The position numbers were made by a program, and so were the translations under genes. Below, piece after piece: positions 1-21,497 of a DNA stretch of 21,497 bases. The notes below the pieces were generated by a model. That model searched no databases. It was given only the letters and a program-made list of their open reading frames with translations, and had not been told where the DNA came from. How positions within the stretch are numbered: position 1 is the stretch's first letter; each line of letters starts with the position of its first letter. Location: positions 1-21,497 of the forward strand of contig CAZQAE010000078.1 in assembly GCA_964591275.1 (NCBI GenBank), read 5' to 3'. This DNA comes from an uncultured bacterium. GTDB taxonomy: Bacteria > Lernaellota > Lernaellaia > JACKCT01.

Positions 1-243
1 CGTTTTCTGCTGGCGGAGTGCTATTTCCAACTTGGCGACCATTCACAAGCCGCGCGGGAATATGCTATTGTCATCGCCAAGGGCGCGGGACCATTCGCCG
101 CGCGTTCGACTCTTCGTAGCGCACAATGTTTTCGGCTGCAGGGTCGTATTGATAAATCTAGGCAAATGTATAATAAAGTTATTGCGCTCTACCCCGGCTC
201 GGAAGAGTTCAGAATTGCAACTGCGGAAATGTCGAGACTGTAA
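1..243 (+). CDS. 3' end of a tetratricopeptide-repeat protein (YbgF/CpoB-like); the 5' end lies outside the window
   Basis: Frame-1 translation reads ...RFLLAECYFQLGDHSQAAREYAIVIAKGAGPFAARSTLRSAQCFRLQGRIDKSRQMYNKVIALYPGSEEF... and ends at TAA 241-243. The pattern (aromatic-x-x-LG...A...Y..V...YP.S) is TPR-like and resembles YbgF C-termini. It is absent from the ORF track because it has no in-window start codon. Confidence 0.55.
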   Translation, partial: RFLLAECYFQLGDHSQAAREYAIVIAKGAGPFAARSTLRSAQCFRLQGRIDKSRQMYNKVIALYPGSEEFRIATAEMSRL

Positions 244-271
244 CGGTGTAAACCCGATGAGGAGTCCTTCA

Positions 272-1297
272 ATGCGAAACAAGCACACCATCACGATCAT
301 AGCAATGGTCGCCGCGCTCGGCCTGTTGGCCGCCACGTCATGGGCCATCTCCCAAAAGCCGGTGTCCAAGGTCGTCATGGAAACGACTGTCTTGGATTAC
401 ACGGTTTCCACAGGCGATACCCTGTGGGACATTGCAACCACCTACTATGGCGATCCGTGGCTATGGCCCCTGATCTGGGAACTCAACCCGAAGATCAAGA
501 ACCCGCAATGGATTTTCCCCGACCAAAAAATAAAAATCAAACTGGAACAGGGCCGGGAATACGTCTTTGAGGCCAAGAGCATGGAAGCTCTCTTTTACGC
601 GCCGGAGGACTGGTGGGACCCAACCTTCTATTACAACACGAAATCCAACGCCCTGGATTTCATCAGCAAGGCGACTTTCGAGCAGGCCGGTGAAATAGTC
701 GATCAATATGACGACGAAGAAATTCTGGGCACACACGACAAGGTGAGATTCACGATGAGTGAAAACGCCAACGTCCAGATTGGCGATATCTTCACTATTT
801 TCAGAACCAAACGGAAGGTCAAGCATCCGACGAAAGGCGATTATCTGGGATACATCGTTGATGTGCTGGGCGAAATCGACACATCCAAAGCGACGACCCT
901 TGAAACGGGGCGCATTGTTTACGAAGGCGACATTAAGAACGCTTCCGCAGAAATCAGCATGGGCGACAGAATCATTTTCATGCCACGCGACGAGTATACC
1001 GTCACCTTGAACAAAACGAGTCTGGACCTTAAGGGCGCTGTCATTGGATTCGAGGACGGACGCACATATTTTGGCCAGCACGATAATGTCTACATCGATC
1101 TGGGACTCAAGGACGGCCTTGAAGTCGGCAACAGCTTTTCCATTTGGAGAGAAAGCAAGAACAAAAAAAAGCTGCCGGGATATTTCGTCGGCAACCTGAT
1201 CGTTTTGCATGTCGAACCAAACGTTTCAACGGCTCTGGTCACGAACTCTTTGTATGACCTGCATATTGGGGACTCAATTCAAAGCGATATCGAATAG
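272..1297 (+). CDS. LysM domain-containing secreted protein
   Basis: The ORF-track ORF is 32-1297. The N-terminal MRNKHTITIIAMVAALGLLAATSWA is a signal peptide, so the start is the ATG at 272 or 257. A LysM-like segment (DYTVSTGDTLWDIATTYYGDPWLWPLIWELNPKI) follows, then about 270 aa of unknown domain. The antisense ORF 461-1210 is rejected. Confidence 0.8.
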   Translation: MRNKHTITIIAMVAALGLLAATSWAISQKPVSKVVMETTVLDYTVSTGDTLWDIATTYYGDPWLWPLIWELNPKIKNPQWIFPDQKIKIKLEQGREYVFEAKSMEALFYAPEDWWDPTFYYNTKSNALDFISKATFEQAGEIVDQYDDEEILGTHDKVRFTMSENANVQIGDIFTIFRTKRKVKHPTKGDYLGYIVDVLGEIDTSKATTLETGRIVYEGDIKNASAEISMGDRIIFMPRDEYTVTLNKTSLDLKGAVIGFEDGRTYFGQHDNVYIDLGLKDGLEVGNSFSIWRESKNKKKLPGYFVGNLIVLHVEPNVSTALVTNSLYDLHIGDSIQSDIE

Positions 1298-1311
1298 CAA
1301 AACAAAAAGTT

Positions 1312-1365
1312 AAAAAAAAACCGGGCGAGGCTTTTCAAAATTTCCTGCCCGGTTTTGTTATTTTA
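1312..1365. terminator. Bidirectional rho-independent terminator between the convergent LysM gene and glgA
   Basis: An A9 run (1312-1320) is followed by the hairpin CCGGGCGAGG...CCTGCCCGG (1321-1352) and then TTTTGTTATTTT (1353-1365). A T-run is therefore present for both transcription directions. Confidence 0.6.
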
Positions 1366-2973
1366 TCGGTCGAGATAAATGTCGCGGATATACTTTTGGG
1401 CCGTATTGGACCAAAGAAAACGAACTTGCGATGCCTCAAGGCCGATTCTCCTCCATGCTTTTTTGTCATGGAAGAAAAGGCCCATTGCCGTCTTGAAGGT
1501 TTCAGTCATTCCATCGACCTTTTCCACGATGCTCGAACCGTCGAAAGCAAATCCATCGATCCCATGGCGCACTGTGTCCTTCAATCCCCCGATGTGATGC
1601 ACAAGAGCAGGTTGCCCGGCGCGCATGGAATAGAGTTGGCTGATCCCGCAGGGTTCGTACAAGCTGGGCATCAAAAACAAATCCCCGGATGTGTATAATC
1701 GCCTAGCGACGGCCTCCGAATAGTCTCTGATAAAGAGAAAGTTTTCGTGGCGTTTCATGGCCTCGTCCAACTTCTCTTCCAGTTCCCGGACTCCGATGCC
1801 CTGGACGATCAGCACGCCGCCGCGCTCGGCCAGAAGCTCCAGCGTGGATTCGAGTCCCGTTTTCCCGTCGCTTCCTTCTCCCAGGAAAAGCCTGAGTTTC
1901 TGATCCACGATCCGGCCAATGCAGGTCGCGATAAACTTCACGCGACGACTCTTCCATTTCTGAATCCGCTCCAAAGATTGTTGCCGCGAAGCAAATACGC
2001 CGTCAGTCCAGTTAACTTCCGCGAGCCTCGCAAGATTTTTTTCGATGTGCGCCCTCAACTTCGAGAACGGCCATCGGGGAAGCGCGCCGCCGTTTGAATA
2101 ATCTATGCCGTTGAGGATACCGAACAAACGCCCCTTGTCCTCAACGCTTTGAAGAATGCTCTCGAGCCCCTCACCGCCGGAATATCCGTGCACGTGATCC
2201 GAAGGCGTTAAAATCTCCAGCGCGTAACTTGGGGAGACCGTATTGACCACATCCGCCAAGGCGATCCCCGCAGCCATCGGAGTATAGCAGGGCATATCGT
2301 ATCGCCGGTCCACATAGCGGGAGAAAACTCGGGAACGAAGGTCGTCTTGAGAATCATCAAACTCGGGAAACCACGCCAGCAGAGAGGACTCATCCCCCTG
2401 CATCGGACGAGTACCCTGTAAGGCGAGGTTATGAATTGTGAAAACGGTTTTTATTTTCTGCAAAGAAGCGAAGTTGGGATGAATATCACGAAGCAGAAGC
2501 AGCGTCGCTGCGTGCCAATCATGACAATGAATGATGTCTATATTTTTAAAAGCTCCAACGCCGTCAGCGATCAGGCAACCGACCGCGCTGCAGAACATGG
2601 CGAATTTTGAAGCATCCGTCGCAAAGGGACGATGCCCCAAATCATGCGAATAAATGGGATCGCCTCGAATCCACATATTCTCGACGACAAAATGCGATAC
2701 ATTCTTTTCCGGTTTTGTGGCCCTGACTTTATATATTGCAGCTTCTTCCCGCCTGCCGCAAAAAGGAAATTTTACAATCTGCTGGCTGCAAACTTTATTT
2801 TTTTTGTGCAAAAACCCATAGGAAGGGATAACCGTTGTCACCTTCATTCCTTCGTTGGCCAATGCGCCCGGAAGATGAGCGATAACGTCCCCGACTCCCC
2901 CGGCTTTCCCGCCCCTTAGCGCCCCATTTTCTGATGCGACGATAAGCACGCGTTTCGTAGACTTATACTCCAT
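1363..2973 (-). CDS. glgA: Glycogen synthase (ADP-glucose type, GT5)
   Basis: N-terminal VLIVASENGALRGGKAGGVGDV corresponds to the GlgA K-T-G-G-L-[GA]-D-V motif. HCHDWHAA, FTIHNLALQG and YEPCGISQLYSMRAGQPALVHHIGGLKDTV parallel E. coli GlgA segments. Product length is 536 aa. Confidence 0.85.
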   Translation of the reverse strand: MEYKSTKRVLIVASENGALRGGKAGGVGDVIAHLPGALANEGMKVTTVIPSYGFLHKKNKVCSQQIVKFPFCGRREEAAIYKVRATKPEKNVSHFVVENMWIRGDPIYSHDLGHRPFATDASKFAMFCSAVGCLIADGVGAFKNIDIIHCHDWHAATLLLLRDIHPNFASLQKIKTVFTIHNLALQGTRPMQGDESSLLAWFPEFDDSQDDLRSRVFSRYVDRRYDMPCYTPMAAGIALADVVNTVSPSYALEILTPSDHVHGYSGGEGLESILQSVEDKGRLFGILNGIDYSNGGALPRWPFSKLRAHIEKNLARLAEVNWTDGVFASRQQSLERIQKWKSRRVKFIATCIGRIVDQKLRLFLGEGSDGKTGLESTLELLAERGGVLIVQGIGVRELEEKLDEAMKRHENFLFIRDYSEAVARRLYTSGDLFLMPSLYEPCGISQLYSMRAGQPALVHHIGGLKDTVRHGIDGFAFDGSSIVEKVDGMTETFKTAMGLFFHDKKAWRRIGLEASQVRFLWSNTAQKYIRDIYLDR

Positions 2974-3113
2974 GTCGACCTTCCTTTGGAAACGAACAAA
3001 AAAACAAGACGCTTAAAGGATTGACTTGACTGTTTTTGTTGCGTGAACATTCCCCTCGACTTCACTATAGACGAAAATTGTCAGAATGAAAGAAAAAGCT
3101 GCCACCATTATTA

Positions 3114-3142
3114 TCGACAAACAGTCTTGTTTTTGATATTAT
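3114..3142 (+). promoter_or_regulatory. Sigma70-like promoter candidate for poly-Asp gene 1 (TCGACA-N17-TATTAT)
   Basis: TCGACA (3114-3119), a 17-nt spacer, then TATTAT (3137-3142). It lies 23 nt upstream of the GGAGGG RBS (3156-3161) and the ATG at 3165. Confidence 0.3.
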
Positions 3143-3164
3143 TTATTGAGAATTGGAGGGTGTC

Positions 3165-3809
3165 ATGGTCCATCTGAAATCACTGGTTTTTCTTTCCATC
3201 GTACTATTGCTGGCTCTGGGCGCTCTTCATTGCGACGATCCTGAAGTCGGCGATGATGATGACTCCTTTGTCGACGAGGACGACGACAATGATCTCAACG
3301 ACGATGTCGATGACGACATCGACGATGAGATCGACGATGATCTAAACGACGATATCGACGATGACCTCAATGACGACGCAGATGACGACGACATATGGGA
3401 CGACGATGTCGATGACGACGTGGATGATGACGCGGATGTGCTGGAGCCTCTTTGCCCCGCACTCCCATGGTCTGATGACACGGTGGAACTTCCCATCAGA
3501 TTGCAAAACGGTCCTGAACTGAGCGCATTTGGTTTCTCGGTGAGTTTCCCCAATTCGGCGATTAGTTATAGCGCTGTTCACAATGAAGCGCTTCTTCCGC
3601 CCAACAAAATTCGTTGCCAGGCCGAAGTCGCAAGACATGTCGTTTGCGTTGTCGATCCATTGCCGGCGCCATTAGCCGCCGGGACCAATGGTCTGATTGC
3701 GCGCATTGAATTCACTGTCAACGACAGTCCGGCCACCGCTTCGTTCCAGCTATATGACCTGTCCGGCGATTTGACGGAATACCCTAATTCCCAGTGCGAC
3801 AGTCAGTAG
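3165..3809 (+). CDS. Secreted or lipid-anchored poly-aspartate protein 1: signal peptide, Cys, a tract of about 68 aa that is more than 70% Asp, and a beta-rich C-terminal domain
   Basis: The ORF-track ORF is 3153-3809. The ATG at 3165 is preferred because of the GGAGGG RBS 4 nt upstream. The mature N-terminus is ...LLLALGALHC-DDPEVGDDDDSFVDEDDDNDLNDDVDDDIDDEIDDDLNDDIDDDLNDDADDDDIWDDDVDDDVDDDADV. The C-terminal roughly 125 aa may be a cohesin/Ig-like beta-sandwich (low confidence). Confidence 0.7.
   Translation: MVHLKSLVFLSIVLLLALGALHCDDPEVGDDDDSFVDEDDDNDLNDDVDDDIDDEIDDDLNDDIDDDLNDDADDDDIWDDDVDDDVDDDADVLEPLCPALPWSDDTVELPIRLQNGPELSAFGFSVSFPNSAISYSAVHNEALLPPNKIRCQAEVARHVVCVVDPLPAPLAAGTNGLIARIEFTVNDSPATASFQLYDLSGDLTEYPNSQCDSQ
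3234..3437 (+). repeat. Coding GAY-rich imperfect tandem repeat, including a 24-nt unit ATCGACGATGAYCTNAAYGACGAY repeated twice, that encodes the poly-Asp tract
   Basis: Direct reading of 3301-3430 shows repeated gacgat/gatgac units. The antisense strand yields spurious poly-Ser ORFs (3227-3553, 3342-3638). Confidence 0.8.
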
Positions 3810-3924
3810 TTTCGCCAAACCTGAGAAATAAGGATTGACGCTTCTCACACTTATAGGATCTCCCAGCACGTATCCCGCCGCAGATTTTGGATTGAAGGCA
3901 AGTGGCTACGGAGTGCTAAAGTAA

Positions 3925-5763
3925 TCAGGCTTTGTGAATTTTCCTGATTTCATCTCGGGCTTCGTCGCAATTGACGTTGAGTTCCAGCGATTTGATAAAA
4001 TACAATTCCGCGAAATCCACCTGGTTTTGAGCGGCGTTTATCTTGCCCAGAAACAAATAGGCCTGATATAGTTTCTGGTTAAAGTTCATTCCAGTCTTGA
4101 TGAGCTTTTCCGCCTCGCCGGCGCTTGATGCCCCCATAAGATTAAAGACGCACCAACCCTGGTAAACGTATGCTTCGGCGCATTCGGGATCTGCGGCGAT
4201 GGCTGCTTCCAATTGGGTTTTTGCTTCGGCAAAGTTCCCCTTGTCGATCAAGCGTTCGGCGGCTTGGACAAACGCCAAAGCGGAGTCCCCCGCTGCACCG
4301 ACGGCACCTGAAGGGATGTCCCCCGTTGAAGTCTCGGATTTCTCGTCCCCAAAATCCTCCATGCTCAAATCGGCTTTCGACTCGGATTCCTCGGGCGCAT
4401 CCTCCCCCCAAAGAGAATCCTCGGACACTTCCAGGCCGAGATCGTCGAGTTCCTGCAAGGCTTCTTCATCGGCGGTGCCGGATGTTTCGCTGTCCAGCTC
4501 AGCCTGCGCGCCATCGTCGGCGTCAAATTCTTCAAATTCAAATTCTGCTTCGTCCGGCACGGCCATTTCATCCCCGCTGCCCTTTTCGCTTTGCTTTTCA
4601 TCGGACAAAGATAAGGTTTGATCTTCCATCTCGAAAGCATCCGGTATGGACATCTGACCAAGAAGATCCGGCTTTTCCTTCGGAGATTCGGGCGCTGCTG
4701 GTTCGCTGGTGAGCGCTTCGGACGCTTGGGGCAGTGCGGACGCCGAAGCCTCCTCCTTTACGCTGGAAGCTATCGGCCTGACAAGAGGCTCAGACTCGGT
4801 CCTCATCGCCGCAGAGGGTTCCTCAATAGTTATTGACTCCCCTGATTTTTCAGATGCGACTCGTTTTTTCACCTCATCAACGCTCTTGAGCGCCTGGGCG
4901 ATAATGTCGTCTCCAATCGAAATTTCATAACCATCCTTCTTCACAGCAGCCTTCGCTTCGCGGTCCCGCTCCAGTTTTGTCTTTTGAGACACAGATTTTT
5001 CACCGCTTTTTTGAACACTTTCGGGAAAGCCGATGAAACCGAGTAGGAACATTCCATAAATGGTTTTATAGGCGACGCTCTTTTTCAGCTTGGTCAGAGC
5101 CACGATCTGGCGCAGAGTTCGGACGCCGTTAACGAGAGAATAAATTCTCGTGCCCGTCGGACCAAAGGCCAGGTCCTCTTCCCGATAAGGACAATCAGAT
5201 CTTTTGTGCAAAGGCGTCTCTTTGCGACCACGAAACTCTGCGGGAAGTTTTTGCAATGAGGCATAATCCCGAACACCAATATAAACCAGATTCGCGACAT
5301 CGATTTGCAATATTCTGTCTGCTTCCTCCACAATTTCACCGTCTTTAAAAAAGAAATCCCCTTCAGGCCACTCAAATACCTTGAAAAGCTTCAAGGTGAT
5401 ATGAGAATTGAGGGCCTCAAAAAGGGAGTGCGGCGTCAGATAACCTTTTTCCACAAGATAGGAACCTTGGCGACTGTCGCCCGCGCGCGTGTTTTTGAAC
5501 GAGATGTCGGCGATTTCCTGAGACACCTGCTTTTGCTGCACAAGGTATTCTCCCAGGCTATAGCCGGGGAAATGCGTGCTGGTCACGGCAGCAATTTTCC
5601 CTTGATTAAAATGAATGTGTATCTTTTTCGGACCCCTTGTCAAAGCGAGTATCCCCGTTTTCGATGACTGAAAAAGAATATTGAGGATTTTAGGAAAAGG
5701 AAGCTGCTGGAGCGAACCTTTAAGCGCATCGCGTTTAGGACGTTCAGTCATGGCTACCCACAT
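3925..5763 (-). CDS. DUF4388 (PatA-N-terminal-like) x2 protein with an acidic low-complexity central region and a C-terminal TPR
   Basis: LKGSLQQLPFPKILNILFQSSKTGILALTRGPKKIHIHFNQGKI matches the DUF4388 pattern (GdL..l.l.dlLq....ktG.L.......g.i.f..G.i). A second similar unit follows (TGTRIYSLVNG...). About 170 aa of D/E/S-rich sequence comes next. The C-terminus, KGNFAEAKTQLEAAIAADPECAEAYVYQGWCVF...YQAYLFLGKI, is TPR-like. The start is ambiguous (5763 or 5751) because neither has a Shine-Dalgarno sequence. Confidence 0.65.
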   Translation of the reverse strand: MWVAMTERPKRDALKGSLQQLPFPKILNILFQSSKTGILALTRGPKKIHIHFNQGKIAAVTSTHFPGYSLGEYLVQQKQVSQEIADISFKNTRAGDSRQGSYLVEKGYLTPHSLFEALNSHITLKLFKVFEWPEGDFFFKDGEIVEEADRILQIDVANLVYIGVRDYASLQKLPAEFRGRKETPLHKRSDCPYREEDLAFGPTGTRIYSLVNGVRTLRQIVALTKLKKSVAYKTIYGMFLLGFIGFPESVQKSGEKSVSQKTKLERDREAKAAVKKDGYEISIGDDIIAQALKSVDEVKKRVASEKSGESITIEEPSAAMRTESEPLVRPIASSVKEEASASALPQASEALTSEPAAPESPKEKPDLLGQMSIPDAFEMEDQTLSLSDEKQSEKGSGDEMAVPDEAEFEFEEFDADDGAQAELDSETSGTADEEALQELDDLGLEVSEDSLWGEDAPEESESKADLSMEDFGDEKSETSTGDIPSGAVGAAGDSALAFVQAAERLIDKGNFAEAKTQLEAAIAADPECAEAYVYQGWCVFNLMGASSAGEAEKLIKTGMNFNQKLYQAYLFLGKINAAQNQVDFAELYFIKSLELNVNCDEARDEIRKIHKA

Positions 5764-6101
5764 ATTTGAAAATGAGAATTATTTAAAACCCAAACCAAAT
5801 TTTATGTCGTGAAATAGGTCAATGTCAAGGGAGGATTAGGCCAAAATTGCCTGCCGGACAATTCCACGAAACGATCTCGTATTGTTAAATATTTGGCATA
5901 TTTCCCTCTTTTGTGAAATTTGCAATGCCTTAATCCGCACTTCGTTTTTGTAAGAGCAATTACGTAGTTTTATGACGTGGATCATGTTTTGTGACCATTC
6001 TAACATATATAAAGGGCGTGAGGATATCGGTTCGAGGTAAAAAATGGGAACCTCGAAAAAATGCGAAACATAAAAGGGAAGAAATTCAAAGGAGGCGCGC
6101 C

Positions 6102-6782
6102 ATGAAAATAGATGTTGATTTTTTTGATTCTGTTCAGCTTTTCAAAGGCCTTATTGGAAATGACGATCCGGAAATAGAATCGCTTATACAGCCTCTTTTC
6201 ATCAAGAAAAAGCAAGCTGCTTTCCGTCCCGGCGATCCATCGGATTCTATTTACGTCATCCGTTCAGGCCGCGTAAAAGTCGGAAAGACAACTGGGGATG
6301 GCCGTGAAATCATTCTCAATTTACTAAAAAAGGGAGATGTGTTCGGAGAAATGGCCTTCCTGGATGACGGGCCACGCGACACCTTCGCGGAAGGATTGGA
6401 GGACACGCAACTCTACGTCATCACCAGAGCGGGTCTTCTCAAGCTCATTAAGCGACGTCCCGCCATTACGTTTCGCTTGACGAAGATCATCGGCAAGCGT
6501 CGCAAGGAAGCGGAAAACAACATGGAAAGCCTACTCTACAAGGGCGTACGTGAACGCCTGGCTGGTTTACTGGTCCGCCTTTCCGAGGACTACGGCATAA
6601 ACGACAGCCGTGGGAGATTGCTTCGCATCAGGATCACGCATCAGGACCTGGCCAATCTCATTGGCTCAAGCCGTGAAACGGTCAGCCTGACCCTGGGCGA
6701 TTTTCGTCGGGAGGGGCATATCGACATCAATGACCGAAAAATCATCATCAGGAAAACGAACTCCCTGACCTCCGTGAATTAA
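6102..6782 (+). CDS. Crp/Fnr-family transcriptional regulator (cNMP-binding domain plus C-terminal HTH)
   Basis: The ORF-track ORF starts at 5991. AAAGGAGG (6089-6096) sits 5 nt before the ATG at 6102, so MKIDVDFFDSVQLFKGL is taken as the true N-terminus. The cNMP-binding motif is GDVFGEMAFLDDGPRDTFAEG. The HTH is ITHQDLANLIGSSRETVSLTLGDFRREG. Confidence 0.85.
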   Translation: MKIDVDFFDSVQLFKGLIGNDDPEIESLIQPLFIKKKQAAFRPGDPSDSIYVIRSGRVKVGKTTGDGREIILNLLKKGDVFGEMAFLDDGPRDTFAEGLEDTQLYVITRAGLLKLIKRRPAITFRLTKIIGKRRKEAENNMESLLYKGVRERLAGLLVRLSEDYGINDSRGRLLRIRITHQDLANLIGSSRETVSLTLGDFRREGHIDINDRKIIIRKTNSLTSVN

Positions 6783-6826
6783 ATCAACCGGGGTGTAAGA
6801 GCAGACAATCCTTTTGATCAGAAAAT

Positions 6827-6873
6827 CCCTTTTAAGGCGCCCAATGATTTGAGCGCCAAAAGGGTTTTTTATT
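6827..6873. terminator. Rho-independent terminator shared by the convergent crp-like and SPFH genes
   Basis: Hairpin CCCTTTT-aa-GGCGC-(loop caatgatttga)-GCGCC-AAAAGGG (6827-6864) followed by TTTTTTATT (6865-6873). The stop codon of the minus-strand SPFH gene (6869-6871) sits inside the T-run. Confidence 0.65.
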
Positions 6874-7669
6874 GTCCCAGGATGAGAGGAAGACCGTCTT
6901 TGCCCGCACCGACAACGACGACCTTGGCATTCGGACTTTGGGCGAGAGCCATTGTCGCCTCTATCCCCTTCCAGCGCAGAAGGTTTTCATTGATGCCGTC
7001 AGAAACGATGCGCTGAAAATCGGCGATGCCCTTGGCTTCCACAGTTTTGCGATCGGCTTCCAGCCTTTCCTTTTCCAATACGTATTTCATCTTCTCGGCT
7101 TCCTGCTTCATGGCCAGTTTGCGCTCGATAGCCTCCGTAACGGATTTCGGAAAATCCATATTACGCAGCATGATCGCTTCAATGACGACGCTTTTCCCTT
7201 TGAGTCTTTCATTCACGCTGTCGAAAATTTTCTTTTCGATCTCCGTGCGACGCAAATACGCCTCAATGCTTTGATAACTGGAGATCACGTCACGGGTTTG
7301 GTTGCGAATAACCGGTCGAATGAGAATTTCGTAATAGCCAGGTCCGATTTCCGAATGCAAAGTAGCAACTTTCCCCGCATCAGGTCGGAATCGAATTGAC
7401 AGGTCGGTGCTAATATTGAGCTGATCCTGGGTCAGGATGGAAAGCTTTTCCTGCTGATCCTTGATCCTCACATCGTAGATGTACATCCTGTTCCAGGGCG
7501 CAATCCAGTGCCACCCCTCGCCGTAGATCGTCGTCACGTCCGTTCCCGCGCGCCAGTTAAAATACACTCCCCGTCCCCCGGACGGCACGGTTGTGCCGCA
7601 GCCGGTCATGAACGAAACCAAGGTGATCAAAACGATAAGCATTGCTGCTTTTCTGATTGCCTGTGCCAT
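6869..7669 (-). CDS. SPFH/band-7 (prohibitin/HflC-like) domain lipoprotein
   Basis: The ORF-track ORF is 6869-7729. The ATG at 7669 has an AAGGAG RBS, giving MAQAIRKAAMLIVLITLVSFMTGC (signal peptide with a lipobox-like MTGC). The body has SPFH-like segments (SILTQDQLNISTDLSIRFR..., EAIMLRNMDFPKSVTEAIERK...) and an Ala/Glu/Lys-rich coiled-coil tail. Confidence 0.75.
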   Translation of the reverse strand: MAQAIRKAAMLIVLITLVSFMTGCGTTVPSGGRGVYFNWRAGTDVTTIYGEGWHWIAPWNRMYIYDVRIKDQQEKLSILTQDQLNISTDLSIRFRPDAGKVATLHSEIGPGYYEILIRPVIRNQTRDVISSYQSIEAYLRRTEIEKKIFDSVNERLKGKSVVIEAIMLRNMDFPKSVTEAIERKLAMKQEAEKMKYVLEKERLEADRKTVEAKGIADFQRIVSDGINENLLRWKGIEATMALAQSPNAKVVVVGAGKDGLPLILGQ

Positions 7670-7772
7670 GGCTGTCTCCTTATGGCGATTTATTCTCGCA
7701 CGGATTTTTTTGCTGCTCATATAACTCAATGAAAAGATGAGTCACCCCTTCTTGAACACAAGAAACAATTTC

Positions 7773-7801
7773 TTGCAAGTTTTCTGCAAAAGCCGGATAA
7801 T
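7773..7801 (+). promoter_or_regulatory. Sigma70-like promoter candidate for poly-Asp gene 2 (TTGCAA-N17-GATAAT)
   Basis: TTGCAA at 7773-7778, a 17-nt spacer, then GATAAT at 7796-7801. It lies about 27 nt upstream of the ATG at 7829. Confidence 0.4.
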
Positions 7802-7828
7802 GCCTTTTAGAAATATTTGGAGGTTATT

Positions 7829-8395
7829 ATGTCGGTTTATAAACTTCTCGTGCTTTTGACTCTTGCCTTTGTCGCGCTGGCGTGCTGCCTGAATTGCGGC
7901 GACGATGACGACGACAACGATGATGCCTTTTCACCGTATGACGATGATGACGATGTGAACGATGATTCGGATGACGATGACGACGCAGACGATGATATCG
8001 ACGATGATATCGACGACGATGACGTGGACGACGACGTCGATGATGACGACGACGACCAGGACGATCCCTCGTTGGAAAGTTTTGAAAACTCACTGTGCTT
8101 GAATCTGAAAGCAAACGAGCCGCAAAGCATTGACTTCGATTATTCCGACGATGTTCTGACAGTCATCCACCGCAACGGCGTTTTCAACTGCTGCCTGGAT
8201 TATGTCGATGTGGAAATGGTAATTTCAGAAATGACCATCACGCTCAATGAAAACGAATATGCGCCGGAGCCATGCAACTGCGTGTGCCCGACCGACGTCA
8301 CCTCCCGGATTTCAGGATTGGCGGCGGGTAATTACACGATTGACATTTTCGCCAACGGCAATTTAGCGATCAGCGGCGAAACAGTCATTCCCTAG
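7829..8395 (+). CDS. Secreted or lipid-anchored poly-aspartate protein 2: signal peptide, Cys, an Asp tract of about 55 aa, and a Cys-containing beta-rich C-terminal domain
   Basis: The ORF-track ORF is 7817-8395. The ATG at 7829 is preferred because of the GGAGG RBS at 7819-7823. Sequence reads MSVYKLLVLLTLAFVALACCLNCG-DDDDDNDDAFSPYDDDDDVNDDSDDDDDADDDIDDDIDDDDVDDDVDDDDDDQDDP, followed by a 105-aa C-terminal domain. The acidic tract is encoded at 7901-8065. The antisense ORFs 7827-8114 and 7837-8130 are artefacts. Confidence 0.7.
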   Translation: MSVYKLLVLLTLAFVALACCLNCGDDDDDNDDAFSPYDDDDDVNDDSDDDDDADDDIDDDIDDDDVDDDVDDDDDDQDDPSLESFENSLCLNLKANEPQSIDFDYSDDVLTVIHRNGVFNCCLDYVDVEMVISEMTITLNENEYAPEPCNCVCPTDVTSRISGLAAGNYTIDIFANGNLAISGETVIP

Positions 8396-8416
8396 TTGGG
8401 AATGCGAAATTCCGCA

Positions 8417-8734
8417 TTAGGAACAAGTCGCGACGCAGTCCAGCAATACCTGGCAGTCTGTCTCGAAGGCATGATCGCAATCCCATGCGCATCCCCAGTC
8501 GAAACCCGTTCCGTCGTTGCAGGCGATCAACATCTCGTCCCTATACGTTTCGTTGAGGGTGCCGCCGCAGATATCGTAAACATCGCCAATGATATAGGCG
8601 CATTCAGTTGGCCCCACGTCATCGTCGCCATCATCGTCGTCGTCATCGTCATCGCCGCAGGCGAAACACAGACTCAAAATGACGCCAAGGGCGATTAGAA
8701 GCGCGATTGTCATCGGAAACTTGAAGCTTTTCAT
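8417..8734 (-). CDS. Secreted or lipid-anchored poly-aspartate protein 3: signal peptide, Cys-Gly, an Asp tract of 12 aa, and a 66-aa domain with 8 Cys
   Basis: The ORF-track ORF is 8417-8845. The ATG at 8734 is preferred because of GGAG 9 nt upstream on the minus strand. Sequence reads MKSFKFPMTIALLIALGVILSLCFACG-DDDDDDDDGDDD-VGPTECAYIIGDVYDICGGTLNETYRDEMLIACNDGTGFDWGCAWDCDHAFETDCQVLLDCVATCS. The acidic tract is encoded at 8618-8653 by the reverse complement of a gtcatcgtcgtc repeat. Confidence 0.65.
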   Translation of the reverse strand: MKSFKFPMTIALLIALGVILSLCFACGDDDDDDDDGDDDVGPTECAYIIGDVYDICGGTLNETYRDEMLIACNDGTGFDWGCAWDCDHAFETDCQVLLDCVATCS

Positions 8735-8919
8735 AATAATGACTCCATGGATGATTGACTGTTTGATCAGCACTTTAAAGATTGATTCTCTCGGGCAAAT
8801 TGTCAAGAGAGGAAAGAATGCATTGAAGGTTGAAAAAATCCCCATGCTTCAGATGCCCTTGCAAATTGGACGAAGATAAATGAATTAATGAGTATCGAGG
8901 TATTGACGGCATCTTAAAA

Positions 8920-10989
8920 ATGGCTGCGGCGACATCAATGTGGAATCCAAAGGAAAAATTATACGCTCCCCTGATGATATTTGGCATCGTGCTGATCCTT
9001 TGCCTGCCGATGTTTCTTAATCCAAAGGGAATCCGCTGCGCCGATGACTACCGCGCCGCCGATTGGCTCAATGACATCGGCCACCACCTCACGCTACGGG
9101 AGGGATTGCGCACCTACGGCGAGTTTCCGCTGCGCACGCATCTTTTCGGCGGCGGCTATCCCATTTTGGGTCACCCATCAGACGCCACGCTTTCACCGGC
9201 CTCCTGGTCCTTTCTCATTTTGCCCATCCATATCGCCCTGAAGTTGAACATCCTCATTCTTTTGTGGATCGGCGCTTTCGGCATTTATCTCCTGGCCAGA
9301 TTTCGACTTTCCTTGAAGCCGATATATGCCTTTTTCTCATCGGCCGCTTTTACCTTTTGCGGCTGGTGGCTTTCTTTCGCCCTCACCGGCTTTTACGTGC
9401 AGTCCTATTATCTCCTGACGCCGATGATCCTATATTTCCTCTTAAAACCAAGAGACTCTCTGCGCTCCGGGCTATACGCGGGATTGGGGCTGCTGCTGAT
9501 TTTCCTACAGGCCGGCAATGGTTTTTTAGCCGTTTTGCATTTTCTCATTCTCATAACCTTTTTTCTGGCCGCGCAGGACTCAGACAAAAACCATTCTAGC
9601 TCTCTGGCTCTTGCTTTTGCAGCGATAATCGCCGTATCCGCGGCTATCAGCTATCACGCTAAAATTACATGGATCGGATCCATCATGGTCTGCGTGGGGA
9701 TTGCCTCACTTCCCGTTTTCTGGCGCCCAGCACGCAAGCTGGCTATCGCATGGAAACCTTACCTCATTCGATTATCCATCGCGTGCGCGGTGGTTGTTTT
9801 CGTGGGATGCGCCAAGTGGATTCCCATGACTGACCTGCTCGACAAGGCCCAGTACGCGCACCATGACCTTTTCGCTCAAGGCGACGCATACCAGTTTGGT
9901 CCTGGGGAGCGGACCGACCGCCGCTTTTACTCTTCGCTTCCGGCCTTTCTGGGCCACATCAACAAACCCCTTTCCGCCAGGACGAACTACACTTACGGAT
10001 TTCCTGATGAGGAGGAATACGCGCCGCTCGGCGTGTCATACGGCGTCGCAATAGCCTTTGCCCTGGTCGTCGTTTTCCGATGGACCTCCTACTCGCCCTG
10101 GTTCGCCGCCTGGCTGTTTTATCTTCTCATATGCTTCGGCCCAACGCTGCCCACCGACCCGTACCGATCCCTGATATGGGGACTGCCGGGTTTTTCAAAG
10201 TTTTTTGATCCTTTCAAGTACTTCAATTTTTTCCTCGTTTTGCCCATGACCATCGCTTTCGGGTCCGCGGCGGCTATGGTCGTCAAGAAATTCGGCAAAG
10301 CGAGAATATGGCACGGAATTTTCGCGCTGCTCCTTTGCTGGCCCTTGCTGCAAAGCCTGCCTTTGATGTGGACGCTTTTCGAAAAACCGGACAGCGCACT
10401 AGCGCCGAGGGAATCCTTCCACCAAATTCACCACCTGGAAAAAGCGGAAGATTTGAGACTTGATTACCGGCAGATCCAAGAGAAAAATCTCGGTCTGCTG
10501 CGCAATGAGCGAGGACGCGCCGAAAGCGCCACGGGGTTTAATAATCTCAGGAGGGGCGTAGGCGTCATTGACTGGTATGCCGATCTGTTGCTTCCCGAAA
10601 ACGCCTTGCCAAAACTCTTTGTGCTGCCGGACGGGACGCAGCTTCCCAATCCGAGTTATCTCGGCGAGGCCTGGTGCCTTGACGACGCATGCCGCATCAA
10701 GGATTTTCAAATTACGATGAACACCGTGAAGATTACTTTTGCCGCCAGCAGTGAAACAACGCTCGTCGTCAATCAGAATTACGATCCCGATTTTGTCTCG
10801 GGCTTTGGCAAGCCGCTTGACTATAAGGGTCTATTGTCCATCCAGGTTCCCGGCGAGGGCGATTATGTCGCGGAGTTGAAATACAAACCAACAAAAGTTT
10901 TTGCGGGATTCGCCGTTTCGACAGCATCTCTCATTGTCTGTTTTTTGCTTCTGGCCTTTGCCCGCAAAAAAGAACGAAGCGAAAGCTAA
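8920..10989 (+). CDS. Polytopic integral membrane protein (689 aa), possibly a GT-C/YfhO-like glycosyltransferase
   Basis: At least 12 hydrophobic segments span the first roughly 470 aa. An early loop contains DDYRAADWLNDIGHH...FGGGYPILGHPSD, which faintly resembles the GT-C first-loop D-x-D/HP motifs. A soluble domain of about 180 aa follows, then a final TM helix and KKERSES, an arrangement reminiscent of YfhO. No RBS is evident at 8920 and the ATG at 8938 is an alternative start. The functional call is tentative. Confidence 0.45.
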   Translation: MAAATSMWNPKEKLYAPLMIFGIVLILCLPMFLNPKGIRCADDYRAADWLNDIGHHLTLREGLRTYGEFPLRTHLFGGGYPILGHPSDATLSPASWSFLILPIHIALKLNILILLWIGAFGIYLLARFRLSLKPIYAFFSSAAFTFCGWWLSFALTGFYVQSYYLLTPMILYFLLKPRDSLRSGLYAGLGLLLIFLQAGNGFLAVLHFLILITFFLAAQDSDKNHSSSLALAFAAIIAVSAAISYHAKITWIGSIMVCVGIASLPVFWRPARKLAIAWKPYLIRLSIACAVVVFVGCAKWIPMTDLLDKAQYAHHDLFAQGDAYQFGPGERTDRRFYSSLPAFLGHINKPLSARTNYTYGFPDEEEYAPLGVSYGVAIAFALVVVFRWTSYSPWFAAWLFYLLICFGPTLPTDPYRSLIWGLPGFSKFFDPFKYFNFFLVLPMTIAFGSAAAMVVKKFGKARIWHGIFALLLCWPLLQSLPLMWTLFEKPDSALAPRESFHQIHHLEKAEDLRLDYRQIQEKNLGLLRNERGRAESATGFNNLRRGVGVIDWYADLLLPENALPKLFVLPDGTQLPNPSYLGEAWCLDDACRIKDFQITMNTVKITFAASSETTLVVNQNYDPDFVSGFGKPLDYKGLLSIQVPGEGDYVAELKYKPTKVFAGFAVSTASLIVCFLLLAFARKKERSES

Positions 10990-10999
10990 TGGGAGTTCA

Positions 11000-12115
11000 T
11001 CACAAATTCTCTAGTAGAGCGACACACACCTTTTCGATATCGTCTTCACTGAGAAATTCATGACAGGGCAAACCTATTGCGCATTTATCCCAGCGGCGCG
11101 AGTTGGGAACCTGCTCGTCAGATACGGCACATTGTTTCTTATAATAATCCAGCGAGCTGATCGAACGGGCGGGAACGTTGCACTCTATGCCAGCCTGCCT
11201 CATGGCCGCGATAATCTTTGCTCGCTTCGCGCCCCCCGTCAGAGCTATGAAAAAAGTCTGATGATTCCATATAGTATCTGGCGATGCTTGTGGAAGGAAA
11301 TAAGCGTCGTGGGGACGCAGGCGCTCTCTATACTTAGCGCCGACCCTGACGCGAGCCGCAATGATGCTTTCAATCCGTTCCATTTGCTCAAGACCCACGG
11401 CGCTGGAAATCTCCGGCAGTCGATAGTTCATTCCGGGAAATAACAGGCGTTTGTCGGATACCGAAAAACCGTGCTCGCCATAAGCCCGAACGAATTCCGC
11501 CAGCTTTTCATCATTGGTGAGCACGGCGCCGCCCTCCCCCGTTGTCACGATCTTCCGGGGATGAAAACTCAAGATCGCGGCCAGGCCGGAGCATCCCAGC
11601 GGCTCGCCGTCCGTCATCGTCCCCAGGGCGCAGGCGGAATCCTCCGCCAGAACGGCGTTAATTTCTTTTGCCCATCGCTGAAGGGAGGCAAAATCACAGG
11701 GCAACCCAAATTGATGCACCGCTATGACGAAATCCGGCTTTTTGGTCGCGGCCCAATCCAGTGAATTTTGTGGAATGGAAAAATTATCGTTGTTCACATC
11801 GAGAAAAATCGGCATGGCCCCGAGCACTTCGACCGCACCGGCGGTTGCCGCGAATCCGTAATCGGGTAACGCAACCTTATGTCCCGGTCCGACGCCCAGT
11901 CCCCGCAACATGGCCAAAAGGGCCGATGTTCCCGAGTTTGTCGTCACCGCATAAGAAACCTGGAAATATTCACACAGCGCCCTTTCAAATTTTTCGCGAT
12001 AAACGCCTTGCGTGAGTCGTCCGCTTTGGAGGATGTCGCGAATCGCCGGAAGGCTCGCAACGCTTGAAGAGGGTGACGCCAAACGGATTTTGGGTTCAGG
12101 TTCGGCCATGTTCAC
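11000..12115 (-). CDS. DegT/DnrJ/EryC1/StrS-family PLP-dependent sugar aminotransferase (ArnB-like)
   Basis: Family-typical segments are YAVTTNSGTSALLAMLRGLGVGPGHKVALPDYGFAATAGAVEVLGAMPIFLDV and SFHPRKIVTTGEGGAVLTND, the latter carrying the Lys motif. The start overlaps the upstream epimerase stop by 20 nt. Confidence 0.85.
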   Translation of the reverse strand: MNMAEPEPKIRLASPSSSVASLPAIRDILQSGRLTQGVYREKFERALCEYFQVSYAVTTNSGTSALLAMLRGLGVGPGHKVALPDYGFAATAGAVEVLGAMPIFLDVNNDNFSIPQNSLDWAATKKPDFVIAVHQFGLPCDFASLQRWAKEINAVLAEDSACALGTMTDGEPLGCSGLAAILSFHPRKIVTTGEGGAVLTNDEKLAEFVRAYGEHGFSVSDKRLLFPGMNYRLPEISSAVGLEQMERIESIIAARVRVGAKYRERLRPHDAYFLPQASPDTIWNHQTFFIALTGGAKRAKIIAAMRQAGIECNVPARSISSLDYYKKQCAVSDEQVPNSRRWDKCAIGLPCHEFLSEDDIEKVCVALLENL

Positions 12116-13052
12116 GATACCAGTCCGCCGTTATTTTCAAGCCCGCTTCAAGGTCGATCTTCGCCGAAAAACCCAGAAGCTTTTTGGCTTTGGCGATGTC
12201 GGGTGTCCGCAATAAAATATCCGTGCCGAAATGAGCTTTATGCGTGATCCGGGATTCGCTGTCGGTCGCGACGACGATCAACTCCGCCAGCCGCCGCGCG
12301 GTCACCGCGCCGGTCGCATCGCCAATGTTGATAATCTCATCTCCGACGCCTTCTTGCCTGATCGCAGCCATTGTCGCCGCAATAAAATCATCGACAAAAC
12401 ACCAAGCGCGAACCTGCTCCCCGTCGCCGTAAACCACAATGTCCTCGCCCGCTAGCGCCGCGAGCGTCATATCGCGCACTGCTCCATTTCCCGACTGCCC
12501 CGGTCCGTAGATGTTAAAGGGCCGAAGGCAAACCACCTCCAAGCCCTTTTGCGCGCCCGCCGTCAAGCACAGTTTTTCTCCGGCAATTTTCGACACTGCG
12601 TATGTCCATCGAGGCTCTTTCATATCATCGACGGTCAGCGGCTGATCCTCGTGAGCATTGCCGGCATTTGTCCCGTAAACTTCGCTGGACGAAATGAAAA
12701 TAAGCCGCCGCGTCTTTTCCGTCAGCAACTCGAGGAGATTCATGGCTCCACCGATGTTGACGCGCAACACATCGTATGGCGCTTTATAATAATTCAGCAC
12801 ACCGGCAATCGCCGCCATATGCACGACAATATCGGCGTCGCGCGCAAGCTCCGTCAGCGGCGACCGGCCCAGCACATCGCCCTGGACCAATTCGATCCCG
12901 CTTTGCTTTGCGCGGTTCAGATCGCCGATCGGTTTCCGACGCAGATTGTCCAGCAGGCACACGTCATAGTCCGCGGCAGCCGCCAGCGCGAGGTTCAGGC
13001 CCAAAAAGCCTGCACCGCCCGTAATCAGTATTCTCGATTTTTTCATGGCCAT
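12096..13052 (-). CDS. NAD-dependent epimerase/dehydratase (extended SDR; UDP-sugar 4,6-dehydratase or UDP-glucuronate decarboxylase-like)
   Basis: N-terminal Rossmann motif ILITGGAGFLGLNL and catalytic YAVSKIAGE (Y-x3-K). At 318 aa it is the size of the UXS/ArnA C-terminal domain. Confidence 0.85.
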   Translation of the reverse strand: MAMKKSRILITGGAGFLGLNLALAAAADYDVCLLDNLRRKPIGDLNRAKQSGIELVQGDVLGRSPLTELARDADIVVHMAAIAGVLNYYKAPYDVLRVNIGGAMNLLELLTEKTRRLIFISSSEVYGTNAGNAHEDQPLTVDDMKEPRWTYAVSKIAGEKLCLTAGAQKGLEVVCLRPFNIYGPGQSGNGAVRDMTLAALAGEDIVVYGDGEQVRAWCFVDDFIAATMAAIRQEGVGDEIINIGDATGAVTARRLAELIVVATDSESRITHKAHFGTDILLRTPDIAKAKKLLGFSAKIDLEAGLKITADWYREHGRT

Positions 13053-13147
13053 TTTACTCGTTTACCCTCTGATGGGAGTATTTTCACAAGCCCTGGAAAC
13101 TGTCAACGCGCGAGTCGGCGTACATCCTTGGAAATATCCCTATCCGC

Positions 13148-14566
13148 GTGCTATCTTTCGCGGCGATGAAAAGCACCTCGTCAAACAACGGCCGCCGTTT
13201 CCTCCTCGTTCATCCGGGCGGGCCGCGCCGCGATCTCTTCGACCGCCTGGGACGATCCGACTCGCCGCCCCTGGGCATTCTCTACCTGGCTTCATCTTTG
13301 GAAGCTGCGGGGCATGAGGTCCGCGTTGTCGACTTGAATTTTCCGCGCCATGTAGACAGCATCAAACCTCTTTTGCAAAAATGGAGGCCGCACATCGTCG
13401 GCCTCGGCACACTCGCGCCGTCGTTTCAAGACGTCATGGGCCACGCGCGATCCATACGCAAGCAGTTGCCGAACGACGTTCTCCTCATCGCCGGCGGCCC
13501 AGACGCCACCGCGCGAACCGAATTGTACACGCAGGCGGATATCTTTGACGCCGTGCTTTTCGGCGAAGCGGAAAAGAGCATTGTGCGCCTTGCCGACAGC
13601 TATCCCACTATCCCCCAAGGCGAGGGGATTATTCCCTGCGGCCAAAGCGCCGGGGCCATCCCTGAGCCTTTGGATTCCGATTCCCTGCCTTTCCCCGCCC
13701 GCCATCTGTTGCCCTTGAAAAGATACCGGGGCGGTCCTGCCTACAAGCGGCGTCGATACTCTACAAGCATTTTCACGCACCGTGGCTGCGCCTACAATTG
13801 CTCTTTTTGCGAAAAAAGCGTTCACCACGGAGCGATGCGCTTTCGCTCAGCCGCCAGCATCCATGAAGAAATCCGCCGCATCCGAAGGGATCACGGAATC
13901 CACGACATTCGTTTCGTGGACGACGTGCTGATGATCAGCAAACGCATCCTCGGCGAACTGATCGATCTGATTCGTTATGACGCCGACCCCTTCGACTGGA
14001 TGTGCTGCGGCCGCATCGACCTGATGGATGAAAAAATGCTGGCCGAAATGAAAAAGGCCGGGTGTTACCGTATCGAGATTGGCATCGAAAGCGGCTCGGC
14101 CCGCGTACTGGATTTGGTAAAAAAGGGAACGGCCCCCGGACAGGCCCTGGAGGCCATGCGCAAGGCGCGTGTCGCCGGTATTGAAGTCATCGCCAATTTT
14201 ATCATCGGCTTTCCAACCGAAACCGGAGAGGAAATGGCGCAAACGGTGGACCTGTCGCTCAAAACCGATCCCGACTACGCCGTGTATTTCCTCTTCACTC
14301 CTTTTTCCGACGCACCCATCTCGAAGGATTTCAACCTGGGTTGGGATGACTTCGCGCCGGGATACCGCGCCCCTTCTCCCGATTACCTTGTGCCCTCCGA
14401 CCAAGCGCAGGACATGGTGGACAGCGCCCTGCGTCGTTTTTATTTCCGCCCAGGCTATATCCTCAGGCGCCTTGTCGCCATCCGCAATCCCTGGATTATC
14501 GCCGATCTGGCAGCATGCGCCGGATTATTTTTGTACCGACGGATTAAAAATATCATTTGTTCATGA
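13148..14566 (+). CDS. B12-binding-domain radical SAM enzyme (class B; probable methyltransferase-type)
   Basis: An N-terminal cobalamin-binding Rossmann-like region (FLLVHPG...LGILYLASSLEAAGHEVRVVDLNF...VLLIAGGPDA) precedes a radical SAM core with RGCAYNCSFCE (C-x3-C-x2-C). The start is either the GTG at 13148 (as in the ORF track) or the ATG at 13166. Neither has a clear Shine-Dalgarno sequence. Antisense ORFs 13292-13828 and 13847-14404 are rejected. Confidence 0.8.
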   Translation: MLSFAAMKSTSSNNGRRFLLVHPGGPRRDLFDRLGRSDSPPLGILYLASSLEAAGHEVRVVDLNFPRHVDSIKPLLQKWRPHIVGLGTLAPSFQDVMGHARSIRKQLPNDVLLIAGGPDATARTELYTQADIFDAVLFGEAEKSIVRLADSYPTIPQGEGIIPCGQSAGAIPEPLDSDSLPFPARHLLPLKRYRGGPAYKRRRYSTSIFTHRGCAYNCSFCEKSVHHGAMRFRSAASIHEEIRRIRRDHGIHDIRFVDDVLMISKRILGELIDLIRYDADPFDWMCCGRIDLMDEKMLAEMKKAGCYRIEIGIESGSARVLDLVKKGTAPGQALEAMRKARVAGIEVIANFIIGFPTETGEEMAQTVDLSLKTDPDYAVYFLFTPFSDAPISKDFNLGWDDFAPGYRAPSPDYLVPSDQAQDMVDSALRRFYFRPGYILRRLVAIRNPWIIADLAACAGLFLYRRIKNIICS

Positions 14567-14668
14567 AATTCCAACAGGGCGTCCTGGCCAGAATCTTCGA
14601 TGCTACAAAACAATCCAGTCGCATAAAGAATGAAATCAAAATCGCTTTTTCTTTTTGAGGGTTGTTAG

Positions 14669-15562
14669 GTGCCGTTTCCAGGTGAACTCGCCGCGCTGGG
14701 AACAGCGTGCTGCTGGGTGATCACGGCCATGTCCTTCGAGAGCGCGGGCAAGCGGATCGGATCGCTCGCCGTCAACCTGATACGATTAGTGCTGGCTTTC
14801 TTCTTCCTGGCCACACTCGGAGCACTCACCAGGGGCTTGCCGGCACCGACCGACGCTAGTGCGCATAACTGGTGTTGGCTGTCGATTTCGGGCCTGGTGG
14901 GTTTCACGCTCGGCGATCTCGCACTGTTTAGGGCCTTCGTGCTGATCGGCTCGCGCCGGGCGATCCTGATGATGTCCTTCGTGCCGCCGATGTCGGCGCT
15001 GCTGGGCTGGATTATCCTGGGCGAAGGGCTGAGCGCCGCCGACCTGACCGGTATGGCGCTGACGATCGCAGGCGTGGCGCTGGCGGTGCTGGAACGAAGC
15101 GACAACGCCGATGGCGCTCAAATCAAACCGATGGCGACCGGCATTTTTCTAGCTTTAGCCGGCGCACTGGGGCAGGCCGTAGGGCTAGTGCTGTCCAAGT
15201 ATGGGATGCAGGATTTCAACCCCTTCGCATCGACGCAGATACGGGTCATCGCGGGGGCCGTCGGTTTCGCGGTGATCTTTTCGTTTATCGGCTGGTGGCC
15301 CAAAGTCATTTCGGCGCTGAGGGACACGCCTGCAATGAAACGAGTCGCGCTGGGCGCGTTTTTCGGCCCCTTCCTGGGTGTCTCCCTCTCGCTGCTGGCT
15401 TTGCAGCATATCAAAACCGGGGTCGCCGCTACGCTCATGGCCACCACGCCCGTGCTGATCCTGGCGCCGGCGGCCATCGTGTTCAAAGACAGAGTCACTC
15501 CCAGGGCAATCCTGGGTACGCTGCTGGCGGTTATCGGGGTTTCCGTTCTGGTCTTGTCGTGA
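14669..15562 (+). CDS. EamA/DMT-superfamily transporter (10 predicted TM segments)
   Basis: GTG start with GAGGG 7 nt upstream. Two EamA-like halves are visible (TACCWVITAMSFESAGKRIG...; PMSALLGWIILGEGLSAADLTGMALTIAGVALAV; ...GVAATLMATTPVLILAPAAIVFKDRVTPRAILGTLLAVIGVSVLV). It is noticeably more GC-rich than its neighbours. Confidence 0.8.
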   Translation: MPFPGELAALGTACCWVITAMSFESAGKRIGSLAVNLIRLVLAFFFLATLGALTRGLPAPTDASAHNWCWLSISGLVGFTLGDLALFRAFVLIGSRRAILMMSFVPPMSALLGWIILGEGLSAADLTGMALTIAGVALAVLERSDNADGAQIKPMATGIFLALAGALGQAVGLVLSKYGMQDFNPFASTQIRVIAGAVGFAVIFSFIGWWPKVISALRDTPAMKRVALGAFFGPFLGVSLSLLALQHIKTGVAATLMATTPVLILAPAAIVFKDRVTPRAILGTLLAVIGVSVLVLS

Positions 15563-15593
15563 CCGCGAAAGTGTTAAGCCTGGCTTCTTTTTT

Positions 15594-16496
15594 TCATTCG
15601 TAATAGCGCGGCTCGACCTTCCTGCGCCCTGCGGTGCGTTGATATTTTTCTTTGGATTTCCCAATAACAATCACCGCGTAAATCTTTTCTCCTTTTTCGA
15701 GACCAAGGTTTTTTCTAATTCCCTTGTCGTTCTTGATCGCTTCAACAGCAAACCCGATCAGACAGGTTCCCAGACCAGCCGCGTGGGCGGCCAGTAAAAT
15801 ATTTTGCGTCGCCAGCAACGCATCTTCGCAAGGAGTAGCGCTTCCTGTTTTAGCTCCTACTAAAATAGCCGCCGGGGCTTGATGAAACAGCATATCTTTT
15901 CCATCAACATCATAGTCATGCAACGCCTGCTCAACAAATTCATAATAGTCGCGATAATATTTGCCAAGCACGTCCTTCGCAAACAACCGCGATAGGAATC
16001 GAACCGACCTTTTCGATGCAAGGTTGTTGAGTTTGCGGAAGAAACCCGAAATTTTAGATCCCAGTTTTTCCACCGCCTGCGCAGTCGGCAAAATGGTAAA
16101 AGTCCATTGTTGCGTGTTGGAACCGGAGGGGGCAGTCATTCCCGCTTTCACCAGATCCTTGAGTAAATCACGCTCGACCGATTCGTCGGAAAATTTTCTG
16201 CATGAACGCCGCGAACTCATGAGATTTACGAGCGACGCGGCGTCAAACTTACCCGGTTTTAACCAAGTTTTGTCCACATTGAGGGTTTCAAATTTCAAGC
16301 CATCCGCATCAATAAAGGAAATGTCTATAGCCTTTTGGGGACATGACGCCGCGCAATGCCCGCAACCGATGCATAGCGTGGAATCGCCGACCGCTAATTC
16401 ATCGGCCATCGACATAATCTCCCTGGGGCAGACCGGAATACACAATCCACATCCGTTGCACAGGTCCCGGTCGATCTTTATTTTTATTGGTTCCAA
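15594..16496 (-). CDS. 2x[4Fe-4S] ferredoxin-domain / nitroreductase-family fusion protein
   Basis: The N-terminus carries CNGCGLCIPVCP and CIGCGHCAASCP (two CxxCxxCxxxCP clusters). The C-terminal roughly 200 aa is nitroreductase-like (RRSCRKFSDESVERDLLKDLVKAGMTAPSGSNTQQWTF...). The start is an apparent TTG at 16496, because the first Fe-S motif begins at residue 13 and no in-frame ATG lies upstream. Confidence 0.8.
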   Translation of the reverse strand: MEPIKIKIDRDLCNGCGLCIPVCPREIMSMADELAVGDSTLCIGCGHCAASCPQKAIDISFIDADGLKFETLNVDKTWLKPGKFDAASLVNLMSSRRSCRKFSDESVERDLLKDLVKAGMTAPSGSNTQQWTFTILPTAQAVEKLGSKISGFFRKLNNLASKRSVRFLSRLFAKDVLGKYYRDYYEFVEQALHDYDVDGKDMLFHQAPAAILVGAKTGSATPCEDALLATQNILLAAHAAGLGTCLIGFAVEAIKNDKGIRKNLGLEKGEKIYAVIVIGKSKEKYQRTAGRRKVEPRYYE

Positions 16497-16743
16497 AGTC
16501 TTTCCATCCTCATTTTCAAAGTAATTTCAAAAAATCATGGGTTTCTAGCGTGAAACACTACCATAAAAATGAATGCTGCAAAAAAATGGGGGAAACGAGA
16601 TGTTTTTTCAAAACTCGCCAGTTCCATCCCAAAACTGCGATGGGACTCCTTTGGTTCCCCGACCCAGAGTGAGCAATTTTTTGTGAGGTCAAGGGAATAA
16701 GCGCTGCTCTTTCGGCATTGGGATAGCTGCCTATGGACTGTCG

Positions 16744-17802
16744 CTACAGCTTGATATTTGGATGTTTGTCGTAAGGCATCGGTAATACATCCGCGCCATG
16801 CAATGGATCGGCGTATGTCTTAATAAATTCCTTGTCCTCCGACGCATGGCACATGCCCTTCCCTTTTTGCAGGGCGTCCCAATTCGACATGCGGTGGTGG
16901 ATGGACTCAATCGAATCCGTTTTCACATTTCCAAAAGATATCTGGATGAAGGGACACGGCGTCACATCCCCGTAGCAGGTTACGTAAATTTCCGTTGTCC
17001 CGCAGGGGCAGCGAAAATCCTCGCTTCCCAGGTTTCCGTGGAGAAACACATCCGAATCCTCGGCCAACTCATCGAGAATCTTTCGATGCCGCGCCTCCAG
17101 TAACACTTCACGGTTGGCGCTCCATCCACCGGCGGAAGACGGGAAAACCAATCCCAACGTCGCATCGTGCTCCTTGGCCAATTTCAAAACCCTGCCCACG
17201 TTCCCCGCCTCCACCTGGCTGACCGTGGTTGTGAAGCACAAATGTCCACGAACGCCGGGAGTTTCGCGAATGACTTTAAGCGCAGCGAAAACTTTTTCGT
17301 AGAGTCCGGGGATGCCACGCAGTTCGTCATGCTCTTTTGGGACCGGCGAATCGAGGCTGATCTTGAAAAGGTCCGCGCCGGCCTTGCGTAGCGACATGAT
17401 GCGCTCGGAATCGAGCAAGGCCCCGTTCGTATTGATGCCGATAAATGTTTGACGCGGGTGAAAAAAGCTAATGATCTTCTCAAGATTCTTATCGATGAGC
17501 GGCTCGCCGCCGGTGAAATTGACTTCATAAACGCCCATGCGATAGCAGTCATCGCCCAGGCGGCGCAGTTCAACGCTATCCAAACGGCTTCGTGAATTGT
17601 CGATCATTTTCAGCGATGAACATTTCGCACAAGCCGCCTGACAGTCGTACAAAACAGCGTATTCGAGAGCGCTCACCATCGGGTGGCCCCGCACTTTCGA
17701 CAGCGCCAGATTGCGCAGCCCGTTCACGGCAAACAGGGGCTTTTTGACAAGGAACATTCCGAATTTTGGAATGCGCCTGAGTATGTCGATAGGTCGTTTC
17801 AT
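16744..17802 (-). CDS. Radical SAM enzyme with a C-terminal Cys-rich SPASM/twitch-like extension
   Basis: ATG at 17802 with GAGAGAGG about 8 nt upstream. The motifs are YDCQAACAKCS (C-x3-C-x2-C), FTGGEPL, and a C-terminal cluster CPCGTTEIYVTCYGDVTPCP...C. This is typical of rSAM peptide or cofactor maturases, but no substrate gene was identified. Confidence 0.8.
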   Translation of the reverse strand: MKRPIDILRRIPKFGMFLVKKPLFAVNGLRNLALSKVRGHPMVSALEYAVLYDCQAACAKCSSLKMIDNSRSRLDSVELRRLGDDCYRMGVYEVNFTGGEPLIDKNLEKIISFFHPRQTFIGINTNGALLDSERIMSLRKAGADLFKISLDSPVPKEHDELRGIPGLYEKVFAALKVIRETPGVRGHLCFTTTVSQVEAGNVGRVLKLAKEHDATLGLVFPSSAGGWSANREVLLEARHRKILDELAEDSDVFLHGNLGSEDFRCPCGTTEIYVTCYGDVTPCPFIQISFGNVKTDSIESIHHRMSNWDALQKGKGMCHASEDKEFIKTYADPLHGADVLPMPYDKHPNIKL

Positions 17803-17990
17803 GCTTGCCTCTCTCGTGCGACGATAACATTGCCGCGAGACATGAACAAGCTATCAGGCAATAGAGGGTGAGTGAACACCCTGTGAAACGATTTCGCAGA
17901 GTTAAAGGATGTTGCAAAAGGATCACAGCCGAGGACGGCTGTGCCGATGTTTCACGCGTTCCTTCATTCCCGCTGCCATGGCCCACCTTC

Positions 17991-18010
17991 GCCATTCCGG
18001 CCGGAATGGC
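17991..18010. promoter_or_regulatory. Perfect 20-bp palindrome GCCATTCCGG|CCGGAATGGC in a divergent promoter region (candidate operator)
   Basis: Read directly: 17991-18000 gccattccgg and 18001-18010 ccggaatggc. The sequence is its own reverse complement. It lies 61 nt upstream of the ATG at 18071 and 189 nt upstream of the minus-strand rSAM start. Confidence 0.5.
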
Positions 18011-18070
18011 GTCCTCCCCAGAGCATTATGACTTGCTCTACATGAGCGCTTGGACCTAATATCCTAGACG

Positions 18071-20323
18071 ATGGATTTCATTTCTGTAAAAATTCCGGCG
18101 CGGTCATTAAACCACTTGTCGCTTCTTAGAAACGCTCGAACCTATTTTTGCTGCTTTATGGCGCTTTTCTGCCTTGGCTTATATCTGGCGGCGACTTCTC
18201 CGCTAATTTATTGGCGCGATTCCGTCGAGTTCGCCATGATCGGCCACAACCTGGACATCGGGCATCCGGCCGGCAGTCCGGTCTTTTCCATGTTCACCAA
18301 ATTCCTTGATTTACTGCCCATCGGCTCCATCGCTTTTCGGGCAACATTATTTTCCATGCTCAGTGCGTTTTTCGCCATATCAGCCCTGGTTTTTACACTT
18401 TTCAGACTGGCTGAATCCTTTAGACATACTGGTTGGAGATTGTGTTTCGGCGCTCTTGTCGCTGTCTGCGCTTTCGCCTTTTCTCCAGCTTTTTTCGATT
18501 GGGCCATTGCGCCCGAAGTGTACGCCGCGCAAGTTCTGGTCGTTTTCCTCCTTATTGCAATGTCGATTGAGTTATTCATCCAGGAGCGTCACGGCGGAGC
18601 CGACAGGCGACTTCTCTTTCTCGCCGGTTTGATTCTGGGATTGGGATGCGGCGTGCACATGGGGACGGGGCTGCTCGCGCCGGGGCTAGCCTGGGTTCTC
18701 ATCATGCCGAATCGATCCCTGCGGCGATTACGAAGCATTTCCCTTTTCGGCCTTTTTGTTTTCATCGGCTTTAGCGTTTACATCTATCTGCCGATCCGGG
18801 CCGCAACGCAGCCGACATTCAACCAGGGCAATCCGCAAACGTGGGGTTTGTTCCTGGGGCACATCACCGGCAGTCGCTATTCGGAAATCATCCACAGCTT
18901 CCCGTGGCCGCGCATCCTGCTCAATCTCCGCGCCCTGGCCGCGCATTTCCCCGACCAGCTCACATGGCCCACGCTGCCTCTGGCTGTCTTCGGCTTAATG
19001 TTTTGCGCCAGGCGAAGTCCGCATTTTCTCATCGGTATCTGTCTATTCGTTTTTGGACATCTCTACCTGTACGTGAAGGATTGGGAAAGAGCCTTCGGCT
19101 ATATCCCGCTATTCGCCCTGGCCGCTGTGCTGACGGGCGTCGGCGCTGTCGCCGCCTCTCATTTCCTTTCGGGCAAAAAGCGATATTTCAGCCCCTGGAT
19201 AGGAATTTCCGCGTGCCTGATCTTTGCATTCATGCTTTTTGTTCACCAGGCTCAGAGAGCTATCCTTGAACGTTCCCACAGCGCGCACGACCTGACACAT
19301 CGCCACGCACGCGGCCTCCTCAATTCATTGCCACACGATGCGCTTTACGTCAGTCATCAGGACGCCAACAGTTATACGATCTTCTACGCGCAATCCGTCG
19401 AACGATATCGGGAGGATGTGGTCCACATCCAACGTGCTTTTCTCCCGCTGCCGGATTATCTGCGTGAACGTTATTCATCCATCGACTGGAGCGGTTACGA
19501 TCCGCAAAAAAGGTTCGGCGTTTACGACTTCTTGGTCGACCAAAGCAAAGTGCAAGAAGCATTCTGGGACTATGGGTGGGAAATGCGCGCCGATGTTCCA
19601 GTCGATGGCCTGGCAACGCACGGTTTCATCTGGCGGATCGCCCAAGACAATTCTTTCAAACCTGATCCGGATCGACGGAGATTAAAGAAATATTTCGGGC
19701 AGGTCATCGCGGAGATGGATTTTCATCCTTACGACTTCACCGTCCGCGAAGTCTATGCCAGGCGCTTTTCGCTATTGGCCAAATATATGTATGACCATCG
19801 CGAGTATGAGCAGGCGGAAAGCGCCATCAACCGGGCGCTTGAAATCCGCCCCCAATACGGCCAGTTATACGCGCAGCTCGGCATCATTGAGGCTGCCAGG
19901 GGAATGCTCGATCAGGCATGGCTAAACGGCGTCCTGGCCACGCAACTCGAACCCGGCCATATCGACAATTGGAACTACCGCGCGCAGTTTGCGATTCGGG
20001 ATAAGAAACCAGACGACGCCCTGTTTGCTTACGAAAAATCACTGGCGCTCAACCGCTGGCAAAGCGGCCCCGCGTTGGGTCTCGCGGAATTTTTGGTGAA
20101 TAAAAAACAATATGCCAAGGCCGCATCGCGAGCCAAAGACGCCCTCGACTGCGCGAAAAACGAACGCGACGAGCATCGAGCCAATAACGTTTTTGCGCGG
20201 GCGCTTGTCGGCCTGGGCCAATGCGCTGACGCCCTCCCGATTATCACAAAACTTAAGGAAATGAATCCTGGCGACGAGACGACGCAAGGGATGCTTGATT
20301 TTTGCCGGGGACAATTGAAATAG
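18071..20323 (+). CDS. DUF2723 (TMEM260-like) GT-C-fold membrane glycosyltransferase with a C-terminal TPR domain
   Basis: The first-loop motif YWRDSVEFAMIGHNLDIGHPAGSPVF matches the DUF2723 signature as I recall it (D-[SG]-x-E-F......G-[IV]-x-H-P-x-G-x-P). About 11 TM segments span residues 1-390. The C-terminal roughly 200 aa is TPR-like (YEQAESAINRALEIRPQYGQLYAQLGIIEA...). The stop at 20321-20323 overlaps or abuts the GT2 gene. Confidence 0.75.
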   Translation: MDFISVKIPARSLNHLSLLRNARTYFCCFMALFCLGLYLAATSPLIYWRDSVEFAMIGHNLDIGHPAGSPVFSMFTKFLDLLPIGSIAFRATLFSMLSAFFAISALVFTLFRLAESFRHTGWRLCFGALVAVCAFAFSPAFFDWAIAPEVYAAQVLVVFLLIAMSIELFIQERHGGADRRLLFLAGLILGLGCGVHMGTGLLAPGLAWVLIMPNRSLRRLRSISLFGLFVFIGFSVYIYLPIRAATQPTFNQGNPQTWGLFLGHITGSRYSEIIHSFPWPRILLNLRALAAHFPDQLTWPTLPLAVFGLMFCARRSPHFLIGICLFVFGHLYLYVKDWERAFGYIPLFALAAVLTGVGAVAASHFLSGKKRYFSPWIGISACLIFAFMLFVHQAQRAILERSHSAHDLTHRHARGLLNSLPHDALYVSHQDANSYTIFYAQSVERYREDVVHIQRAFLPLPDYLRERYSSIDWSGYDPQKRFGVYDFLVDQSKVQEAFWDYGWEMRADVPVDGLATHGFIWRIAQDNSFKPDPDRRRLKKYFGQVIAEMDFHPYDFTVREVYARRFSLLAKYMYDHREYEQAESAINRALEIRPQYGQLYAQLGIIEAARGMLDQAWLNGVLATQLEPGHIDNWNYRAQFAIRDKKPDDALFAYEKSLALNRWQSGPALGLAEFLVNKKQYAKAASRAKDALDCAKNERDEHRANNVFARALVGLGQCADALPIITKLKEMNPGDETTQGMLDFCRGQLK

Positions 20324-21111
20324 ATTTATGGGAGCATTTGAACTTGACCAACGACTCTAAGAAAATTTTATCGACATATGACCTGTCCATCGTCATTCCC
20401 GTTTACAACGAGAGCTGGCGAATCGATGAGGGCCTGCGTGCAATCATGAAGTATCTGAATGCGCGGACGGACAAATGCCAGATCGTTGTCGTGGATGACG
20501 GCAGCGGCGACGACACCGTGGAAAAGGCGCGAAAAATTTTAAAGGCATTTCCTGATCACCTGGTCATTGAGTCCGAAATCAATCGTGGCAAGGGACACGC
20601 CGTAAAAATCGGCATGCTAGCCGCCGGAGGCGCCGTCCGGCTTTTCACGGACATCGACCTGTCCGTGCCCATTGAAACAGCCGATCATTTCGCCCGGCTT
20701 ATTTTCGACGGCGCTGATATCGTCATCGGAACGCGCAAGGTCAAGGGCAGCGACGTGCGTGTCCATCAACCTTGGTGGCGAGAGATGCCCGGCGGAGTAT
20801 TCCGCTGGATGTCAAAATGCCTTTGCGCGCCGACCATCACGGATTTCACCTGTGGCTTCAAAGCCTTTTCCGCTCCAGCCACGCGCGCCATCTTCGAGCA
20901 AAGCGTCATCGACCGTTGGTCATTCGACGCAGAGATTCTTTTCCTCGCCTACCAACTGCGCCTGCTCATCGTGCAGATCCCCGTCGTATGGGTTAACTCG
21001 GAGGACAGCCGCGTGAGCATCGGCATAGACATGATCCGAAGCTTCCTGGAACTGATGATCATTCCCATCATGGGAGTGCGCGGACAGTATAAATTGAGGT
21101 CTGGAATTTAG
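20302..21111 (+). CDS. GT2-family polyprenyl-phosphate sugar transferase (Dpm1/ArnC/GtrB-like)
   Basis: LSIVIPVYNE, QIVVVDDGSGDDT, TDIDLSVP (DxD-type) and TDFTCGFKAF are hallmarks of Dpm1-like GT2 enzymes. The ORF track gives a TTG at 20302, which overlaps the upstream gene by 22 nt. The true start may instead be the TTG at 20338 or 20344, downstream of the GGAG at 20330-20333. There is no in-frame ATG before the catalytic motifs. Confidence 0.8.
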   Translation: MPGTIEIDLWEHLNLTNDSKKILSTYDLSIVIPVYNESWRIDEGLRAIMKYLNARTDKCQIVVVDDGSGDDTVEKARKILKAFPDHLVIESEINRGKGHAVKIGMLAAGGAVRLFTDIDLSVPIETADHFARLIFDGADIVIGTRKVKGSDVRVHQPWWREMPGGVFRWMSKCLCAPTITDFTCGFKAFSAPATRAIFEQSVIDRWSFDAEILFLAYQLRLLIVQIPVVWVNSEDSRVSIGIDMIRSFLELMIIPIMGVRGQYKLRSGI

Positions 21112-21149
21112 TCAGTGCTCAGTAATGAATGAAGGAGCGACATTCCTTT

Positions 21150-21189
21150 CGCGATTGTATCGCTCGGATCGGATTTGAGCGCTTTTTTG
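21150..21189 (+). terminator. Possible rho-independent terminator after the GT2 gene
   Basis: CGCTC (21160-21164), an 11-nt loop, GAGCG (21176-21180), then CTTTTTTGA (21181-21189). The stem is only 5 bp and an alternative stem GCGAT-tgt-ATCGC overlaps it. Confidence 0.35.
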
Positions 21190-21497
21190 ATCAGCTCCTT
21201 CGTCTTTTGATATTACATTAACCGTGATTCCCCATTTCAAATTTTGAAACCGTCCTTGATTTGTAGAATAGAACCTGTCCGTGCTTCCGATCGCCGATCT
21301 GTTTTGAGGCAACGTCGCGTTGGCATTGATGCCTTTGAAAGAAAGGCGAATCGAATTCCCCGGAGGGATTCGCTCCCACTTGATATGCGACCCATTTGTA
21401 AGACAACTGCGGAATTATTAGGACACGGCCTTGCCGTGCCTAGTGTTTGGCCTTTCCCTAGACATTCTCCATGATTTTCATTTAACCGAAAAATAAT

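Follow-up and report, generated by a model that had tools for sequence, protein, structure and literature searches.

Organization of the locus

The window, by which we mean the whole 21,497-nt stretch of DNA analyzed here, contains three genes of similar N-terminal design: gene A (3165-3809, + strand), gene B (7829-8395, + strand) and gene C (8417-8734, - strand). Each encodes a hydrophobic signal peptide, a Cys, an Asp-rich tract (exactly 68, 55 and 12 residues, respectively) and a C-terminal part containing 4, 6 or 8 Cys. In these respects the ORFs agree with the initial annotation, as they do in possessing ribosome-binding sites. GGAGG was read off the sequence at 3155-3159 for gene A and at 7819-7823 for gene B (both + strand), 5-6 nt 5′ of the ATG, and GGAG lies 8 nt 5′ of the gene C ATG (8743-8746, - strand), the Met from which the corresponding gene of a relative has also been called. 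The promoters that had been regarded as credible proved to be ordinary consensus matches. A consensus scan gave TCGACA-17-TATTAT with a TG extension for gene A (3114-3142, + strand; 10/12, a match to consensus only) and TTGCAA-17-GATAAT for gene B (7773-7801, + strand; 9/12), the promoter-like site of gene C lies about 220 nt upstream of the gene, and the region holds 14 promoter-like sites versus 6.3 ± 2.5 in shuffles.

The signal peptide of gene A (3165-3233, + strand) consists of MVHLKSLVFLSIVLLLALGALH followed by Cys23 in the non-canonical setting ALHC. That of gene B (7829-7900, + strand) has the canonical lipobox VALAC (Cys19) followed by C-L-N-C-G, and that of gene C (8654-8734, - strand) is MKSFKFPMTIALLIALGVILSLCFA, then Cys26-Gly27 in a near-canonical lipobox. 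All three have K or R within the first 8 residues and a mean Kyte-Doolittle value of 2.95-3.29 for the h-region (12-mer; 3.29 for gene A), as expected for lipoproteins (PROSITE PS51257-type lipobox: h-region of 7-22 residues, positively charged n-region). When the lipobox rule [LIVMFWSTAG]2-[LIVMFYSTAGCQ]-[AGS]-C with Cys at position 15-35 was applied, gene B matched at Cys19, not at Cys23, and gene C (LCFAC) missed the strict rule, having Cys at -3, and satisfied a relaxed one. GALHC of gene A, with His at -1, matched none of the lipobox rules tested. The rule is satisfied by the contig-mate L001:848-1357 and by most relatives; in most sister proteins, whether encoded on this contig or in related MAGs, CGD(n) comes after a canonical lipobox, and the C-x(1-3)-C-G-D junction of gene B is found again in related MAGs. 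N-terminal lipidation, as initially proposed for all three proteins, is plausible, B offering a canonical lipobox at Cys19 instead of the Cys23 favored before, C a near-canonical one (CFAC) and A (ALHC) none that fits the rules. The three N-terminal Cys of gene B are candidate lipidation sites, and signal peptidase I could cleave the gene A product instead, with the end of ALGA as one possible site.

Composition and variation of the tracts

The tracts occupy 3234-3437 in gene A (+ strand; 42 D and 3 E, 62% Asp), 7901-8065 in gene B (+ strand; 40 D, 73%) and 8618-8653 in gene C (- strand; 11 D, 92%), and none of them contains K, R or H. Against the Asp content of the other genes in the window (5.8%), the tracts of A, B and C have binomial tail probabilities of 3e-34, 2e-42 and 3e-13, respectively. 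Of the three tracts, C alone fits the description of near-pure aspartate with single-residue interruptions; A and B are less pure and carry multi-residue interruptions (PEVG, SFV, LN and IW in A, AFSPY in B). The gene A tract displays a quasi-period DDDx, and its DNA shows tandem-repeat periods of 12, 24, 36 and 48 nt. The tract Asp codons are a mixture of GAC and GAT with same-codon runs of at most 3, resembling genome-wide usage, which indicates that what is maintained is Asp itself and no repeat in the DNA. Less than 1% of the non-D residues are K or R, and 217 of the D-runs are exactly 3 residues long. The tracts start as C-D-D in A and C-G-D-D in B and C, and they meet their domains at different junctions (DADVLEPLC in A, QDDPSLES in B and DDDVGPTEC in C). 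The DDDx unit is without the Gly or Asn positions of DxDxDG-type Ca2+-binding spacing, and the full A, B and C proteins gave no Pfam or NCBIfam match, the Ca2+-binding acidic repeats (TSP3, RTX, EF-hand/dockerin loops) included.

Genes B and C are identical at the DNA level in a second assembly, and JGI and Logan assemblies contain orthologs of the tract genes. Conservation of signal peptides and domains extends to the close relative L003, gene A being identical from Leu4 through Cys23, and each indel in a tract has a length divisible by 3 (3 and 6 nt in A, 12 and 33 nt in B, 117 nt in C). The gene C tract thus has 12 residues here versus 51 in L003, where it consists of 6.2 copies of a 12-nt unit (91% identity). 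Substitution rates in the aligned tract codons are not above those in the rest of the genes, and each of the three genes reads through signal peptide, tract and conserved domain in a single frame behind a ribosome-binding site. Judged from these sequences, the tract is translated and does not stem from faulty assembly; the check for artefacts or frameshifts envisaged by the initial annotation turned up none. The earlier idea of a tether fits with signal peptides and C-terminal domains that are conserved while tract length shifts by in-frame indels.

The tracts precede unrelated domains

The C-terminal part of gene A (3438-3809 with the stop codon, + strand; 122 aa, 4 Cys) was aligned by phmmer to P0113 and P0138 (E 9.8e-11 and 5.2e-10), in segments that overlap their Pfam Cohesin matches, and hhalign against cohesin repeats gave a probability of 96.9% (E 1.6e-10). 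No Pfam family, including the Cohesin model (PF00963), was matched by gene A at E ≤ 0.1. By remote homology, this part is best regarded as a putative divergent cohesin-like domain. The domain of gene B (8066-8395 with the stop codon, + strand; 109 aa, 6 Cys, H-x-N-x-x-F-N-C-C ... C-x-C-x-C) belongs to a widespread beta-sandwich family lacking a Pfam model, and its predicted structure is all-beta. That of gene C (8417-8617 with the stop codon, - strand; 66 aa, 8 Cys) was predicted by AF2 to form four helices (pLDDT 85); a PDB fold search with it gave no match, and its family is very small (P0078, P0158 and P0159). A search with A, B and C concatenated returned separate sets of matches, namely the beta-sandwich family (669, almost all), cohesin proteins and the tiny Cys-rich family. 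The C-terminal domains are mutually unrelated, as the separate matches and the contrast of all-beta B with four-helix C reveal; the three genes are not the paralogues they had been taken for and have only the N-terminal design in common.

Distribution of the design

Matches to Cys-Gly-Asp7 (CGD7) were found by a scan at no fewer than 113 loci, mostly after lipoboxes; they are spread over many phyla, with Bacteroidales and Muribaculaceae among them, which at the level of the databases contradicts the view that no bacterial protein family has such a tract. Long (DDDx)n tracts are concentrated in FEN-1099 (Ca. Lernaellota) and unclassified MAGs. In this little-known uncultured phylum the design is used on many exported proteins. 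Among loci from FEN-1099-labelled and unclassified MAGs, 59 of 66 D-rich ORFs have the tract directly after a signal peptide, and a Cys stands within 6 residues of the tract at 57 of 60 junctions; these loci were chosen by the CGD7 pattern, which biases the dominance of 'CG' and the density estimates. Tracts reach about 120 residues in relatives, and the domains bearing them are varied (cohesin-like, beta-sandwich, Cys-rich, BNR/sialidase-like, S41 peptidase, arylsulfotransferase and Ntn-hydrolase-like). Just beyond the window, the contig encodes a fourth member, which has a canonical lipobox, and a relative has a fifth. Two lipoproteins of the same contig, SPFH and a TPR protein, have no tract, so the tract marks a subset of lipoproteins. 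Genes A, B and C lie on different strands with separate starts, other genes are inserted between them in the close relative, and synteny between the window and one FEN-1099 MAG is limited to the DUF4388-Crp pair; the proposal of an envelope module joining them to the SPFH, GT-C and DUF4388 genes is not supported. No published description of a post-signal-peptide poly-Asp design was found in the literature, and the design appears to be undescribed.

Proposed role of the N-terminal module

Considering the observed architecture, frame, length variation, position after the signal peptide, variety of domains and lineage enrichment, we propose that A, B and C probably carry a lineage-typical lipoprotein N-terminal module, in which a sorting signal and a disordered polyanionic spacer are placed on three unrelated extracytoplasmic proteins. 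The cassette would comprise a Sec signal peptide, a presumably lipid-modified Cys and an acidic tract of DDDx units, and its destination would be the envelope. The first residues of the mature proteins, C-D-D in A and C-G-D-D in B and C if the Cys is counted, may act as the lipoprotein sorting determinant; in other bacteria, motifs of this type divert lipoproteins from the default Lol route or target them to the cell surface. All three conform, as sequence matches, to the Lol-avoidance pattern (D at +2 with D/E/Q at +3, or GDD/GGG), and the acidic export or sorting signal offered earlier as an alternative is reasonable, as CDD and CGDD resemble reported Lol-avoidance, T2SS or LES signals. A sorting motif needs just 2-5 residues, leaving tracts of 50-120 residues and the preference for Asp unexplained by sorting. 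The remainder of the tract (net charge per residue -0.66 to -0.92, contour length ~4-24 nm) would form a polyanionic spacer that is intrinsically disordered, repels itself and is extended enough to keep a small disulfide-stabilised binding domain off the membrane, and its length would drift fast via in-frame duplication or loss of 12-nt units.

One alternative, which we consider unlikely, is that the tract is mainly a high-capacity, low-affinity binding module for divalent cations or mineral (Ca2+, Mg2+, Fe), with spacing secondary, forming a proteinaceous polyanionic envelope layer like teichoic acids, poly-gamma-glutamate or the eukaryotic poly-Asp proteins. It is compatible with the tether model and would suit the 40-45 carboxylates per tract with zero basic residues, the strong preference for Asp over Glu (42 versus 3 in A, no E in B and C), the regular DDDx unit kept in many proteins and MAGs, and the apparently high density of the genes (4 on one 25-kb contig, with about 1 extra per 10 kb in CGD7-selected related loci). 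However, TSP3, EF-hand and RTX Ca-binding repeats were not matched, a four-fold difference in tract length between near-identical orthologs suits a spacer better than a tuned site, and post-lipobox runs of D7-12 are common in unrelated phyla, where non-acidic linkers follow. Our findings gave no indication of a mineral or Ca2+ storage role.

It is also doubtful that the composition lacks a specific function, with any disordered linker being sufficient and the Asp runs representing tolerated replication slippage of GAY-rich 12-nt units. The 12/24/48-nt tandem repeats and the speed at which close relatives have gained or lost units are what slippage would produce, other lineages put A/T/Q-rich, DGDTT or GD-repeat linkers after the same CGD start, and an artificial GS linker can stand in for a natural lipoprotein linker in E. 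coli. Slippage is, however, difficult to reconcile with the mixed GAC/GAT codons in short runs, which suggest that Asp is held at the protein level, with the almost complete exclusion of K and R, and with the restriction of the tract to sites after a signal peptide and Cys on a subset of lipoproteins. Long N-terminal D runs are moreover costly to translate in E. coli, and their persistence suggests a benefit.

An improbable reading treats the tract as a transient acidic pro-region that aids Sec export, or keeps the Cys-rich domain both unfolded and soluble until its disulfides form, and is then removed to leave a soluble periplasmic or secreted domain. The lack of a proper lipobox in gene A, the Cys-rich nature of all the attached small domains and the negative charge after the signal peptide, which fits export, are consistent with it, but the tract-domain boundary has no conserved processing site (the A, B and C junctions differ), most relatives have canonical lipoboxes, the tract also occurs on large enzymes, and its extreme length variation speaks against a specific chaperone role. 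Finally, the notion that misassembly or frameshifts created the tracts, or that the true frame is that of the opposite-strand poly-Ser mirror ORFs (3227-3553 and 7837-8130), draws on the ease with which low-complexity DNA misassembles and is effectively refuted by the assembly, ortholog, frame and indel evidence.

Comparison with known systems

Eukaryotic poly-Asp proteins (aspein and the acidic tail of calsequestrin) carry a long Asp-dominated stretch of cation-binding type after a signal peptide. The tracts described here are similar to them in composition, with no homology and in a different biological context.

As for the preferred reading of a sorting signal plus spacer, correct lipoprotein sorting requires disordered N-terminal linkers, as in the Gram-negative lipoproteins RcsF, Pal and NlpD (bioRxiv 10.1101/2021.01.05.425367). 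Like these, the tracts are low-complexity segments between the sorting residues, with a presumably lipidated Cys, and a globular domain, and the greater weight of length and disorder than of sequence in those linkers fits the tract length variation. The E. coli linkers are mixed in composition and ~20-50 residues long, whereas the tracts are 62-92% Asp and quasi-periodic (DDDx), extend to about 120 residues in relatives and apparently equip a large fraction of the lipoproteins in this lineage.

The inner-membrane retention signal of E. coli is D at +2 with D/E/Q at +3, the Lol-avoidance motifs of Pseudomonas are GGG and GDD, T2SS/GspN-dependent surface lipoproteins of A. baumannii bear post-Cys G/S-rich or N/D-rich motifs (GGG or ND(N/D)), and a mixed Gly/Asp post-Cys motif occurs in two other species (PMC12802150). 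The C-D-D of A and C-G-D-D of B and C use the same residues; those signals were established experimentally in Proteobacteria and span 2-4 residues (enriched stretch ≤~7), whereas the tracts span tens of residues in an unrelated phylum. The surface-export signal (LES) of Bacteroides is CS(D/E)2 (PMC6222051). LES (CS(D/E)2, K-(D/E)2) and the tracts both place a negative cluster after Cys+1 on a subset of lipoproteins, and both subsets include hydrolases needing external polymers. LES is short, Bacteroidota-specific and tied to surface flipping and OMV packing, whereas the tracts are known from sequence; acidic residues are present here, yet the organism is nearest a FEN-1099 / Ca. Lernaellota MAG, which places the tracts outside LES.

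The gene A domain aligns with the cohesins of cellulosome scaffoldins (PF00963), and a long linker would separate it from the envelope as in anchoring scaffoldins. The analysis identified no dockerin to pair with it in this lineage. It differs in being a single module with no direct Pfam match, and its anchor would be a presumed lipid with a poly-Asp linker, compared with SLH or sortase anchoring and a Pro/Thr linker in scaffoldins.

Three genes with an aspartate tract behind the signal peptide

Gene A (3165-3809, forward strand; 214 aa), gene B (7829-8395, forward strand; 188 aa) and gene C (8417-8734, reverse strand; 105 aa) each encode a signal peptide, a Cys and an Asp tract, as the initial annotation had read them, and its approximate tract lengths of 68, 55 and 12 residues proved to be exact. 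The signal peptides carry Lys in the n-region and have a strongly hydrophobic h-region. The description of the tracts as near-pure aspartate holds only for C (11 Asp, 92%); those of A (42 Asp, 62%, plus three Glu) and B (40 Asp, 73%, free of Glu like C) contain short non-acidic interruptions (PEVG, SFV, IW and AFSPY). In the main tract unit, one or two other residues come after three Asp, and none of the three tracts contains Lys, Arg or His. Binomial tails of 1e-13 to 1e-42, calculated against 5.8% Asp in the other window genes, exclude such a composition arising by chance. A generally acidic, halophile-type proteome was also ruled out, as the other window genes encode 5.8% Asp and 5.3% Glu. 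Pfam and NCBIfam searches with full-length A, B and C returned no matches.

A Shine-Dalgarno sequence lies 5-8 nt 5′ of each ATG; the GGAGG type claimed for all three genes is present at A and B, and C has GGAG. Gene callers start C at an upstream ATG (8845), giving a protein of 142 aa. This call is probably wrong, because the added stretch (8735-8845, reverse strand) is weakly conserved in a close relative, whose gene is called from the Met of MKSFKF, and because GGAG precedes the ATG at 8734.

Reading frame and evolution of the tracts

The window belongs to a 25.5-kb ENA metagenome contig (k141_479683), and a sample that was assembled separately contains B and C with 100% identical DNA. From the close relative (L003), a syntenic 100-kb JGI contig holds orthologs of all three genes (A′, B′ and C′), and one neighbouring membrane protein on it shares a 90%-identity cluster with that of the window. 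Pairwise alignment of the two revealed conserved signal peptides and C-terminal domains, and each tract indel has a length divisible by three: 3 and 6 nt for A, 12 and 33 nt for B and 117 nt for C. Together with the identical B and C DNA of the second assembly, these indels rule out an error of assembly or frame. On the other strand, the Asp repeat is mirrored by poly-Ser ORFs.

The tract of C has 12 residues in the window versus 51 in the relative, where the added part of C′ consists of 6.2 copies (91% identity) of a 12-nt unit that encodes DDDA; the tracts of A and B display 12/24/48-nt periodicity. Substitution in aligned tract codons is no faster than in the remainder of the genes. GAC and GAT occur in the tracts at about 1:1, matching the rest of the window, and same-codon runs never exceed three, which indicates that Asp is kept at the protein level, with tract length shifting through repeat gain and loss. 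The string SPYDDDDD is found in the tracts of B (7931-7954) and C′ (L003:6286-6720) and is absent from C of the window, a distribution that hints that adjacent genes have swapped parts of their tracts.

C-terminal domains

The initial annotation took A, B and C for paralogs, but a homology search of 1.84 billion representative proteins, in which the three mature domains were joined into a single query, showed these domains to be unrelated, leaving only the N-terminal cassette of signal peptide, Cys and Asp-rich tract in common. The A domain matched two proteins of 1,200-1,300 residues (E ~1e-10), in both of which the aligned segments are Pfam Cohesin repeats, and profile-profile comparison of A with cohesin gave 96.9% probability. 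On these matches we assign A as a divergent single cohesin-like module, undetected by Pfam itself. It is known from two sequences only, since neither a single-sequence scan nor a scan with the A and A′ alignment found relatives in metagenomes.

The B-type beta-sandwich (8066-8392), with the motif H-x-N-x-x-F-N-C-C ... C-x-C-x-C, has 669 representative homologues; among those recovered (P0011-P0157) it often occurs in tandem copies and sometimes beside a dockerin (PF00404, in P0024). Pfam has no model for it and no solved structure comes close, which makes it a candidate for a new domain family. PDB sequence searches with A and with the B profile gave no meaningful match. The cohesin-like A sits in the same window as B with its occasionally dockerin-paired domain.

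The family of the C domain is tiny (P0078, at 55% identity, P0158 and P0159), and NCBI annotates a member as 'hypothetical protein'. Its model (pLDDT 85) is an eight-Cys bundle of four helices, for which a fold search returned nothing at E ≤ 0.001. Word-indexed homologue searches with the A domain, the B domain and the C-family profile recovered self or near-orthologs only.

Genomic neighbourhood

The proposed envelope module with SPFH, GT-C and DUF4388 genes was not borne out. The flanking genes (DUF4388-TPR, Crp, SPFH and a 689-aa membrane protein) lie on alternating strands, and the insertions in L003 and the gene content of L030, a FEN-1099 MAG locus (JAOSJX01), rule out a conserved operon. 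L030 is syntenic with the window and has the DUF4388-Crp pair alone in common with its flanks (61% and 71% identity, respectively); a 296-aa poly-Asp lipoprotein adjoins the pair there. On this synteny, the FEN-1099 / Ca. Lernaellota lineage is the most likely source of the window. In the window, the DUF4388/PatA_N and TPR protein (3925-5763, reverse strand) has a long Glu/Asp/Ser-rich middle region and a sub-threshold match to an MshE-like cyclic-di-GMP-binding motif (NF053729, 21.5 bits versus a cutoff of 38). The Crp-family regulator (5991-6782) is divergent to it, a pairing conserved in L030.

A fourth cassette gene lies just outside the window on the same contig (L001:848-1357) and encodes some 60 tract residues between the canonical lipobox LAGVSC and a domain with eight Cys. 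A fifth, in the relative, encodes a 178-aa poly-Asp lipoprotein with 16 Cys (L003:17727-18263) and is inserted between the nitroreductase and radical-SAM genes (window counterpart 16497-16743). Also confined to L003 are a 23S rRNA intervening-sequence protein (PF05635; L003:5835-6224, between B′ and C′, absent at window 8396-8416) and a 976-aa TPR protein (L003:6833-9763, after C′, absent at window 8846-8919). The lack of these three genes at otherwise syntenic positions indicates that genes of such kinds turn over rapidly.

Further downstream, a TMEM260-like GT-C protein with C-terminal TPRs (18071-20323, forward strand) overlaps by 22 nt with a family-2 glycosyltransferase (20302-21111, forward strand). 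This layout is that of a polyprenol-phosphate-sugar synthase and GT-C transferase pair, like Ppm/Pmt protein O-mannosylation. DegT aminotransferase and epimerase genes are located nearby (11000-13052). A B12-binding radical-SAM enzyme (13148-14566, forward strand), a ferredoxin-nitroreductase fusion (15594-16496, reverse strand) and a radical-SAM/SPASM enzyme (16744-17802, reverse strand) cluster with an EamA transporter, every named-family match falling far under the family cut-off. A tie of the tract genes to the radical-SAM genes, which are 4.4 and 8.0 kb away from them, was rejected for want of supporting evidence.

Spread of the cassette

The view that this design is absent from any nameable bacterial family was overturned by a scan for Cys-Gly-Asp7 (CGD7) across GTDB, with each species represented by one genome, which gave at least 113 loci in many phyla versus about 0.002 expected by chance. 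Among the matches listed, a lipobox-type signal peptide ends exactly at the CGD7 Cys in 70 of 117, and lipobox variants or TAT-plus-lipobox account for many of the others. In these listed matches, the Asp run of Chloroflexota, Actinomycetota, Lachnospiraceae and Bacteroidales is only 7-12 residues long and gives way to linkers of other types. Long DDDx tracts (26-117 residues) on small Cys-rich domains or enzymes are concentrated, among the same matches, in a handful of MAGs labelled FEN-1099 or FEN (JAOSJX01, JACKCT01) or only unclassified 'bacterium' (DAIMDW01, DAINPV01, CAZPJD01, CAXXWT01, CAYSHR01).

At the loci of these MAGs, the D-rich stretch directly follows a signal peptide in 59 of 66 distinct ORFs, Cys lies within six residues of the tract at 57 of 60 junctions, and K and R make up less than 1% of non-Asp tract residues, frequencies that are biased because the loci were picked by the CGD7 pattern. 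The tracts there carry BNR/sialidase-like, S41 peptidase, arylsulfotransferase, Ntn-hydrolase-like and Lcl_C domains. A second Cys precedes 'CG' by 1-3 residues at 15 of 60 signal-peptide/poly-Asp junctions (C-x(1-3)-C-G-D(n); window 7883-7900 and loci L030, L044, L080, L101, L011, L086, L093 and L114), as in VALAC-CLN-CG of B and ALACGCG of L030. On the window contig, which is free of this bias, the tract is present on three of five regex-predicted lipoproteins, plus A, and missing from the SPFH protein (CGTTVPSGG) and a TPR lipoprotein.

A proposed sorting signal and spacer

The best-supported reading of these sequences is that the tract combines a post-Cys sorting determinant with an extended spacer. 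The putatively lipidated Cys is followed by D-D in A and by G-D-D in B and C, and these residues would act in sorting, since they coincide with experimentally defined lipoprotein sorting determinants; the restriction of the tract to a subset of the contig's lipoproteins also fits a sorting tag. The lipobox of B, which has three N-terminal Cys, fits Cys19 and not Cys23. The remainder of the tract is predicted to form an extended, self-repelling coil, given its net charge of -0.66 to -0.92 per residue and its lack of basic residues; a length of 0.36 nm per residue gives contours of about 24 (A), 20 (B) and 4 nm (C). In E. coli, correct trafficking needs a long enough disordered linker after the sorting residues, and the sequence of that linker is replaceable (bioRxiv 10.1101/2021.01.05.425367), so freely varying tract length fits a spacer. 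The even Cys counts of the cargo domains (4 in A, 6 in B and 8 in C) are consistent with an oxidising extracytoplasmic site.

That the tract primarily binds cations or mineral is suggested by the regularity of the DDDx unit, the bias towards Asp over Glu and the abundance of tract genes, and such binding would be compatible with a tether; we nevertheless consider it quite improbable, as A, B and C bear no Ca-binding repeat signature in Pfam or NCBIfam and near-identical orthologs differ four-fold in tract length. A cleaved acidic pro-region is possible for A, whose Cys stands in a non-canonical ALHC and which might be an SPI substrate, but as a general explanation it is improbable, given the canonical lipoboxes of relatives and the lack of a conserved processing site. 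Purely neutral slippage is contradicted by the mixed codons, the exclusion of K and R, and the strict placement after signal peptide and Cys.

In E. coli, N-proximal D/E-rich stretches cause intrinsic ribosome destabilisation unless about 30 bulky nascent residues fill the tunnel. The tracts of A, B and C begin at residue 24-28, directly behind the bulky signal peptide, which, we speculate, may make them translatable; a Mg2+-dependent effect on expression is equally speculative. Post-lipobox-Cys poly-Asp could serve Ca. Lernaellota and allied uncultured bacteria as an address and anchor system throughout the phylum, tagging many lipoproteins for an undescribed retention or surface-export route and together forming a polyanionic protein brush on the envelope, a teichoic-acid or capsule analogue buffering divalent cations, whose synthesis might even be Mg2+-coupled via ribosome destabilisation by N-proximal Asp runs. 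We offer this wider picture tentatively, as doubtful.

Neither disordered linkers on lipoproteins nor acidic sorting signals behind the Cys are new in themselves. The novelty lies in the extreme form, a quasi-periodic poly-Asp of 50-120 residues that one little-studied phylum places on many unrelated cargos. We found no description of poly-Asp or aspartate-rich lipoprotein tethers in the literature, and they go unmentioned in the paper that introduced the name Ca. Lernaellota. Lipoprotein sorting rules have been worked out for few cultured phyla only, and the present, uncultured phylum appears to mark a large share of the lipoproteins that it exports, including peptidases, sialidase-like and sulfotransferase-like enzymes and small binding modules, with an extreme and readily recognised sequence. 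Should localisation depend on the tag, sequence alone would serve to predict which proteins are at the surface or in the periplasm, and the tag would point to sorting machinery not yet known. If it is mainly a polyanionic spacer, it would be a natural, genetically encoded polyelectrolyte brush, its length tuned by repeat slippage. The tracts also show that long N-proximal Asp runs, risky for E. coli translation, are tolerated elsewhere as a matter of routine.

Comparison with known sorting signals

In E. coli, Asp at +2 with Asp, Glu or Gln at +3 keeps a lipoprotein in the inner membrane (bioRxiv 10.1101/2021.01.05.425367). In Pseudomonas, GGG and GDD serve as motifs for Lol avoidance. Acinetobacter has T2SS/GspN-dependent surface lipoproteins with a motif rich in either Gly/Ser (GGG) or Asn/Asp (ND(N/D)), and in two further species that were examined, the motif of putative T2SS lipoproteins is a mixture of Gly and Asp (PMC12802150). 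The surface-export and OMV-packing signal of Bacteroides is CS(D/E)2 (PMC6222051). Judged by sequence alone, CDD of A and CGDD of B and C agree with the sorting residues of E. coli, Pseudomonas, Acinetobacter and Bacteroides.

Follow-up and report, generated by a model that had tools for sequence, protein, structure and literature searches.

Organization of the locus

The window, that is, the whole stretch of 21,497 nucleotides analysed, contains the genes and features below (coordinates, strand, assignment). The list of open reading frames confirms the coordinates of every gene that the preliminary description named.

8920–10989, plus strand: x689, a 689-residue polytopic membrane protein with a GT-C glycosyltransferase fold
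11000–12115, minus strand: DegT-family PLP sugar aminotransferase (Pfam DegT_DnrJ_EryC1, 285 bits)
12096–13052, minus strand: extended-SDR nucleotide-sugar 4-oxidoreductase (Pfam Epimerase, 181 bits)
13053–13165, no strand: intergenic spacer from which the SDR-DegT operon and the radical SAM (rSAM)-EamA operon diverge (from the sequence)
13166–14566, plus strand: rSAM enzyme of class-B architecture (Pfam B12-binding, 56.9 bits, and Radical_SAM, 83.6 bits)
14669–15562, plus strand: EamA/DMT transporter with 10 transmembrane (TM) segments (Pfam EamA, 116 bits, two repeats)
15594–16496, minus strand: 2x[4Fe-4S] ferredoxin fused to a nitroreductase-fold flavoprotein (Pfam Fer4, and Nitroreductase, 106 bits)
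16744–17802, minus strand: radical SAM/SPASM enzyme of 352 residues (Pfam Radical_SAM, 54.5 bits, and SPASM, 31.5 bits)
18071–20323, plus strand: TMEM260-like GT-C enzyme with a C-terminal TPR domain (Pfam TMEM260-like, 87 bits, and TPR families)
20302–21111, plus strand: short GT2 glycosyltransferase (Pfam Glycos_transf_2, 75.8 bits)

The SDR and DegT genes overlap by 20 nt (12096–12115), as described previously, and the SDR is translationally coupled to DegT through this overlap; an overlap of 8–20 nt is kept in orthologous loci. The divergent arrangement of this pair and the rSAM gene also stands, but not the reported spacer length of 95 bp. Gene callers and the orthologue alignment place the rSAM start at ATG 13166 instead of GTG 13148, and the spacer therefore measures about 113 bp (13053–13165). 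Within it, the minus strand carries a single sigma70-like site (13106–13077), and an Rfam search of the spacer matched no family, the cobalamin riboswitch included. According to the gene caller, the GT2 gene probably starts at 20344 rather than 20302, and the TMEM260-like gene at 18158 rather than 18071, giving a protein of 721 residues. Genes for precursor supply, such as one for UDP-glucose dehydrogenase, are absent from the window.

Features of the encoded proteins

The Pfam families proposed earlier for the aminotransferase, the SDR and the rSAM enzyme were all recovered. The best NCBIfam matches of DegT are PseC (258 bits), LegC (186 bits) and ArnB (179 bits), all under their cut-offs, and its best PDB matches are 9bgp and 8vr3/8vr5, followed by ArnB and perosamine synthetase. 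The catalytic lysine is present in the motif SFHPRK, and the protein is probably a sugar aminotransferase acting at C4. The closest PDB match of the SDR is 8vr2 (239 bits), with human UXS1 second (119 bits) and RmlB (about 85 bits) and ArnA (about 82 bits) ranking below. Its S-[T/S]-S-E and YxxxK motifs and R282 are invariant across 121 homologues. The SDR is predicted to be a UXS/ArnA-like decarboxylase or dehydratase, in line with the family given in the preliminary description, although the motif fits decarboxylases and GMD-type dehydratases alike and does not separate the two. The family is very large (4989 matches at E<1e-30), and some members lie in Wzx/Wzy clusters without an rSAM gene. 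Because no enzyme reaches an equivalog cut-off, substrates are not assignable.

The rSAM enzyme consists of an N-terminal B12-binding-type Rossmann domain, well above the Pfam cut-off of 32.1 bits, and an rSAM barrel. Its CxxxCxxC motif is canonical, and C208, C212 and C215 are invariant in the orthologue alignment. The orthologue group is tight (48–93% identity), and the next relatives fall to about 33%. The nearest fold match of the AF2 model (pLDDT 91) is AprD4, with a TM-score of 0.73–0.75, followed by MgmA, TsrM, OxsB, CysS and TokK. AprD4 is also the top PDB match by sequence (58 bits), and the two proteins are about 22% identical. A diol dehydratase that neither methylates nor uses cobalamin, AprD4 acts on the aminosugar paromamine. 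None of the NCBIfam methylase models reaches its cut-off (PhpK 122/600, HpnR 102/650, RiPP C-MT 83/282; score/cut-off), and the enzyme likewise remains below those of AprD4 (76/500), HpnJ (100/578) and BchE (119/481). The HpnJ model aligns nearly in full (residues 84–441).

The x689 protein has the GT-C fold; its family is without a Pfam model and is distantly related to YfhO/DUF2079. In the SPASM enzyme the cysteines C54x3C58x2C61 are invariant, and the best PDB match, BlsE, is weak (31 bits). The EamA protein displays about 10 hydrophobic segments and is a candidate flippase for a lipid-linked sugar. The GT2 enzyme (255 residues) contains DDGS and DID motifs but no C-terminal TM helix pair; its similarity, albeit weak and under cut-off, to Dol-P-hexose transferase, PpgS and ArnC indicates that it is probably a polyprenyl-phosphate sugar synthase. 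The ferredoxin-nitroreductase fusion could pass electrons to the rSAM enzymes.

Conservation of the gene neighbourhood

Orthologues of the rSAM enzyme (44–57% identical proteins) directly adjoin SDR and DegT orthologues (44–56% identity) in at least eight other genomes, and the trio is therefore not a chance grouping. The pair lies immediately beside the orthologous rSAM gene in L001, L002, L004, L010, L059, L060 and L068; in L060 this adjacency is retained in a rearranged gene order, and L012 keeps DegT alone and not the SDR. The link is nevertheless modular. Six loci of group B combine the rSAM, the SPASM rSAM and x689 with WD40, cytochrome-c-like and unassigned proteins, with no DegT, SDR or GT2 gene within 10 kb of the rSAM gene. 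Similarity of SDR (72%) and DegT (62%) peaks in L063, a genome that has no orthologous rSAM and whose SDR-DegT pair is found next to a B12-rSAM only 27% identical to that of the window; in L066 the pair adjoins yet another rSAM. Together, the group B loci, L063 and L066 go half-way towards the refutation that the preliminary description had itself set out. The rSAM genes of L063 and L066 belong to two further class-B-like subfamilies, so 4-amino-sugar genes have come to lie with a radical enzyme independently more than once. Pairs of B12-type and SPASM rSAM genes also occur in non-sugar contexts (L076).

The trio on which the preliminary description was centred is thus conserved, but the steadier partners of the rSAM enzyme had been overlooked. 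Its steadiest neighbours are proteins of the x689 family, which adjoin it in both group A and group B; the group C locus L021 has the same arrangement, and the adjacency extends down to an rSAM identity of 37%. The SPASM enzyme accompanies the B12-type rSAM (and x689) in the two closer clades, with orthologues of 47–61% identity in most group A and group B loci. Among the loci compared, EamA is limited to the window, L001 and L061, and flippase-like neighbours recur, with LPG_synthase_TM in L002, L068, L016 and L021. The ferredoxin-nitroreductase fusion is not conserved beyond the window clade, and the TMEM260-like enzyme is missing from the other groups. These three proteins and the GT2 of the window do not extend beyond the window clade, so conservation does not cover the route as a whole. 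Sister loci add genes for a GT2 (best matches AglJ/PpgS/ArnC), a deacetylase-like protein, a carbamoyltransferase, a UDP-GlcNAc 3-dehydrogenase-like protein, a second DegT and an acetyltransferase, all of which are sugar-tailoring functions. In several of these loci the rSAM gene adjoins one for a small SAM methyltransferase of the ordinary kind. Wza- and Wzc-like export genes are located downstream of the island in L001.

Proposed pathway, radical reaction and related systems

Since the island joins two rSAM enzymes to ordinary enzymes for 4-amino sugars and to glycosyltransferases of the lipid-carrier type, its product is probably an unusual radical-tailored surface sugar. We give about even weight to the reading of the window as a modular cell-envelope glycosylation island of the Arn or "three-component" type, whose sugar is tailored by the rSAM enzymes. 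Family and fold assignments, catalytic motifs and the conserved neighbourhood are established directly, and from them we infer the following route. A nucleotide sugar would be oxidized at C4 by the SDR, with decarboxylation or dehydration, and the resulting 4-keto sugar transaminated by DegT. The short GT2 would load the 4-amino sugar onto polyprenyl phosphate, the EamA protein would flip the lipid-linked sugar across the membrane, and x689, the TMEM260-like TPR GT-C or both would transfer it to a periplasmic acceptor (protein, polysaccharide or lipid). The B12-type and SPASM rSAM enzymes would tailor the sugar by radical chemistry on the nucleotide or lipid carrier, with electrons that may come from the ferredoxin-nitroreductase fusion. 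A GT-C enzyme beside the rSAM implies a lipid-linked sugar donor, and AprD4, counted as a precedent for an rSAM acting on an aminosugar, supports the overall reading. HpnJ and Cds are precedents for rSAM action on aminosugars or lipid-linked sugars (PMC13459092). Weighing against the reading are the missed equivalog cut-offs, the group B loci, L063 and L066, the parts restricted to the window clade, the lack of a precursor gene and the non-sugar rSAM pairs of L076. The earlier interpretation is thus partly supported: the GT2, EamA and GT-C parts fit the polyprenyl-phosphate route it suggested, and a literature search turned up no published account of a cassette like this one, as it had stated.

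The same interpretation took the rSAM for a cobalamin-dependent C-methyltransferase of the GenK/Fom3 type, yielding a C-methylated 4-amino sugar by an Arn-like route. C-methylation is now one option among several, and a doubtful one. Most characterized class-B enzymes are methylases, as are the structural neighbours MgmA, TsrM, CysS and TokK, and the B12-binding score, the canonical cysteine motif, the class B fold and the adjacency to SDR-DegT are all consistent with it. Against it, the methylase cut-offs are not approached, the closest match by sequence and fold neither methylates nor binds cobalamin, and the sequence does not reveal cobalamin binding; the riboswitch-free spacer and the small methyltransferases in sister loci also argue against it. 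Alternatively, and tentatively, the enzyme could be a non-methylating one acting on an aminosugar, as a 1,2-diol dehydratase (deoxygenation), a ring-contracting (carbocycle-forming) enzyme or an epimerase, on the models of AprD4 and HpnJ/Cds, with the SDR and DegT handling the resulting or preceding keto intermediate. The AprD4 match and the extent of the HpnJ alignment point this way, as do sister loci whose GT2, deacetylase-like gene and HpnJ-like rSAM (159 bits) mirror hopanoid synthesis, where GlcNAc becomes GlcN and then a cyclitol through the action of HpnI, HpnK and HpnJ (PMC13459092). However, both family cut-offs are far off, identity to AprD4 is low, and the HpnJ-like paralogue is a separate gene missing from the window. 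The remaining probability falls to other reactions, or to rSAM enzymes that do not act on the SDR/DegT sugar.

One such case, rather unlikely, is that the rSAM, SPASM and x689 genes form a module that modifies, for instance, a membrane lipid, polyprenol or periplasmic protein and adjoins the sugar genes merely because envelope genes cluster. Group B and C loci pair the rSAM with an x689-family protein without sugar-nucleotide genes within 10 kb, SDR-DegT occurs without the orthologous rSAM in L063 and L066, and lipid-related LPG_synthase_TM and PEMT-like neighbours occur. Yet immediate adjacency survives about 50% protein identity and the L060 rearrangement, two other B12-like rSAMs have been recruited independently to the same SDR-DegT pair, which points to a common class of substrate, and the GT-C would need a lipid-linked sugar donor anyway. 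Maturation of a ribosomal peptide is highly improbable. B12-rSAM C-methylases and SPASM maturases characteristically occur in RiPP clusters, the SPASM domain is present, and weak NCBIfam matches include ApyD (118 bits), GeoRSP (95 bits) and sactipeptide and mycofactocin maturases, but all scores lie far under cut-off and the genes nearby encode sugar enzymes and glycosyltransferases. Neither rSAM in the window adjoins a credible precursor ORF or is accompanied by a protease or leader-recognition gene, and intergenic gaps in L058 and L059 are about 90 bp or less. Equally remote is a conventional pathway for an O-antigen or capsule sugar, with a housekeeping rSAM (e.g. BchE-like) that is unrelated to it and lies nearby by chance; the rSAM-free Wzx/Wzy clusters of the SDR family and the export genes of L001 would suit this reading. 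The conserved synteny in at least eight diverged genomes disfavours it; the BchE score is low, and the window lacks Wzx, Wzy and an initiating transferase.

Arn (PmrHFIJKLM; ArnA-Cter, ArnB, ArnC, ArnD, ArnE/F and ArnT), which modifies lipid A with L-Ara4N, is a close known pathway. The island, which had been likened to Arn, is not an Arn system, with scores far too low for the equivalogs (ArnA 103/777, ArnB 179/631, ArnC 42/529), no formyltransferase domain and no ArnD, GT-C enzymes of other families (YfhO/DUF2079-related; TMEM260-like with TPR) and two additional rSAM enzymes. AprD4 (PDB 6fd2), the closest solved relative of the rSAM, has the same two-domain architecture. With AprD3 it catalyses the C3'-deoxygenation of paromamine in apramycin biosynthesis, AprD4 partnering with a reductase. 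AprD4 comes from a natural-product cluster of actinomycetes, and the molecule it acts on is a pseudodisaccharide intermediate of antibiotic synthesis rather than a sugar linked to a nucleotide or lipid. GenK, GenD1 and Fom3 combine a B12-binding domain with an rSAM domain as well, but act in secondary-metabolite clusters, and their kinship to the window enzyme is at class level. GenK and GenD1 methylate aminosugar carbons (PMC4039129, PMC4340712).

In hopanoid side-chain synthesis, a sugar is attached to the lipid by HpnI (GT2), its amino group exposed by HpnK (deacetylase) and the amino sugar then remodelled by HpnJ, a B12-type rSAM (PMC13459092). The similar sub-module of the sister loci differs in that its rSAM falls short of the HpnJ cut-off of 578, its deacetylase is of the Polysacc_deac_1 type and hopanoid genes are absent; the window itself lacks this sub-module. 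Three-component extracytoplasmic systems comprise GtrA/GtrB/Gtr*, CsbB-GtcA-YfhO and pentofuranose systems (PMC5836110, PMC8035078, PMC11127046), and among the results listed by a search joining their terms with "radical SAM", no paper contained "radical SAM". The window departs from them in its flippase candidate, a 10-TM EamA protein and not GtrA/GtcA, and in the dedicated genes for amino-sugar synthesis and the pair of rSAM enzymes embedded in it. It has in common with them a short GT2, probably a polyprenyl-phosphate sugar synthase, together with a candidate flippase for a small molecule or lipid and a transferase of the GT-C type, and the x689 family is distantly related to their member YfhO and to DUF2079.

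Gene organization of the island

Between 8.9 and 21.1 kb, the ORF list, gene calls and Pfam/NCBIfam profiles delineate four operon-like units. The genes of this stretch, referred to as the island, are arranged as follows:

8920-10989, + strand: x689, a 689-aa GT-C fold membrane protein, convergent with the DegT gene
13052-12096, - strand: extended SDR
12115-11000, - strand: DegT aminotransferase, following the SDR with a 20-nt overlap
13166-14566, + strand: B12-binding radical SAM enzyme (B12-rSAM)
14669-15562, + strand: EamA protein, following the B12-rSAM
17802-16744, - strand: SPASM radical SAM enzyme (SPASM rSAM)
16496-15594, - strand: ferredoxin-nitroreductase fusion, following the SPASM rSAM
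18158-20323, + strand: TMEM260-like GT-C with TPR
20344-21111, + strand: GT2, following the TMEM260-like GT-C

The Pfam assignments of the preliminary description were all borne out by the profile search, and only start codons were adjusted. The divergent layout of the B12-rSAM and SDR genes described there stands, but the spacer between them, given as 95 bp, measures approximately 113 bp with the rSAM start at ATG 13166, as placed by gene calls and orthologue alignment. Its SDR side carries a single sigma70-like site. RNA-family and tRNA searches found no rRNA, tRNA or Rfam element, cobalamin riboswitch included, in the window.

The region at 32-7729 encodes a LysM protein, a glycogen/starch synthase, a PatA_N(DUF4388)-TPR protein, a Crp-family regulator and a Band 7 protein. 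Synteny with the related locus L063 extends over the Band7/Crp/PatA_N block, which marks the insertion point of the island. Just upstream of x689, two small proteins (7817-8395, + strand; 8417-8845, - strand) that belong to no Pfam family display an N-terminal hydrophobic signal, a lipobox-like Cys and long poly-Asp tracts (e.g. CGDDDDDNDD...), and look like acidic lipoproteins; they could be acceptors or unrelated. In L001, a sister contig that is 93% identical, a 178-aa gene with no Pfam hit (13463-13999) is located between the ferredoxin-nitroreductase and SPASM rSAM genes, at a position that in the window is a spacer of just 247 bp (16497-16743).

Enzymes encoded by the island

The B12-rSAM comprises an N-terminal B12-binding-type Rossmann domain (Pfam B12-binding, 56.9 bits; cut-off 32.1) followed by an rSAM barrel, and the cysteines of its CxxxCxxC cluster motif (C208, C212, C215) are invariant in 34 orthologues. 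The architecture is that of class B, with cobalamin binding and methyl transfer as possible activities. The structural model (pLDDT 91) is closest to AprD4, which is the nearest solved structure in both sequence and fold (TM 0.73-0.75). Next in rank, at TM 0.65-0.71, are the methylases MgmA, TsrM, CysS and TokK and OxsB, a ring-contracting enzyme. AprD4 shares the two-domain architecture, yet is cobalamin-free, and acts as a 1,2-diol dehydratase on the aminosugar paromamine. Although AprD4 is the best PDB neighbour, the score against the AprD4 equivalog NF033070 (76.4 bits) falls below its cut-off of 500, and the enzyme scores well short of the cut-off with every NCBIfam model. Identities as BchE, PhpK, HpnR or HpnJ were rejected on scores far under the cut-offs. 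Paralogous B12-binding rSAM genes with 25-30% identity to the B12-rSAM stand in tandem, four to five at a time, in L041, L042, L044, L046, L048, L049, L051 and L052; some of these loci belong to FEN-1099/Lernaellota-type MAGs that also have the island.

The second radical SAM enzyme (16744-17802) is a SPASM/twitch member that combines the CxxxCxxC motif, with C54, C58 and C61 invariant, and a C-terminal Cys-rich SPASM domain (Pfam 31.5 bits; cut-off 21.5). In L076 and L082 (3600-11100), a remoter SPASM rSAM (approximately 40% identity) likewise has a B12-like rSAM as its partner, among 2-hydroxyacyl-CoA dehydratase (HGD-D), BcrAD activator, amidohydrolase and FAD halogenase-like genes. The rSAM duo is therefore reused in non-sugar contexts, and such distant pairs were set aside as uninformative on the island because of their 2-hydroxyacyl-CoA dehydratase-like surroundings.

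DegT (Pfam DegT, 285 bits) retains the PLP-binding lysine of the SFHxxK motif in the form SFHPRK, and is therefore a true aminotransferase rather than a dehydratase. It is closest to the C4-aminotransferases, with PseC (258 bits) outscoring ArnB (179 bits) in NCBIfam, and its score against the ArnB equivalog NF008658 (178.5 bits) is below the cut-off of 631. Among PDB entries, 9bgp and 8vr3/8vr5 rank first, followed by ArnB and perosamine synthetase.

The best solved relative of the SDR is 8vr2 (239 bits), an entry with a generic name. For 8vr2, 8vr3, 8vr5 and 9bgp, the nearest solved relatives of the SDR and DegT, searches of the literature on the PDB codes and on related topics found no paper. 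The SSSEVYG and YAVSK motifs of the SDR, along with an Arg that corresponds in position to the carboxylate-site Arg of UXS, are invariant across 121 homologues. Human UXS1 (119 bits) scores above RmlB (approximately 85) and ArnA (approximately 82) in the PDB, whereas in NCBIfam a dTDP-glucose dehydratase model ranks first (142 vs 112 bits). What the SDR has in common with the ArnA C-terminal domain is limited to the generic T/S-S-E, YxxxK and Arg motif, and its match to the UDP-GlcA oxidative decarboxylase model of that domain, NF005998 (102.7 bits), is below the cut-off of 777. GDP-mannose dehydratases carry the TSE motif too. Judged by sequence, the SDR is most likely a UXS/ArnA-like decarboxylase, with GMD-type dehydration as the alternative. 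An RmlB-type 4,6-dehydratase was rejected, as the TDE motif is absent.

The GT-C fold transferase required by three-component periplasmic glycosylation systems is present in the island. The x689 family has no Pfam or NCBIfam model; of 1.84 billion cluster representatives, 5828 are related to it at E<=1e-3, and some variants are fused to TPR repeats or are of double length (approximately 1330 aa). A GT2 domain is present in the 20344-21111 product, whose weak best matches include Dol-P-hexose transferase, PpgS and ArnC, all under cut-off (41.6 bits against the ArnC Und-P-L-Ara4FN transferase NF007986; cut-off 529). In L001, Wza-like (Poly_export/SLBB) and Wzc/BY-kinase-like proteins are encoded directly after GT2 (19021-21401), beyond the 3' end of the window, which makes an exported polysaccharide a possible acceptor for the island. 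For the dedicated flippase of such systems (GtrA/GtcA or ArnE/F type), the sole candidate in the window is the 10-TM EamA/DMT protein, to which we assign this role by inference and which is confined to the window, L001 and L061. LPG_synthase_TM proteins (MprF/HpnL-type), which adjoin the rSAM or the x689 family in L016 (8889-9824), L021 (4899-9825) and L002 (3723-4703), form a further flippase-like partner in addition to EamA.

Conservation of the gene associations

Related loci were fetched via three different genes (rSAM, SDR and SPASM rSAM), and all cluster genes were mapped onto them by tblastn. The rSAM orthologue group is sharply delimited, with identities of 48-93% followed by a drop to approximately 33%. 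Group A consists of the window and L001, together with L002, L004, L010, L012, L059 (Candidatus Lernaella stagnicola, phylum Lernaellota), L060 and L068. Except in L012, which has DegT only and no SDR, orthologues of both SDR and DegT (44-56% identity) directly adjoin the rSAM; the orientation is mostly divergent, and L060 is rearranged with adjacency kept. This adjacency is far beyond chance and survives approximately 50% protein divergence and one rearrangement.

The SPASM rSAM is present in most group A loci. Outside the clade formed by the window, L001 and L061, group A mostly has an extended cassette with a carbamoyltransferase, a 226-aa GT2 (AglJ/PpgS/ArnC-like), a deacetylase-like protein, a PP-loop-like protein, a ~57-aa ORF and an HpnJ-like rSAM (159 bits). 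Most of these extended loci add a UDP-GlcNAc 3-dehydrogenase-like gene and a second DegT, and most a hexapeptide acetyltransferase. A conserved sub-cassette that is not in the window is found in L059 (13112-19156), L066 (5308-9786) and L068 (1-5224). It encodes the carbamoyltransferase (not in L066), the 226-aa GT2, the deacetylase-like protein, a PP-loop/QueC-like 273-aa protein, the ~57-aa ORF, which is hydrophobic, and the HpnJ-like rSAM, and mirrors the logic of hopanoid HpnI/HpnK/HpnJ.

The association of the rSAM with the sugar genes, on which the preliminary description built a trio that could form a C-methylated amino sugar, is kept in group A but not in all relatives. The six loci of group B, from MAGs labelled 'Rickettsiales', contain the rSAM, the SPASM rSAM, a small methyltransferase and x689; no DegT or SDR occurs within 10 kb in any of the six, the neighbours being WD40, cytochrome-c-like and unknown proteins. 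In group C, where rSAM identity is 37-41%, both loci examined (L016 and L021) have an LPG_synthase_TM gene divergent from the rSAM, and an x689-family protein lies near the rSAM in L021 (222 bits to the x689 profile). Conversely, L063, which shares the Band7/Crp/PatA_N flank and whose SDR (72%) and DegT (62%) are the most similar, carries a non-orthologous B12-rSAM (27% identity; best match BchE, 151 bits) and a PEMT-like membrane methyltransferase (12416-14661), and lacks x689, SPASM rSAM, EamA and the second GT-C. In L066, the SDR-DegT pair is beside the HpnJ-like cassette only. The parts of the island are separable modules. That one and the same SDR-DegT pair has recruited three unrelated B12-type rSAMs speaks for a substrate class common to them, and the steadiest partner of the rSAM is x689, a GT-C, which implies a lipid-linked sugar donor.

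Proposed route and relation to known systems

We consider the chances about even that the island encodes a route of periplasmic glycosylation, similar to Arn or to the three-component systems, whose 4-amino sugar is tailored by radical SAM enzymes. A more far-reaching and less likely version, put forward only tentatively, is an undescribed pathway of Lernaellota-like and other uncultured bacteria. Here a 4-amino sugar would be remodelled by the two rSAMs while nucleotide- or polyprenyl-phosphate-linked, through C-methylation, deoxygenation or contraction to an aminocyclitol, and a new GT-C family related to YfhO/DUF2079 would place it on a periplasmic acceptor.

The reaction of the B12-rSAM divides the readings further. 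Within the glycosylation reading, C-methylation, to which the fold matches with MgmA, TsrM, CysS and TokK correspond, has a modest chance. It competes with AprD4-like deoxygenation, HpnJ/Cds-like ring contraction, for which HpnJ and Cds provide precedent (PMC13459092), or epimerisation, which together are only slightly more probable; AprD4 is the closest structure, at a score under its equivalog cut-off. An independent rSAM/GT-C module, apart from SDR-DegT, would match the composition of group B and has a lower chance, the adjacency seen in group A speaking against it. The two rSAMs might also belong to RiPP maturation, which is unlikely and was rejected, as no credible precursor ORF was seen beside either of them in the window. 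An O-antigen pathway of the ordinary kind, with the rSAM as a mere bystander, is unlikely in view of the conserved synteny.

To our knowledge, rSAM sugar tailoring is hardly known outside antibiotic pathways (gentamicin, apramycin, butirosin, blasticidin) except for hopanoid and calditol head groups. If the proposed glycosylation route is correct, such tailoring would operate in primary envelope biogenesis instead of antibiotic biosynthesis, and a conserved envelope-glycosylation island with two rSAMs would extend rSAM chemistry to cell-surface glycans of uncultured anaerobes. The island would predict a new sugar or cyclitol structure and give the first functional handle on the large unannotated x689 GT-C family. 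The occurrence of the SDR-DegT pair next to three distinct B12-type rSAMs provides a natural experiment for assigning rSAM reactions.

A search of the literature on B12-rSAM with DegT, ArnT, GT-C or YfhO found no cassette joining such systems to radical SAM, and radical SAM is not mentioned in PMC12624080. Every Arn equivalog cut-off (ArnA, ArnB, ArnC) is missed by a large margin in the island, and Pfam/NCBIfam searches found no Formyl_trans or Polysacc_deac gene in the window, that is, neither an ArnA formyltransferase domain nor an ArnD deformylase. Both GT-Cs of the island appear to belong to families other than those of the Arn and Gtr/CsbB-GtcA-YfhO transferases. The island would work similarly to Arn and to the Gtr or CsbB-GtcA-YfhO systems (PMC5836110, PMC8035078, PMC11127046), and is a member of neither.

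Follow-up and report, generated by a model that had tools for sequence, protein, structure and literature searches.

The 268-bp gap between two divergent operons of sugar-modification type in an uncultured bacterium of the Lernaellota is, as we read it, a divergent promoter region holding two unrelated things: a perfect palindrome which, judged from its sequence, is probably the docking site of a DNA-binding regulator, and a G+C-rich hairpin that represents one worn copy of a short hairpin repeat seen on many unrelated contigs. We give this explanation, taken whole, an even chance of being right. Both are fairly ordinary kinds of feature, and among the three inverted repeats described in the gap only the palindrome is statistically unusual.

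Locus and Comparison Set

The window, meaning the whole stretch of 21,497 nucleotides that was analysed, carries a glycan-modification cluster encoding a radical SAM/SPASM enzyme (rSAM), a B12 radical SAM enzyme, an aminotransferase and a TMEM260-like GT-C transferase. The first-pass annotation had placed the gap between the minus-strand rSAM start and the plus-strand GT-C start, and these limits are borne out by the ribosome-binding site ahead of the former and by the ATG of the latter, which is retained in the sister lineage L004 (Table 1); an alternative GT-C start, Met30, is an isoleucine there. Direct reading of the sequence places the palindrome and both hairpins exactly at the coordinates given for them in that annotation.

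L004 served as the sole orthologous comparator for intergenic conservation. The adjacency of the rSAM and GT-C genes is confined to the lineages of the window and L004, the rSAM neighbors differing in other relatives; at 22 rSAM-profile loci in relatives the intergenic DNA has no similarity to the gap, and no analogous palindrome is found upstream of rSAM. Neutral (four-fold) sites are 81-83% identical between the window and L004, and the intergenic region as a whole is 88.8% identical, compared with 67-75% for intergenic regions away from promoters. The gap also differs from L004 by other indels, besides carrying the mobile-type hairpin.

Table 1. Features of the divergent intergenic region and its flanking genes, in window coordinates.
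Feature	Position	Strand	Remarks
rSAM/SPASM gene	start 17802	minus	GAGAGG ribosome-binding site ahead of start
Candidate rSAM promoter TTGTTC-N17-TATCGT	17821..17849	minus	both hexamers identical in L004, spacer diverged; assigned by eye
Weak 5-bp hairpin GGGTG-N6-CACCC	17866..17881	none	L004 breaks one pair (GGATG/CACCC)
Imperfect dyad TGTGAAA-CGA-TTTCGCA	17883..17899	none	within a stretch 20/20 identical to L004
Single REP-type hairpin copy, 25 nt	17924..17948	minus	reads ATCGG-CACAGCCG-TCCT-CGGCTGTG; head not intact (TCGG)
Indel junction	17945..17946	none	L004 has 112 additional bases: inverted second hairpin copy and 82-nt A+T-rich spacer
Best-conserved intergenic block	17951..18009	none	57/60 aligned columns equal to L004, including one 1-nt indel; P about 0.003
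Degenerate second palindrome copy TTCATTCCCGCTGCCATGGC, 14/20 identical	17963..17982	none	28 bp from palindrome; identical in L004
Perfect 11+11 palindrome, 22 bp, arms CGCCATTCCGG and CCGGAATGGCG	17990..18011	none	one pair longer on each side than earlier noted
Conserved core, 16-bp dyad CATTCC-GGCC-GGAATG	17993-18008		within palindrome; half-sites shared with L004 and L155, center different in each
Conserved block CCTAATATCCTAGACG	18050..18070	plus	abuts GT-C ATG; 18/20 identical to L004
Putative -10-like TAATAT	18057-18062	plus	weak -35-like TTGCTC 18 nt upstream; assigned by eye
Promoter-like site TTTACA-18-TAGGAT	18090-18061	minus	promoter scan; shares TAGGAT/ATATCC bases with conserved block; undetected in L004
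GT-C gene	ATG 18071	plus	ATG retained in sister lineage L004

A Dispersed Hairpin Element

The perfect 8-bp stem with a tetraloop that had been pointed out at 17924-17943, CACAGCCG-AGGA-CGGCTGTG, is present as described. It is not unusual as a structure, since the window holds five perfect 8-bp stems with loops of 3-8 nt, this one among them, against 2.7 +/- 1.8 expected. The suggestion that it is a 5'-UTR or protein-binding element specific to this locus is not supported: the hairpin belongs to a dispersed family of REP type, and it sits at an indel polymorphism with respect to L004.

Scanning a viral sequence collection returned 42 hairpin matches on 30 contigs. TGT stands ahead of 33 of these matches (P about 1e-51), and in 30 the loop is CCCT or CCCC; eight contigs carried two to four copies each. 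About as many raw matches came from a control hairpin of scrambled sequence, though with no shared head, loop or multiple copies, and we therefore take these three properties, not the count, as the evidence for a family. The 25-nt consensus, defined from the viral collection alone, is TGTGG-CACAGCCG-CCCY-CGGCTGTG, and 34 full members are spread over 23 phage-like contigs, up to four on each, with 31 different flanking contexts among them.

We could not identify any match to the hairpin, allowing up to four mismatches, in 167 kb and 415 kb of other DNA, nor any further copies in additional DNA of the same genomes (L152, L153 and the prophage-bearing contigs L160-L163). Cultured phages, plasmids and the full-text literature yielded neither the hairpin nor the L004 insertion, and comparison of the family with Rfam gave sub-threshold microRNA-hairpin noise only. 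In the window and sister genomes the hairpin occupies one locus in the approximately 47 kb sampled.

At that locus the sister lineage has a 112-nt insertion just upstream of the hairpin, which brings in an inverted second copy reading TGTAG-CACAGTCG-CCCC-CGGCTGTG on the opposite strand. The resulting L004 pair has 25-nt arms that are 88% complementary, lie 82 nt apart and have their heads facing inward; copy 2 matches the consensus at 25/25 positions, and copy 1, on the opposite strand and with a GTAG head, at 23/25. The 82-nt spacer had no match in the sequences compared. The ancestor probably carried such an inverted pair, still present in the sister lineage, and the lineage of the window probably lost 112 bp through a deletion between the two repeated stems. 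The remaining copy is probably carried along as a passenger, without a regulatory role of its own.

REP elements are defined by a 5' GT[A/G]G tetranucleotide followed by a palindrome (PMC3686654). This head stands directly before the palindrome in the family consensus and in both L004 copies (GTGG and GTAG), and is replaced by TCGG in the window copy. Inverted doublets, by which REPINs are recognized, occur on the contigs L107, L114 (two), L103 and L105, with heads outward and spacers of 13-88 nt. Copies are clearly intergenic in L099, L103 and L114, although ORF calls are crude, and unreliable in the G+C-rich contigs. The hairpin in the gap would be a headless solo copy of a dispersed element of REP architecture, in which a GT[A/G]G head precedes an 8-bp palindrome that encloses a CCCY loop. 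We found no RAYT/IS200-type transposase (PF01797) among 148 ORFs within 1.6 kb of the copies or among the genes of the window; RAYTs are single-copy genes, and so are not expected beside each REP.

An alternative that we regard as possible, while leaning against it, is that the family is not a RAYT-mobilized REP and is instead a regulatory RNA or DNA hairpin of a group of tailed phages, acting in intercistronic processing, termination or protein binding, and that the window copy is a remnant of phage DNA. Outside this locus, members were found exclusively on contigs that carry terminase, portal, capsid and tail genes; in L099, structural genes running in one direction are separated by short spacers that hold three copies, each on the coding strand, and in L114 and L103 the element begins 0-1 nt past a stop codon. 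The conserved loop and head would be expected for a specific binding partner, and no RAYT was seen near the copies. However, the family was searched for in the viral collection alone, which makes its association with phages a matter of ascertainment, and the contexts in the window and L004 are without phage genes. Moreover, a GT[A/G]G head next to an 8-bp palindrome, together with inverted doublets, is what defines REPs and REPINs (PMC3686654), and the single-copy nature of RAYTs bears on this point as well.

More ambitious is the proposal that the 25-nt hairpin is a REP/REPIN mobile element crossing lineages, together with CATTCC-N4-GGAATG (see below) serving as candidate operator for an envelope-glycan gene regulator not described before, in this uncultured group; we advance it tentatively and consider it rather unlikely as it stands. 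Near-identical copies do occur in intergenic gaps of tailed-phage contigs, one with Acidobacteriota-like relatives, and on a Lernaellota-like chromosome. If the proposal is true, hairpins of REP type can pass horizontally between lineages, possibly with phages as carriers, and are not strictly vertical companions of a resident RAYT. A family that combines REP architecture with phage genomes and more than one lineage may be of interest to the REPIN field. The case also holds a caution: a tidy G+C-rich hairpin in a promoter region can turn out to come from a dispersed family, and this shows only when DNA beyond the locus is examined.

The Palindrome as a Candidate Operator

The self-complementary 20-mer GCCATTCCGGCCGGAATGGC at 17991-18010 proved perfect, as had been claimed, and it extends to 22 bp (Table 1). 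Spacer-less palindromes with arms of at least 11 occurred in 3/300 dinucleotide shuffles of the window (arms of at least 10 in 9/300), which puts the rarity of the palindrome at about 1% per window. The 20-mer has no further match with up to three mismatches anywhere in the window. It is not a cross-taxon repeat, given that the IMG/VR viral collection contains no match and that the 67 matches in a JGI metagenome collection without these organisms are unrelated hairpins sharing no flanks, center or context.

Two differences separate the palindrome from its L004 counterpart, one in the outermost pair and one at a central base. All 18 core positions are unchanged (P = 0.028 against neutral identity, with one comparator lineage), and the 20/22 identity over the full palindrome is not significant alone (P = 0.22). 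The core lies in the best-conserved block of the gap, which also includes the degenerate second copy of the palindrome; a match as good as that copy within +/-100 nt has a chance of about 0.006, and it could be an auxiliary half-site or the trace of a local duplication.

The inner 16 bp of the palindrome recurs, with 15/16 identity, in the related genome L155 as CATTCCCGCCGGAATG, where it lies in a divergent intergenic region upstream of a GlgA-like gene, with unrelated flanks and a different center. The CATTCC and GGAATG half-sites are identical in the window, L004 and L155, around centers of GGCC, GACC and CGCC, respectively. An exact dyad match is expected by chance 0.0013 times in L155 and 0.016 times in all 265 kb of relatives searched, the core having been set after the L155 match had been seen. 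Since the sequence itself reappears at a locus that is not homologous, recognition of the sequence is favored over recognition of a fold alone. By consensus matching, the L155 dyad ends 3 nt ahead of a perfect TATAAT and lies at about -67 from a minus-strand promoter-like site. The dyad was absent from the rest of the window, from L152 and L153 and from four more distant relatives (L156-L159), leaving three genomes as carriers, with one site in the approximately 21 kb sampled from each.

The proposal of the first-pass annotation that the palindrome resembles the operator of a dimeric regulator is thus sustained to the extent that it behaves as a candidate protein-binding dyad: its half-sites are conserved, its center and outer edge vary, and it recurs in L155. 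The conservation of the site against the one comparator lineage points to purifying selection. A dimeric DNA-binding protein would recognize the half-site CATTCC in the arrangement CATTCC-N4-GGAATG. The candidate site precedes the GT-C start codon by 60-81 bp and the rSAM start by some 190-210 bp. Most plausibly it would modulate transcription of the GT-C/GT2 operon, and possibly of the rSAM operon. Promoter positions throughout are those given by consensus matching alone; with the TAATAT promoter in use, the GT-C mRNA would have almost no leader, and the palindrome would be centered near -70 from this putative start.

The genes adjoining the palindrome encode enzymes and include no regulator, nor is there one beside the L155 dyad, where an adjoining gene of 214/218 aa was considered and rejected because its product is cohesin-like. 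The regulator would therefore be encoded away from its site. It would also be distinct from the Crp/Fnr protein encoded nearby (5991-6782), which had been judged a poor match to the palindrome. We concur that this protein is an unlikely binder: it has a CRP-like recognition helix (SRETVS), and its own promoter is without the CATTCC dyad and keeps a TGT[G/A]A-N6-TAACA site in both the window and L155. Recognition helices of the RETV type read half-sites resembling TGTGA-N6-TCACA, and sites of the TGTGA type are apparently the ones bound by the local Crp protein; the palindrome reads CATTC-N6-GAATG instead. We know of no operator consensus that the half-site CATTCC fits.

It is doubtful, in our estimation, that the palindrome has no function, having arisen recently by accident or duplication, or as a low-copy lineage-specific repeat at a rearrangement junction, and owing its conservation to short divergence. 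The restriction of the rSAM/GT-C adjacency to two lineages would suit such a history, as would the lack of anything similar upstream of rSAM in the 22 relatives, the other indels and mobile-type hairpin in the region, the non-significant identity of the full palindrome and the occurrence of such palindromes by chance in about one window per hundred. Yet the 18 core positions and the 60-nt block exceed the conservation of four-fold sites (P = 0.028 and 0.003), the intergenic region is better conserved than those away from promoters, and the independent, exact L155 dyad is improbable by chance.

That the palindrome acts as RNA, forming a 9-11 bp hairpin in a leader of about 250 nt that is transcribed toward rSAM from the promoter-like site at 18060-18090, either stabilizing the mRNA or joining the downstream G+C-rich hairpin and its short T-run in an attenuator, is improbable: this site, the terminator-like call on the G+C-rich hairpin with ATCCTTTTGC, the better folding of the minus-strand leader than of shuffles (z = -3.2 in the window, -3.9 in L004) and the two L004 changes, which suit an RNA hairpin just as well, one falling in the loop and the other giving a G-U pair when the minus strand alone is read, are set against the loss of the -35 in L004, where the scan finds no promoter, the 112 nt inserted there between palindrome and "terminator", the uncompensated breakage in L004 of the predicted helices around the palindrome, the lack of any Rfam match even at E<=10 (17700-18250), the identity of the terminator-like hairpin as a dispersed-element copy, and the L155 locus, where a 6+6 bp stem beside TATAAT is left unexplained by a purely structural role.

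Should the palindrome be a real operator, it would give a way into how a glycan-modification cluster is regulated, the first such in a phylum known from metagenomes alone, and the motif CATTCC-N4-GGAATG can be searched genome-wide given complete genomes.

Other Sites and Small ORFs

The third structure that had been noted, the hairpin GGGTG-agtgaa-CACCC, is present and is attributed to chance: 5-bp stems are commonplace, and one pair is lost in L004. The imperfect dyad at 17883..17899 is a second candidate protein site, unrelated to the palindrome. A sigma-54 promoter (TGGCAC-N5-TTGC) and a parS site, both read by eye, were rejected on unfit spacing and half-sites, and an 8-nt complementarity of 17884-17891 with the rSAM start codon is no more than chance would produce in a region so large.

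A RiPP precursor for the rSAM/SPASM enzyme was also rejected, as every ORF of at least 20 aa in the gap is disrupted in L004 by start loss, frameshifting indels or the 112-nt insertion. Among them, the 20-aa minus-strand ORF (18026-17964) loses its ATG and frame, and the plus-strand ORFs are broken by indels. An 18-codon ORF (17979-17923) keeps two synonymous changes and is 97 codons long in L004; we judged it to be due to chance. Rfam gave no match in the whole window at gathering scores, and a search for tRNA genes found none.

Comparison with Known Systems

The G+C-rich hairpin resembles intrinsic terminators and attenuators, on the minus strand only, in its G+C-rich 8-bp stem and short T-run. 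It differs from them in that the T-run is weak (ATCCTTTTGC) and degraded further in L004 (ATCCTTTCGC), no gene lies upstream on the minus strand, and the stem is that of a dispersed element. Terminator-like matches are in any case near chance, with three found against 1.1 expected.

With REP and REPIN sequences (PMC3686654, PMC3337134, PMC3116915) the hairpin family shares the GT[A/G]G head, the perfect 8-bp palindrome and the short loop, and the REP of Stenotrophomonas, TGTAGAGCCGAGCCCATGCTCGGCT, has the same arrangement of head and palindrome (PMC3686654). Dispersed copies with unrelated flanks and inverted doublets with variable spacers are likewise common to both, and REPs known as single copies that are decayed remnants, or affected by deletions between palindromes, are comparable to the window copy. 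Populations of REPINs have been described as confined to a lineage and inherited vertically, whereas the hairpin family spans tailed-phage contigs of 49-68% G+C and an uncultured bacterium of a different lineage. Also unlike REPINs, no RAYT was found and the copy density is low in the genome of the window, at one locus in approximately 47 kb; the L004 pair, heads inward, departs from the outward-headed doublets of the viral contigs.

Compared with the operators of dimeric HTH regulators (Crp/Fnr-, TetR-, GntR- and MerR-type), the palindrome differs in that no cognate regulator is encoded beside it, and with its perfect 11+11 arms it is longer and more perfect than most natural operators. It is like them in its two-fold symmetry with conserved half-sites of 5-6 bp around a free central spacer, in its span of 16-22 bp, and in its geometry, which can be read as 5-N6-5 (CATTC-N6-GAATG) or 5-N4-5. 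The divergent position between operons with a weaker second site nearby, and the recurrence at another promoter in a related genome, are further features that the palindrome has in common with these operators.

Source lineage and limits of the intergenic region

The window DNA, from an uncultured bacterium, is present with identical sequence in three independent assemblies. Its rSAM protein has a single close relative, at 94% identity, in a sister lineage (JGI 3300082323; loci L004 and L152). Among the next relatives, at ≤61%, are Candidatus Lernaella stagnicola and MAGs that carry the labels FEN-1099 or Deltaproteobacteria, and the glycogen-synthase-like gene points to the same relationships. 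The neighbours of the rSAM gene are different in this more distant group, where the DNA upstream of it shows neither similarity to the gap between the rSAM and GT-C genes nor an analogous palindrome, so that the rSAM/GT-C junction is lineage-specific and L004 is the sole orthologous comparator. Identity between window and L004 is 81-83% at four-fold sites (neutral divergence), 88.8% in this gap and 67-90% in the other intergenic regions.

Further afield, an insertion of 525 nt with a 178-aa gene lies in the sister lineage between the rSAM and nitroreductase/ferredoxin genes and is absent from the window, and a further 1.2-kb difference follows the GT2 gene. In the window and in all the relatives' loci around the rSAM gene (L005-L012, L156, L157), rSAM/SPASM is accompanied by a B12-binding radical SAM gene, an NAD-epimerase and DegT aminotransferases; the gene directly upstream of it varies: GT-C in the window, B12-rSAM or a carbamoyltransferase in other loci. 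Together these genes resemble a pathway for amino-sugar modification, not for peptide maturation.

The limits assigned to the gap by the first-pass annotation are correct. Some gene callers start GT-C at Met30, a codon that is Ile in L004, where both the upstream ATG and its reading frame are retained. The called lengths are 721 and 750 aa, and the first 29 codons have ~50-70% nucleotide identity to L004, diverging far faster than the remainder, with frame and ATG kept.

Features of the gap and of the loci compared with it
Feature	Locus	Position	Strand	Details
Gap	window	17803-18070		268 bp
rSAM/SPASM gene	window	start 17802	minus	Pfam PF04055 and PF13186; GAGAGG ribosome-binding site before start
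GT-C gene	window	ATG at 18071	plus	PF11028, TMEM260-like, with TPR repeats
GT-C first 29 codons	window	18071-18157
Putative GT-C promoter	window	ends 8 nt before GT-C ATG		TTGCTC-N18-TAATAT; conserved, by eye
Putative rSAM promoter	window	17849-17821		TTGTTC-N17-TATCGT; before rSAM gene; conserved, by eye
Palindrome	window	17990-18011		CGCCATTCCGG|CCGGAATGGCG
GC hairpin	window	17924-17943 (25-nt element: 17924-17948)		minus strand: ATCGG-CACAGCCG-TCCT-CGGCTGTG; head lacking
GC hairpin, copy 1	L004		other strand	TGTAG-CACAGTCG-CCCC-CGGCTGTG
GC hairpin, copy 2	L004			25/25 match to family consensus
Third hairpin	window	17866-17881		GGGTG-N6-CACCC
Conserved 20-mer	window	17883-17902		GTGAAACGATTTCGCAGAGT; 20/20 identical to L004
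GC hairpin brackets	window	17951-17945; 17889-17883	minus	GTGAAAC; GTTTCAC
Promoter-like site	window	18090-18061	minus
18-codon ORF	window	17979-17923	minus	MAAGMKERVKHRHSRPRL; AAGG ribosome-binding-like site; stop inside GC hairpin
Extended frame of this ORF	L004	4710-5003		97 codons
Insertion	L004; L152	6060-6831; 11162-11698		absent from window 16497-16743
rSAM gene cluster	window	13148-17802
Dyad	L155	9881-9896		exact CATTCC-N4-GGAATG
Region homologous to L155 dyad	window	2974-3152		tttctttCATTCtgac...TATAGT
Crp/Fnr protein	window	5991-6782		recognition helix SRETVS
Crp/Fnr promoter	window; L155	5764-6105; 5167-5508		TGTGACCATTCTAACA; TGTAATCGCGCTAACA
Long hairpins	L107	~2277-2413, 5306-5394, 11055-11117, 11598-11748, 12261-12368, 14311-14442		11055-11117 is a 25-nt family doublet

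Structures in the gap

All three structures first noted in the gap lie where they were reported. The observation is confirmed; its interpretation is partly supported. The palindrome, described as a 20-mer, is correctly placed but longer by one pair on each side. It is the only statistically unusual one of the three: arms of ≥11 arose in 3/300 dinucleotide shuffles of the window, of perfect 8-bp hairpins the window has five (the GC hairpin included) against an expected 2.7, and 5-bp stems are ubiquitous. The third hairpin, with one pair broken in L004, is a 5-bp stem at chance expectation.

An Rfam search gave no match for the gap, and no ORF in it survives comparison with L004. The first 15 codons of one 18-codon ORF show just two differences from L004, both synonymous, and in L004 its frame is extended until its stop overlaps the rSAM start as ATGA; it was judged to be a chance ORF, though it may be a leader peptide.

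Hexamers resembling -35 and -10 elements were picked by eye near each gene, and from these we infer the promoters. The TAATAT so close to the start codon suggests a leaderless GT-C mRNA: were this promoter used, the mRNA would be nearly leaderless and the palindrome centre would lie near -70. Given both putative promoters, the palindrome would be upstream DNA for GT-C and rSAM alike. Within the conserved 20-mer, ~80-100 nt before the start of the rSAM gene, TGTGAAA-CGA-TTTCGCA forms an imperfect dyad and is a further candidate site for a protein.

The palindrome as a putative operator

Compared with L004, the palindromic 22-mer shows two differences: one outermost pair has C replaced by T, leaving a G-U pair in minus-strand RNA only, and one central base is changed (CCGGCCGG to CCGACCGG). 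The core is unchanged at 18/18 positions, for which neutral rates give P=0.028; going from the palindrome towards rSAM, 57 of 60 alignment columns are identical (P=0.003); and a degenerate second copy, 14/20 identical and 28 bp off, is identical in L004. That the palindrome is without function appears doubtful.

The most informative result, though a suggestive one, comes from a family-level relative (L155, the 787-kb ENA contig ERZ21869602 ctg94671l), which shares 64% identity with the window in its GlgA-like protein and retains synteny for the Band_7, Crp, PatA_N, 214-aa, GlgA and LysM genes. It carries CATTCCCGCCGGAATG, which agrees with the innermost 16 bp of the palindrome at 15 positions, in the divergent gap between the 214-aa and GlgA-like genes and 3 nt before a perfect TATAAT; the flanks are unrelated to those in the window and the centre is different. 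The exact dyad is expected by chance 0.0013 times in L155 and 0.016 times across the 265 kb of relatives searched, but this core was defined only after the match had been seen, and the recurrence is therefore suggestive, not proven. The homologous region of the window has the left half only, with GGAATG ~29 nt further.

Since conserved half-sites with a free centre recur at a non-homologous promoter, the pattern would be that of a protein-binding dyad and not of a purely structural RNA hairpin. The earlier operator reading is to this extent upheld, for a putative site, and we hold with middling confidence that the palindrome is an operator-like dyad for a putative regulator.

An RNA hairpin is distinctly unlikely. 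It could be transcribed from the minus-strand promoter-like site, but the -35 of this site is lost in L004; the minus-strand leader is more stably folded than shuffled sequences (z = -3.2 in the window, -3.9 in L004), yet L004 disrupts the helices predicted around the palindrome without compensation; and the supposed terminator, the GC hairpin with its weak T-run on the minus strand, is a copy of a dispersed element, L004 tolerating 112 extra nt between it and the palindrome. Nor does the palindrome appear to be a cross-taxon repeat: IMG/VR gave no match, and 67 matches in a JGI collection without window or L004 contigs were unrelated hairpins with no common flanks or centres, among them many terminators that have A-runs and T-runs. 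In that scan (L027-L093) the arms GCCATTCCG/CGGAATGGC form hairpin cores in ~40 unrelated loci from diverse organisms, many with extended stems and terminator-typical T-runs; one locus recurs in 11 samples.

As to what might bind the putative operator, no regulator gene lies beside it, its neighbours being enzymes and transporters; the 214/218-aa gene adjoining the L155 dyad was rejected as a candidate, its product being cohesin-like. The Crp/Fnr protein is an unlikely binder. Its recognition helix is CRP-like, and in window and L155 alike a TGT[G/A]A-N6-TAACA site is conserved in the promoter region of its own gene, which lacks the CATTCC dyad, so a different regulator would be implied, in agreement with the first-pass annotation. 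The CRP-like site lies within a well-conserved block ending in ACATATATAAAGG. Autoregulation of the Crp/Fnr gene through TGTGA-type sites is suggested.

The GC hairpin and its dispersed family

The GC hairpin had been proposed as a regulatory structure of this locus, a view at odds with its membership of a dispersed family and its doubling in L004, which is 112 nt longer here owing to a second, opposite-strand copy and an A+T-rich spacer of 82 nt. The 25-nt arms of that pair are 88% complementary. The window copy has the left flank that L004 copy 1 has on its outer side, and it shares loop and right arm with copy 2; the window copy would therefore stem from an L004-like inverted pair by deletion between two GGCACAGCCG repeats.

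Searching IMG/VR for the stem pattern gave 42 matches in 30 contigs, a count without meaning in itself because a scrambled control hairpin matched as often (29 matches in 28 contigs). Two features outside the search pattern set the family apart: TGT precedes 33/42 matches (P ~1e-51), and the loop is CCCT or CCCC in 30/42. The sequences flanking the matches are unrelated to one another, and each of eight contigs has 2-4 copies; TGT head, CCCT/CCCC loop and multiple copies are all missing from the control matches. A strict count gives the family (consensus TGTGG-CACAGCCG-CCCY-CGGCTGTG) 34 members, which occupy 31 distinct contexts on 23 contigs with a G+C content of 49-68%. Allowing ≤4 mismatches, neither 167 kb of DNA from relatives nor 415 kb of unrelated metagenome loci gave a match. 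The GC hairpin very probably belongs to this 25-nt family and is, judged by its sequence, the remnant of a dispersed REP-type element.

Comparison with REP elements

The family departs from the usual REP picture in several respects. The window and sister genomes carry the element at this one locus only in ~47 kb, and 148 ORFs close to hairpin copies included no RAYT. The carriers recovered have the terminase, portal, capsid and tail genes of true tailed phages or prophages; for one of the terminases, the closest named relatives come from Terriglobales and Candidatus Angelobacter. The association with phages is partly an ascertainment effect, because the scan for the hairpin covered a viral collection only. 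One phage-like carrier (L107, IMG/VR 3300013138_001791) is apparently unusually rich in long inverted repeats, with many long hairpins giving sub-threshold matches to microRNA-precursor models; only one is a doublet of the family.

Whether the family is a RAYT-type REP we consider evenly balanced, the main alternative being an intercistronic hairpin of phages that some conserved factor would recognise. As a REP-type hairpin, it possibly spreads between lineages, perhaps on phages. Both the palindrome and the GC hairpin are of already known kinds. REP elements are defined by a 5' GT[A/G]G tetranucleotide followed by a palindrome (PMC3686654), and here GT[A/G]G directly precedes a perfect 8-bp palindrome with a short loop, a build close to that of Stenotrophomonas REPs such as TGTAGAGCCGAGCCCATGCTCGGCT (PMC3686654). 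The inverted doublets with variable spacers in L107, L114 (two), L103 and L105, the decayed single copies and the deletions between palindromes are likewise features of REPINs (PMC3337134).

What the first reader, a model, noticed from the sequence alone, without database searches (positions are those of the whole stretch)
18071..21111. DUF2723 (TMEM260-like) GT-C enzyme with TPR tail, translationally coupled to a Dpm1-like polyprenyl-phosphate sugar synthase
Seen in sequence: the 750-aa membrane protein carries DSVEF…GHPAGSP in its first loop and about 11 TM helices, followed by a TPR domain. The GT2 gene (LSIVIPVYNE / VDDGSGDD / DIDLS / CGFKAF) overlaps or abuts it. Established knowledge: Dpm1/ArnC/GtrB-type GT2s make polyprenyl-P-sugars that GT-C enzymes (PMT, ArnT, YfhO, TMEM260) transfer to substrates on the far side of the membrane. 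Human TMEM260 has been reported as a protein O-mannosyltransferase. Bacterial DUF2723 proteins have no assigned substrate. Inference: this pair is a self-contained donor-plus-transferase unit. The TPR tail would fit recognition of a protein substrate, possibly the secreted poly-Asp proteins or the LysM and SPFH envelope proteins.
Basis: partly seen in the sequence, partly recalled or inferred. Interest (0 to 1): 0.65.

Follow-up and report, generated by a model that had tools for sequence, protein, structure and literature searches.

The report
Bacterial TMEM260-like glycosyltransferase with donor synthase
A two-gene operon encodes a bacterial relative of the human protein O-mannosyltransferase TMEM260 and the enzyme that probably makes its lipid-linked sugar donor, and related operons in other bacteria sit right behind type IV pilin genes, which points to pilin glycosylation.

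Summary
ORF 18071-20323 is a full-length TMEM260-family GT-C enzyme. It scores 87 bits on PF11028 and E = 7e-18 against the solved human TMEM260 structure. The model shows 11 TM helices, a Rossmann-like domain and a TPR domain. D50, H65, Y270 and D431 align to the essential human residues D52, H67, Y267 and D441.

The downstream GT2 (best start TTG 20344) has no TM helix. Its closest sequence and fold matches are the polyprenyl-phosphate sugar synthases DPMS, ArnC and GtrB. The two genes do not overlap: a 20-nt spacer carries a GGGAG ribosome-binding site, and a terminator-like hairpin follows the GT2.

Unexpectedly, 25 related loci have a type IV pilin gene within 380 nt upstream of the GT-C. 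Four sister-clade loci have one 2.5-5.7 kb upstream. This resembles P. aeruginosa pilA-tfpW.

Best reading: a donor-plus-transferase module for periplasmic protein O-glycosylation, with pilins the leading candidate acceptor. The window itself has no pilin gene. I found no report of the bacterial pairing or the pilin link in the searched literature.

The parts
18071..20323 (+). TMEM260-family (PF11028, ex-DUF2723) GT-C glycosyltransferase gene, 750 aa as the longest ORF. The database gene model starts at 18158 (M30).
18098..19273 (+). Transmembrane GT-C core, residues about 10-401, with 11 predicted TM helices. The N-terminus is cytoplasmic by the positive-inside rule.
18218..18280 (+). First periplasmic loop motif D50-S-V-E53-F...G-H65-P-A-G-S-P70. 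It corresponds to the sugar-recognition motif of TMEM260 (D52, E55, H67).
   Evidence: Alignments. D50, E53 and H65 are invariant in 21 homologues. D52 and H67 are essential in the human enzyme.
18869..18880 (+). G267-S-R269-Y270 in the loop after TM7. Y270 aligns to TMEM260 Y267. R269 lies near the position of R264.
   Evidence: residue roles.
19283..19735 (+). Periplasmic alpha/beta (Rossmann-like) domain, residues about 405-555. It contains D431 (nt 19361-19363), which aligns to the TMEM260 catalytic base D441 within the shared PHDA...D motif.
   Evidence: AF2 secondary structure; alignments; D431 invariant in clade A; role of D441.
19736..20317 (+). C-terminal TPR domain, residues about 556-749, with 11 helices.
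   Evidence: Pfam TPR_19, TPR_14 and others; AF2; TPR structures in the fold searches.
20330..20334 (+). GGGAG Shine-Dalgarno-like site, 9 nt before TTG 20344, inside the 20-nt spacer after the GT-C stop (TAG 20321-20323).
   Evidence: Sequence read. The start position follows from the database protein P0057 and the called gene in L031.
20344..21111 (+). GT2 gene, 255 aa (the longest ORF runs from TTG 20302). It is a Dpm1/ALG5/PpgS-like putative polyprenyl-phosphate hexose synthase without a TM helix. The DxD motif is D103-I-D105 (nt 20650-20658).
21161..21191 (+). Terminator-like hairpin (9-bp stem) followed by a T-run, 50 nt after the GT2 stop. It is the likely end of the two-gene operon.
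   Evidence: a consensus scan only; 10 sites found against 5.2 expected in the region.

Best explanation
The two genes form an operon that encodes a donor-plus-transferase module for glycosylating a protein on the periplasmic side of the inner membrane.

Step 1 (inferred from homology). The TM-less GT2 sits on the cytoplasmic face of the membrane. It transfers a hexose from a nucleotide sugar to a polyprenyl phosphate, giving beta-linked polyprenyl-P-hexose.

Step 2 (inferred; no gene assigned). The lipid-linked sugar is flipped to the periplasmic face by a flippase encoded elsewhere.

Step 3 (inferred from conserved catalytic residues and architecture). The TMEM260-type GT-C binds the donor in its transmembrane core through D50, H65 and Y270. 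Its TPR domain holds an extended acceptor peptide. The Rossmann-like domain presents D431 as the base, so the sugar is transferred with inversion onto a Ser or Thr.

Likely acceptor. A type IV pilin or pilin-like protein encoded elsewhere in the genome is the most likely acceptor, because sister clades and the wider subfamily place this GT-C directly behind a pilin gene.

What is shown: family membership, conserved residues, fold, conserved gene pairing and pilin adjacency in relatives. What is not shown: the sugar identity, the acceptor and the enzymatic activity.
For: GT-C identity:
- PF11028 at 87.2 bits.
- phmmer E = 7e-18 to human TMEM260 structure 9rql over residues 38-465.
- AF2 model (pLDDT 88.7) with 11 TM helices, an alpha/beta domain and a TPR domain. 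This is the same domain order as the cryo-EM structure.

Catalytic residues: D50, E53, H65, Y270 and D431 align to D52, E55, H67, Y267 and D441. D52, H67, Y267 and D441 are essential in the human enzyme, and its TPR domain is sufficient to bind the acceptor peptide.

GT2 identity:
- The best PDB sequence hit is P. furiosus DPMS (2.5e-14). An uncharacterised family-2 glycosyltransferase follows, then GtrB and ArnC.
- AF2 pLDDT is 92.
- The top 16 Foldseek hits are all ArnC, DPMS or GtrB, with TMq 0.60-0.75 (0.68-0.75 for 14 of the 16).
- NCBIfam partial hits include dolichyl-P hexose transferase, PgfS, PpgS and ArnC.

Pairing:
- The GT2 orthologue (340-378 bits on the subfamily HMM, 50-82% identity) starts 11-61 nt after the GT-C in all 16 independently retrieved orthologous loci.
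- The GT-C itself is only 31-67% identical across these loci, and the flanking genes differ.
- More distant TMEM260-like TPR proteins are followed by a different AglJ/DPMS-like GT2.

Pilin link:
- Loci were selected only by GT-C motifs. In 25 of them a type IV pilin ORF (GFTLIELMIVVAIIGILAAIAIPNF...) ends within 380 nt upstream on the same strand.
- In four sister-clade loci a pilin gene lies 2.5-5.7 kb upstream. In three of these (L006, L009, L026) a homologous ORF, identified as YfhO-like in L006, lies between it and the GT-C.
- Only about 5 of 34 pilin-motif hits in 502 kb lie elsewhere.

Precedent: P. aeruginosa TfpW is a GT-C with 11 TM helices and a C-terminal TPR domain. It is encoded just downstream of pilA and O-glycosylates pilin from a polyprenyl-P sugar.
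Against: - No pilin gene occurs in the window. None occurs near the pair in the window's own clade either (window, L001-L004, L038). Loss of linkage could mean a changed acceptor.
- No flippase gene is conserved in the cassette.
- The GT2 lacks the TM helices of GtrB, ArnC and archaeal DPMS, so membrane association is only inferred.
- The fold-search margin between polyprenyl-P synthases (E about 1e-14 to 1e-12) and soluble GT2s (about 1e-11) is modest.
- R264 and R355 of TMEM260 have no clean equivalents in the alignment.
- The sugar is unknown. Source labels of 'dolichyl-phosphate beta-glucosyltransferase' are automated.
- No bacterial family member has been characterised in the literature I could search.
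Confidence: 0.55

Rival explanations
1. Same donor-plus-transferase logic, but the acceptor is not a protein. The GT-C would decorate a lipid or glycan (lipid A or LPS core, O-antigen, peptidoglycan-linked polymer or exopolysaccharide), as ArnT, GtrC-type and YfhO-type GT-C enzymes do. The TPR domain would then dock to other envelope machinery.
For: - Most characterised bacterial GT2 plus GT-C 'three-component' systems modify glycoconjugates (literature found).
- No acceptor gene is conserved next to the pair in the window's clade.
- Clade-A loci carry a convergent GT4-GT2-GT2-TPR-DUF2723 cluster that looks like glycan biosynthesis.
Against: - Direct sequence homology is to TMEM260, a protein-specific enzyme. 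It includes the luminal Rossmann-like domain with the D441-equivalent base and a TPR domain that binds peptide in the human enzyme.
- Sister clades and the wider subfamily sit directly behind pilin genes.
Confidence: 0.2
2. The module glycosylates proteins encoded nearby in this window: the secreted poly-Asp lipoproteins (3153-3809, 7817-8395), the LysM protein (32-1297) or the SPFH protein (6869-7729).
For: These are envelope or secreted proteins within 10-18 kb of the pair. The poly-Asp proteins carry lipoprotein-like signal peptides and would be in the correct compartment.
Against: None of these genes is found near the pair in any of the other orthologous loci, including the 67%-identical one (tblastn; gene lists). 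They lie on other transcription units, separated from the pair by radical-SAM, transporter and sugar-nucleotide genes. Poly-Asp tracts contain almost no Ser or Thr.
Confidence: 0.07
3. The GT2 is not the donor synthase. It would be an ordinary cytoplasmic GT2 acting on a soluble or lipid-PP-linked acceptor, and it merely shares an operon with the GT-C. The GT-C would then use a housekeeping polyprenyl-P-sugar.
For: The GT2 has no TM helix. All NCBIfam hits are far below their cut-offs. Soluble GT2s (WrtF, GpgS, RmlT) also match the fold at E about 1e-11 to 1e-10. GT2 homologues at 45-46% identity occur in Myxococcota and Chloroflexia without an adjacent TMEM260-like gene.
Against: The best sequence hit is DPMS, and ArnC and GtrB also rank near the top. 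The top 16 fold hits are all ArnC, DPMS or GtrB, with alignments covering 232-249 of 255 residues in 13 of them and at least 232 columns in all 16. Adjacency is strict across loci where every other neighbour has changed. A second, unrelated lineage of TMEM260-like genes has recruited a different DPMS/AglJ-like GT2 at the same position.
Confidence: 0.08

Closest known systems
Human TMEM260 (protein O-mannosyltransferase for IPT domains; PDB 9rql/9rqm/9rqn)
   Same: - Direct sequence homology over the whole TM core and into the luminal domain (E = 7e-18).
- Same domain order: 11 TM helices, Rossmann-like domain, TPR domain.
- Equivalents of D52, E55, H67, Y267 and D441 are conserved.
- PF11028 hit well above the cut-off.
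   Different: - Bacterial inner membrane rather than ER.
- The donor lipid would be a bacterial polyprenyl phosphate, not dolichyl phosphate.
- The sugar is unknown.
- R264 and R355 are not cleanly conserved.
- The acceptors cannot be plexin, MET or RON IPT domains.
- The gene is paired with its own GT2, which the human gene is not.
P. aeruginosa TfpW (group IV pilin D-arabinofuranosyltransferase)
   Same: GT-C enzyme with a cytoplasmic N-terminus, 11 TM helices and a periplasmic C-terminal TPR domain. It has an acidic motif in the first periplasmic loop and uses a polyprenyl-P-linked sugar. Its gene lies immediately downstream of pilA. This is the arrangement seen in 25 relatives of the window's GT-C.
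   Different: - TfpW uses polyprenyl-P-D-Araf made by a DPPR synthase/DprE1/DprE2 pathway, not by a Dpm1-like GT2.
- It has a DDX motif and polymerises arabinan.
- Sequence relatedness to the window protein could not be tested, because no TfpW sequence was available to the tools.
- The window's gene is not next to a pilin gene.
Polyprenyl-phosphate glycosyltransferases of family GT2 (P. furiosus DPMS, GtrB, ArnC; also PpgS, AglJ, ALG5/DPM1)
   Same: GT-A fold with a DxD motif. DPMS is the best PDB sequence match, and ArnC, DPMS and GtrB are the best fold matches. The role as supplier of a lipid-linked monosaccharide to a GT-C enzyme fits the conserved pairing.
   Different: No TM helices, whereas GtrB and ArnC have two and PfDPMS has four. 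In this it resembles TM-less forms such as eukaryotic DPM1 or mycobacterial PpgS (from general knowledge, not tested). Nucleotide-sugar specificity is unknown.
Bacterial three-component periplasmic glycosylation systems (GtrA/GtrB/GtrC, ArnC/ArnEF/ArnT, CsbB/GtcA/YfhO)
   Same: A GT2 lipid-sugar synthase combined with a GT-C transferase that acts outside the cytoplasm (concept from papers found).
   Different: No GtrA-type or ArnE/F-type flippase gene is conserved in the cassette. The GT-C is of TMEM260 type with Rossmann-like and TPR domains. The predicted acceptor is a protein rather than a glycan.
PMT (GT39) and TMTC1-4 (GT105) protein O-mannosyltransferases
   Different: A different Pfam family (PMT_2 or PMT, against PF11028). 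PMTs use MIR domains rather than TPR. Identity in the structural alignment is only about 10%.

Membership tests
TMEM260-like family (Pfam PF11028, formerly DUF2723) | Scores above the curated gathering threshold of the family HMM | tested here: met
   87.2 bits against a cut-off of 24.2; E = 1.5e-24; residues 50-214 cover profile positions 1-174 of 179.
TMEM260-like family (Pfam PF11028, formerly DUF2723) | Sequence homology to human TMEM260 across the whole transmembrane core | tested here: met
   phmmer E = 7.1e-18; query residues 38-465 against chain residues 40-475 of 9rql_A.
TMEM260-like family (Pfam PF11028, formerly DUF2723) | Sugar-recognition motif residues D52 and H67 (essential in the human enzyme) | tested here: met
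   D50 and H65 align to them and are invariant in 21 homologues.
TMEM260-like family (Pfam PF11028, formerly DUF2723) | Donor-loop residues R264 and Y267, and R355 in TMH10 | tested here: inconclusive
   Y270 aligns to Y267. R264 aligns to G267, although R269 is adjacent (the consensus in relatives is GRxY). R355 falls in a gapped, unalignable stretch.
TMEM260-like family (Pfam PF11028, formerly DUF2723) | Catalytic base D441 in a luminal Rossmann-like domain | tested here: met
   D431 aligns to D441 inside the shared PHDA(L/I)...D motif. It is invariant in the window's clade. It is absent from the more distant, immediately pilA-adjacent subfamily.
TMEM260-like family (Pfam PF11028, formerly DUF2723) | Architecture: 11 TM helices, then a Rossmann-like domain, then a TPR domain on the non-cytoplasmic side | tested here: met
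   AF2 model (pLDDT 88.7) has TM helices to about residue 401, a beta/alpha domain at 405-555 and TPR helices at 556-749. The basic N-terminus and the odd number of TM helices place the tail in the periplasm. The human architecture is described.
TMEM260-like family (Pfam PF11028, formerly DUF2723) | Transfers mannose from polyprenyl-P-mannose to protein Ser/Thr | not testable with these tools
   Needs biochemistry or glycoproteomics.
GT-C fold glycosyltransferases | Structural similarity of the TM core to solved GT-C enzymes | tested here: met
Polyprenyl-phosphate glycosyltransferases (GT2; DPMS/GtrB/ArnC type) | GT-A catalytic domain with a DxD motif, closest to known polyprenyl-P sugar synthases | tested here: met
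   PF00535 at E = 4.8e-21. D103 and D105 are invariant. PfDPMS is the top PDB sequence hit (2.5e-14), with GtrB and ArnC close behind. The top 16 Foldseek hits are ArnC, DPMS or GtrB.
Polyprenyl-phosphate glycosyltransferases (GT2; DPMS/GtrB/ArnC type) | C-terminal transmembrane helices anchoring the enzyme (2 in GtrB and ArnC, 4 in PfDPMS) | tested here: not met
   No segment has TM-like hydropathy outside the beta-sheet core. The protein ends after one hydrophobic helix (226-245). It would have to be a monotopic, TM-less variant.
Polyprenyl-phosphate glycosyltransferases (GT2; DPMS/GtrB/ArnC type) | Forms polyprenyl-P-sugar from NDP-sugar and polyprenyl phosphate | not testable with these tools
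   Needs an enzyme assay.
Three-component periplasmic glycosylation system | A dedicated small flippase (GtrA-type or ArnE/F-type) encoded with the GT2 and the GT-C | tested here: not met
   No such gene occurs in the conserved cassette in any locus. The EamA gene at 14669-15562 is not conserved near the pair.
TfpW-type pilin glycosyltransferase | GT-C with 11 TM helices and a periplasmic C-terminal TPR domain | tested here: met
   compared with the description of TfpW.
TfpW-type pilin glycosyltransferase | Gene immediately downstream of the major pilin gene | tested here: not met
   The window and its clade have no pilin-motif ORF nearby. The feature is met in 25 related loci and loosely met in 4 sister-clade loci.
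TfpW-type pilin glycosyltransferase | Sequence homology to TfpW | not testable with these tools
   No TfpW sequence could be obtained. Kus et al. 2008 is not held, and no collection that might hold a Pseudomonas TfpW gene could still be searched.

The most novel reading that the evidence does not exclude
Bacterial TMEM260 homologues paired with a dedicated polyprenyl-P-sugar GT2 would form a widespread, so far undescribed type IV pilin O-glycosylation system with the gene order pilA, GT-C, GT2. It would be found in Nitrospirota, Thermodesulfobacteriota, Lernaella-like and other lineages. It would work like TfpW but with the catalytic machinery of the human disease enzyme TMEM260. The window's clade would be a branch that has become unlinked from pilA and may have been retargeted.
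Probability: 0.4. Interest if true: 0.7.

Novelty: new variant of a known kind. Interest (0 to 1): 0.55.

Why it matters
TMEM260 is a recently recognised human O-mannosyltransferase, and its loss causes a severe heart and kidney syndrome. Its bacterial relatives number about 3,700 clusters at E <= 1e-10. I found no experimentally characterised bacterial member in the searchable literature.

Three findings give a concrete, cheap experiment: co-express a pilA-GT-C-GT2 cassette and read the pilin mass.
- These bacterial enzymes keep the human catalytic residues.
- They are hard-wired to their own lipid-sugar synthase.
- In many lineages they sit directly behind a pilin gene.

That experiment would assign a function to a large family of unknown bacterial proteins. 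It would add a third kind of pilin glycosylation machinery beside the TfpO/PglL and TfpW types. It could also provide a tractable bacterial model for the mechanism and evolutionary origin of the human enzyme.

For this particular window the gain is smaller. It holds one unlinked member of that family, and its acceptor remains open.

Tried and rejected
- The afdb50 library was unavailable.
- A metagenome scan with the single protein found nothing. It worked with a clade alignment.
- A sigma-54 promoter upstream of the GT-C, suspected by eye, had the wrong spacing. The pattern TGGCNCNNNNNTYGC has no match in the window.
- Synteny of the window's other genes with the pair was tested by tblastn and rejected. 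This covered the radical-SAM/SPASM, nitroreductase-ferredoxin, EamA, B12-radical-SAM, SDR and DegT genes and the 689-aa membrane protein. None is near the pair in the orthologous loci. The Arn-like reading (DegT + SDR + EamA + GT2 + GT-C as one amino-sugar pathway) is therefore not supported as a conserved unit.
- hhalign of the 689-aa membrane protein against the TMEM260-like alignment gave only 5% probability. The protein has no PDB sequence hit.
- TfpW homology could not be tested. Kus et al. 2008 is not held and no TfpW sequence was reachable.
- GT2 homologues at 45-46% identity in Myxococcota and Chloroflexia are not next to a TMEM260-like gene. The pairing is therefore a property of the 50%-or-more subclade, not of the whole GT2 family.

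Full report
**1. The observation**

The window has ORFs at 18071-20323 (+, 750 aa) and 20302-21111 (+, 269 aa as the longest ORF). The first has WRDSVEF at residues 48-54 and GHPAGSP at 64-70. The second has LSIVIPVYNE, VDDGSGDD, DIDLS and CGFKAF.

Pfam assigns the first protein to PF11028 'TMEM260-like' (formerly DUF2723) at 87.2 bits against a cut-off of 24.2, with several TPR families over residues 565-740. It assigns the second to PF00535 Glycos_transf_2.

Two details need correcting.
- The database gene model for the GT2 (P0057, 255 aa, 100% identical) starts at TTG 20344, not 20302. A GGGAG lies at 20330-20334. The genes are therefore separated by 20 nt and do not overlap.
- The database model for the GT-C (P0001, 721 aa) starts at M30. 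That start would remove the basic N-terminus and part of TM1, so the longer start is at least as plausible.

A terminator-like hairpin with a T-run lies 50 nt after the GT2 stop. This fits a two-gene operon.

**2. The membrane enzyme**

A phmmer search of PDB sequences finds human TMEM260 (9rql) at E = 7e-18. The alignment runs from residue 38 to residue 465, so it covers the whole transmembrane core and extends into the luminal domain.

A 2026 preprint on the TMEM260 cryo-EM structure describes the same layout: TM 24-415, Rossmann-like domain 416-564 and TPR 565-706. It reports that D52, H67, R264, Y267 and D441 are required for activity. D441, in the Rossmann-like domain, acts as the catalytic base, and the TPR domain is sufficient to bind the acceptor peptide.

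I rebuilt residues 40-475 of the human chain from the phmmer output and aligned them with the bacterial sequences. D50, E53, H65, Y270 and D431 of the window protein align to D52, E55, H67, Y267 and D441. R264 aligns to G267 with R269 adjacent. R355 lies in an unalignable stretch.

The protein is therefore a full-length TMEM260 homologue, not merely a match to a DUF. An earlier paper established D52 as essential and named DUF2723 as the model that led to TMEM260.

**3. The GT2**

- *Sequence.* The best PDB match is Pyrococcus DPMS (2.5e-14). An uncharacterised family-2 glycosyltransferase (6yv7) follows, then GtrB and ArnC. Soluble GT2s come later.
- *Fold.* The AF2 model has pLDDT 92. Its top 16 Foldseek hits are all ArnC, DPMS or GtrB, at E about 1e-14 to 1e-12 and TMq 0.60-0.75. 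Thirteen of the 16 alignments cover 232-249 of the 255 residues. Soluble enzymes (WrtF, GpgS, RmlT) follow at about 1e-11 to 1e-10.
- *Family models.* NCBIfam gives only sub-threshold hits, but these are enriched for lipid-phosphate sugar synthases: dolichyl-P hexose transferase, PgfS, PpgS and ArnC.
- *Membrane anchoring.* The protein has no TM helix and ends in one hydrophobic helix. It would be a monotopic form, unlike GtrB, ArnC and archaeal DPMS.

The GT2 family is large, with 1,459 proteins at E <= 1e-10. Many carry the automated label 'dolichyl-phosphate beta-glucosyltransferase'. That label is a lead on the sugar, not evidence.

**4. Are the two genes a unit?**

I fetched loci from one genome per species using only a GT-C peptide pattern, and later from metagenomes. 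I then searched them with tblastn and with HMMs built from the two alignments.

In every orthologous locus that has downstream DNA, the orthologous GT2 starts directly after the GT-C on the same strand. These loci are the window, L001-L007, L009, L026, L042, L044 and L046, plus L036-L038 found through the proteins. The GT2 scores 340-378 bits and is 50-82% identical. The called intergenic gaps are 11-61 nt. The total is 16 of 16 independently retrieved loci.

The GT-C is only 31-67% identical across these loci. No other window gene has a homologue near the pair, with the partial exception of a DUF4388-TPR gene in two loci. The 67%-identical locus has entirely different flanks. This is strong evidence for a functional pair.

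GT2 homologues at 45-46% identity in Myxococcota and Chloroflexia lack the GT-C neighbour. The link is therefore specific to this subclade.

A more distant group of TMEM260-like TPR proteins (22-28% identical; Nitrospirota, Manganitrophus, Thermodesulfobacteriota) is usually followed by a different GT2 of about 311 aa. Its best matches are AglJ, PpgS and DPMS. Two lineages have thus placed a lipid-sugar-synthase-like GT2 in the same position. Several loci add a second PpgS/AglJ-like GT2.

**5. The unexpected neighbour**

Gene lists for Lernaella-like loci showed a 116-aa N_methyl (prepilin) protein just upstream of the GT-C, with a sigma-54 response regulator before it. I then scanned all fetched loci for the class III signal motif.

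- A type IV pilin ORF was found in 25 loci. It has the form GFTLIELMIVVAIIGILAAIAIPNF..., is 112-151 aa after the cleavage-site Gly, and mostly has 12-20% Ser plus Thr.
- In those 25 loci it ends within 380 nt upstream of the GT-C on the same strand.
- In four sister-clade loci a pilin gene lies 2.5-5.7 kb upstream. In L006, L009 and L026 a homologous ORF (803 aa, YfhO-like by Pfam in L006) lies between it and the GT-C.
- Only about five of the 34 motif hits in 502 kb lie anywhere else.

The loci were chosen by GT-C motifs alone, so this adjacency is an independent observation. It was replicated in the metagenome set.

A neighbour-joining tree puts the window in a clade (window, L001-L004, L038) that has no adjacent pilin. 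Its sister clade is mostly pilin-linked, and the outgroup subfamily is almost always pilin-adjacent. Linkage to pilA therefore looks ancestral and appears to have been lost in the window's clade.

The immediately pilA-adjacent subfamily has TDRKD in place of GRxY and lacks the D441 equivalent. The sister-clade members that are pilin-linked keep both.

**6. Comparison with what is known**

- *TfpW.* The closest functional precedent is P. aeruginosa TfpW. It is a GT-C with a cytoplasmic N-terminus, 11 TM helices and a periplasmic C-terminal TPR domain. It is encoded immediately downstream of pilA and O-glycosylates pilin Ser/Thr with D-arabinofuranose from a polyprenyl-P donor. I could not test whether TfpW belongs to PF11028, because no sequence was available and the 2008 paper is not held.
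- *Three-component systems.* The general logic matches the bacterial 'three-component' systems of GT2, flippase and GT-C. No flippase is conserved in this cassette.
- *Literature searches.* These returned one paper for 'DUF2723' (the human TMEM260 paper). They returned none combining 'pilin' with 'TMEM260'. Only the TfpW preprint combined pilin glycosylation, GT-C and TPR. Within that library the bacterial pairing and the pilin link are not described. The library is incomplete.
- *Family size.* An exhaustive search with residues 1-470 found 8,142 clusters at E <= 1e-3, 3,678 at E <= 1e-10 and 53 at E <= 1e-30. The family is large and the window's close subfamily is small.

**7. Verdict**

The pair is best read as a donor-plus-transferase module for periplasmic protein O-glycosylation.
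- The GT2 makes a polyprenyl-P-hexose on the cytoplasmic face.
- An unlinked flippase exposes the lipid-linked sugar on the periplasmic face.
- The TMEM260-type GT-C transfers the sugar to Ser/Thr of an extended peptide held by its TPR and Rossmann-like domains.

Family membership, catalytic-residue conservation, fold, gene pairing and pilin adjacency in relatives are shown. Activity, sugar identity and acceptor are inferred. A type IV pilin is the leading candidate acceptor. For this window that rests on relatives only, since neither the window nor its clade has an adjacent pilin gene.

The main rival is a non-protein acceptor.

I rate this a new variant of known kinds (TMEM260/PMT-type protein O-glycosylation, TfpW-type pilin modification, GT2 plus GT-C systems). 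Interest is moderate to good because it makes a large uncharacterised bacterial family, homologous to a human disease enzyme, directly testable.

Noticed in passing
window 8920-10989 (+): A 689-aa polytopic membrane protein with no Pfam, NCBIfam or PDB sequence hit. Only 16 homologues were found in 5.8 billion proteins; none has a Pfam domain, and the three that carry an organism label come from uncultured MAGs, one of them Candidatus Lernaella stagnicola. It is convergent with a DegT aminotransferase (11000-12115) and an SDR epimerase/dehydratase (12096-13052). It shows weak but colinear similarity to the YfhO-like protein that lies between pilA and the TMEM260-like gene in L006 (C-terminal segment E = 2e-5). 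It may therefore be a very divergent YfhO-type GT-C. In Lernaella its homologue sits beside a DUF2079 membrane protein and 3-5 kb from DegT, acetyltransferase and SDR genes.
   Followed up: partly
window 3153-3809 (+) and 7817-8395 (+): Two lipoprotein-like ORFs (signal peptide plus Cys) whose N-terminal halves are almost pure Asp-rich linkers of the form DDDD-x-DD..., about 60-70 residues long, followed by a small globular domain. No family hit was found.
   Followed up: no
window 13148-17802: A block comprising a B12-binding radical-SAM enzyme (13148-14566), an EamA transporter (14669-15562), a ferredoxin-nitroreductase fusion (15594-16496, minus strand) and a radical-SAM/SPASM enzyme (16744-17802, minus strand, divergent from the GT-C). 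It is not conserved next to the GT-C/GT2 pair in other genomes, and its function is unassigned.
   Followed up: partly
window 3925-5763 (-); L009 13477-14640; L026 10992-12155; L027 about 12150-12850: A DUF4388 (PATAN-like) plus TPR protein. It is the only other window gene with homologues near TMEM260-like genes elsewhere, about 3 kb downstream of the pair in L009 and L026.
   Followed up: no
L036 9639-10463; L037 9637-10455; L038 4703-5917: An FGE-sulfatase-domain protein lies directly after GT2b (L036, L037) or directly before the GT-C (L038). This is a recurrent extra neighbour of the cassette whose role is unknown.
   Followed up: no
L003 about 11100-17900; L004 about 10900-17900; L038 9174-14268 (also partly L002): In the window's own clade, a convergent second cluster follows the pair. 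It encodes a GT4, two AglJ/PpgS-like GT2s, a TPR protein and a second, distant TMEM260-like paralogue. It looks like a larger glycosylation island that the window's contig may simply not reach, since the contig ends about 470 nt after the GT2.
   Followed up: partly
L011, L012, L018, L021, L023, L048 (about 1.3-2.8 kb upstream of the GT-C): In Nitrospirota and Manganitrophus-type loci a long TPR-repeat protein, and sometimes a second pilin gene, precede the pilA-GT-C-GT2 set.
   Followed up: no
L020 5754-10043; L017 8022-12423; L053; L054: Tandem duplicates of the TMEM260-like GT-C lie behind a single pilin gene in some loci.
   Followed up: no
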